Shown one piece after another: positions 1 to 64,000 of a stretch of DNA of 64,000 nt. The notes beneath the pieces were generated by a model. That model was not told where the DNA came from, did no database searches, and saw nothing but the letters and a program-made list of their open reading frames with translations. Both the position numbers and the translations under genes were made by a program. The stretch comes from Amphiscolops sp. MND2022 (taxonomy: Eukaryota): assembly GCA_964187785.1 (NCBI GenBank), contig OZ076409.1:52454001-52518000 (forward strand), read 5' to 3'. Positions within the stretch are counted from its first letter, which is position 1. Every line of letters begins with the position of its first letter.

Positions 1-75
1 TCAGGTTTATCGAAAAAAACTGACGAAAAGCCGTGACTATAGTCGACTTTTTTCTCTAAAAAGCGCCGACTAAAA
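1..75 (-). mobile_element. HINE/DINE-1-like element, 5' end only (runs off the window)
   Basis: Reverse complement of the family 5' end TTTTAGTCGGCGCTTTT...GACTATAGTCAC. Confidence 0.65.
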
Positions 76-824
76 GCGCATAGCCTGATTTTCCCGCAAT
101 TTATCCCATTTAAGAAGCTGTAGATTGCATCTGAAGAAAATAAATACAATGAAAGTGACCGAATCTGCAAATACGAACATCCGCTTTAGCTAGGCCCTAA
201 GACCCCGCAGCCCAGCAAGAAACAAGAAAAAACAAGAAAAGGGCAAAATTCAAATCATTTTTTCGTTATTTTCTTTTTTAAGCTATACATTTGTTTTTCC
301 GGAACAAGCATGTACATTTAGTAGTATTGGATTTCAAAAAATGGGCCTATTGGCATTATCTGGGCCCTAAATCCCAACTTCTGCTCGCTTTCAGACAAAA
401 ACCGGAAAAATGTTGTTTTTGACCTTAAAAAAAGGAATACATCACTTTATATCACACGTTATATTTGAAAACGCTGTTTCTATGAGTTCGATATGAAAAC
501 AAAATTATTGTACCTTCGCAAGATTCAAACTCAAATCCTCCTCCTGCTTCACAGTGTTACGCTCTAATCACTCTGCAATCGGGCTTGAAATTTGAAGCAG
601 TTTAGTATAACTTGTAGAAATACTTTTGGAATGAAACCACTAGTGACCGTTTGAGAAAAAACTTCCCAATAAAAGAGTCTATCGTTTTTCTAGCAAGCGA
701 CGACTTAAGAAGGATGTTTGGGTTTTGAAAAATGTTTTTTTTTTAGAATCACTCGTCTTTCATCAAGTTTTTCGGATCTGAAAGAAAAACGGTTGGCCAC
801 AAAATTTGAAATATCGCCCCTGAC

Positions 825-1058
825 TTGAGTTTCAGCTGAGTTGAATTGATGGGAAGTAATATCCTCATCTTTTTCAAGTAAAGTTAAGTATTGATATGGT
901 CTTTGGAAGGAAGCTTTCGCAATAAAAGTTTCACAGACGAATATCGAAAAACGAGCACTTTCAGTGTCGTTCTCACTCTTGTTCTGGATATACTGTTTCG
1001 GTGAAAGGCAATGGCAGTTTGGCAGACACAGCAAAAATGTACTTTTTGCGAAACGGCC
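825..1058 (-). CDS. RNF213: RNF213-like exon ([21 protein letters not shown]...FQRPYQYL...AETQ)
   Basis: Acceptor TTATAG|GGC (phase 0), candidate donor CAA|GTCAGG, and the FQRPYQYL motif. It may contain an in-frame 45-nt GT..AG mini-intron. Confidence 0.75.
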
Positions 1059-4000
1059 CTATAACAGCCAAATTTCCTTTTGCGAACATGTGTGATGCAT
1101 TTTTTCATCATCAATAAAAGCTACAATAAATGTATTGTTGAAGACTATAGTCGACAAGAATGACTTTTAACAGTTTTTGTGACATTGGAGAAAAGCTCTT
1201 TTTAGAAAAGAAGTGAGTTTTCAAATCATCTCAGTTTTAATCACTATCTTTTTTTGCAAAGAATGAACTTTTTCCCAAATACTTCAGTCTGTGACTATAG
1301 ATCTGAAAACGAGGCTCTACTTACTTGCTTAGCGGGGTCGAGCATCTCTACGCAGACTAAAAAATTTTTCCTGGTCACAAAAAGCTGCCCCCTGTTGTCT
1401 TGAATTCCGCCCAAAATGCACAAACTGAAAATGAACTCCTCCACATTCTCTTTTACCTAAAAACCATATACTTTATACAAGAAAAAATTTTTAAAGAAAA
1501 ATTTTTATATTAATTTTTGTTTCTTACATTGTTGGACACATCAATATGAATGATTGTGGGTTTTGTTTGAAGGCGAAGCTTCCACAGGACATCCAGGCAC
1601 TTTTTCTGGTCAATCTTCGTCTCGCAAAGTCTCATTATGATTCGTTTGAAGGTTTTGTCTTCTTGCTGTAGTTTGGATTCCAACTCCGAAACGAATAGAG
1701 ATTTTCCTGGTTCAAAGTCACATTTTTCCAATAGGCGTAAAACCAAACCAGGTTGAAATGCATTTAAAAACATAAAATTCAAAAAACTTTTTCTTGAATC
1801 GTGCTTGAATCTTGATCGTTTCTTGAATCTCACTTGAAAAAGTGCCAAAATACCTACTTGATTTCAATTGAAAAATGAATATTTAAAAGACATACCTCAA
1901 TACATACAAAAACATGTTTCATTTGTTTAAAAAATTGTAACTGGAAACGTTATATCCAAACATTTTCAAGGGAGTATGGTATAACTTACCACGATACAAC
2001 CGTTATAACTGGTTGTATTGTAGTGATGTAAAAGATCCGGGAAATTAGAAGGCTAAAGTAAAACAGTGACTTCACTCTTTTTTGTACTATCTATTATCAT
2101 CTTGTCACTACATTACTTGTTAAACTACCTGATAGCTACTCTAAATCGATCAAGTCCAGGTGGTAATTAATTTTTAGTCGGCGCTTTTCGTAGAAAAACG
2201 CAGACTATGGTAGTGACTTTTCTTTTTTTTAAGACCAACGAAGTGACAGATTTTATAAGCTTTATAAGCTGGCTTACACTAACTGCCACACTAATGTAGC
2301 TTATTCTGCTTCTCATTTTTTGAGGACTTTTTAATGTCTCCAAAAGGTCCCATTTCAATGTTTTTTAAATCTATTTTGCAAAAGAAAGGATGTTCAAAAA
2401 CTCCCAAAGTTCCCTTTACATTTTTCGGCACTATGCGACTTACCGGAGACCAAAAAAATTTCGAAAAAAAATTCAAAAAAAAATCCAGATTTTTTTTTCA
2501 ATTTTTTCCTCATGCGGGAACTGTAGAAGAAAATACTTGACACTTTGAAGTCCTTTTGCTATTTTTGAGCCTTAGATATTGCGCCGACTCGGGCCGTTCC
2601 CGGTTTGTTTAATTAGGGGAATCAATCTCACCGAGAGTTTAAACGTTACTAAAGGTTTGAATGATTCACTTTTTACCACAAAATTTTTGCAATGGCAAAA
2701 ATATTTTCCTCAATTCTAAAAATATTACACTAAAAAAGTTTTTACCGTATATCAGGAAACGCTAATGTACGATGTGAAGTCCGTGTTTTGCCTAAGATCA
2801 CAGGTAGAGCTTGTGTCCCTCTTTGCAAATTTTGTTTTCGCGTCTTTCCGTATATTGCCGAAACCTGCTCATTTGAGGCAGTACGCGTCTCAGTGCCATT
2901 TTGGTGTAAAAGCAAACTACCCATTGTGTTCTGTATTTCAGGCAATACTCTGTCGTTTATGGCTTAGCTAATGACCCTATTGATTTGCATTTGCACTCAG
3001 TTCAATAGTGAATTTATTTCTTGAGATAGTCTGGCGTTCATTTCACTTGATAATATTTCAATTGGCTATGCAAGTCCGCCTTGCCTAATTGGTCTATTTC
3101 TATTATCAGTACTCTTGATCTCATTTTTCTTGATCTCATGAGATGAGCTTCCCCTATTAGATAAAGTCTCAAAGCCCTGGTGCCCGTCCGGGCGGTTTAT
3201 GACATTGTCAAGTTCTCTTCCTATGGAATTTGAGTTTCCATCTAGCATTACGTCCATATTGCCGTACTCGGATAAAATATCAATTTCGTTAGATTTTCTA
3301 CCATTAGCTTTTTGTTTTCTAGTGGAAGACATCAGTGAGAGTACATGAGGAAACATTTGAATTGTTCCTGTAATTTGAAATATCATCTCTTTTTTACAGT
3401 GGTTCAACAAAGTAACTTTTACAGTGGTCGATTCAAAACAATGATTGGTTTCTCGAATTGCCAATTTGGATTTATTTACCCTAATCGGCATGACACTCAA
3501 GAAAGTGATAGTCATGTTTCTATAAATAACTTAGTAGCTAAAAATAGAAACCATAACTTCTATATAGAGCATCATCATCACGTCACTTAGCCCTTACGGG
3601 CGCGGCAACTTCAAAGCGCTTAACAAGGACGGGGCGTTTTAATTAAGCTGGTGAACATTTCAAGATTTTAATAACTCTACATGTGTATTACAAATCATGT
3701 TACAACCATACGGCCAATGGCATTGTAGGGCTTTTCAGGATATAGCAACAGAGAGGGTGTAAAATGGTGGTACCGGTTGTAATTAGTAATATAGTTGGTT
3801 AGGACATCTTGTACCTGCGAGGCCTTTTTTATATGTTAGCAACATAGCATCCTTACATTTGTTTTTAGCATCAACTAAATGCGTGTTTGGACTGTTTAGG
3901 CCGCATGGCCTTATTCGTCCATTCTGGTTAATTACAAATATACTGCAAATAAAGTTGTAAGTGAATGCTAGGACGTGGTTGGCCAATACGTCGTGGACGG

Positions 4001-7000
4001 CTATGCTAGCTATACTGAGCAGGCAGATATTTGAACTCGTTTCCTTTCTGCCTGTCAGTATAGCTTGCTATCAAATATCAAATGCTAATACAATAACAAA
4101 TTTACGTGTTTTGATCTAAGATGAAGTTTTAAGCATAACAGTTTATCTGTTGCAGTGGCAAAGTTCCTGGTAGTGTGATTGGTCTTCTATGGTTGGTGGT
4201 GTATAGATTACCATCACAGGTGGCAGCCTGGGATAGCTAATAAGATAGTTCATCCAAAAAGTTTGAACTGTGAGCACTGAACCTATTGTACATGCGTTTT
4301 ATGTATTAAGTCACCAGTAAAAAAAATTAAGATATTGTTATTCATATCCGTCAGTTCACTATTTAAAAAAGCGTTACTGATGTCTGCTGTTTTACCGAAA
4401 TTGCGGACTTATAACCTGCATTCCTATATGTAAATTATTCTTCAACTAGGGGCTTCATTGATCGACTCACATGAAACCATGAAAATCCTAAAAACTTTTA
4501 TGGAGAAACGAATTTCATTCAATGAAAATGAATGCCTGACTTTAGTACAAGTGCACTGTGGACCAAAAAGTGAAAAGACAGCTGATATTACAGGTTAAAA
4601 CTTTGAAAGCGCATATTTTCTTCGGATACAGAAAACAGTCACAGAACAAACAATCTCGGGTTTTGATCAGAATTACAACAATGTTTTGTGTTTTGAAATC
4701 GAACGAAAATCTGAAATGTTCTTTAACGTTTTTTGAATAATTTTAAAATTTACGAAGTATTCGAAGATTATGAAATATTCCAATTGATTTTTGTAGCCTT
4801 GACATCGTTTTTTAACTGTCAACTTTAACACTCTCCGAAGATGCCTTCTTGAAAATGTTGCCAAAAACTGTTGAAATTTCTTCAAAACGATATTTTTAGA
4901 AGTAAAAATTGAAGGATTCGTATTTTTTCTCTCATTTGGCAGTGTAAATTCTTAAAAAGAGCGTTTTCAAAAATTTTTTGGATTCTAGAAAAGTTAGAGA
5001 TGTGAATCAAAGGTACAAAATTTGACGACAGGCAGTTTTTGTTATAGACAGCGGTTCTAGGGCTGATCATTAAAAATGCTTTGCAAAGCTGAAAAAGCTT
5101 CGCAAATGGAAGCTTTTATAAGTATTCTAAGCTTTAATAATAATAAACTCTAAGATACTCATATGTTAAAATTTATCTTTTCCTACCGTCGACGTTACGT
5201 GTAAGAAATTGTGCGCAGTTTTTACATTGACTTTTTTTCCTACTCATCATAGACGAGTGATATGCACTATCATCGATCGGCACAATTTTTGATATATGCT
5301 TAGAAACGTTGCTCAGAAATTTATTTTATTGGAATTTCAAAAATGATCCCTCGATTTATAAACAATTTTAGAATGATTGCATGTCATATGGGACTGAAGA
5401 ATTAGAAAATTTTTGATGTTTCCAGTTTTCGAAAAGGCTTTAAAAGCCTAGAGAGTCCTTTTTGTTTTTTCTTGATACTATGTAGTTCTTCACCGTTTCG
5501 TAAGAACAACTTCTGTGAATCTTCAAAAACTCTGCGCTTGGGTCGTCCCGGCTATTTCATAAATGACAAAAAAAACAAGTAACCTGAAGAAGGCTGTGTT
5601 GAAGTGACCAATCTGACACTGTAACTGTCAACTTTGCTATCGGGTGTCTGCAAGTTCTCACAGATGTAATTGCGTAGACGTTGCGGGGCTTCCGAAACCA
5701 GCTCCGTTTTGTACTGTTTACCTTTCAAGGCGTCGGCAGATCGTTAAACAGAGCGAAGGTAAAGTTCACAAAAGTTAAAGTATCAGAACCATTATTTTGA
5801 AGTTAAAAACTACAGAAACATTTTTGAAATTTAAGTTTTTTTACTGGTTGATTTTTTCTATTTGAAGTTTGGAAGAAAAGTTATTTAACGTTGAAACACG
5901 ATTCCATGCGAAGAAAATCAAGGTCACGTACATGGACCATCATGCATATGGGAACCATATGGGTTGCCAACACGGATGGTTTTTCAAGACGTATTGTGTA
6001 TTGTCGCAAATCACTCAAATTGTCTGTCATGATATTCTCATGCAAGATCATCCATGATCATGGCTTTTTGAGTGATGGATAATCATGGCTGATATCATTG
6101 CGATTCATCCGCGATCATCCGAGACAGCCATAATTTATGCAAATAACTAGCTCATATCTGAAGAATACATTATGATGATGTAATCTTGAAGACAGTCTAT
6201 TATTAAATGTTTGGCCGGTATTGGTGTATTATCGGGAGTTGATTTCATGAATATTCATCCATGATTCACGGAAGTTCGTGGTTAATCATCCAATCCATGA
6301 TTCATGGATGTTCCATGGATTCTTTTCATGGTCCGCAACATGGCCAATGGCATGGCCAATGGCCGTGCCATGAATCATGGATGAATCATTGATGAAAATC
6401 TTTGACTGGGCAACGTAGGCAATAAACTCATGAATGTGATTGGTCCTACCGCTCGAGCTTTGAATGATGAAGCGAATCGGTATCTTTTGAAAACAGTCAG
6501 ATCAAATGAAATTGGTGCATGCTGGTTTCTATATTAGCATTCAGCTAATGTAAAGGTCATCTATTAATTGAACAACATGCGAACTTCATGGCTGCGAAGT
6601 TGATGTGCAGCCTCTCCAGAACTTCCACAACTGGACTTGTCTCGTCATGAACGAAGACAACTAGCTTGTAAGTGCGCTCAACGTCACGCAATTTTTCAAA
6701 CAGGTTTTCAAGATGATTTGCACAGTTAACGTCTAATTCATCTGCAAAAACCATCGAATAAACTTTCTTGTTGGGATCTTTGAGCGCCCTGAGGACAAAC
6801 ACCTCCAATTCTTCACTATTAGTATCCGAACTGCACATGAGAACTTGGGTATACTTTGGTAAGCTATCAGAATGTATAAATTGGTACAGTGATAAAACTT
6901 GGGGCAAAATTTCAGCTCGGCTCTTACAGACCACCAAATTTGGTTTCCCATTTTTCATGTGAATAGGAAGGAGTTGGTTCGTTTTGTTGGGCTCTTTGAT

Positions 7001-10000
7001 GCACCGTTGCAAAATAAAATCCAATTGTTCGAGGTTTATCAAACCTCCCACTCGATTTTGTTGTGACATTTTCAAATACTCATCAAATCGCTTTTCAATA
7101 TTGTGAGCCAAGTAGCTTACTGGTGGTCCGTCTTCTGTGTGGGAGTTTTCATAGTTTCCTGTTGAAGCTAGGGAAGCATAGTGCTGATCGAACAGCAACG
7201 AGTAGCTTTCAAAGTCCAAGTCATCTTCATCTTGGTTATCGATGATCCAGTTCAGGGCCAATGACTCAGAGGTGAATCCAGTCATGTATAAAGCTGCCTT
7301 TGCCTGGTTTTCGTTCCAACCATGCATTTTCAAAGCTTCTAGAGTCCCAATCATTCTACTGACTTCGTCAACTGGAACTTCCGCCGTTTCAATGTCATCG
7401 TTTTCGGCGGATTCACAGACAGAATCTGGCCGATTTCGCTCAACTTGGTCTTGATACTCATCATATTCGTCTAGAATGACTTGCACGTTTTCAAAAGAAA
7501 TATTCGCATCCAGCATTTGCAGATAGAACAAAGCTGTTTCATTTGTGAATTGAGGTTCGGCCAAACTCGAGCAGAGAACTCGCAGCTGCTGACCATTAAA
7601 GTAGTTAAGGGCTGAATGGTTGCTCCTCATGTCGAAAACATAGTTTTCCCACTTCCGCTTCATCGATTCCATAGCCATGCATAATTGAGAGAGATCGAAA
7701 TCACAAGTTTCACTCGATGACACTAAAGGTTCTAGAAATCTGACACCGAAATGCACTTCTATCACTGGCAACGTTTTTTGCGGAGACGTTGTTCGAACCA
7801 CAGCAGACCATCCATGGAAGAACGAGCATCCCGAGTGGCGCAGGGACACGAAAAGCGAGGCTAATGTTTCTATATTGTGGAAAGTTCTTTCGAAAGTATC
7901 TACAATTAGCGCTTCCTCCGGCTTTTCTTTCCTCACAATCAGCATTAACCAGTTGTACAAGTCTTTGAGATCATTCAATGTGCAATGCTTGCTAACATTG
8001 GATTCTTTTGAGTCGAAGTTTTCTTTGATTCGTGGAATGTAATCCAAGGTAACTACATCTTGGGTAGTTAGTGTCTCGAAGTCGTTTTCAGAGAAAAGCT
8101 TGTCGTACTTTATCCGATAGGTTCCTCCCTCATTGATATGAACAGCAGTGTCAACAGCTTTGGTTTCAGCTGACCCCAATGTTTCTAACACCCTCTCAAA
8201 CCAAGCTGAGTCTTTTGATGCTTTTGTGTACTGCTCCAGCAGTTTCGGATTTTCTTTTATGTTTTCAAATACTCCCTGATACGCTTCTTTGATGTCATCG
8301 AAGGTACTCTCGCTACTCAGATCGTATATAAAAGGACGGTATCCGTTGAGTGCATTGAAAAAATCTTGAACGCGTTCCTCGCCGTTTCCCAAATCAGTAG
8401 AAGACAAATCGGCTAACTCAATGACGAAAGCCAATTCTTGGGGAGCTAAAGCAAAATTCACTTCAAAAATATAAAACTGGTTGATAAAAAGTCTGCCAAA
8501 AACATCTCAAAAAGTTTTCCGCGTCTGTAAAACCTCGCAAACTTCACCAGAAACAAGAGCCAGAACATAATCAATAGTCAACGAGAGAAATGATTTCAGC
8601 TACGTGCTAATATACATTTTATTTGGTGTGAAGGTAATAGAAAAACGAAAAGCGAGAAAGCGAGTTTTCTAGGCTCCAACAAGAAATCAATTGCCAACAA
8701 AAAGCAAAAATTATCATTGATTGTGTTGATTGCTTGGCTCGTCATCATGAATAAGAAAAACTGATTGAATTGAAATCAAGACCACAAAATCGTTACCTAA
8801 AAAAATTCGTTTTCCCGTGACAGGATAAACTATTCAGGTTTCGAAACGGTGTTGAAACAGAGGAAACGACGCATTTTACTGACTACTTTGATAAATTTGA
8901 CTAGATATTCGCCAGAATCTTTGTTTTTGGTTCTTTTAGTTACTATTTGTTTAGTTACTGAGCTCAAGTTGGGCTATTATTAAGAGCCGCGTTTTTTACA
9001 AACTTAACTGAGAAGTAGAAATCAAACTAATGAATATTAAATCAAACTAAAGATTAGTCATAATCTGAGTAATAATTTCAAATTCATATAAATTAGTCAT
9101 AATAGAAGCCGGGGAGTCAATGAGCAATTAAATTAATTCAAAATATAATTTGCTCCAACATTCAGTATGCTTCTGATATCTTTTCCCTTGATGAAAAGGA
9201 AACCATATGGAAGAACGATGGAAAGAGACATATGATGATGGAAAGGATCATCTGATGATGGTACTAGGGGCCTTGAATTGAGTATGATCCCAATTTGCGC
9301 AAGTAAAGTCTTGAAATTTTCAATATGAAGTTTGTGAATTTTCATTGTCCTGCGGAGATGGTGCTTCAGTGATTTAATGCCAGCCTCCCAGAGGCCACCG
9401 AAATGAGGTGCTACAGCTGGTATCATAAACCAATCGGTTCCAAGTTGAGAGACTTCTTTGCGTAGCTCCAAAATGTCTTTGCGAGCAGCAACAAAAGTTG
9501 TGGCATTGTCAGAGTTAAGTTGTACTGATACACCACGGTGGGCAATAAAACGCTTGATTGCATTCACATAAGATTCTTCTGTCAATGAAAATACTGTTTC
9601 TAAATGAATTGCTTCATTCGTAAAACATACGAAAATAGCGCTGTAGAATTTAATGTTTGGGGCGTCTTGACTTCTAGTGACCCGGTAAAGTCCATACCTG
9701 TTATTGAGGAAGTCTATGATTGGTGGAGACATTTTCAAACAAAAACGTGCACAAGTAACACAATTTTAAATCACTCGGGTAACCTATGTTTTTTAAATCG
9801 AATATTCCAAAATATCTGCTTTATGTAAACAGTGTCAGTTGACAACCTTCATGAAGCGTTATTTCATGGTAATATTACATTACTAGCGAGACTACAGGAT
9901 AATTACGAGGTACTAAAGTTGAATACTTTTTTTAAAATCTGGTAAAATTGACTGACTAATACGGCCACCAACTCATGATTTTCAGATCAGAATCTCAAAA

Positions 10001-13000
10001 AGGAGTGTAAAGGTAGAAAATAGTGTTTTGAATGAAGAGCTAAATCTTGAGAAAGTAAAGACATTTCCTGTTTCAACTATACTATCGTTTTTGTTCATGT
10101 CTGATAAGGAGTATTTCGGCACAACCAAATCACTTGTTGATACGACTTTTTCTGATCTGAATCCACTTTTGATCTGAATCCTATTTTTCAGTAATAATTT
10201 CAATTTTCTGTCTGATAAGGAGTCTGTCTGATAAGGAGTAATTCGGCATCAACCAAATCACTTGATGATACGACTTTCTCTGATCTGAATCCACTTTTGA
10301 TCTGAATCCTATTTTCAGTAAAAAATTCAATTTTCTTTTTTTCTTCTAAACAGTCTTTTAAACATGAAACTCTCGCTGCGGGAGTTTTTTTTTTGTCTTG
10401 CGTCAACCAAGAAGGACCATTTCACTATAGAAAGTTATTTTCATTTTCGTTTCTTCATACCACGGGAAGCACAATCAGCTGGATTTTCCTTGGTAGGTAA
10501 GTGCCTCCAACAAGGAGCGGGCAAAATGTCTTGTATTTTGGTAATTCTGTTTCTAACAAGTGTTTTCCACTTTTCAGGGGTTTGGGCGGGCCAGGATAAG
10601 ACTAATGTATATTCTGACCACACAAAAAATTCAATTCAGAAAAACGAGGATCTGATGAAGCTTTTTTGACAGCTTCTACCAAAGTTGACCCAGTAAAGCT
10701 GCACAAAGGTCCAATCGAGGAATGCTTAGACATTTTAGTGGAGCAACTCGAGTTTTTGCTACTAGTAATTTGCCTTTATTATGTCCCTCGGTAACTGTTC
10801 GTATGTAAATACAAGATGTATATGCTTTTTTTGAAGCATCGCATAAGACATGAAAAATAAAGTCATCTCTGAATATTTCTTGGGTGACCTGACGATCAAT
10901 TGAAAAGTTTTCCGAAGGCTTCCAGTGTGACCTACTGGATGAGTTACGATAACCTGACTAGAGTATCCAGGTAACGTCAAGTTTCCCGAAACTTTGCAAG
11001 GAAACTTTCAATGCGATTGTTACGGGCGACATCCAACCCAGTGGATCAAATAAAGTAGCTATTCGAGAGAGAATAGCTCGTTCGGTTTCGGAAACTTCTT
11101 CCGCAATTGTGACTTTGAATTGAAAACTATCTTTGTTTGGCAACCAGGATGCTCCGAGAGTCTTAACAATTTAGTCAGTATTTTCGAAAACTGAATCATC
11201 ATCAGAATCGCGTTAGTACTTATTCAAACATTTTATAGGTTCTGACTTGCTCGAGGTCCATTTGCGTAAATCAAAGCCTCCAGTTTTCAAAGCTGCAATT
11301 AGATCTTTTTGAATTTGGAAATGGTCTTCTATGGAAAAACAACCGCTAAGAAGATCGTCCATGTACATATCATTTTCGATTTTTGTGCTAATAATTGTGT
11401 CACCCAACTCTTCAGCTAAAACAAAAAAGCTGGAATAAAAATGGAATGATACGACAAAGGAACAAGACCGTAAGTAACTCTGGTCATTCTCAAATGTTTT
11501 ACTTCTTCTGAGCTATTCTCGCGCCAAAGTATTCTATGAAAATCTTTGACTTCTTCGACTACAACAACTTGTCGGTACATTTTTGCAATACCTGCAGAGA
11601 ACACTATAGGATAAAACCGGTATGGTGAAAGTATAGCAAAATTTCGTTCAAAGAGGGTCCTGTGGACGTTTTTGCAGAAGTTTCAAAAACAACTTTCAAT
11701 TTAGTTGTTTTACTGCTATCTTTCAGAACACAATGATGCGGTAGATAGAAAGAGTTCTGACGAAATCTCGATCTGTTTTTTTACAATTCTTCCCTATGAC
11801 CTATTTCGATGAATTCGTTTATGAAAGCAAAACATTTTGCTTTAAGGCGTTTGACTTTATTGAGTTTTTTCTCCAGACTCAGAAATCGGGTTTGAGCATT
11901 GCATAATCAATCACCCAACTTCGAACTGTTCTCCTACAACAAAACGACCCTGGTCATCCCTGCGGTTAGTTTGACTGAAGTGATCTTCACAAAGAACTTC
12001 TTCTCTTGTTTTTGTATGATGTTGAGGTACGCCTTCTAATTGCCGAAAGTTTTCTAAATGTGAAGGACTACTTTCAACTTGGAATATTTGTAAAGTACTG
12101 CTTGGGGTACGTCAGGAATTTATGGAACCTATAACAACTCATCCAAAATTTGAATGTCTCAGATGTAGAGTTTGTTATTTGAATTTTTCTCTGCAACATA
12201 AACTGTTCGAGCACTTCTGCGCCAAGCACAATGTCTATTGGACGTTCTTTGTAATATTCTGGATCTGCCATATTTCAATGCCAGAACTTTTCACATGAAT
12301 GATCCTTCAGGATGGTTTGGTTTGGAAGGAAATCCGTCAACCTTGGTAGTACGAAAGCTTTCAAATTAACACGTTCTTTGGAACCTTTAACAATGAAATG
12401 AACACTAGAGGGAATAAGAAATTCACATTTCCGCGAATTCCGCTTACCTTTACATTCAAATGCTCCTGTTTGAGATTCAACTATCTCGCACAAGATGCTG
12501 TGATGAGATTTACTTGCGCTCCAGTATCAAAGAGAGCACGGCATGTGCTTGTAACACCATTACCAACAACTTGAATGACCGCGGTGGGTAAAAGAACATA
12601 ACTCTTGTCGATGTTGAAAGCAAGGTTGACGTTTTCGAATACTTCTGTCGCATTTGTTTTCACTTCATTGAAACGATGGAGTAAAAAATGATGTCGTTTA
12701 CCACAATGTTTACAACAAGAACTTTTATATGTCCTGGTTTCAAACAATTAAAACACAACGCATGACGCACTTTCGGAAGCTTCTAGGGGGCGGCATCTGT
12801 TTTGTAAAAACGTTATTCTCTGATGGAACGTTTGTTGATCAGTACCAGGATTCCAAGTTCTAATTCTCTAGCGATTTTCCCTCAACAACCTTGGAAAAAA
12901 CTCCCGAGAAGCATCTTCAAAAATCACTTTTGATTTCATGAATGGAAGAACTCATCTCAAGTTTTTTTTAGAAAGCACAGCCCGCCCATTTTAGAAAACC

Positions 13001-16000
13001 CTGTCATTTTCTCAGACTAAGCTATAAATTCAAATTTATTCCGCAGATGTCTAAACATAAAAGATTTACACTTTGGATAATGCTAGTTTTCATTGATTTT
13101 TCGACATTATCATACCATTGCAGAGAACTTTATAGAAGAAATCTTGAGTCGAGAAAAACGAGTTGAACACTGAAGGTCCTAACGACTGTGCCCTGTATTA
13201 TCAATGCTATTTCTTCCCTGTTGGAAAAAGGATGAAATTCAAGAAAAAATACGTTCTATTGAAATTATTTATTCAGGCCATATTTTACGTAGTTTTTAAC
13301 AAGACGTTTTTCTACAAGTTAAACAGAAGCTATACCCGTCAATTGTCTTTGAAAGTTACATGTGAAATGTGTGTATGGCAAAAATATGGCAAATATGAGT
13401 ATTGAAATAACTTTTGATCGGACCAGTTTTCAGTCAGAATGACGTCATGTTTTCCCGTTACCTCCTTTTTTGTTCACATCGTCTCAGGAAGCAGAACATT
13501 TTCCTCCATGTCTGTTGTTAGTTTGCAAGCTGTCATCACTGCTGTGAGAAGTTCTTCAGTTTCAAGTTTCCGTCGGTTCAGCTCTGTTGTCAGCCATCAC
13601 ACAATCTTTACCCTCTTCCATTGGGGCAAAGAGAAACTATCGGTAACTAGCTGCTGATAATATCTTCTTGGTTTTAGGCCTTTTAGTTCTTCTTCAACTG
13701 AACCATGTGCGGAGACACCTTCACAAGCTAGACTTTAATCTATGGAAAACCATTTACAAGTAGGTAGAGTTTCCTTCTGTTTCAGGCTCTGTTCCATCAT
13801 ATGCTCCTTCTAATGATTGAAGACATTGGCAACCACGTCGTAGCAGATGGGGAATACTCTTTTTACTTCCAGCAGGAAACGGTGTTCTTCCACGTGAACG
13901 TTCAATTCTGGCGCAACAATGCGCTGTGCAAAGTTTTCCATTGTCGGACTGGCCATGTCCGAGGCCAAACTCAAACTGAGATTGTCTTCATTGCGAATGT
14001 AGTCGTGCCTGTTTCTACCAAGCCTTTTATCGTCTATCTAGACGGGTCATTTTACTTTTTAGTTTCTCCTTGGGCTGGACTCAATTTGAGTTTTTTCAGA
14101 TACTATGAGCATCTCTCTTAGTCTGGGCAACCGGAGTGATCGGGGTTTTCACGCATATTGACAAATATGTCGATTCTTATTGAAGCTAGGACGACGCTGC
14201 GTCCACCCCGGCAGTTTGCCCCTGAGAGCGATCTTGCCGGTATCATGAGCAGGTATCTTGTGGTATCTTGTAGTCCGCGTTGCTGCAGCCCGAAATGTGA
14301 CCGAATTCCTCACACGGCCTAAATTAGGGCCCAAAGTGGACAAAGCTGGTAAAATTCTGGTCGACGAGGAAAGAAGTGAAAAGAAAGGAGAATCTTAATA
14401 TCTTGCTGCCTCTTTCAAGAAAACTAAAGGAGAGTTGTCCCGAAGTTACACTCCCAATTTATGTGCCGATACCGAAAATCACTTGGTCCTGACGTATGAT
14501 ACCGTGAAAGGATTGACTTCCTTCGACCTCAACGTCATGCTGGTCGATCCCCTACCAGTTGCTTCTACTAGTTTCTGCCTTGAGGGCTTTGTGTCTGTAG
14601 CTGATGAGAATCAATACCTGGGAGAATACCTGTTCTTCATTGACGAGTTGCGGCAATATTACACTGGGCTTAGCCAACCAGTTCTCGTCATTCCCGATAC
14701 CGTGGAATTTGTATCGCAACAAGCCATCCTTCGCGACAGAACTCTCTTGCAAAGGGTATTCTGACTTAGCTGCTCATGTCTCGATCAGCATCGCCAGCAA
14801 CTCCGTGTGATAAAACTTGTGATAAAATCTGTGAGATCTGATGATCCCAAAAGCGTGCTTGTGGACGTGATGGTACCACTGCAGTCATACCTTACCAATG
14901 ATCGTCGAGGAGTCGATGGTCTCACCACCGAGGATTCAGTTTCTAAATTCCTGTCTTTCGAGATAACTTTCGGGACCACTAGGCTGTCTGACGTATTATC
15001 ACCGTGGACATTGGTCGTGCGGACATCTTCGTTCTTCTCGATCCCAAAGGCACTTGATATGGACTGAGCCACAGCCAGGACCTGTTTCCGTTTGTTCTGG
15101 ACAAAGCGGTTTCCAAAAGACAAGGAAGTCTAAGAAAGTTAAAGTGTCTTCCAGACATAGTTCTGATAGTGGGCATTCTAGTGATGTCGAGGATGAAGCT
15201 GGTTCCAGCAATACTAAACTTTACTTGTACCATATGTACAATTGTTATTGAATTCGTACATTTGTATTATATAGTCTTTGTTTGTACTACTTATTTGTCT
15301 GTTGCTTTGTTATTTGTTTGTGGGCCTGTAAAACAATCTGTTTAATCTTATAAGATGCCCACAAGTCCACAAGAGGAACGGCTGAATTTACATGGTTTGA
15401 CTAGTATTTGTATTCATTAGTAAAGTTGGGGGAGGGGTTAGGCCTGAGGTTATATTTCCCTCTCACTTCATTATCGTCCACAACCATTTCATTGTCTTCA
15501 CTGTCTACTACATCGGACACGACAGTATCGCTGGTTGTTTATCCTCTCGGAGAGTTTTTATTTATCTGGGCAATCGTCCTCATAGTCTGGATGAGATGTT
15601 CCAGAAGTGTTGGTTTCAATATTTCTGTCTGGACGAGCGGACTGAGGGTCTGTAGTAACTATTTCGCGGTGTTTCGCTCTAGTCGAGTGAACGTGCGGTC
15701 CACATTAGCAAGAACTTGATCCTGGCGGCCAGATGGTAAGGATCATTTTCAAAATAGTCTGCATCACGAGTACGTGACGTACTAGTGGCGTTGTGATTGG
15801 GAGTTGGAAAGTCTCCAAATTCCGTTTCCCAAGTGATGACATATGGGTCATCTTGTGGGATAAGAATTTCTCCGTAAGGCTGTTAATTGACTTCTGGTCG
15901 TTCGATCTATAGAACGGACTTTGACTCATATTTGCGTAGCCTTGTTCGATGCAGAATCTGTCTTTCGTTGGAATTTATCTTTCTAACGATATAGGTTTCA

Positions 16001-19000
16001 TCCGATACAACTTTTTCAACAAAATATGGTCCAATCCACCGGAATTCTCAAAATGAATTTTTGAACAGTTGTGATCCGCAATAGGTTAAAAAACGAAGCA
16101 ACAGTCGTTTTAATGCAAAGGTGCGGCTTTGGCCTTCCGGTCATAGTACTCTTTATATTTCAAAGAAGACTGCAGGATATTTTTCTTGGCAGAGTCAATT
16201 GATATTTTTGCTCGTCGTTGAAATTCATCAGCAAAATGTTTTCGGTATGAACCTCGGGTTATGACTGAGACCTAATTTATGATCTAATATATTATATGGT
16301 ATCCGACGGTGGAAGATCCTTGAACGCTCGCGGCCTAGAGTTGCGTGCTAGGTAGTACTGTACTTGAGTACAGCAAGGGTCAGGTATTGCCATTGTCGCT
16401 GATACTCCCCTGAGGCTACTTGTAGATTTGTTTTAAGACTAGCATGAGTGCGTTTCAGCTTACCAAAAGTTTGTGGATGTTTCTTTGCGGCACGTTCAAT
16501 TTGAATGCCTAAAGTTTGTGCAATTTCGGCCACTAACTTTCATGTAAAACCTGTTCCTTCATCAGTGATCATAGTTGTCGGCAAATAGGTATGTTTGGTC
16601 ATTATATCAATGATACTTTTTGCAGTAGTTCTGGCAGAACTGTAACTGAGTATGCGAAAAAATCTTGAAAAGACGTCATAGCGGTAATAAAATTTTCCTA
16701 TCCACCGCTTGGAGGTAGATTCGGTGGCAAGTCAATCTGTATTGCGTCTTTGTGTCCCGTATCCCAATGTGGTAGGTTAAGCCGTTCAGAAGTTATGGAC
16801 AAATCAGCAATTCTTTTGTCTTTAATGCAGATTTCATGGCTTTGAACGCATTTTTTGACAAGTTTTTCAATACCAGTGTTAATATTTTTGTCTAATTTCT
16901 ATCTGCTTTTTTGAATTTACTGGTGTTTCTTTGCTTTTCCGTGAAGCGATACGAGTAGTTCAGTAACTAGAGGTTTTGGTAGAAACACTTGATTAAGCTT
17001 CACTGAACCAGTTTCGTCAAAACATTGTCTGGTGATGATGTCATCAATTATGGACACCTGGCGAAATACATTGGTATCCGTTATCTCGCAGTAATGTGGT
17101 CTCCGAGTATTCTTCCTTCAGTGTTTTGAGTCTGAGTTGTGCTAGTATGATATCGTTTTTTTTGTTCGATTGTCACAGTTCTAATATTGGAAATAAATTG
17201 GGAAATGGAAAAGTTACGGTACTTGCTGTTATGTGTGCTATTTTTTCAAATGAAATGTCTAGCATTTGATTCGTTGGGTTCCTTCTCGATTCCTTCTTTG
17301 CCATATCAGTTACTCAGTCTTATCGTCATCCTCGGTGCAAAAACTCGATTCCTCCTCCGAGACTCGTTAGTTATGGGCTTCGTTTGGATATCATCACGAA
17401 TTCGGAGAAATGATTGTTTTCGTGGAGCTTTCCAGGCAAGACAGGTAGTCCGGGAGGGTGTTTTTTTCGGGTATGTGCGCAATTGTAAAATTGATTTGAA
17501 TAGCGTAGTGACATGCTTTCGATAGTGTAGGAGGAATGATTTTTGTCTGAAAAAATTGTCCGATTACCTTATTGTCTGTTAGAATAATCACCGGTCTTCG
17601 AGTCCCCAGAATATGTGTCCAAATTCTTTGAAACCAAAAAATGCTAAGAATTCCTTTTGGTATATGGGCAATTTCAATTGGTCGGGACTGAAGATAATGG
17701 ATCCGTAAGCCACTGGTGCAAAGGCTTTCCTCGTAGACATCTAAATTTTGGATGGATCGTCTTCGTGATGTTGTCATCAGTCATGTGGGCTATCTGCTTG
17801 TTGGGCAGAGGTTGTTTGAGTGCTAGTTCACAACATCGGCCAAGAGCCTTGTTGATCGCGATTAATTTTTCAACAGGTCCGGTGTTACCAGGACCTTTCC
17901 ATTCTTTGTTAATAATTTGAAAGACGATGTGAGTTTTTCTGGGAGCCTTGGAATGTAGTTTCGATAGTTATTCGAGAAACACAAGTAGCGCTGAAGTGCT
18001 TTCGTGGATTTCGGAAGCTTCGTGTTTTCCAAGAAGTTTTGGACTTGTGGTCTTTGAGGCTTTACTCGCGCGGGAGTGATGGTACGTCACAGGAAGTCAG
18101 TTTCGGTTGCTCCAAAATTACATTTATGCATGGTTAAACATTTATGCATGGTTAAATTAAAGCCCGCCTTCTGGATACATTGCAATGTGGCTCTAAGGTT
18201 CTTGAAAAGCTGTTCAGCGTCGTAAGCTGCTATACCAATTTCATCGACAGAAGGTGCACATTGATAGTCATTATTGACTTTGTCTAAATATTCACGCATG
18301 AAGCTGAAAAGGCTGAAAATGCTGGACTGACGCCTCGTGCTAATCTGCGGTAGACAAATGTTTTGCTAGCAAAGGTGAAGGCAAGCATCTCTTTGGACCT
18401 CTGGTCTTCCATTTGCAGTCCAATTTGCAAAATAAGTTCCTTGCCTGCCATATATAGAGCTGCGTCAGTAAGGGTACTGACGTGATGGTTAGTGTTGATG
18501 TAATCATCTGAAAAATAATTGTTGATGTTCCTAAGATCGACTAATAGTCTTAGTTTCCCATTGTGTTCCTTTTGAGCAAAAATTGGGCTCGCATTTTTTG
18601 AAACGATATAGAAGTGTCATTTCGACGAGGACATCCTCCTTGAGGTTTATTGGCGTCAGCAAACTTTGTCTGAAGGCTGGGGAATCATCTTTTTGGGTCA
18701 GTTTGACTTCGAATTCCTCAATCATTTCTGAGTCAAATGACCGTCGTGCGAAAATATCGTGGAACTCGACAAGTAGGTCCTCAATACGGGCAATTTAATT
18801 TGATTGTAGCGTATCGTCAATTTTAGTCCGGAATTCTTTCCTTGACTCAGCGTTGTCCTGTGAATTGAGTTTTTCCAATACTTGATGATGGAGTAGTTCC
18901 TTCAAAATCCGTTTCTGGATTGGCGTGTGCTGTTGAGGGTCCCGGGTCCTCTGGTGTAAGGAACCAGTAGTTTTCCTTGATGTCCTCAGGTTTGCCAGAA

Positions 19001-22000
19001 TTGATCGAGCTACTTGCGCAGAAAACAGCATTTTTTGGGTTGTGTTGCAATATTTGTCATGTGGTCACCGGGTCTATGGGTTTAACGTATTTCATCTGTT
19101 CTGTAGTCAGGACAGAAAATTGGCGATGTGTGAACCTCCTTTGCGGGTATAAGGATGGTCTGTAAATTTATTCACTTGAATTATAACCTGCCTTTGGGTC
19201 AGTGTGACTAGAGGAGAGCAAACTGCAATATCACCATCTTCAGTGAATGCGTCGCTTGGTTGAAGTATGCCGGTGACTGCAGTGTCATTGTCCAATTGCG
19301 GATGGATTGTAAATAAAGGTCTATCGTTTGGGGGAATTGTGATATCCTGGGTACAGATAGGTTCTAATATATTAATATATTTGTGGTCTGCTTTTTTCAG
19401 TTGCATCAAAAGGAAAAGGAAGTTCAGGGTTCCTGTCGCATGTTCAAAATGGTATTATCCCGTTGAAGGTAAAAAAGACCAATTACCGGACGTGTGAGTT
19501 TCTCCAAGACTATGAAAATTTCGTGGAATTCTTTAACGCCGACTTTGGATATTCTAGCAGCCCGTTTGCAACCATGATCTGGAAGTTGAGCTCTCTTCAA
19601 CAATTGACTGAGGGTCAAGTAATTGGATGTTACGTAGATCAGCTTCTGGGATTGCCCTAGATAAGTCTCCCGTGTCTACAAGGCCATCTATTGTTTGTTT
19701 GCCAAAATCGATTGGAAAATAGAGCATACGTAGTTTATAATTGAGTTCAAGATTAGTTGTCAGCCCTACATAAGAAGAATCCCTCGTCCTCATGACTAGT
19801 GTGTTCATAAAGCGTGCTTCTACTTCTGTAGTCATTGAGACATGTGTTCCGTTATGTTGAAATTCGTCCTTTGGGTCATCTTGGGCTAACAGGTTGACAG
19901 TATCACAGTTTGTTTGCCACTGATTTATAAGTGCAATGGTTAGTGCATTATTTAGGGCTTTTTCAATGTCAAGGGAATCAGTTCTAATTCGTTTTTGTGT
20001 TTATCGAAAATTTTGTGAAAACATGTATTGTGTTGGTTGTAGAGATGAACGTCCCAGTAATGATCAAAACTATAGTATGGGTCTGGGTAATAGGGTTTGT
20101 AGTTGTCTATGAGGGAGAGAGTTCGAGTAAAATGGGTTTTGTAGTATAGTTTATTGGACCCAAAACCCGAAATGGTTAGTGTAGTGGGAGTAGTAGACAT
20201 CTGCTGCTGCCAGTCAGCTGATGAAATATGTTTAAGGGAGAATAGTATTCACTGTGGTACGGCCCGGTTTCTTGCAATAATTGCAGGTTATCCATGGGTC
20301 AATAACCGCGGAAAGAAGGCCGTTAGCCGGTCCTGTTTCTGTTGGGGCTGTTGACATTGTTGGAAGTGGGTAACGATCTCGTCGTACGTGGCGTTTTCGA
20401 GTTTCAAGATATAAAAAGCTATATATCATTGCCTGAGCGTTTTCGCCAAACGCTTTTTCAGCTCCCGGTTCAGTTGCTCAAAGAAATATGGCAATTTCAT
20501 ATAGTTTGGGTGGTCGAACACTAATCGTTGCCATTTGTGTTTGGCGGTTGCCTGGCCTAACGTATTTTCTCCCAAATACTGCTAGTTGATCATCTAATGT
20601 TTGTCTGTTTGCCGAGTTAATGTTACGGAATATTTCAAGCGCGTATTTGCGTCCAAAAGAGTGGAAATGTTTGATCTACATCGAATCAGTCAACTCGTGC
20701 TGCAATTTTATCATAGTATAAAAGAGATCATCAAAAAGTTTTCTACAATTTCCTATCAAACGTCAGTGTGGTCGAACTAACTGGGCGGACCATGAGTGTT
20801 TGCGTCGAAGGCTATTTATACCGACTAGTATATCCGTGAGTCTGTTGATTGGCTGGAGTGGTTTTTGAAGGTGTGGTTCCTTGGACCGGTCTGGAAGAGT
20901 CCTGGGACTCAGTATGTGTGGATTCTGTATGTTGCAGGGGTTCTTGGGATTTCGTGAAACGTCCGGTGAGAAATTCAGGAACCATATGAGAGGTAGGGTT
21001 GGCCCATGTCACCATGTCGCAATCTTGGTCTACGGCCTGGAAGTCTACTGAGATCTCCCTGAATAAGTCACCATAATTCCTGAACTTAGAATTTAGCTTG
21101 CTACGATCCTGCTGGTCCAGCTGACTATATTGATCCCCGGGGCTCTTGTGTGGTCTCCTGGATCAGTGGTCTATTTGGCTGATATGATCTCCGGGGCTTC
21201 TGTCTAGTCTACTAAAACAGTGGTCCATTTTGCTAAAATGATCTCCGGCGCTTCTGTCTAGTTTACTGGACCGGTGGTCCCGCATTGTAATTAATCTCAA
21301 ATTCTGCACTCCCAACACGTGTTGAATGCTGGGGAGCACCTTTTCAGTGATTGCTGACTTGATAACTTCCAAAATCTGGGTGACTAGGTCTTCTCTGATC
21401 TCGTCTAATGTCCTGGTAACTTTAGTAATTTCATTGTTAATCATCCTAGGAGTCTCAATGGTAATTTCACTGTTCTGACCACTATTAGTGTTAATCAACG
21501 ATATAAAATCCTCACGGTCCGGGTTAGCTGGCTGCCTGTAGTCGGTTAGACTAAAGGTCTTTTTCAGTTTCTCTTCCACTGGACTGGTAGTCTCACCAGA
21601 GTAATCTGGTAGTCTACTGGACTGGTAGTCTCACCATTCCCAGAGTAATCTCCTAACATTATTTCCATATTTTCCATATCAGATATCACATCTGATTTTT
21701 GTAGAGCGTTTCTCTTTAGCCTCTGTTTCCTAGTTGAGGGCATTTGAGAAAAATGATGCTGAAAAAAGATTATTTTTGAGTTTTTATTTAATAACCAGAT
21801 TTGGACGTCAGTCTTGCATCATTGTTAGGTCCTGACTAAAAACAGCATCAATTGAGTTCCGAGTCTATAAACAGGGGGACTGGATTGCGGTCTGCCTTTT
21901 AAGTTGATATGAAGTTTCTATTAGCACTACAGCAACTGTTCATTTACATGTTAGCATCAACAAACAATAATTTCATGCGACGGACCTACGGTCCATCCGT

Positions 22001-25000
22001 CTAAATGAATACTCGCACCTGATTGGACGATAATCGATCTTAAAGTACTGCACATCGAGTTGACTAGAGTGAAAGTTTCTTTGAACGCGTTTCCTTTATT
22101 GCAAACAGTCATTACATCATTTGTCTTGATTATTACTCTTAGAAAATATCAACATTACACTTCTGGTTTACATTAACACTAGTATATGTTAATGTCTAAT
22201 AACGGTAATCTAAATTACTATACTTACAAAACGTGCAAATTCAAGTCCAAGAAAGTTTATAGGCAAATGACAATTTAGAAAATTGACCGCACATGAAGAA
22301 TAGACGGACGAATTGACCGCACTTGAAGAAATTCTGTGCTACAAACATCTATGAATTTAGATTTAGGGCTCTTAATGTCAATTTTTTGCTACTATTTTTT
22401 TCAATTCTTCTCTATGCCAAAAATTTTGAACATGATTTTTTTCCTAGAATGGGCTAAATGAGCCCAACTTTTACAGTGTGTAATTTTTTTTCAAACTCGT
22501 AAGGTTCACTGTTTTGTTCAATTTTTCAACAACAACAATTTGAACGACGGATGTACAGAATATACTCGAAACGACTGAAACTCATCCAAAACAAAAAAAC
22601 TGACGTCCAGAACCTCGAAAACACTAAGGATCCCCCTTTAGCTATCTTAGTGTTTTCCGTTTGGATTTTTTCGGCACTATGAGACTTTCTTCAATAAATT
22701 TCGGATTGCACTGAAGAGTGCCCCCTTTATTTGCTTCGATATTTTGCAACAGAATGGATGCTAAAAAATCCCGAAGGTTCCCCCCTTTCTACATTTTTCG
22801 GCACTGTGACACTGTTCAAAATTCTCAATTTTCAGTTTTTTTTCCAAAATTTTTCAATGTCTCCAAAGAGTCCCCCAAATTCCTTCTTTTTTTCCAAGTT
22901 TTGCCACAAACTGGAATATCAAAAAGCCCAAATGGTCCCCCTTTTTACAGTTATAAAAACGTTGCGCTTTTTGAGCCTTAGATTAAAAAACGCCTCCACA
23001 AAATGTATCATGGCAACCGCGATGGCCACCGTTGGGGCTGCGATGGGAAGTGCGGTGGCCACCGGTGGGGCTGCGATGGGAAAGAAGGTGGCCACCGGTG
23101 GGTTCCCTAGGTTGTCAGCACAGGAACGCATATTACCAACTCTCGAAAAAATTCACCGCAACTTCAAGCCTTATTTGGAACACCACTTTGCAAAGTAGCA
23201 AGTTGATTGGTAAAAAAACTAGTCTGTTGGAAAAGTTGGTTTTCACACAAGATAAACGCACACGCCAAAAGTATTGCGTCTTGAAGAAAGTTTCTAGTGT
23301 GCTAACTCATTGCAAGTGAGAAACTAAACGTAGAATGTAGTTTTCTCGAATTTAAAAATTGAAAAAACTTCAGATGAACACGGTTTTCGGAGAATTTTAA
23401 GTTACCAAAATACTTTATGATCAACCAACGTTACGTCCGAAGTTACGATGAACGCAATAGCAAAGATAGCAGGTGCCTGGCAAAATAGGATGTGCCTGAA
23501 AATAATTAAATTATGCATCATAATGGTCACGTTACATTACTAAATGTACGAGAAATTATAAGATGTATAGGTACGAATTGTAGTATGCGGTGCATGATTG
23601 ATACGATCTTCCTGCGATAGGCGTGATATTGCTGTGAAGGTCGCATAAAATCGGTTATCATGGATGTGATTGGTTTGGTTCTCCTAGGAAAATTTTTTGA
23701 ATTTTCTCTTCAATACAATGTCAGCTGTGTATTTCATCAATAAATCTCATCTTTGAGGTAATTGAAATTGAAAGGACGTTTTAATTTCTTCTTCAAAAGG
23801 CTTCTGTTTTTTATAAAAAAAAAACATTAATTTCCATTTTTAAAAACTACAAAACCACCTGAGGTTCTTGAGTATAGTAAGGTATTGTTGTAACTTTTCA
23901 TATCTATTTAATGTACGAACATTATGAGAAGAATCACGTATATTCAGAGACGTAGATCGGAAAATGATTGAGAGAAGTGACTAACTTTGAATTTTCATCT
24001 TTATCCATCGCAGAAAGGCTGGTTTGTCAACGAACTGCTCAATCACCCGAATTTTAGACTCAGATTGTTCAGCTAATTCGCAGCAGATGTCAATAGCTTT
24101 TTCTTCAAGGTCACAGACGTTGAGTTCTTCTAATTTTTCCTGAAAACTAAGATTTATTAACAAAATTAAAGTTTTTTTCTCAAAAAATTTTCATGCAGTT
24201 CAACCGTGCCTAAAAATCCAGAGGTTTGTTCGGGTTAGTTCTAACTTTCAGTAGTTTAGGGGTTTTTTGTGGGAAAAAAGTCCAACTTTTACAATGACGA
24301 GTTTTTTGTGAGATTACAAGCCTCACATTGATCCGTCCACTTGTTAACGACTTCATGACTGAGATCTACCGAGTACCTAAAGATATCAATTTGTCATTAC
24401 TTTGGTAAAAAAGGCTGACAAAGTTCCGTGTTAATAAGTCAGCGGATCCCGCTATCATACTTTTAGACATAGTTTCGTTGGATTTGGAAGAGTGGAATCG
24501 GCTGACATATGCTCAGTTTGAAATTTGCAATAATTTATTGGCCTCACATCGGATGATTTTTTAAACTTCAACTTCAAAACTGCATGAGACCCAACCATCC
24601 GCACTGTGCATGTTTTTCGGAATTCATAGCTTTTGCAAAATTTTCTAAAAAACAAGTTCTCAGCGTACTTTCTCAGCGTTCTCAACACGTGCACAGAAGA
24701 CTTGTTTAATTAAAGAAAAATAAAAGTTCTCGGAACAGCACCAAATAACACAATACAGGAAACTGAATTATAATAAAATATGGGCTGCACGTTTGACGTA
24801 AATTTCTGAAATTATTTTACTGTAACACGTAAAAACGGTTTTTTTACAACACGGCAAAAAAATCAAAAGTTATTTCTTCCGAATGTTCCTGTGTGACAAA
24901 GATAGACCTCAGATGTTACAAAACTATATCCAAATTGAAAGGTGCCACCTATAGAACTCGACTGATATAAATTTAGTTTGATAAGATTTTAGAGATTTTT

Positions 25001-28000
25001 AATTTTTTTTGGTTGACCCCAAAGACATCAGAATGACCCAAAAACGACCCAAAATTGGCAAAAATTAAAATTTTCCTATTTTTACCGTTTTTATGCTATT
25101 TTTGTCAATCTTTCGATAAACTTCGTGGCTTATAAGGTTGAAAATTTCAACAAGGAAAGAATTCGTTGCCCAGTAGGCTTCTTGTAAGAGATGATCGTGA
25201 TTCTTTGATAGAAAAATGAATTGAATTGGCTCCAAATAAACAACAGAAGAAATTTTTCGATACACTTCGTGGATTAGAATGTTTGAAAAGTCAACCAGGA
25301 TGCTAGTCGTTGTCCAGTAGACTTTTCTGAAAAGATGAAGCAGTTACTTAATGGAAAAAAATTCCAATTTTAAACTTGCAAATTGGTTAAATTTTTGATA
25401 GACTTCGTGAAATAGTTTGGTAAAATTGTTCAAAAGGAAAGATTCATGGCCCGGAAGGCATTATTGAAGAAAGAACGATTTTTTTCCCAGGGAAAAGCCC
25501 CATATTGACACCGAAAACGTCGAAATATCCAGAATTTACTAGTTTTTGTCGTTTTTCAAGCAATTTCCGTTCAATTTCTGCAAAATTTTCAGAGTTCGAA
25601 GGGTCAAAGCGTTGAAAAAGAGCTTACTAGCTATGCAAAACACTTTGTTGAAGAGAAAAATGCAGTGTTTTGTCTCAAAAACCGTTCAGAACGATCCCAA
25701 TAAGTCGAAAATTAGGAAATCCGGTTAATATCCAGTTAGATTTTTTTGAAGAGAAAGTTGCAGATTTGAGTTTGGAAAAAGCCTCCAATTGACCCGAAAG
25801 TTTCGTGGTTTTCTAATTTTTGCAGATAGAGCTATGCAGTACGCCCTTTAAAGGAAAAGTTTGCCTTTTTCCCTGGAGAAACAAAATCTCAAAATGACCC
25901 AAAGCAGTTGGAAGTCCATAATGTTGCCGGAAGTTTCCTTCTTGGAAGTATTTGAAATTTTCGTGGAATTTCGTTTGTTGGAGGAAAGGAAAATTTTATC
26001 AGCAAACATGCTTTACAGTAAGCGTTTCGAAAGTCTACTGCAGTTTCACGTTGAATAAGAGCATCAAAATGAACCCAAAATAGATGAAAAAATCTCCGGA
26101 AAAAATTCCATTTTCGGATGATTTTTGTGACTTTTCGTGTAAAATCATAACAAGGTTTTATCACAGTTCGACAACAAAACAATTAGGCATTTTGTGTTTT
26201 CTTTAAGCAAGCGTTCCTTTTTAAAATGGGATGACATGAATCAAAATGTTTAAAAACTTTTTTCTTCAATTTTTGATGCATTTTGATAGTGCATTGGATA
26301 TCATGTGCATGGCATTGTTTGAATCTTCTCACAAAATCCTCTCACAAAACTTTTTTTGAACAACTTTTTTACCTGAACTAAAAAATCTGGAAACGGTTCT
26401 GAAAGCGCGAAATCTGAGATTAAAGCTTGTTTTTGCTCTATGCGACATTTCAAAACAGTAGCACAGTGCCGAAGGAAACAAAAAAGAGGTTTGTGACTTT
26501 TACCACGTGGATGCTAAATATCAAAGTATTCAAAAAGTGTACTTCTTTTGGAGCTTGGAAATACGTCGGAAGAACGTCGAAAAACGTTGTTGGAAAAATT
26601 AGAAGATTGAAAATAACTGAAAAAGGGGACTTTTCTATCAATTCAAGTTTGACATTAAAATTAAAAAAACGTGAATTAATCAATCAGCCTAGCGGGACTT
26701 CGGGCATGGCTTCAAGAAAGGAGGCTGAAATCACTGAAAATCAATAACAACCGGGTACGTTATATCAGCGTTCCATAATTCATTCCCGAATAAATTTAGG
26801 GCATCGTTTTAGGTCAGCATTTACATAAGTTGCATCGAAATTGCTACCGTTAAAATCAATGTTTGAAAAATTAAAAAAAAATGGTGTTGGCTAGATTCGA
26901 ACACCCATTTTCCTGCTGCTAAGCCCTAAAAACGGATAAAAGTGTATTTATAAAATTTTTGACAGTATATCAGGAGTATATCGTTTTTAAATTTCATCCG
27001 AAAGCGCTGTTTAATAGTTTCATAGTTTAAGAGAAATGATAAAAAACCTGGCCATTAGCGGGGTTCGAATTTCCTTCAGATACCATGGTTTTAACCAATC
27101 TCTAGAGCCTTTCATGATACAAAAATTGAAATTTATAAAAAATTTTAAAATAAACTACTGCAATGACATCTGGTGAAAAAAATTGCCATTTTTCTTCAAA
27201 ACACACTAGCCACTACACAGTTTTGGACGCAGGTGTTTTTCTCAAAACTAGCAAAATAGGCAATTGAACTTTAAAAAATCGCTTCTCCTTGCAAGTTTGC
27301 GTCAAAAATAAACCTATGTGCAAATTTACAATTTCCAGGATTTTTACAAGTAAATGATTTCTCTTTCTAGAACAAAAACTGATGTTCGGAACTTTTCAGA
27401 TCTTTTTCAAAATTCAGCAATAGTTTTCAAAGCATAGAAACATTTTTTAAGTAGACGCAACTCACCATTTTGTCGAAGCTTCTCAGAACATCTTGATCGG
27501 CATTGATTTCTAGCAACTTAACCAGTTGATTGAGAGCATGCACACGCTGCCAACTTTGCTCGACCGTTTCAACAGCACAAATTTGTCGCTGCCGCTGTTC
27601 TTTCGTACACGTGACATGTGATCTTCCGTATTTCTCGCAAAACTTGAAAAAACAGTCAATTTCTTTCCTTTTTTCTGCTTCAGTGTGAAACAGAGAAAAC
27701 TTCGTCTTGGCAACCTCTAATTTCAGTGGCCCGGAAACAATAACTTTAGCTTCTTTCAGAAAAATCTGATGTATGCGGGATAAGTAATCGGATTGAATTT
27801 GTTTATAGGGCATAGGTGTATCTGGACATTCCATAACTTGGTTAAAAACACCTACACAGATGTCCGAAAATGTTCGACTTTCCATCATCTCAATATAAAA
27901 TTTGTATTTCCCAATATTTTTCTGTACCTGGCCGGAATTGGACTGTAGTTTCTGGTGAAATCGAAGGTAATTTTTCATGGGCCGTTTTGTCCATTCCTCA

Positions 28001-30456
28001 AAGGCATCATCGAAGACAGTCAAATTTAAGTTTGCGCCTTTTTCCTGCAAAATTTCAGCCCATTTCCTGAAAGTATCAATTTCATTTTTCCTGTTTATCA
28101 CGTTGTCACGAAATGTTTTGACTGAAAGAATTGTCTTGGTGACTTTTTCATCGTTTTCGTCGCAAAGTATTTCAAAACATTTCCCGAACTGACACTCTTT
28201 ATCTTCAATTCTTCTGAAGTCTTGAGCAGAAATGTCTGCTGTTTCCAACCTTTTTTTAATCTCGCGGAAAGACATGGCGTAAATATGCAATGGCGATCCC
28301 AAAATAGTTTGAACAATATCTTGATGTTGTCTTAGAAGTTTGAGAATGTCAAAACAAAATTCGAACTCGATGAAGGCGATACTAGCTTCTAAATAAGATT
28401 TTGGTACAGAAGTTGGAAATTTATCTTTTATGATACTGCAGAAAGCCTCTACAATTTTCGGCACCTTTTCCAGCAGTTTCGAAAAATAAATGTCGTTATG
28501 ATAGATGTCAACGTTTTGTGGAAGCGAATCTATGACAAATTCTTCCAGAAGATTTTGAAGGTTTTTGTAGTTTTTCAATCGAAAACCTTGGTCTTTTGCT
28601 GCCTGCACCATCTGTGGCAACTCATAGCAAAATTTTGGCGCGGCTTCGGCAATTTTATTGTTTTCGAACCATTTTTTCTTCACTCGGTTCATTTGCTCAT
28701 CCAAGAAAGCTTTGGTTGACGGTCGTAGGCCATTTCTATGAGCAAAAAGGTTACACCAATGAAAAACATCCTCGCTGTCAAATACAACTTCTCGAAAGTT
28801 GAACATTCCAAAAATGCTTGCAAGGAGTTCATAAGCATGTGATTTTTCCTGCTCCGAATTTTCCGCTTCTGAGATTCTGTCGTACAAAGCTAGCAGATCG
28901 AGGACCATGTGCGAAAAGCGTTTGAGTATAATGCGTTTGGCTGCTGAAAGGTTTGGTGCGGTTTTCTCCTCGTTGTCACAAAATACACTCATCAGAGTTG
29001 ATGTCAATTTCATCATGGCTTCAATATCATCACTGCAGAATCCATTGTCTTCTTCAAAAGATTTTTCTACAAGTTCGAGAATGAATTTCGAAATTCGATC
29101 CTGGGCAGAATAATGCTCTGACAAACATTCCAGCAAATCCACTGAGGGTAAAAAAGCAAATTCATCTAAATGTGATTGGACATCTAACGAATTAGATGAG
29201 ACTGCCAACAATAATAAATTCTTCAATGTAGACCTGTTTATATAAATTGGCTTCTGCGTGAAAATGACATCATTGGTGATAGAGTTCGTGTTGTAAATTT
29301 TCAATGGTTGTCGGTGTCCGTCAAGGTAAGCCCAATTGAGCAAAGCGGGAAAGAAAGAACTTCGAGTAAACTCAGTTGATAAATCATTTGCCATCTTTTG
29401 GCACGATGTGCGCAAATAATCACAGATCTCAGACAAGTTTTCTATTCTGTCAGCAAGAAGTTTGGACAGTTTTTCGTGCTGGTTTTCTTCTTTAACACAA
29501 ATCCATTCCAGAAATGTTTCACAATCTTTCAGTGGCAATTGATATTTTTGGGTAACCTCAAGGCCTATCAGTATCAAAGTGATTGCCAATTCAAAAACAT
29601 TAGCATCTATTGATGGCATAGCATTGGTGGAAACCATGTTGTACCACCTTGATAATGCTCGTTTCATTAAGTCTTCCTTGCACGTGATGATGTTTTTTGG
29701 GGGAAACGATGGGCCAGGGGTCAATTTTAAAGTGCACACTGATTGTAAAATAATAAACCACGTCTCTTGCATTTCAAACCATATATTCGAGTATCTAAAG
29801 CGAGGTAGAAATTGTTGCATCAGTGCTTCAGAATAATAGTCAATGGCTGTCAAGTTCTGCTGTTTCACTGGTTTTTCTTTGCTTTCAATGACTTCATTAT
29901 TCCCTTTCTTATGGAACTTGATGAATCCGTCATAATGACGCAGAGTCAATCCGTTCCCCTTTCTAAGTTCCCGAAAAAACTCCGGTCTCTCATCATTTGT
30001 TAGATCACTGCAGGAAGCAGACACCAAGAGGTAGTTGTATAAAATTTTTTCGAAATTTTCATTATCCAATCGCACATAAAATCTCATCCAAAGAAACGTT
30101 TGGCTTGCAAAAGCAATGAAACCTTCTGTGAACTGTATATCTTTCTCGTCCACGTTCGTTCGCACAAAAATTCGTACAGGTCCTTTGTCTTGCAAACCTG
30201 TATGTTCTTTTACAAGTGCATTTAACTGCAGAAACGTTCCACATTGATTAATTAAACCTTCTTCATCTGGATTTTTAACAATACTTCTCAGAACGAAGTT
30301 GCTGTTTACTCCTTCTTCACAAAAATGGATTTCTTCTGCATCAGGACTCTCACATTCGTCATCATCTAAGCTTTTGGAACCAGAAGAGACGCGAAAAGAG
30401 CATGATCGAGCTCTCTCCGGCGACAATGTCGCTTTCCTCAATTTAGCTGCAGCCAT
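825..30456 (-). CDS. RNF213: RNF213/mysterin-like giant AAA+ ATPase (E3 ligase family), 5' part; spliced, at least 7 exons, continues beyond the left edge
   Basis: The joined exons give RNF213-like blocks in the expected order: '[33 protein letters not shown]', 'LNYFNGQQL', 'GKPNLVVC', '[27 protein letters not shown]', P-loop '[15 protein letters not shown]', 'IIHIDV', 'FQRPYQYL'. Similarity to mammalian RNF213 is recalled, not searched; orthologue versus paralogue is unresolved. Confidence 0.85.
1325..1456 (-). CDS. RNF213: RNF213-like exon ([44 protein letters not shown]); not in ORF track
   Basis: TTTTTAG|GTA ... CAA|GTAAGT, 132 nt, phase 0/0, after a 71-nt intron. It resembles the RNF213 segment 'FLFKLLIL..L.D..G' that follows the HxD strand. 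Confidence 0.85.
1528..1706 (-). CDS. RNF213: RNF213-like exon ([10 protein letters not shown]...IIHIDVSNN)
   Basis: Acceptor CCAG|GA AAA TCT (phase 1), donor AAT|GTAAGA (phase 0). Carries the Walker A lysine and the Walker-B-like strand IIHID. Confidence 0.85.
2170..2609 (+). mobile_element. Non-autonomous Helentron-like element (HINE/DINE-1-like), complete copy
   Basis: 5' T-run plus subTIR AGTCGGCGC folded into a hairpin; central repeats; 3' subTIR GCGCCGACT followed by a CGGG..CCCG stem-loop and TTGTT; T-rich insertion site. Confidence 0.7.
2766..4235 (-). mobile_element. Ty3/Gypsy solo LTR (about 1.47 kb) containing a decayed Gag N-terminus
   Basis: Flanked by the 5-bp direct repeat GCTAA (2761-2765, 4236-4240). 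Starts TG; the other end is TA rather than CA. Internal ORF from ATG 3332 ([34 protein letters not shown]) is homologous to the LTR-encoded Gag start at 21743. Confidence 0.7.
5584..5721 (-). CDS. RNF213: RNF213-like exon ([44 protein letters not shown]); not in ORF track
   Basis: Manual translation. It ends TCA G|GTTACT (phase 1), supplying the first base of the Gly in the GKS P-loop. The acceptor is at either 5721 or 5713. Confidence 0.75.
5900..6410. repeat. CATG-rich quasi-palindromic repeat, probably a decayed non-autonomous DNA transposon
   Basis: Dense CCATGG/TCATGA/ATCCATGA(A/T)TCATGGAT motifs, ending in GACTGGG; no matching left terminus found. Confidence 0.5.
6600..8445 (-). CDS. 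RNF213: RNF213-like long exon (stalk, UBA-like insert, start of AAA region); 3' donor uncertain by about 40 nt
   Basis: 634-aa ORF. Acceptor TTTTGCTTTAG|CT CCC CAA is phase 1 and completes A+CT=Thr. This exon has the strongest RNF213-like motifs. No clear donor was found before the stop at 6557. Confidence 0.85.
9125..12790 (-). mobile_element. Decayed BEL/Pao LTR retrotransposon internal region (gag knuckles-protease-RT-RNase H-integrase)
   Basis: Motifs [65 protein letters not shown] and [15 protein letters not shown]. Many stops and frameshifts; no LTRs recognised. Confidence 0.9.
10098..10335. repeat. Tandem duplication of about 125 bp inside the BEL/Pao remnant
   Basis: Two near-identical units TCTGATAAGGAGTA...TCTGATCTGAATCCACTTTTGATCTGAATCCTATTTT. 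Confidence 0.85.
13430..22343 (-). mobile_element. Decayed Ty3/Gypsy element 1 (5' LTR about 21015-22343, gag-pol to about 15401, antisense ORF region, no 3' LTR)
   Basis: LTR end ...GCGACA is followed by PBS-like TGGTGAC at 21014. Knuckle CNYCKKPG, protease GLVDTG, RT 'CAPSVDEIG', RNase H ILTDNK, integrase 'KRTHASLK', pol end [13 protein letters not shown]. Outer boundaries are approximate. Confidence 0.85.
13740..15225 (+). pseudogene. Decayed ORF(s) of unknown function, antisense to the Gypsy pol
   Basis: ORF pieces 14435-14764 and 14807-15067 are in one frame separated by a single stop; 13801-14121 lies upstream; a basic/acidic tail ([16 protein letters not shown]) is in a shifted frame. 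Confidence 0.55.
22625..22985 (+). mobile_element. Truncated HINE-family fragment
   Basis: Family central repeats (TTTTCGGCACT.TG.GACT, TTTTGCAACAGAATGGATG) and TTTTGAGCCTTAGAT, truncated before the 3' subTIR. Confidence 0.7.
23010..23105. repeat. GC-rich tandem repeat, about 30-33 bp unit, about 3 copies
   Basis: GGTGGCCACCGGTGGGGCTGCGATGGGAA-like unit; this explains the apparent ORFs on both strands here. Confidence 0.85.
23986..24139 (-). CDS. RNF213: RNF213-like exon (EKLEELNV...[10 protein letters not shown])
   Basis: Acceptor TTTTCAG|GAA (phase 0) and donor CAA A|GTTAGT (phase 1); both match the neighbouring exons. Confidence 0.85.
27466..30456 (-). CDS. RNF213: RNF213-like first long coding exon (divergent N-arm/stalk, 997 codons)
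   Basis: 1009-aa ORF with donor ATG|GTGAGT after FDKM (phase 0). A TTTGTTTAG acceptor 14 nt before the ATG implies an upstream exon, either UTR or coding. Confidence 0.85.
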
Positions 30457-30899
30457 TTTGTGAAAACCATCTAAACAAACGATTCAATCTTTGAATAGGA
30501 GACAAAAAATAGCAGTGGTGGCGCTGCGGCATTTTTGTATCATGGAATCATAAACTTTTACGGAAAGATGAAGGAAATCTCATCTACTTTTCGAAATAAT
30601 GACAGCTGAAGGAGAATATACCGGTTCTCAGTGGGCGTCTAGTTTAATCGATGTGCTCTCCAATTTGCCTAAGCAGATCAGGGCAATTTCTGCAGAGGAG
30701 AACCTAATAAGTGTGTTGCTGGAAGCACTTGACAATTGCCATTCACGAAACCACGAAACGTAAAGGACCAAAATTTTATCGTTTGAAACAAAATGAGACT
30801 ATTAAAATTGCTGTTTGAGTTTTTCGACACTTTTTGTTTCATTTTCGAGGCATTTTATAATATTGAGAGTTGGGGAAAAAGTGGATTCCGAGTCTTACC

Positions 30900-31150
30900 G
30901 AGCATGAAAAGAACCATTTGGGTGTTTTGAAACAGCTTTCTGTGCGTTTTTCATTTAAAAAACGTTCTGTGCATATTATAAAAATTTTTCGCTTTTTGAG
31001 ATTTGAATTTGCGCCGACTTCAGACGTTGCCGTATTGTTGATCCCTATTCCTCAAAAAAAAACGACATACCTTAAATGTATTCATGTTGTTTTTAGTCAG
31101 CGCTTGTAAAGTAAAAGAGCCCGACTATAACAGTCACAGTTTTTTAGCTA
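30900..31150 (+). mobile_element. Degenerate HINE 3' end followed by another HINE 5' end
   Basis: GCGCCGACTTCAGACGTTGCCGTATTGTT (about 31010-31039) and TTTTAGTCAGCGCTT..GCCCGACTATAACAGTCAC (about 31090-31140). Confidence 0.55.
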
Positions 31151-31449
31151 TTTTGCGCCCACAATTCATATCGGAACGGAAAACAATTAAATCAGACGCT
31201 TTATTTTTCAAAATTTCCATAATCCAAAGTTATATTCATGATGAAGTGTTTCACCCACAAACTTCAACTGACGTCAATTTAGTTTCATGCGATATGTAAA
31301 TGAGAGAATTTTGGACTATTTTAGTTGACCCCAGAGACACCCAGAATGACCCAAAAACGACACCAACAAGGACAAAAATTCCAGAAAGACACAAAAACGA
31401 CGAGGTCATGGTTGCACTGCTAAACTGACCAAAATGTACTTTGGCTATT

Positions 31450-34400
31450 AAACTCGTTTTGAATTAGAACAAGACGCCAACTAAGCATCGGGATATATTC
31501 TGCCTTCTTCGCCTTCACCAACTGAGTTAGAGCCCTTTTTCTGGGAGAGGGGAAAATAATTTAAAGTACAAGATCTTATTTTCTTTTCTTATCCCCCCTC
31601 TCATATATACGTCTAAATTAAGCCCCCATTTGCGGGAGAATGTTGAGGTTAACAATTTCTAACTGGAGTAAAATTAGAATAGTAGTTCAGTAGCCAAAAG
31701 CTTTGTAGTTTATTGGAGTTTCTTGGTATTTAGAAGTTTAGTAAAGTACTAATATAGAAGTTTTGAAGGAAGTGCAGTCTTCAGTCCTCATAAAGTTAAG
31801 AGTTTGCAGGCTAAGGGGTCTGTAGTTGTCATGCAGGGTACAACGGAAGAAAAAGTGGTAAGCATTTTCTTCAGATAAACCACAGGAGCACATAGGTGAT
31901 GCACGTTTATACATTTTCCACGATAGTTCATTATATCTTGGAGAATTGCCGAAGAGAAGTTAGCCTATCTTATTTGCTCCCCAGGGGTGGCCGTTCACCA
32001 AGGGATTGAATGTAGAGCCAGAGGGTTGTACAAGAAAATGTTTCAAGAAGCAGGTACTCGTAGGACAACGCCAACGTTGATTCCACAATCTCTTTATAAA
32101 TTCAGCTACCATTTCTTTATTTTAAAAACAAGTATCATTATTAATGTTAAAGTATTTAATATATCTATTCAGTGAGCATTGAAGGTTATGCGATGTGCTT
32201 TTAACATGAGCTGCTGAGACAAGGTCAGATTGTAAGATAACTTTGATCAGAAATGTGATGTCGAGCGAGTCGCCGTACAAGTCCAGAGGAGGAATTCCTA
32301 GCAGGACCTCGCTAGCAGCAAAAGGAGGTGATATACAATGTCTTGATATCGATCGAATAATGTTGTTCTGTAACTTATTGAGATCGGATGTTTTTTTGTC
32401 TCCCGATTGGTGCGGCGTACATTATTTGTGGCAGAATTACTGTTTTGTAATGTCGGATTAGAGTGGGGATGCTGAGATCCCATTGTTCTGCACATTTGCT
32501 CAGTATGATGCGCCAGTTTCTTGCTGCTTTGACCGTGACCGTTTTCAAGTGTTCATGGTAGTTCAGCTTGTGGTCGATAGTAAGTCCAATAGACTTTGTG
32601 CTCGATACGAGTGCACATGTATCAGAATTTATCGTAGGCAGATTGATTGCAGACATCTCACAGTTTAGCAGCATCAATTCAGGTTTGGATCCGTTGACCA
32701 CCATTCTCCATTTCCGATACCATAATTCAATTTCTCTCGAGTTCAACCGAACTTGAAGGTCTTCGAGATTTTTACCTGTAACTAGAACAGATGTATTGTC
32801 AGCAATTTTGAAACTGTTCAGATGTGTTGCCGAAAAGTCATTGATGTAGATAATGAACAGAAGAGGCGATATTACACTGCTTTGGGGGAGCCCTGTCTTT
32901 GTAACAAAGCATTCCGGTTTGTAGTTGCTAATTCGTATAAACACTTTTCTGTTTTGGAGCAAAATGTTTATAATGTTTAGGCTTTTTCCAGAGACCCCAA
33001 AATGAATTAACCAGTTGTAGAGTCCGTCAATCCAAACGCTGTCGAACGCTTTCTCTAAGTCAACGTTTAGTAGTGCTGTGCTTAGCTCGGAAACCTTCTT
33101 GCTGTTGCTGTAACAAGATATTTCGTTTACTGTGCAGGATCAATTGTTTGGTTATAATCCTTTCCATTAGTTTTCCCATGTGGCTGGAAATTGTCAGTGG
33201 TCGGAAACTAGAACATTCAGAGTAGGTTTTTTTGTTTGGTTTTCTGATGAAGATAACCTTAGATATGTTCCAAGGCCAGATGCCCTCGGCCCAGCCTTGG
33301 TTGAATATTGAAGGACAGCTAGCTTGGCTCGAGAGCCCAAATGTTTCAGTATCAATATATGTAAGCTGTCAATGTCGTAGGACCCAGTAGGTGGAAGTTC
33401 TTTGAGAGCTTGTTCTTGTTCAGATATGGTTATTTCAATTTCAAAAAGGTCATCATTATGTTCATTCGAATTGAGTGAATTTTTCTCTTTTCACATATTC
33501 ATTGATATTCCTCAAACTTTTGAGTGGAAAGATGTTTGTTTACCTTCGAAAAAAAAACTTCTCGGAATTCGTCGACAATCTCTGACTCCTTGCATGCAAG
33601 TTGACCCGAGGCAGTGCGGATGGGACCAATATTACCAGTTTTCTTTTTATATAGCCTGTTGTAGGTCTTCCAGAAGTCTTCACCTCTTTTGTAACCAAAT
33701 TCTCGTAATAAACTTTGCATCCAAATTGAAGCTTCCAGGGCAAGCAAAATTGCGAAGTGTTCTTTAGCTGAGTCCAGTGTAAGACCATTAGAGTAGTTTG
33801 AATTTAGTCTGAACTGTTTACGACATTTTCGTACCTCTTTACTAGCCGCGGATAGGTCAGCGTTCCTGAAGGGCGTACTGTGATGGCATGATTTTTTAGT
33901 TGGAGTGAATTTATCTGAAGCTTCACTTATTGACTGCTTGATCCCTGACAAAATTTCATTACAATCATCGATTTCAAGTATATCTTTGCTTAGATATTCA
34001 AGTGTATTTGTCCAACTAGTCCAATCAGCTTTTCCTAGCCACAAACGGCTATAAACTACCTTAGAGTACTCCAAAGGAGAGATGTCGAGTAGAACAGGCT
34101 CGTGACATTGTCGAGGTGCTTCAGTGAACAGCTCCACATCATAGTCGCAACTTAGTTCAAAAAAGGTGTGTTGAGTCAATTTTCCACTGACTATGATTAA
34201 ATCAATGATGCTGTTCCCGTTAGATGAGAGAAAAGTAGAGTCACCATAGTTAACAATGGAGAGTTCATTTGGTAAGTGGTTGTAAAGTTCTAAACCATGA
34301 AGATTGTCAGTAGAGCCACCCCAATACTCATGTCTAGCGTTAAGGTCACCCAAATAAATTAAACCGTCAAGTTGGTCACTTTTAAAGAATTGTTGGGCAG

Positions 34401-36900
34401 CTTCCAGTTGTTGAAGGAATGACTTAAGCAGTTTATGCTATTTGGTCTGATGTAAGCAGCAGCTATCAATAGTTTTCCGAGAAGGCCCAAAATCCAGACG
34501 CTGTCTAAGTCTGGGCATTCGAGGTCATTGATTTTTGTATAAAGGATCTCTTGGTTAACTGAAAACGCGACTCCACCAGAGTAACCAGTCTGGGAAGCTT
34601 CCGTGTGGAAGTTGTTGAAGAAGTCAGAACTCAATTTTTTTTGTTTCGTTGAGACAAACGAAGTAGGGACGTTTCTCGTCTAGAAATTTTTCAAGCGCCG
34701 TTCTACTATGTCCACTTATACCACAGATGTTGAATTGTACAGATGTAGCTGTTTAATAATTCATTGTTGTTTTGTAAATTCTTAAGGACAGATTTGGGGA
34801 GAGGAATATCCCTTGCGTTGTACACTTTTGGATTTGGTTCAGGTAAAACTGGCAATCATATGAGTCAGTCTGATGATTATTACCACAGTTGGCACACGTG
34901 GGGTCAAGATGTTTGTTCGGGCAATCCGTGAAGTTATGTTTCTGGCTGCAGTGTCCGCAATAATAATTTCAAATTTTCAGTTTGCACTCACGTGTCCGAA
35001 TTTCTGGCAGTTCTAACATCTAATGATTTTAACTCCTTGTTGTATGAAGTAAGAAAGTCGGTAGAAAAGATCGTCAATAAAAAGACCTTAGTTTACTGCT
35101 TTTGCTGCATCTTCTGCTGAAGAAAATGTTAATCTAACCGTTCCCAAAACTGTATTATCTCGCTTGACAAGTCGGGTGGCTCTAACGTTGGAAAATTCCA
35201 GAGCAAGACTGTCAATGATTGTTTCTTGTGCAATTTCTGCGGGGACACCTCTCACCAGAACTGATCAATTAGGTTGCTCAGGGGAAGAGTGTTTTCTAAC
35301 TGATGTATTGGTGCCGAGAATATTTTCATGCCAAGAGCTGAAAACATCGTCCGCCTCCTGGCTTTTGTGAAATTCGAGGTGAGTATTGCCTCTGGCAGTT
35401 TTGAATGCATACACCAGCTGTTTAAGAGGGAAGAACGTGGCGAAATCTCTCTTAATTTCGATACTGTTTGTGAATTTGTTCGAGTTACTAACTATCAGAA
35501 TTTTAGTAAGATCTCGTTCGATACGTTTGGTTGGAGGGTCTGTGGGTTTTTCCACTGTATTGATTTGCAGGCTTTTCACAGCATCAGCGTAATTAGCACA
35601 GACAGATTGATTTTTCTCCCAAAGCTCATTGATTGTTGAGTTCACTTGTTGGAGTGACTCTTTGAATTCTTTCAGCTGTTGGTAGTATTCAATCCGAGTA
35701 GTTTCATTAGCATCTTGCTATCGGCTGATATTGTCCACCGCGTCGATAAACTTTTTCGAGAGCAACTGTGAAGCTCGAGTGTTACAATTTTTGCAGTACC
35801 AGTGTACATACTCGTATTTTTCAGTATAGGTAAGTCAGCAGCTTCAGTTCTAGCGCAAGCGGCATGATACCACTCATCACAGCCATTGCAGCAAATAGCG
35901 TCCGTCTTAATCTCAGGGTTGTTTTTCTTTTTACATTTGGAGCATTTATCCTCGCGGGATGAGCTAGTTTTTTGGGGGCATGCTTTCGCTGTTGAGGCTA
36001 TAACTCTGCACTTCAGCAAAGTCTCTTCAGCGAAATTAGTTGGCCCAAGAACAGGTTGTAAAACAACAACTAACCTCAATTATTTTTTGCTGTTCCTCTC
36101 TCTACGTCGATGTTTATTAAGTTTCTTTGGCCTTTTTTGGAGAATAATTCGTTCAGGATTGTTGATGTATTTGAATACAACGGAAAGCTGTCTATATTCG
36201 AGTTCCGGTTCGAGATGAAGAGCTTTGTATTTTCCAACAATTTGCCTATTTCTGGTTTTCCTCTTGGGCAAGTTGTCTTAAACAAAAAGAAGATCTTTGA
36301 GTCTATTGTAGATGTTGCTGGTACCGTGTTGTTGGCAATAAACAAGAGCTTTGACTCTGTTATCGTAGGATTTGACAATTTGAAGTAGACTTTCCAGGGA
36401 GATGGGGCAATTGTCATTGTTGCTGAGGGAAGTTAGTGAAATATTAATTACATCGTGCCACAAAATGACTTCAACTTTTTTGAGGGGTTTGTTTTACTGA
36501 AATTGAACGGTTTTTCTTTTATTTATGGCGTTATAATTGAAGCTCGAACCAGGAATGGCAATAACAGTTTTACGGAATAACTTTTTTTGGTTCTTTTTTC
36601 GATAGACGATTTATTGCATGATTCAAGGAGCTGGCGCCCAAAATAATGACCATAAGTATTACGAAGAGAGTAGTAAACTGGAACGAACTAACAGGGTACA
36701 GATAGGAAGTAGGGAAGAAGATACAGGAGACAGAGCCAGTAGTTTCTCCAAACTCTGACCAGATAGTTCGTCCAGTCTATGTGGATCAACAATTATCTGA
36801 AACTGACTTATTAAACAGCACAAGGCTATTTAATAAGTTTATCGGAACAGTTCGGCTTTTATCACAACTAGTAACTAAGTGAGAGAGTGTAAAAAAGAGT
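31450..36900 (-). mobile_element. Decayed near-full-length non-LTR retrotransposon (LINE): ORF1 PHD plus zinc knuckles; ORF2 APE-RT-C-terminal Cys/His motif
   Basis: PHD CSKC..ICCNGCDEWYHAAC; knuckles CQKFGH, CGHCSQKH, CANCGNNH; APE FNICG, GDLNARH, SIIDL; RT DLEKAFDSVW, GLPQSSVISPLLFIIYIND; C-terminal CSCG..E...H....C. Ends are approximate. Confidence 0.9.
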
Positions 36901-37876
36901 GAAGTGAAAAATGGAGTTTTGACAGAATTTGGTAAAAAACGCAACACAGATCATGATTTTCCTCCGCCATTTACGTGGGCGGAAAATGATAAACCGTGAC
37001 TTAATAGAAAACGAACGTCTACTTTACGCAAATCTAGAAAGAAAAAAAAGTATTAAAAAGGACAAATTGAAATAATTTCACGCATTTCTGCTGAGACGTT
37101 TAGGCGACGTCAGGACAAATCATTCTCCACCTGAAAGCAAGATTAAAAATAGATCTTCTAATCATAATCATCAGCTAAATTAATTGAAACAAAATTGAGT
37201 AAAATTTTCCAAGTAGGAAACATAGAGAGATCTGAAATAGAAATTATTCTGAGGCCTATGATGAAAAGATTACGCTTTTCTGAGAAAAGGCAACCTAATT
37301 GCACTTTGAACAGCAATTAATGAATATTAGAACAACGAATTGATGGTAAAAGAACAAATATTGCCGCGACGGCTGGTATTACTAAATTAGTGACGTCAGC
37401 AAAACGTCATCAAATAGGCAGCTAGATGAAAGCATTCCAAAGTTTCTGTTGATGTTACGTCACTAGCTTGACATCTAGTTAGAATTTCTTCCAAAAGTCT
37501 CGTCAGGATCTTGTCAAACTTGGCAAACTGCCAAGCTAGCCATGAAACTTGTCAACACTACGACGCACTTTTATGAGATCATACGACGTAAGATCACATT
37601 ACGATACATGTCCCGCAAAAGTGGAAAATGATCACTTGGTGTAAATAGTATTTTGGGTAAAGAAGTCAGTTACTGTAAATTTGTCAAAGACCGTAGTAAT
37701 CAATTAGCAATCAATGGCATATTTTCACCTCTCGCTCGCGTCCAATATTGGTAAGAACTAAAACATAGTGCATTTTACGTCCATCTATTGTCGTATAAGG
37801 TTGAAAGTACTCAGGAGAGTTGAGTGATACTAAAAATCCGATTTAAGGAAACATTTGAACGTTCTCTAGATGGGGC

Positions 37877-37986
37877 ACGGTAATAAGTTCGAACGCATAA
37901 TTTTAATTTCGAATGGACTAATTCGAATTTTCCAAAAACCGGAACAAGTTCGAATCACTGTGTTCGAATTTTGAACTAACTGCCGT
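37877..37986. mobile_element. Small MITE-like element with TTCGAA repeats inside the LTR
   Basis: Imperfect terminal inverted repeats ACGGTAATAAGTTC / GAACTAACTGCCGT and five internal TTCGAA palindromes. Confidence 0.55.
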
Positions 37987-38410
37987 AAGTATAAAACGTG
38001 CCTCTGGCATTACCTCATTTCATCTAGTGCCCCGCGGCCCCTGGGGGCCGCTCATGTTACCATCTTGCTAAGCGAGGTCGAACAGGAGCAAAGACCTAGC
38101 GGGAACGGAGATCGCGAAGCGATCGTAGTGGGAGGTGGTCTTTGCGACGGTGAGGACGAGCGTACATACACCGGATATGCCCCACATTTCAGTCTTAGAT
38201 TCCTTTAGATCCTAGGCGGTGGAGCTCTCTGGATCTTGTGTGAAGGATGTCCAATTACACCGGATATGCCCGGTTTGAAAATTCGAATTTGGTGTCTCGA
38301 AACTATTCCAGGGAGGAAATAAAAGGACGCCAGAGTGGAATGATGTGATCATGTTTGATGACTAATACTAGATTAAGATCTTCGTGTCTTGATAATTGAC
38401 GAAATATTGT

Positions 38411-38467
38411 CGCGAAGTGGGGATCAAGACGCGAAGTGGGGATCAAGACGCGAAGTGGGGATCAAGA
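38411..38467. repeat. Perfect 19-bp tandem repeat x3 in the LTR
   Basis: (CGCGAAGTGGGGATCAAGA)3. Confidence 0.95.
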
Positions 38468-41400
38468 CGGGAAGCGGATAAAGTTGTCTTCCGGAATACA
38501 GAAAATGATTATCTGTTCAAGTAAAAATTAGAGATAAACTCGTGCAGGAGGGTATAAGTAGCTTGAAGTTTGTAAACTAAGGCACTCAGTCTTCCTGCTT
38601 TTGAAAAACATTGGTTTGTGAAGTTCCTAAGTAGCCTCTGCTTTGCCTTAAATACAAAACTTTGTAATCCGAATTACCAATTCAAAATCTCAAATCACGA
38701 ATTTTTTCATCAAGATGTCATCCATAAGCCAAAAGCTAAGAAATAATCAACAGAAGAACACCGAAATTGTTAATTAAACCATAACTTCTCCAGTTTTGGA
38801 AGAAAATGCAGACTTGGGTGATCAGGAAGTTGTAGTTGCGGGAACTTCATCTGCCAAGTTCCCTAAGATTGAAAATAGAGTCCTAAAAGCGCTGAGAGCT
38901 CCACTGAAGGAAAAAACAACTTCTGAGATCAGAGGACTCCTTGTTGAATCCCAAAGTAAACGTTTGAAACTGCTGAAGCCTAAAACAAACGAAAACGTTA
39001 TAGAACAGGATGAAAACACCCTAGAAGGTGAGCCTAGAGAATTTTATACACCGACAAGATGTGTGAGGATTAGTTCTACTCTAAACGACGACACAAACGC
39101 AATTCGTAACATTGTGGCATGAGTTGTAAATGACTCCACCAACTACCTGGAAAAGACGAATATAAGATCCCAAAGTCAACCAGCGCTCAAAGAGCGTCCC
39201 ATAGTTGCCAGGTTGCTTTTCGCACCGGATAGGGCCGACAACACCACGTTACCCATGCCAAAGGTAATAACAGCGTCGATCCCAACATTCGACAGGAAAA
39301 TTGAAAAATTCGAGCTATTCGAAGATCTTTTCCGTTATACCATCAAGATGTACTCACATCTCACAGAAATACGAAAGATTAACTACTTCCACTCCTTACT
39401 CCAAGGAGACGAACATCAGGCATTTCCAAGCTTAGAAGACTCCAAAAAAGATTCCCTTGACGAAATAATGAAAGTGTTCAAACGTCGTTTTGGCGATTAC
39501 CTCTCCATGGCCAAAGTACGCTGCGAATAGGACGCACTCAAATTCGACCCCACAACGCAGAAACTACACGAATTCCCGGACATACTCCAAAAAGCCTTTG
39601 GAGGCCATTGGAGCAGAAGCTCAAAAGTTTATAGACAGAGCAATCTATGCCACGTGCCAGACTATGTACAGAAGATACTGAATCGCGCTTAACTGGAAGA
39701 CAAACCGTTCAATGATATAGTCCTCCACCTAGAACGGAAGATGGGATTATATGGGCTAGGATCACCAGACGAAGTCAACCTTGTCCCACAAAATACGATC
39801 GAGCAAACCCATCCTCAAATAGAACAAGAACCTGCACTGTTTAAAAATTTGAGATACATTGCAACAGACCAAACGGAAAAACGGACCTAATAACCACGAT
39901 GCAGGTAACAGACCAAAATGCAACACGTGCGGCAAACCTCACAAAACGGAAGATTGTTGCCACGGAGCTAACGCAGCCAACGATCCAAGGCTAAAACGCA
40001 ACCACCAAACCAAGAGACAACCAGAAAAAACCGTAAAAACAACGACAGCAACCACATTAGATGGATCATAAAACTAATCACGCCGCGCCTGCGTTTCGGG
40101 GAAACAGTAGACACGAGAGCGTACCTAGAAGTAGACCCCCCATAAATCACACTCAACCTTCAATCACTACCTACAACGGAGTACTATCAGAGGATTGGCA
40201 ACGACGACAAAAGATTGCAGCAACAAAAAGACATAACGCAAAAAACGAATTTCAACAATAATACACTGAATGGTTTAGTGAATCCGAAGACCGATATATG
40301 ACAATCAGAAGAGCATTACCAAACTCAAACAAGGAAGGCACAATTTCCTCTGACAAAGACCGCCAACGGCATCACGAGAATGAACAAGATTAAACTACCC
40401 AACCCGCTCCTACCTCCAAAGATGACGACACTGAATCGCCAAATACCCATGAGAACGCCCGTGACGAACAATCTTCGACACAACCGTCATCGGAAGTCCA
40501 CACCGTCTCCACCAGCGCAATAACAAAACCTTTCCCGGGCGATCTCCTCGAATGACTCAACTCCATCAGAGAATATATCACCAGAAAGGACGTAGACACT
40601 TGCCTACGCCTACTTTCGATCAAACTACTCAAATAACGAAGCAGGATGCAAGCTCAACCAACCACATGAATTTGGAGAATTAACGATGGACGGACTAGTA
40701 GATTCAAGAGCATTCATCAAGACTAAGTCATGATCAGACTATAATGTGAACAAAGTGAACAGCGAAAACTCTGTCATCGAAGAATACCCCCAACCACCTT
40801 TCAATATCGATTGTGCGAATGCACAATTAGAACAACCCATCGCTACAGCGGACATCCAATTCAATTGTGGAACCTACACATTCAAGGACACAATCGTCAT
40901 CCTCTCAAAAACGTCTTTCCCTATAATCGGATTGAAGTTCGTGAGAAATCACCCAACAGTTATTGATACAGCGAATGGAACAATCAACTTCCGCACGTCG
41001 AAATGACGCTAGCCATGTCCGACGAAATGAAGAATTGCAACCCCAAACATTTCCAAATCCTAGCAAAGTGGAATCAAACGCTACTCTCACAACGAACCAC
41101 GACAGTAGCAGCAAGATTTAACACCACCAACACAAACGATGCCACAGGAACAGTCCAACCACTAGCAAAACTTGGCGAAACGGCAAACATAATCGTCGCC
41201 CCAGTATTAGCATCATCCCACAGAAACGAATCAACATCAGAATAGCCAATGTAACAGACTTCCCTTACACCATCAAAAACCATACCAAAATAGCAGAACT
41301 CCAAATCCTCAAGCCTCAGGAAACAAAACAAATGCGACCAAAAGACGCCGCTACACAAAAACTCTTAGAAGACCCAGATGACACACTTATATACGTCAAC

Positions 41401-44400
41401 GAAATCATAAAAACCAGGAAAGGAGAGCAGAATGACGAAACTTCTGGTTCCTTACTCCCGAAAACTCGAGGATGACCACACACCGATACAACGTCGTATA
41501 CGTTAAAAAATACAAGAACTAATCAAAAAAGAAGAATCGGACAGAACTAAAGATACAGAATCGAGGAAAGCATTCCTTAGTATGTTCAAATGGGAAGGCC
41601 CACACATCAAAAGAAAGGACAGAGAACAATTAGAACAAACAATAGTAGAATACAACGACATATTTGCGCGTCACCGACTAGACATTGGCATCAACAACAA
41701 CTTTAAAGTGAAGCGTACACGCAAAGACGAAAGTCCAGTATACACACAGAGTTTACCAGTCCAAATCAATATGAGAGAAGATCTTACAGTAAAATTAGCG
41801 CTCATATAGTTACGGCATATAACATCTCTGCCTTTCTCAAAATACTCCCGGGCACTTTTCGCACAACGAAAACCAAATGGCAAATTGCGACTACTCGTCG
41901 ACCTGCGGAAAAAAACGCGCCAATCTCAGATGATTATATAGTCAACAATCATCCAGTTAGCAACTTGTCTGACGCAGCTCAACACCTAGCAGGTGAAAAA
42001 CGTTTCTATAAACTAGACTACTTACCACGGTCTACAAATGGCAGACCAAAGATCAAACGCGATATTAGCATTTAACTTTGCCAGCAGAACCTTCGCATAG
42101 AAAAGACTGGCACAATGCCTAAGCAGAGCCCTAAAGACATTTTCCAGCTTTGAGCGTAATTACCTAGACAAAGTAATTAAAGCGCACCATTGTGCACAAT
42201 ATGTTGATGACATCAGTTTTGCTGCAAATACAGTGACGCAACTAATACGCAATATCCGAGCAGTAATTAAATGCATCAAAAAAGCAGGAGTCAAGCTGAT
42301 CATCGAAAAAGGCCACTTTGGAGTCACGGAAGTCGAGTTTCTAAATAAAACAATCACCCCCTCAAGACCACAAAATCAAAAAATTCCTTGCGAACGTGCT
42401 ATTTACCAAATCGAAAAAGCAAGTTCAAAGAAACATCGAATTTGTCAAATACTACCGTAACTATAACCCACACTCATCTGAGAAACTACTCGGATTTTTT
42501 GATCTCTTGAAAGCAGACAAACAAATTTGAATAACGGAAGAGCTGCTAGATAATTACAAGGGCCATCAACGCAGCACTAGCAGACGCGTGCGGATTGGCA
42601 CTCAAACAGCCAATCACAGGACGACAAAACGCTTTGATGATGGATGCCAGCTTTCGCGCCTCTGGCTACGCGCTAATGATAGAAGAAAATGATGAAAAAA
42701 AAACAGAATAAAAAAAACGTTCGCACCAGTCGCGTTTGGATCAAAAGTGTTCTCGCCCGCACAATTAAAACTGTCATTTTACTGCAAAGATGTCCTAGCA
42801 AATCACCATGCATTCCTAGATTAAATCCACATTCTGTGCAAAACAACTTTATCAACACTCGTAAAGACCGACAAAAAATCATCAGTAGTTCGTTTCATTC
42901 AAACAAAAGCAATTCCTCCTACATTATGGAAAGCCTGCGAATTATGTCCTGCAATTAAATTTTTATATAATGCACGTAGCAGGGACGCAAAACAACTGTG
43001 CCGATTTTCTGCCAAGAAACAACCTAAATCTCAGAGAGCGAGTTGAAATTAAAATAAAAGAAGACATAACAACCCGACCAATACAAGTGATCGTACTATC
43101 GACGGAGGTGCGGACGAAGAACAGTTTTTATTCCTACCAGAAGAAACAATCGAGACCGAAGAAGAAAATCAAGAAATCCTTCTCCAAAAAAAGCGAGACA
43201 AAACGCAGGCGACGAGGAAACAACAAAAATTAAAACGACCATCAAAGGAACGGCTCCAATACTAATAAACAAAGAATCTTCTACCTTCGGCGCAAAGAAG
43301 AAGATCCACGCATTACAGTTGAACAAGACACGGACCCAGTATTCCAAGCAATGAAAAGGAAAGTAAATTGTGAAAACTTTGATAAACACCTACTACAAAC
43401 CCATCCGAAATCCAAACGCCTAATAGTGCAAGAAGAAAGACTTATAGTCAAAGACGGCCTACTCATGCGAAAAAACAACGGGGAGTGTGGACAAGACAAA
43501 CATCACCCGATATTTATTCCCGAACACCTGATAGCTGAGCTGTACAAGGCAATACACGGACAGATGGGAAAACATTCAGGATTAATAAAAATGATTCGAG
43601 AATCAGGTCAAAGTATTACTGTCACGGACTAGCTAGAAGAATCAGACACTGGCTACTAAATTGCGAAGATTGCATCAAAGAACTGAAAATCGCCAATTCC
43701 GACCGAAATTGATCAACAATACAGAGTACGTTTCGTGACCACAGGATATCCTAGAAATAGATATTTTACCAAACCTACCAAACTCCGCAGGCTACCAAAA
43801 GATCGTTATTATAATAGACGTCTTTTCGCGATACCTAATCGCATATCCAACCCAAAACGTCACTGCCAAAACAATTGGACGACGCAGAGTCGACGTCATG
43901 ACGAGGCACGCATATTTGCCAACACTCATCCTATCGGACAAAATCTCACACTTCCGATCAGAAGTCGTTACAGAAATAGCATAGATACTAGAAATCCAAT
44001 TCAGCAACGCCTACACCAAACATGCACAGACAATTGGGATTCTGGAAAGAACTCATGCCTCTATTAAAACGGCACTTAAAGTCTCGACGGGGGAACGACG
44101 ATCCATGTGGCACAAATAGGTACAAATAGCAGTCACGAACCATCCACGGTAGCTCATGGGCGAAATCCTTACAATGTTCTTTACTAAAACTTAGGCATAA
44201 TACCGAAGTGAAAAACTACGACCAACTCGGATATTGCAGAACAACTACCAAAGCGAATTGACGAAGTACGCGCGACATCAAGAAGACAACATCATGCTAT
44301 TTTATCTCAAATACAAAAAAGTTACGACCGCAATGCGTCTGCAACCCTACTATAACTATACGACTACTGCTATATCATTAACCCGAAAGCAGACAATCAA

Positions 44401-44548
44401 TCACCAAAATTCGCATTCCAAGATTGCACCTGGCAGGTAATAAAAGTACTGTCAAACAATAATTATACAATCAGAAAAATTGGTCCAAGATACGCGCAAA
44501 CAGTACACAGAATCAGAATACGTCCTTATGTGCCAAAACAACGTGCAA

Positions 44549-46728
44549 GGTGAGTTGAGTTTTTTTTTCCATTGGCGCATCTAAAACCAACATAAAGTAC
44601 AAATCGGCAGTCCGCACAATGTCTTCTGATTCCTAATTTCTGATTCTGATAGTTTTCTTCTCCACCACTTGGTTGATACGAACGTAATATGGGGCAATTT
44701 CTGCGATTGGGCAATTACGGCAACCTTTAATCGAATCAGCCGGGGACTCTCGTAGTGGGTCCTCACCTTGGTGGAGTTTCGCCGCCGAAGTCCTTGAAGT
44801 ATCCGCCCTTCTTTGTCTCTTATCATATGTTGTTCCTTTTTTCAGGAGTTTGCAAAACTTTGGATTCCTCCAAGAAAAACTTCATTGTCTTCGTGTTTGT
44901 TGATGGTTCCGGTCTGTTAATGTTCGGTCTCTATGTTCGGTCTTATTCTTTCCCACTAAATTGTGCATCCGAGCCATATTGTGTCTTGTTTCATATTGAC
45001 AATTTTTCCCTCTCGTTCTGTAGTTTTGTCAGTATCCATCCTAGTTTTCGACAAACATCTTCTTTTTTCCCGTGTGTTACGACGATGATGTCATTTAGTC
45101 ATACGGGGGATTGGAGACTGGATGCTCAGGCTATTTTCTGTTGAAAGATTGTGGTATATTGACTGGTACGTAGAAATCCTTCATGAAACTATTTTACCTG
45201 TTGATATTTTCTCCCGTGGCTGCGGTGTTGCATTGTTTGCTGGATTCAGGTGCAAAACGCATTTGTTTCGTATTCGTAGATGAGATCTACTACTGATGTC
45301 CAATTTTGTTGAATACCGCTTTTTGATAAATCTGAGGATATTTGGTTCAGTAGTTCATCCATATTTGATTTGTTGAACCTGCTCTTTATGCAGTTTTTAT
45401 TTATATTGCGTGCGTCCGGGGTATTTGTCATTGATTTGTGTTTTTCATCTATAATAACTACGGTAGTTACGAATCCGTATTTTCCGATCGCTTTTTATCT
45501 TTCCAAATGTCCGGTTTTTATCAATCTATCTAGCTCGTTTTTGACGTCGATTTTTAGACGGTACGATATCGCATGTGCTTCTTTTGTTTTGAGTAACATT
45601 CCAGTTTTGTTTGTGTTCTTACATCCTGATTTTTGATTGCTTGTAGCGATTTTTGCTGTTGTACTCTGTTTCCCTTCACTTTTCTCCACATGAACCTGTT
45701 TTAATTTTCGTTCACATTGCTATGACTTTTTAACGGTTATTTATCTTTCCTGTTGTACATTGTGGATTGTTTTGCTAATTTGTACATTATCGCGGACGTT
45801 CTACTGTTCCTTCTTCTTTTGAACTTGCCACGTTTATGTAATTTATTCCCTATTTTCAAGTTGCGTTTGTATTTCTTCGACGAACTTGTGCGAAACCCCG
45901 TATTTTCTGGCAATTGTTGCATTTCAACAGTTTAGCTGAGCAGTTGAGCTGTGGTGTCCAGTTCGGTTTGCAAGATCCGTGGTTGTTTTTCTTTTGTGTT
46001 TGGTTTTCTTGGTTGCTGTTCTTGGTCTTGTTTTTTTCGGGATTCTTTTTTGTGTTGTGTGCATTTTCGGAATTACATCATGATATTATTTGTGGTTTCT
46101 TTTACGATTGGAGGTGGTTTTGTCGATTGTTTGTGTCGTCCGTCGTAACTGTTTGGTGTGATAAATTCCATGGTTGTTCTAAGATTTAGCGTTCTTTTGC
46201 GGAATAATTTCAGTTTCTCCCTGATTAGTTTCTTTGTCGGTTATACTGAAAAAAGTGAGTTCTTTTCTAGTGATATTGGATTCTTCCACTGTTCTTCGGG
46301 TGTTTTTGTCTTCTTCCTACATAATGCAGAAATATCCCTTGAATGTTTATCTTTGCTATGTAGAGTTCTCTGAATTATGGTAGTATTTTGTCGGTTTTGA
46401 TGGATTGTGCGTCCGTTCTGACTTCTTTTTTATTGATATGCTTAATTGCCGTTGGTCCCGTTTCTTTTTCGTCCCACCTTTCGACAGCTGGTACTGTTTC
46501 ACCTGTTATGTGATCTGTTGAATGTAGATGGTGTGGATTCTTGTGATATAATGCTACTTTTTATAATCCATTTCCTCTTTTCCTGTCGAGTCTAATGTCT
46601 CTAGATGTGGTAGCTGTAAATTGTTCGTTTTGATCATTGTTGGTTCCTTGTCGAAAAAACTTTTCGGTATTGGGCAGAAAATTTTGTCTTGCTCTCTGCG
46701 CCATATTAGTATCTCTATTAGTTAGATT
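44549..46728 (-). mobile_element. Internally deleted Ty3/Gypsy element 3 (different family)
   Basis: PBS-like TGGCGCAGAGAGC ending at 46703 (resembles tRNA-Ser-type PBS); RT remnants 'VKNELDRLIKTGHLE' and 'NMDELLNQIS'; integrase-region remnant near 44600-44800. Confidence 0.7.
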
Positions 46729-49338
46729 AACAAGCCAGGAACGGCCCAAGTCGGCGCCATACCTAAGTCTCAAAAATAGCAAAAAGACTTCAAAGTATCG
46801 AGTTCTTTTTCTACAGTACCCGTGTGTTGACCCAGACTATGTGGCAACTCGTAAATGTCTTCTCGTTGGGAAGATGGACCAGGTTCGGTCAAGTCAGATT
46901 CGACCACTTTGGTATTTGCGGTTACCGGAGTTTTGTCTGACAAAGAGTCAATTTTAGACGAAAAGTTTTCAATCATCTTTAATAACTCCCTCTGTCCCAC
47001 TTCAGTATCCTTAATCCGACGACATACAGATTTCTCTATTTTCTCAAACAATTCCGAAAAGTCTTTATCAGATATGCTGGGGAAATTTTCTGTTCTCAAA
47101 CTGGACGTCTCAGGTTCGCCTATGGAACTTGACACTGAAACCCTCCTGGCTTTCCTTTTCGAGGATCTTTCTGGCATTTTGGATTTTGAATTTTGCGAAC
47201 TTATACTAGTGAGAATAGAAGAAGTTGAGAGTTTCGAAATTTATTGATTTCACGGGCGAAAAGAACAAGGTTGTTTTCAAAAGTGGTTAACAAATTTTCA
47301 ATTAAAATTATCCAAATTTTACAGATATATACCTTCCGCAAGCTAGTGAGCGGGAAAATCCATCACGCATTCACGCTTCATTCAGCCTGGCGTCCTTCCG
47401 AGGCGAGGAAACCGGAAGTTCAGTTCCGCTTTGTCGAACTCGGACTCTCAGTTTGTTCATGCTTCCCGGGGAAAGCACGCGTCCACTTCCTGTCTGAGTT
47501 GCGACTCCGCTTCCCTTCACCTCCAATTCCCGCCTCTTTGCGACGCCGAAGCTGAGTTCAGCAGCAAAATGTACAATGACTCATAAATTTGCTTTCAAAA
47601 GAATAGGGAAAAAAGCAACGATACAATTATGATTATTTTCTGGAGATTGAAAATCTCCCAAATTATTCGAATTAAATACTGCTCTGGTCAATGATCACAT
47701 TAACAAACTGCAAAAACGATTTGTAAATCCCTTCAGTGGACATGAAAATGCTAAATAACCACAATGGAAAAATCCAAATCCCAGGCGGTGGTCCGGGACG
47801 ATTTGGAAAAGTCGAAGGAATATTCCATGAACAAAATTTTGTAGCAACGAAACAAAGATTTACATGAAAATAAGTCATCCCAGGGACACTATTTGGGACG
47901 TTAATTAACCTGGTTACAAAAGAATTTGCTTGGGAGAAATAATACGGCACAGTTTAAGAATTTTAGTCTCAGGCCGGGGTCTGGGCAATGGTTTCATATT
48001 ACCAGATGATTGAACATAGTTGCATGAGTAAATTATCACAGATAGCACGCAATCAGCCATTATTATTTGCAATTACACATATCAGGTCGTGGTTTCATTG
48101 AGGGAATGTAAAAATAACTGTAGCACCATTATTTTCATTTCAGGAGTGTGTTCTGACATTTTTCATCTCAGGCCACGTCCTGGGCCGCAGTCCGGTGCGT
48201 TTAGAAAGTGAACATTGTTACATGAACAAAACTGCTACAAATTACATGCAATTAACGGTTATCATTTAAAATCATGAGTATTGGTTCATGGCTTCATTGG
48301 GAAAGGCAGAAAATCATTATTAACATCATCATCTTCCATAAAAATGGATTTCTATGCGTTTTATTCTCAGGCCGTGCCTCAGGCCGTGGTATTCAATTTC
48401 TGTACGTTCGTTGTTTTCATTCAATCACTTGTACAGTAATACGCGTTGCATCGTTCAATTCGCATACAAAATGCTTTACCAGGTTAATGCTCATACAATA
48501 GTACTGCACTATGCTGTTAATTAGCAGCGCACAGCATATTTTGATTTCAGGCCACACTCGCCTGGCCGGCGGTTCAGTTCTTAAATCTCAGGCCGGTTGC
48601 CAGGCCGCGGTTCCGCTATTGTTATCATTTATATAGCACTAATTAATATTATTAACTGCACTAACAGCTTTTTACTGGTTGGTACACTGTGTGTGTATGT
48701 ATATATTAAGTAATTCTGTATATATGTACATATACATGTTTAAGTCTAATTTTAGCTCCGAAATAATTTAAAGTAATGATTATATATATTAGCACTAAAT
48801 TAGTTGTATATTAGTTATTTCACTTGCCTTTCCTTTTCTTTTACTCTAATCCCAACTTCCTTCTTCGTAGACCGCGCTTGCTACGTGACAGGTCTCACAG
48901 CTTAGCTGGGGCTGTGACAACCCGAATGAGGAAAAAAATTCTCCACAAATTTTCTCAAGATTTTTTGGATGTCTCTGGTTTGTCGCATAGTACCAAAAAA
49001 TGTAAGAGGGGGTTGCAAAATGGAGAAATATTGAAGGGGGGACTCTTTGGAGACTTTTAAAATATATTGCGAAACAAAATTTCACAAAGTCGTAAAAAAT
49101 GGTCAAGGGCGAGACTCGAACCCATCTCCTTCTGCTTGGCAGAACTCAAAAAATCCTAATTAGCCTCTATGCCAAGTGCCAGTAGAAGTAACAATTTAGT
49201 GTGGCATTTAGTGTTAGTGGGAGCCAGCTTATGAAGCTTATGAAATCTGTCATTTCCTTCGTCTTAAAAAAAAAAGAGAAAAAGAAAAGTCACTGCTATA
49301 GTCTGCGTTTTCTTCGAAAAGCGACGACTGATAAAAAC
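46729..49338 (-). mobile_element. HINE-family copy split by a solo LTR
   Basis: 3' stem-loop and subTIR at 46729-46760; the family sequence stops at 46822 and resumes colinearly at 48920; 5' end AGTCGTCGCTTTTCGAAGAAAACGCAGACT at about 49300-49330. Confidence 0.75.
46823..48919 (-). mobile_element. Solo LTR (2097 bp) with an intact Gag-start-like ORF
   Basis: TG...CA termini and a perfect 5-bp TSD ACCCG (46818-46822, 48920-48924). TATA-like GGTATATA at about 47330 precedes ORF 47177->46770 (MPERSSKRKARR...). Confidence 0.85.
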
Positions 49339-51944
49339 GCGAAGATACATCTAAATTTTACAATTTAACTGTAATTTCTCGCCTCATGAACAATAATAAT
49401 TAATCGTATAGAATAAAAAAAGACTGTCCATCAATTAGAGTTTGCGAGTAAACAGGACGCCCGCTAGGGCACCTGGATCTTTTCCGCCTCAATTGGCCAA
49501 CAATTGAGACTTAATCGAAAATTTTACCTCCTCCTTGGTGAAACGAAATTTACTTCGGATAAAACAATTTACTTCGGTAACGTTAGAGTTCGGATATAGC
49601 GTGCTGTGACAATTGGGGGCGCTTGTTTTCGATCCTCTGCCTCCTCCTTAGTATAACGCAATAATATATATAGAGTGGAGTAAAATGTGGAGAGTTGGCA
49701 GAGTTTGGCGAAAAAAAAACGGAACAAAAATTATAATTTTTCTCCCCCTACACAGTGAATTGTGGGGCGGAACGAAATAACTATCTGTCTGGATGACTTC
49801 TTTAATTAGGCCTGGAACTGTAAACTAGTTGACCTCTATCGGCTTCAAGGAGAAGACGTAGGTTCGAAAATAGTGCTCCCATGTGGCCCAGCACGCTATA
49901 TTGGAACGTTTCAAACGTTTGCCGAGCCCGAAAGGCACCCTTTGGATGTTTAGACCCTTTTATGTTAGGTTTCCATTGAAAAAGTTGTGAGCATTTTTTT
50001 GAAACGTTTTTGCGCTAACAAATTTCTCGTCCAAACAGATCCTGGAATTTCGGAATTCTCGGAAATCTCGGATTCAAACTTTCGGTCGCTACCGAAATAT
50101 CTTGAATCAAACTCTTAGTTTTTTTTATTCAAAACATTTTTTTATGGCCAGAACACGGTCAATCTCTAAATTTCATATGGTTTCAGGCATCAAGTTACAA
50201 CAAGCGATTGGAATTTTTAAGAGCTGTTAGGGGCCATGTGTCTTAACCATGCTCCTAAGTACACCGTGCTTCGTAATACCCCTTCTCTCCCCCGAAACAA
50301 AAACACCTTTCATTCTTGAAAAAAAACTCTTGCATAAATAAAATTCTTGCAAAAATTTTGGATGGTTACAAATACTTGGACGATAATCTCTACACCTGAT
50401 TTGACACTTCCAGCCAAGAATGCATCCAGACGATACATTTTTGGTCACAAAATGATCCTAGTTTTACTATTTTTACATTGTTTCAGTTAAAAGTTGCTCA
50501 TATTATTCTATGGTGGAGAAAATTTTTTATTTAAAATTGGGGGTCTTTCTATGCGATTTTGGGTTGTTTCAGGCATGAACTTTTTGTATTGGAGGGTCTT
50601 GGTATTTGTACCTTGTTTCTTATGTTACCAACCCGCTTGAAAGGCGTGGCCGCTTGAAAGGGAATAAAAATTAGTATTACAAAAAAGTGTTACCTCAGGT
50701 CATTTTGAAGAAACTCAATAAAAGCTTGAACCGCAAAAGTAGCACGTTCTGTTGAAAGCTAAGATTGTGCAATGAAAATCGAAGGGATCGATTCTAATTT
50801 ATAAATAACTGTCGACAGAGTTTGGGAACTTTGTTAAATCTTTATTTTCAGAGCAAATAAATAATTCAAACGAACCAAATCTTGGATTTGGTAAAAATTC
50901 CAAATACGATGAAAACAATGTTTGCGTTAAAACGATGGTTCAACTATAACAATCAGGTAGAGCTGAACGGCCAAATAGAATGTTTATTTGGAGCTACATC
51001 AATATTCAAATATTCACTTTTTGCAATATTGACATCTTTGGTGTGAAGTTCACTCGTACTTCTTTGACTTTTTTTCCAAGAAGTTTCAAATTCCATAAAT
51101 TTTTGTCCCGAAAGACAGACAAAATTGTTTTTTGTTAATGTGAGCAATTCAAAAAATTTCGTTAAACACCCATGATGAGAAACCACGTGCGTCTAAGCAT
51201 GTTCCAGCCATGTTTTTTTTTCATCATTTAATTGGCGAACAATAGAGGTTCAAACAATATCTTAACGGATTGTAATTCATAGACCTCGTGTAGTCTACGA
51301 TGAATAAAAAACGTTAATTAGTGCTACTCAACGTTCATTCGCACTTTCCCATATTCAATTGACAACATGGAAAAGTGCGAAACAGCGTTGATTAGCACTA
51401 ATTAGCTCTAATTAACGCCCCATGTTTTTTCAAAAGATAAATTGAAGACCCTAGTTGAAACGGCCGGGCCTTTTTACATGCTGCAGACTTTCATGCTGGG
51501 TAGGGTTTTAAACATAGAAAATTCAGACTGCGCGCAGCGAAAAAACTTGAAATTATACTGCATGTTTGGAATTACTGGCAGCGTTTCACTGAGGGTTGGA
51601 GAAATCAGTGCAACATGCAGATTTTTTGAGAAAACTTCCCTGAAACACATAATTTTCTGAACGCAAAAAGCGCAAACGTGAGAAAAACTCTCAATCTCAA
51701 CATTGAAACTTGGGTAAGTTCTCTTTTGTTGGAATCCCTAGTTGAGACTGCTTGAACTTTTTACATGCTGCAGGGCTGCATGCTAGGTAATTTTTAAAAA
51801 AACCTGGAACATTCAGTGAACTTCGGGTGGTAAATCTTGTAGAATTACACTGCATTCTCCACTACTGCAAATGTTTGATCACGTTGTATTCACACATTAA
51901 TTTCTCAACTATTCGTCTGATATAATCACCACTTCTCAAACGTC

Positions 51945-53224
51945 CTGAAGATGACGCTAGTTTGTTGTTCTCATTGTGAATGAAGTCAATTTGCATTGAA
52001 ATAGTGGCAAAATTGTTAAGGTGTCAGCTGCATATAAATATAGAACTGATGCATAATGGAACTTGCACAGCTTCACGGCTTGAAATTGCCACCAAAACTT
52101 TGATGATTCTTTCAAGCAGCTTGATAAAAGTTGATGGCAACAGGGAAATATTAACGCAATAAACTTTCAGTCAGAGATTTAGAAATTATTGAAAAAGTTG
52201 CTGGCAACTTTCAAGAAGATATAAAAAGTTCGAGCAAGATCAACAAGGGATTGCTTCAACTATTTTTATGTTCTTTAAAGTTGCCATCAAACATTGTACT
52301 GTGCCTTATTACACTGTACGAAGTTTCCAACCGAAATTGTCTTGTTAAATCATTTCCCTGTTGTGTTCAACTCATGTAATGCTGCTTGACAGATCATCCT
52401 AAATTTGGTGGGAATCAGAAGCCTTGAAGATTTATACGTTTCATTAGGAAGCAGTTCTATTATTTAAAACTACTAACAAGTTTTTTAAAGTACTGTGATT
52501 AAGAAAACGTCCCCCGGGCAATTTTAGGCTTGATTTTCTCTTGATTTTGTTAAGAATTTTTAAAAACGTCACAAAAAAGTTTCTTAGAATTTCATCTAGT
52601 TTTTATTAGTGTTTTTTAAAAATAATTTTTCAAGGAAAAAATTTGAGAATATTATAAATAGCTGATTTCGAGCAATTTTGGGAATTTTTTTCCGTTTTTC
52701 CAATTGTTGTCAGTTTTATCCACAATTTTTTTGGCATGTTTTGAGCTCAAAAAACTCGCACAAATCTACTGAAACAATGGATATTCCAAAAATTATGAAC
52801 CGTTTTCTAAATATCATGCTCGAAAGGTGAAATTTGGTCGATTTATATGTATTAAGATAGGAAATGAACGTTTCGAGGCAAAAGAATCCAATCATTTTTT
52901 CATCCAGAATGTTTTTGAAAGAAAAAATATATCATTGAGTCCTATACAATCTGCAGAATTCGATGATTTTAAAATTTCCAGAAAACTATTTCAAAAACCT
53001 GCCCAAAACTAGGAAAATAGCCGAAACGCTCTTTCTGCGCCGGAGATTTCACTTGATGCTCCAATCAGAATTGAAAGCGAGAGCAAATAAGCAATGCTAA
53101 TTGGTTGATAACGACGCTCAGCGCCTAGGGGGACGATTTCTGAACCAGGGTACTGTATTTTACCGCCATGTTAATGCAATTTCACTTCATTCACAATGTA
53201 TATTGCCGACTAGTGTCATTTCAG
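51945..53224. mobile_element. Decayed foldback/TIR element containing a TA-flanked Tc1/mariner-type MITE (52488-53155)
   Basis: Outer imperfect inverted repeat of about 65 bp (CATTGTGAATGAAGT / ACTTCATTCACAATG). Inner TIRs AGTAC..AGAAAACGTCCCCC / GGGGGACGATTTCT..GTACTG are flanked by TA. Confidence 0.55.
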
Positions 53225-54660
53225 CGTGCTGTTTGAGAAGCAGCGGTTGCCTCACTTGAGAAGTTGAGAAATCAAAGAACGAGAACAAAAAGATCCTGTC
53301 GGCTGAGGATATTCCTTGAGATGAAAGTAAACAAACGTATTCAGAGCGCCGAAAGTAAAGTTACCTTTTCATCGCGTCGAAATAGTTTCAAAGTATTCAA
53401 AGCGTCGAAACGTTGCAAACTATTCAAAGCGTCGAAGCTTTTTTAACTATTCATTGCGCCGGAAAGTGTTACTACATGTTGATTGATGGTTCGTATACAC
53501 AGCGTATCCCAAAATTTATGTATAATTTTTGCATTTCATCGTGGAAACTATTGAAGCAAATTTGTCGCGTTCGGAGAATTTAAAGCAAAAGTTCACCCAA
53601 AAGTGTAAAGGTAAGTAATGAATCGTCCCGGAAAATAATTGGAAGTCGAAAAAAATTTTGGCCGTTTTTGCGCTTAATACTTCTAACTTGAGGAAGGTTT
53701 AAAAATATCGAAAGTAGGCTTGTACTAAAGAAAGTGAAGGTGAGCATCGTTACGTCTTGTGATGCTCAGGGCCAGCTGCCGGAGTTGCTGGTGCCGTAAT
53801 CCGGCCTTGTCGCATTACGTCTCCCAATTAGTACTTGACCGAGTCCCTCAATGAGTGAGGCCTTTTGTGTTTCTGAATTTTATTTCGAAAACTCCCGAAA
53901 AATGCCAAAAATGCCCAAGAGTGATACGAAAGAGTAAAACCAGAACCACTTCTAATTATAATTACTAATAAAAGTCTAATGAATCAAATTGAATCAAAAT
54001 CAAATGAATTCAAAACAATTAGAAGTCAAATGACCCAAACGAAAACAAAAATGAAATGAGTTAAATCAAAAGTTTTCATTTCATTTCCGCACATACGGAG
54101 CCAATCGATAACCAATGTTCATCTAAAGTTCGTTCCCAAGAGGGGAGCTCATTTTTCAAAACGATATTAGTTTCATTCAAATTACGCTATTTTCGTCGCT
54201 CTCGATTTGCCCAAGGGTGGCATTTATAAGAGCTTTTTCGCTCTTCCGATATCGTAATGAAAGGCAAATATTTGGCTTTATTTGTTGCACTTTTTTGTTC
54301 GAAGCAGCATTCCGTCTTTCGATGGCTTTGTTGGTACGTAATGTTTCTGGTCTGTCCCATACATTCTACTTTTCGGGGACCCAATGTATGTTAATGAACC
54401 AAAAGTTATGAAAGTACTTCAGAAGCTCTTCGATTTTAGAATATTTTTGTATTAATCCGGGTGTCCCTCACCCTCTATTTTTGTTTTTTTTTGTACTAAT
54501 TATTAGCAATATTTGCTGTAAATTACGTATTTTCCTCCCTGGGGGAAGAACATGTTTCGAAGTTGACATTTTCGGTGTCACTATCCATTATAAACAAACT
54601 GACCTTCGTTTCAAAAATAGCAAAAGTGACTTTTTTAATGTTTTTCATGCTTTTTTGTCG

Positions 54661-54830
54661 AATTTGGCGCCGGAATTTCAAAATCGACCAATTGGCGCCG
54701 GAAATGAACCAATAGCAACGCGTTATTTGTACGACATGCCGTAAGTTCACAAAACCCAATTTTTTGGGCTGGCTGAAATTCAAATTTCGGCGCGATGAAT
54801 AGCTTGCAAAATTTCGACGCTTTGAATATT
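54661..54830. promoter_or_regulatory. Possible E2F/CHR/CCAAT promoter-like motif cluster
   Basis: TTGGCGCCGGAA twice, CCAAT twice, minus-strand CGCGCC-N4-TTTGAA, and a GTAAGT donor at 54741. Confidence 0.3.
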
Positions 54831-55264
54831 CGATGCTTTGGGAATCCGCCCCTGTCGACAACGAAGTGAGAAATTTTTCGATTCCACTTTCAATACTTGA
54901 AACTTGTGTAATTTACCACCGGAACCTCATTGAATTATCTAGGTTTTATATTAAAAAGTTATTATGCATGCAGATCTGCAGCATGTAGAAAGTTCCAGCC
55001 GTCTCGACTAGTTATTTTCTGACAGAGCCAGAGCCATACTATCACTGACAAAAAAGGGGTAATTAAATGAAAATTGAGACAAATATGAAGGAAATACAAC
55101 TCCTAAACTTTTGGCAATTTATTACCAATTGTGAAGCAACATTAATTTCTCAAATTTAGCTGCTATAAAAACAGTATAAAATGTGAACTCTGAAATGCAA
55201 GGAAAAGTCATCCACGAAAAATAATATTCGGCCGTTTGGGTATACATTTGTAATCTAAAAGAAA

Positions 55265-55430
55265 AACATCTAACGCTTTATATCTAACGCCCAAGATCCA
55301 ACGCATACTATTGTTGCCTAAGATGAAACGCCCATATATATAACAGCTAATTTTGCAATGCCTAATATCTAACATCCTAATGTCTAAGGCCTTTAATCTA
55401 AAACCCCTAATATCAAACGCCCAAAATGTC
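55265..55430. repeat. Degenerate short tandem repeat (ATCTAACGCC-like)
   Basis: About 10 diverged copies of TATCTAACGCCYA. Confidence 0.7.
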
Positions 55431-56505
55431 AGAACAACAGAGGCGCGAATAACGTCTAAAGAACACGCTCGGAAGTTTAAGTTGAAGAATCAAAAAAAGA
55501 AATGTTTCAATAAATAGGGCCGTTTCTAATTTTGTGCTTTAAAATTAGTCCCAGACAAACATTCCTTTTATATGGTACAAATTGTGTTTCTTATTTTAAA
55601 AAATAAATCCCGCATAAAAACTTTTTTGCAATGCCTCTGAGTCTTGGCATACCTCACGATTGCAATAACTCACGAATTTCATTGTCTTACTAGCACACGC
55701 AGAAAAAAATGTTCATTTTGAATATAATCATCTGCACATGCAAAAGTTTCGTCTTTGATGCTGCTCACAAACTCCGCCAAATTGTATAGAAATTCTATAA
55801 ACTAAGAAGAATTAGATTTGCATCAGGGAAAAATTTAGTGTGAATGATTCTACATGGACCTCCTAAAATCATCCTAAAAGTGTTCGGCAACCTAAAAGTG
55901 TTCGGCAAAGTTATTGAACACGTAGAACGTTCCAGCAGATTCAACTACGGTACGTACATAAAATTTAGTACGGTTGTTGTAGGAGAACAAAAATGTGTGT
56001 CTTGTGAAGATTATCAAATTGTCATGCTAATTTTTTCGTATTAGTGTAAAATTCATACTAAAAATTTCTTCTCCCAAAAAATTGTAGTTGATATTAAAAC
56101 TTTCAATCTGTATTAAGCAGTGCACACGGGGCGTTTGGAAAAACAAAAAACCAAAAAGTTTGTCAAAACCTCTATACCTTTGAAGTCGTTCTTTTTACAA
56201 CTGACGAACTTCGAGTTTGAGAGAGAAATAGTTCGAACATAATATCGCTAAGGTGGAAAGATCGCTTAGTGCAAACAATTGAGGATGCTTTAGAAAAAGT
56301 CTTCACAAAATTTTCTTTTTTCTGCCTTTTTTCATGATAAAGTATGAGAAAAGTTTTCATCTCATTCGGCGATTTCCCCTACTTTCGTCATGATCCGGTT
56401 TTGCACTCCAAAGATGGAGTGTAATTCTGCAAGAAAAAATAGTGTTCCTAAAAATAGTGCCTAAATTTGTCACAATATTGCTGCAAGTGTCGGCGCTTCA
56501 TGATA

Positions 56506-57069
56506 TTTTTAGTCGGCGCTTCATGAAGTGAATCGCGACTATTATAGTGACTTTTTTTCTTTTTTTTCAATGCACACGAACTCACCAAAATAGTTCTTAA
56601 AAGTTCTACGAAATTTTATGTTCCCAAATTGAATAATTTGGCCTAGCGAACTGAACCAAAAAAGTTTTTAACTTTTTCCGCGTAACATACAATACCGGGA
56701 GAGACTAAAGTGTCCCCCTTTCATTTTTTTCGACATTGTGAGACTTTTTTTCGAAAAAAAAATTCCCAAAGGGTCCCCCTTCAATTTTTTGATGTTTTGC
56801 GACAGAATGGATGTTGAAAAATCCCATTGGGTCCCCCTTTCAGTTTTTTCGGCATTGTGAGACTTTGTTCGGAATTTTTTTCACCAAAGGGTCCTCCTTC
56901 ATTTTTTTTGATGTTTTACAACAATGGATTTGAAAAAATGCGGAAGGGTCCCAATTCGGTCCAACTTTTTGGGTTTTTCAGCTACTGTAGAATACTTCGA
57001 AACTTTGAAGTCATGTTGCTATTTTCGAGCCTTAGATATGGCGCCGACTTGCGCCGCTCCCGGCTTGTT
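56506..57069 (+). mobile_element. HINE-family complete copy
   Basis: TTTTTAGTCGGCGC ... central repeats ... GCGCCGACTTGCGCCGCTCCCGGCTTGTT. Confidence 0.75.
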
Positions 57070-57826
57070 ACCTTTTTTTAACCTTTTTACCGAAATTTTT
57101 TGTTAGCAGGAAAATTGAACGAGAGTTGAACGACAAAAATAGCTTCAAAGTTTCAGAAATCAAGTTTTGAACGCTTTGTGCATGTTTTGTTGCCAAAAAT
57201 TGGCAAAAACAATTGTTGCTAGAAAACATTTTGTTTCGATACTTTTTTCTACACAGTAAGCAAACCAAACGGAAGATCCACAGTGTCTCTAACCTGAATT
57301 GTTATTCAGATGTTTTTTTTCTGACTGGTGCTGTCAATTCTAGCGCCTGGACGGTCTTTGTAATGAACGAAGGAATGCGAATTATAATTTGTTCATTTGA
57401 TTTTAACACACCAACTAGTTTATTATTATCAGTATTAAAAACGTCGAAAGACGAGGCATTCGGCTCTACTTTGAGAACTGACGCGACATAAAGTAGAAAG
57501 AAAAAAAATTCACTGAAATTATTTGAACTGAGCTTAAAAATGAAAAAATGTCAGTGCCGTCGACTATTAGTAGTAAAGATTGAACCGCTCTTAGTTATGT
57601 ACAAAACTGGTTCAACTGAACATTGGATTGAAGTTCGATGAAGTGTTTCAGAGATGATTTATAAAGTTTTTGGCGTACGACCTTTAAATTCAATGATCTT
57701 CAGCATGGTGTAGAGGCTACAGCACTTGGCAAGTACTGGAGCGGTATCAGGTTAGAATCTCTCTCAACTCAAAAATGCTGGGTCTTAAGCAAGTCCTTCA
57801 TAAGGGTATGGTGATGTGGTTATGAC

Positions 57827-58390
57827 AACCAAGACGGGAACGTCTAAAGTCGGCGCTATATCTAAGGCTCAAAAAGTGTAAAATTTTCTAACATTGTAAA
57901 AGGTGGGACCCTTTCGACCTTTTGAAAATCCAGTTTGTTGCAAAATAGGAAGGGGTACCCTTTGGAGACATTTAAAAAAAAATCGAAAAATTTTTTTGAT
58001 AAAATTTTCGAAAAAAAACAAAAAATGAAAATTTTGAAACAGTCTCATAGTGCCAAAAAAGTAGAAAGGGGAGACCCTTTGGGCTTTTTGAAACTTGAGT
58101 TTGCTGCCAAATTTCAAAAAATTTGAAGGGGGACCCTTTGGCGACAGAAACAAAATTCGTAAAAAGACGCAAAAAAATCAAAAGGGGGACCCTGTAGTCA
58201 AGTCCAGTTTTGTATCTTACGTTAAAAACTGAGTACACGAAAGGGGGACCCTTTGCACTAACGTAGATACGTTTCCGCTTGCCGGTCCAGTAGTTTAGTA
58301 GTTCTGTAAAAAAGTGTCCACTGCACATAAATTCTGTGGTCTTGCCACTTAATAGTAGGGCTCATTTTGTTAAAATGCGCCGAGTGAAAA
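57827..58390 (-). mobile_element. HINE-family complete copy
   Basis: Reverse-complement 3' end (ACGGGAACGTCTAAAGTCGGCGCTATATCTAAGGCTC), AAGGGGGACCC central repeats, and 5' end GCGCCGAGTGAAAA. Confidence 0.7.
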
Positions 58391-59609
58391 CAAGACGCCC
58401 ACTGACCAGCAGGATATTTTACGTCCAAACTGTTCTAGAAATGACATATTTTTGAGACTCAAAAGGAGCCATTGCACTATGAAAATGCATAGAAGTTTGA
58501 CACTTTTTGAATATTGCCTTCCCATTTCAGAAGGAAACACTTCAAGAACACACCTAACACCTATTTGTTTTTTTTATCGATATGTGTGTATACCAAAACC
58601 TAACCAATCATTTTTCTATAATTTTGCGCGAAGTCGCCAAAAACGACAAAATTTGGAACATTTTGCTTTTTCGACAACTTTGCAGTCATTTGAGGAACTT
58701 TTCTAAGAAACTGTAGATGTCTTTTTGAAAAGGCCAATTGGATAACGGGTCCAGTCGTCCTTGAACGACATAAGTCCTCGAAAGGTTCACAAAAAAGTAT
58801 CTCAATGTTTCAAAAACAAAAACGGACTTTTCAATTATTTGAAGTCGTTTTGACGAACTTTTTGCGAACTCCAATGATCAAATGAGTCGTTGTTAGTTTT
58901 GAAGTTTCTTTCAATTTGCGTAATTTGTTTTTTCAACTTTCTGGCCCATAGTGAGACATTTTTTGGGCACAATATCATAAGATCTTAATCAATTAAAAGT
59001 TTTATTGATTCAGTTTTTCAGAGACCTCTTTTTCAGCTGCGTCCTGTCGAAACTTAGCGGTAGTAAGCTTCTTATTTTTCTTATTTTGTTAGTATCAAGG
59101 GAATTAAGAGCCTCTTCACGTGGTCAAAGAGAGATTTCAATGAATACCCCATTGTAATGACTATAATATTATTCCGCTATCAAACTAGTCCTCAAAAAAA
59201 TGTTATTGTTTTTTTTTTGTCAAACCCGGAAAGGTGAAAAATATTGCGTTTCTCAACAGTTTGCTGGCTGGAAAAATGCTAGTTTTTCGTATTTGTTTGC
59301 CACACTGGCACTGGTAGACTATTCGGTTACATCATACTGCACCGTCTGTGTTTACAAAATGAGGTTTACCCAAACTGGGAGGTTAGCTCCGAGAACCCGC
59401 TAAATTGTAGAGATCCTATTAAATACCTGAAAAATTAGTGAGACAGCATGAAAATTTCGAGCAAGAAAACTTCTCTAAGCCTTAGAGCAGGTCCCAGAAA
59501 TCTAATAAATCTGCCTTGACATATTCGAGAACATGACATATTCGAGTACTTTCAACTTGGGAGGTAAATAACGTCTAAACGAAACGTCTAAAAGTTTTGA
59601 CAGTGAGGA

Positions 59610-60022
59610 ACTTTTTCCTTTTCCCCTCCCACACTTTTCAAGATGATGTTTTTGCAATTAATTATATCTCAGTTGCGTTTCCAATGAAACAGGTCAGTTT
59701 TAAATTTATTCTCAGGGTGATAGTTTAGGATTCACATACAGACTTTGTTCACACTTTTTCCCTATGTATTTACGCATTTTTGATGAAGAAATCAACAGCT
59801 TCCTGTTTTGAGTCATCAATAAACACTCAATACGAACATAATTAGTCAAATTGTGTGAACAATGTTTTGTTCAAGCGGAAAACTACTCTAATAGTGTGGA
59901 GACAACAAAACAAAGGAAAAGACTTATTCGAAGAAATATTGAATGACATAGTCAAATATAATCCTTTATGTTGAGTTTGTTTTCTTTAAAAAGTGTTTGG
60001 GTGGGGGGAAGGAAAAAGAGTC
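59610..60022. mobile_element. Older MITE copy, same family as 61890-62304, opposite orientation
   Basis: 59698-59893 is a near reverse complement of 62007-62204; degenerate C-rich/G-rich termini. Confidence 0.7.
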
Positions 60023-61511
60023 GACAGTGAATAAAGGCGAACTAAGTCAATTGCGATTTACCGATAAATGTAGTGCCCTAAACGCAGGAGCAAAGCGAAG
60101 CGGAGTGACGTGCCAAAACCGCTCTAACTTGACGAAGACCGACTTGCATGGTGAAGCCCCAGACACACAACATTTTTTTCAATCCATTTTTATTTCCAGA
60201 TCAATTTTTTTTGGATTTTAAATTAAATGATCTCGGACGTTTTCTTCCAAATCGCTTTGGAAGGTATCTATCAATTCACGCTCACAGCATTTTCGATTGT
60301 TGATCAACAAATGGCAAGCTGCATTTCTGTCGATTTGCTTATGTTGCGCTCTTTCCCGGATTTTCAAATCCACCTTCAGTTGATCAATTTAAACTGAAAT
60401 TGTTTTTAAAAATACATTTTCTTTGACATTTATTCACTGATTTTGAATAAGTCATATAATTTTACACATTCAGCTACTGATTTAATATCATTTGCCAATT
60501 GAAGAGTCGCGACTAAACACCGTACTCCAGAATAAGACATTTGAGAGAATGCATTGCCAAGGGCATCGAGTTTTTATTCTGTCGTAAAACTGATCTACCG
60601 CCCTCGCATGTTTTTCATTTTTTATATTCTTTTAAAAGAGGAGCTTCGTTGATTGCAGAACTAACATATAGTCGAAAAAATTACGTAACAAAGACAGATT
60701 CCAAGCGATTTGAGACAAAATATTGCACGTGTTTTTTAACCAAAGCAATAGCAAAGTATAGTACTTCAGTATATACCAAATCTGAATGTATTTGGAATAA
60801 TCTTTCGGCCAAGAACGTAAATTATCTCAATGTGGTGTTATTGCGTTTGTCTGAGAAGATGATTCTTTATAATGAAGTTATTATTCTGATTTACAATTAT
60901 TCGGTAAAAATTGTTTCGATTATAAATTCATCAATTCTCTGGTAAGTAAACACTGGATCTTTAGAATCGGGATGTTAGGTTTCGATATCGATGCGTAGAA
61001 AATATTAGATGAACTTTTATGAATAGATAAAATGGAATTTTTTCCTTTTCCCCACACGCAAAAAATTATGAGAAAAAGTAAAATTGGCATGAATTAGTAG
61101 CTGATTATAGGCATTCATGCGAAGTCAACAAAATAGAGTAAAATAGAGTGTTTTAGGATTTGTTGAAAAGTAGTTATAGGAGCATTCATTTGGTAAGAGT
61201 TTATTAATTTAATTTCATGCGTAATACTGCTAATTTAAACATATTGTGGGGATGGCAATTTTTAACTGTTAGTTTTCAAAGGGCTTCAACGTCTTAGCGA
61301 GAAGAAGGATTTCGAAAATATATGACAAAACCTTTTCTATGACAGATTGCATTTTGGCCAAGAAACTGGTAAACTGCAATTTTTGCAGCTTGAACATTGG
61401 ATGCGCTAGGAAATTGTAAAGTGCTTCGATTCCCAATTACAGTGATTTCCTATCATTCGTTTGACAATCTCCCAAAGATTTCGTTGGACTATCCGAGCAG
61501 TTCTTGTAGCG

Positions 61512-61647
61512 ATGACAGCGGAACTTAGCTACATGACTTTGCGATCAGCCAATCAGGCAAGAGAAGCTGAAGAACAGAGGATGGACCAAAGAAGGAAAAA
61601 TGTTCTTATTTTGGTTTATGATTACCTCAAAAACACTGGCTATGCAG
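61512..61647 (+). CDS. KATNAL2: Katanin p60 subunit A-like 2, first coding exon (N-terminal LisH region); the rest lies beyond the window
   Basis: MTAELSYMTLRSANQAREAEEQRMDQRRKNVLILVYDYLKNTGY closely resembles the recalled KATNAL2 N-terminus (MELSY..L....QARE...R...RRKNLLILI..YL...GY). Acceptor TTCTTGTAG lies just before the ATG; donor GCA G|GTAACG. Confidence 0.85.
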
Positions 61648-61889
61648 GTAACGTTTTTTCTCATTCTCAATCAATGAATCAGAGTCTCCAAAAAGTCTAC
61701 CTTTACAGAACATCAAAGTTGACAAATTTTTTCTTTAGACCACCTATTCATGCGAGATGCAAATAATTAGGCTCATGTAGGTTTCACGTTAAATGCAGCT
61801 TTCATTCCAGTTGCAATTTTCTTTTGAAAAAAGTTGAAATTTGTAATTATGGTCTAAATTTTAATTGTTAAATTTTTCCATTTTCTTCT

Positions 61890-62304
61890 GAGGCTCTTTT
61901 CTGTTTCCCCCCCCCCACCACCAAATTTTTAAAATAACTTTCCTTAAAAACTTTAGACTAGCCTAATTAAAAGTAAAACCTTCTTTCATAACGGGAAGTT
62001 AACTTGTATTAGAGTAGTTTTCCGTTTGAACAAAACATTTTTCACACATTTTGACTATAATTATGTTCGTATTAAGTGTTTATTGATGGCTCAAAACAGG
62101 AAGCTGTTGATTTCTTCATCAAAAATGCGTGACTACATATTGAAAAAGTGTGAACAAAGTTTGTATCTGAATCCTAAACTATCACCCTGAGAATAAATTT
62201 AAAATTGAAGCTTTATGGTTTGTATTCAAGTCTGTTTGTTATAAGATTTTCACTAATTTTCCAAAAAAAAATTTTGTGGTGGGGGGAAAACAGAAAAGAG
62301 CCTC
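61890..62304. mobile_element. MITE with TIRs of about 38 bp (GAG...CTC ends, possibly Sola2-like)
   Basis: GAGGCTCTTTTCTGTTTCCCCCC..ACCAC / GTGGTGGGGGGAAAACAGAAAAGAGCCTC, with TTCT on both sides. An alternative parse gives a 6-bp CTTCTG duplication. Confidence 0.75.
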
Positions 62305-64000
62305 TTCTGACACTTAAGAGTCTATCTGTAGATAGTAGTCAATGGCTTTTTTCTGTTTATCTCCGACCAACATAATTTTCAAAAGGAAAACTTACAAGAC
62401 GACCGCTGAGCAGCGAGGTATTTTCCGCCCCAAACTGTTCTACAAATACATAAATTTCAGGCTCAAAAATAGCCAGAGCACTATGAAAACGCAAAGAAGT
62501 TCGAAGAAAAGAGCTTTGATTCATCTTTTAGTATTTCTGCGACAGCTGGCAACTTTTCGTTTATACAGCACTATGCGATATACCGAGAAAAGAGAAAATT
62601 TTCAAAGAATTTTTTTGAAATAAATATTCGAAAACCATTATTTGCAATGCTTAGTTTCTGAGGTTTTCTGTAAAGGAAACAAGTTTCTCGAGTCTTGAAG
62701 GTGGCTTTTTCGTTACTTTTCATCACAAGGAACTGACGAGGTTTTTCATAGATCGTGGAAATTACCTCATTTCAGGTTTTTCGGGTCTGTGCGTCTTTCC
62801 GAAACTTTCATTCGGTCAAAGAGTACCCCCCATGCTTTCATAGCTGATTTCTTCTTCAGAAAAGTAGTTTTGCGAGCTGAAACTTGCTTCGCCATCATAG
62901 AACTTCACCGGAATAAATGGGGTTTTTGTGATGCCTGTTGGGAAAAAGTAGTCTCAGGTGTATTCCTTGAGGTCATTTTTGGCACTCAGAAAATGGTAAA
63001 CGCTTGAGACTAGATGCTTTGCGAACTTAGGAATGTTGAGCAATCGCGGTTTATAATATTGCACATAGGTTCACCAGAAGTGTCAAAAATTAGAAATCGT
63101 TTTGACAAATTTGGGGTCAATTTGAGGAATTTTTCTAACATGAATCTACAGATGTCTCATCAAAAATAAGCCCACTGGACACCGAGTTTGGTAGTTGTTG
63201 AATGTTTACACCATTCAAACCCACGAAGTAGCTCGAAACATTTTCCTTTGGAATGTGTACTCCATATCTAATGATTTTGCTTGGTTTTTGAATATTAAAT
63301 ATTGGACAAATGAGGTCGAAATTCCTTTTTCACGAGTAAAGTTTCTGACGTTGTGCATAAAAACTTGCCAGATATCTTTTCAAAACACTACCGCTAGCTA
63401 CAAGTCTCAATCCTGAGCCTAAGGTATTTCTGATTGAGGTAAATTTCGCAAAGGGTCTAAAATTGGGACTATGTTGTCGAAAATGAAGACAGTTTGAGTT
63501 TTTGAGGCCAATTCCAACAAAAAATGCAGTTATACTTTCAAAATTGCCTACTGGAGATGCCCGCATTAGTCCTTGTTGAGTTTTTCAAACCATATTATGC
63601 AAGGAAGTAGCTCAAAAATTGTACAAATACGGCCTAAAACGGTTTAAAAAACATGAAAACTCTCAGATTTTCCATTATTTGGGCCATTCGGAGCAAACTT
63701 TCGACCATAATTTAGGCAAGTTCTTTGAAAACGTGCTTCGGACCTCGTTTTATTGTCTGGAGCTTTTCGAAGCTTTCATTTTACCTGAATTTTCCAATCT
63801 CAAAAAAGTTTCACTGAAAATGTCAGAAATCGTCAAAAATTTTGATCCTTTCAACTTTATGCGGTTAATTTTGTGCTATTTTCCAACCGAAGGCTGCAAT
63901 CGATCCTTCAAAATGCCACTAGATTATCAGTTCAGTCTTTGTTGAACGTTTGCCGATATTCTGACTCCAAAATGTTTCAAAAAGTACACAAGTTGCGCAT

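Follow-up and report, generated by a model that had tools for sequence, protein, structure and literature searches.

A Ty3/Gypsy lineage with its gag start codon inside the LTR, and the gene stub carried by a solo LTR

Protein-coding sequence that lies in long terminal repeats (LTRs), and is duplicated at both ends of the element, is known from nef of HIV and sag of MMTV. These are separate accessory genes that are located in U3 and read from the 3' LTR. The open reading frame (ORF) described here differs from both in that it forms the beginning of gag and is read from the 5' LTR.

In the retrotransposon Ty1 of Saccharomyces (Ty1/copia), the primer site lies inside the GAG ORF (PMC4974528). 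The excerpts of the reports drawn on here give a 5' UTR of 53 nt (PMC3592414) and a primer site from nt 94 (PMC4974528), which by subtraction implies that about 40 nt of GAG are inside the LTR. Solo LTRs of Ty1 are abundant, as stated in an excerpt of a further report (PMC7055915). For Ty3, the first of these sources describes, in the part used, a 5' primer-site segment that adjoins the 5' UTR and is not within GAG (PMC4974528).

We analysed a window, that is, one stretch of 64,000 nucleotides of Amphiscolops sp. MND2022 (contig OZ076409.1), and compared its LTRs with copies elsewhere in the genome. As in Ty1, the gag ATG of the present lineage is inside the LTR and the primer site is inside gag. 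Unlike Ty1, the lineage is of the Ty3/Gypsy type and has 355 to about 640 nt of gag in the LTR, about 9-16 times the length derived from the Ty1 excerpts; it also differs in its tRNA-Leu primer, its LTRs of 2 kb and a complete predicted helix on which purifying selection acts. The pol order protease-RT-RNase H-integrase and an Arc/PNMA-like capsid are shared with Ty3/Gypsy (Metaviridae-type) elements, whereas the present elements differ from Ty3 by a stretch of antisense coding DNA, several kb long, ahead of the 3' LTR. The gag start inside the LTR, which would make U5 a long coding region, is real, lineage-wide and selected, and it is a variation on the Ty1 layout. Crude phrase matching of the literature, with Repbase reports and most subscription papers outside its scope, returned no description of a gag ATG located hundreds of nucleotides within an LTR, and the excerpts used of the report on the Oikopleura Tor elements (PMC4402516) mention no gag/LTR overlap of this kind.

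We consider it very probable that the repeat at 46823-48919 is a solo LTR of a Ty3/Gypsy lineage in which gag runs from 118 codons inside the LTR through a tRNA-Leu primer site into the capsid, and that its gag stub is a passive remnant in neutral decay.

The solo LTR and related LTRs in the window

The features of the solo LTR and of the three other LTRs are listed below in window positions.

46823..48919, minus strand: solo LTR of 2097 nt, Ty3/Gypsy family (called F4); TG...CA ends, target duplication, match to paired-LTR copies
46818..46822, no strand: 5-bp target-site duplication ACCCG on the 3' side of the LTR, from the sequence
48920..48924, no strand: 5-bp target-site duplication ACCCG on the 5' side of the LTR, from the sequence
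46823..47177, minus strand: first 118 codons of gag plus 1 nt, located in the LTR (predicted U5); in frame with the capsid in 5' LTR copies, purifying selection
46770..46822, minus strand: continuation of the ORF in the flank for 17 codons before a stop; chance length compared with random starts
46729..46817, resuming at 48925-49330, no strand: short dispersed repeat split by the LTR; its other copy in the window, at 2412-2609, aligns across the insertion point
47326..47331, minus strand: TATA-like box 154 nt 5' of the ATG (predicted U3 promoter); TATA(T/A)A in 26/32 copies
47240..47245, minus strand: AATAAA 68 nt 5' of the ATG (predicted poly(A) signal in R); AATAAA/ATTAAA in 25/32 copies
46935..47069, minus strand: predicted single long amphipathic helix over codons 37-81, possibly a coiled coil; AlphaFold, hydrophobic period, pN/pS 0.17
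2766..4235, minus strand: decayed solo LTR of the related family F1; ATG 567 nt inside, stop after 88 codons; duplication TTAGC
21015..22343, minus strand: 5' LTR of a decayed related element, F2; ATG 729 nt inside, stop after 59 codons; followed by the primer site and by remnants of capsid and pol (15.9-20.7 kb)
37453..39111, plus strand: 5' LTR of a decayed related element, F3; gag start at 38715 (397 nt inside), codon 21 being a stop; LTR-end homology, Gag homologue P0109

Read on the minus strand (48919-46823), the solo LTR begins with TGTCAC and ends with CAACACA, and it aligns end to end with the LTRs of paired-LTR copies at 91.5-92.9% identity. Its ATG is 355 nt from the LTR 3' end. The ORF that starts there (47177-46770, minus strand) encodes 135 aa, of which 118 codons plus 1 nt are in the LTR and 17 codons in the flank; a Pfam search with this product gave no significant match. 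An ORF of 130 aa on the opposite strand (46855-47247) was rejected as a gene, as it is the antisense shadow of gag, with its ATG in 6/32 LTR copies and at least 120 open codons in 8/32.

The ORFs of the other three LTRs are broken, with 88, 59 and 20 codons to the first stop. The 3' ends of these LTRs were checked at 60 genomic loci (20 per family, window copies included). Homology to the genomic copies stops at about the same ...ACA, which is followed by the primer site in a minority of loci and by unrelated DNA in most, and the ends assigned here rest on this stop of homology and on the TTAGC duplication of the copy at 2766-4235. Three candidate LTR pairs for these families were discarded: a segment duplicate of 99.9%, a rearranged repeat and a missed partner. 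For F3, the Gag homologue P0109 matches in one frame over 38715-39803, spanning the LTR end.

These measurements agree with much of an earlier note on this DNA. It had placed an ATG 355-730 nt from the 3' end of four LTRs, and we measured 567, 729, 397 and 355 nt; its 3' ends for the other three LTRs are right by where homology stops in the genomic copies, and its intact 135-aa ORF, with no stop inside the solo LTR and an end 17 codons into the flank, is recovered by the ORF coordinates. The TATA-like motif that it saw in three LTRs is present as a strict TATA(T/A)A at -154 in the 46823 copy and at -234 in the 2766-4235 copy; the 37453 copy has TATAAG at about -162, and no strict motif was found in the 21015 copy. 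The four LTRs had also been called independent; instead, they represent families within a single lineage that share the primer site and the junction motif. Judged by sequence, the gag start inside the LTR is one inherited trait of all four, since the xMVTG junction motif described below is found in 93/98 Gag homologues.

The LTR/primer-site junction and selection on the LTR-borne codons

Searching the genome (1.07 Gb) with the last 578 nt of the LTR yielded 313 first-look candidates, of which 40 were scored. Nine pairs of hits lie 11-16 kb apart and were treated as separate 5' and 3' pieces. The LTRs within such a pair are about 93-98% alike, and the target duplications are exact over 5 bp in eight of the nine copies and match at 4/5 positions in the ninth. 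The primer site TGGTGACA(G/A)GAG directly follows the 5' LTR in 8/9 copies; the remaining copy has a deletion there. In all 5' and 3' LTRs that show a start motif and have no deletion at their end, the ATG is 353-355 nt from that end.

We furthermore compared 30 LTR/primer-site junction loci that were chosen by the sequence 3' of the primer site. A start motif was recognisable in 20 of these, at exactly 355 nt in 15, and not in the other 10. The frame is open across the junction at 14 loci, and at four of them it covers 404-518 aa. The primer site TGGTGACAGGAG is exact in 26/30 loci; it pairs over 13 nt with the 3' end of genomic tRNA-Leu(CAG) plus CCA, and one of six scanned loci was called as a tRNA. 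As a separate observation, tRNA-Leu-like 3' ends have 920 matches genome-wide, with a dense tandem array at C8:35.59-35.64 Mb that may represent an abundant primer tRNA or a tRNA-derived satellite.

The junction itself reads CAA CAC A/TG GTG ACA GGA (Q-H-M-V-T-G), where the slash marks the LTR end. An xMVTG-type motif, mostly H/N/D-M-V-T-G, occurs in 93/98 Gag homologues down to a capsid identity of 32%, commonly 103-214 residues into the protein. This set was limited to homologues in which 150 or more residues precede the capsid motif, and the LTR border was placed by the motif in protein only. The phase of the gag frame is kept across families with 103-214 residues on the LTR side.

The methionine of this motif would offer a second in-frame start. 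In such a reading, the AUG in the LTR gives a long Gag, and the AUG at the junction, formed by the LTR-terminal A and the TG of the primer site, gives a short Gag that lacks the LTR domain, perhaps gated by tRNA binding. An in-frame methionine with G at +4 is indeed present at the junction in 93/98 homologues and in 28/30 genomic loci. However, the junction triplet is forced by the CA of the integrase end and the CCA of the tRNA, so its conservation needs no translational role, and several in-frame methionines lie upstream, for example at codon 68. We thus regard two starts as unlikely.

Selection was estimated from an alignment of 32 LTR copies, consisting of 26/30 loci of the genome search and six LTRs of the paired-hit set; L009, L026 and L030 (deleted ends) and L021 (the tandem twin of L020) were dropped. 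Variants common to at least three copies are distributed as 32/15/96 over the three codon positions (chi-square p 2e-17, sites treated as independent), compared with 49/49/41 for singletons and 33/35/32 in an upstream non-coding control. Pairwise dN/dS is 0.50 for copies less than 6% apart, 0.22 at 6-10%, 0.17 at 10-15% and 0.10 above 15%, and it is 0.98 between the 5' and 3' LTR of the same insertion (eight pairs); these ratios are descriptive, as pairs share history and are not independent samples. At the 30 junction loci, pN/pS is 0.16 for codons 1-12, 0.27 for codons 13-35, 0.17 for codons 36-80 and 0.16 for the capsid; the linker (codons 81-118) is weakly constrained at 0.67.

From these dN/dS, pN/pS and codon-position patterns we conclude that the LTR-borne codons are under purifying selection as part of Gag in transposing lineages and decay neutrally after insertion. 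The main claim of the earlier note, that Gag starts deep inside the LTR, is well founded: the ATG is present in both LTRs of paired copies, and the frame is under purifying selection and continues through the LTR end and the tRNA-Leu primer site to capsid and zinc knuckles. Neither an LTR that ends before the ATG nor a frame out of phase with the capsid or neutral across the lineage was found. A reading in which the frame in the LTR is open by chance, with translation of Gag beginning no earlier than the primer site, is hardly credible: the junction AUG and the weakly conserved linker are all that favour it, whereas the skew towards third positions, the pN/pS of 0.16-0.27 over codons 1-80 and the phase kept across families speak against it.

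Two side observations concern the same region. In the same copies (L109-L138), pS is 0.58-0.77 in the LTR-borne codons and 0.27-0.36 in gag after the junction; this difference of about twofold is possibly due to LTR swapping or to the choice of loci by internal similarity. Moreover, tandem LTR pieces with duplicated ends occur at L020/L021 (C8) and C7:54409698-54413358, and the Gag homologues P0120 and P0135 have repeated MVTG-like junction motifs, which suggests that the frame tolerates local duplications of the segment spanning LTR end and primer site.

Gag, Pol and proposed transcription layout of the source element

In natural open stretches, Pfam detected a protease upstream, followed by RVT_1, RT_RNaseH, Integrase_H2C2 and rve in one stretch of 742 aa. 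The nearest solved RT is that of Ty3 (E 1.4e-27), and the source element can be assigned to the Ty3/Gypsy LTR retrotransposons. A natural ORF of 456 aa matches DUF1759 above and Retrotrans_gag below the Pfam cut-off, both 3' of the junction. The Gag translation has two Cys/His knuckle motifs and Atlas matches to PNMA/zf-CCHC/Retrotrans_gag at 0.93; its best fold matches, the dArc1 and PNMA2 capsids, are weak (E 4.5e-3 to 1e-2, none at E<=0.001). In the AlphaFold model of Gag (mean pLDDT 61), residues 1-31 and 83-138 are disordered, residues 37-81 form a helix (block pLDDT 72-90), and the capsid helices begin at about residue 170. Hydrophobic positions in helix 37-81 are conserved with a period near 3.6, and it is predicted to be an amphipathic helix or possibly a coiled coil.

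Before the 3' LTR, a purine-rich tract that ends in GAAGCCGAGGAC is conserved but interrupted. Antisense open stretches of 200-520 aa lie between integrase and the 3' LTR in 9/9 3' pieces (for example L036:512-3087, L040:678-1850 and L048:178-2755), and those that were compared had no Pfam or Atlas match. A sense open stretch of 206 codons (L048:4227-4844, matched in L044) extends through the purine tract and covers about the first 70 nt of the 3' LTR (compare 48849-48919 in the window); from these two copies, the U3 end of the LTR may also be coding.

Upstream of the gag ATG, TATA(T/A)A is located at -149 to -164 in 26/32 copies (absent there in six) and AATAAA/ATTAAA at -67 to -70 in 25/32 (absent there in seven). 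The conserved AATAAA between TATA and ATG had been overlooked in the earlier note. The order TATA, AATAAA, ATG is also found in sister subfamilies with other spacings. No upstream ATG occurs in the last 130 nt in 29/32 copies, and the start context is AAAATGC. From these positions, R would span about -125 to -45 and the gag codons would fall within U5, with borders drawn from motifs. An AATAAA in the 5' LTR has to be skipped, and as neither a stable hairpin over AATAAA (z -0.1 to 0.8 in six copies) nor a conserved splice donor (three scattered matches in 32 copies) was found, closeness to the cap is our default guess. No processed poly(A)-tailed copies that terminate behind AATAAA were recovered with the one exact pattern used, a result that is uninformative.

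We propose the following account. The RNA would start about 125 nt 5' of the ATG, behind the TATA box, and the AATAAA 68 nt 5' of the ATG would end the RNA in the 3' LTR and be skipped near the cap in the 5' LTR. The first 118 codons would thus be in U5 and be translated at the RNA 5' end. Reverse transcription copies U5 into both LTRs by its established mechanism; the genomic RNA would stop short of the ORF in the 3' LTR, and the translated 5' end would be the source of the ORF in both LTRs. In translation, the integrase end CA together with the primer site TGGTGACAGGAG yields H/N/D-M-V-T-G. The LTR-borne part is predicted to add to Gag a basic tail, one long amphipathic helix and, before the capsid, a flexible linker; selection acts on this part, as a portion of Gag, while elements transpose. 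Recombination between LTRs, again an established mechanism, would leave one LTR with promoter and stub, consistent with the single LTR between duplicated target bases at our locus, and changes then accumulate without selection, as observed for the family. Leftover repeats such as that at 46823-48919 carry a gene stub because at least the first 118 gag codons are inside the LTR.

This layout stretches textbook LTR anatomy, as several hundred LTR bases, the integrase attachment end and the primer site are under constraint as protein code. The first product of reverse transcription (R-U5) would be about 480 nt or more. Annotation pipelines that seek gag only between LTRs would clip 100-210 residues from the Gags of this lineage, and LTR clocks would be biased if they assume no coding constraint between families.

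The fate of the stub in solo LTRs

The earlier note had suggested that solo LTRs seed chimeric proteins or a truncated, dominant-negative Gag. The corresponding reading is that solo LTRs are transcribed and translated and that the helix-bearing stub poisons or tunes Gag assembly, as a form of copy-number control, or founds chimeric proteins. Several features agree with it. Copies are numerous, given the 313 first-look candidates for the LTR end; the TATA box is kept, upstream ATGs are few and the start context is AAAATGC; the stub holds the whole conserved amphipathic helix; and the 118-codon frame is intact in 12/23 solo/3' LTRs. The proportion of intact frames is however no higher than in 5' LTRs (5/9, Fisher p 1.0), and because intactness is similar in both classes, the solo copy at 46823-48919 is typical for its age. 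Change after insertion is neutral across copies: purifying selection of the kind expected for a domesticated gene was not found family-wide, as seen in the even singletons and the dN/dS of 0.98 between LTRs of one insertion. The copy at 46823-48919 has three private changes (2/0/1 by codon position), too few for a selection test at this locus.

The lengths of the run-outs are also as expected by chance. In the 12 intact copies they range over 2-46 codons, except for one of a single codon, with a median of 12.5, against 13 for random starts; 44% of such starts in the window extend for at least 16 codons. Furthermore, AATAAA precedes the ATG in the solo LTR. If skipping of this signal depends on closeness to the cap, a solo LTR could read through it too; if internal sequence is needed, it could not. 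Residues 1-118 of the stub are modelled as disorder plus one helix, without the capsid, whose helices are predicted after residue 170. A truncated Gag that derives from the element itself is known as the restriction factor p22/p18 of Ty1, and the proposal for the stub resembles it in this respect; the stub differs in being the N-terminal quarter of Gag, with no selection after insertion and without the capsid half on which restriction by p22 depends.

In view of neutral decay, chance run-outs, the position of AATAAA and a stub without the capsid half, the suggestion of chimeric or dominant-negative products is not borne out, and we consider a protein role of solo LTRs improbable. Interference of the stub with Gag through the modelled helix is possible. 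A bolder version, to which we give equally little weight, is that an animal Gypsy lineage made U5 a Gag domain of 100-210 codons, with its many solo LTRs as promoter-plus-helix cassettes whose products enter Gag oligomers and damp transposition as copy number rises, and which occasionally found chimeric genes. Most likely, the solo LTR at 46823-48919 is an ordinary recombination leftover. The lineage is a natural setting in which to ask whether solo LTRs can act back on the family they come from, and gene callers can be expected to report many spurious short 'genes' from its solo LTRs.

The surroundings of this copy likewise speak against a protein role, as only the repeat and decayed pol-like DNA lie 3' of the ORF stop. 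The decayed pol-like DNA at 44550-46720 (minus strand) is from another element, which is arranged head to head with that at 37453-44540. Elsewhere in the window, two host-like ORFs of 1009 and 462 aa (27427-30456 and 6557-7945, both minus strand) have LTR-element remains between them and a weak UBA-like match only in Pfam; they may resemble RNF213-like proteins.
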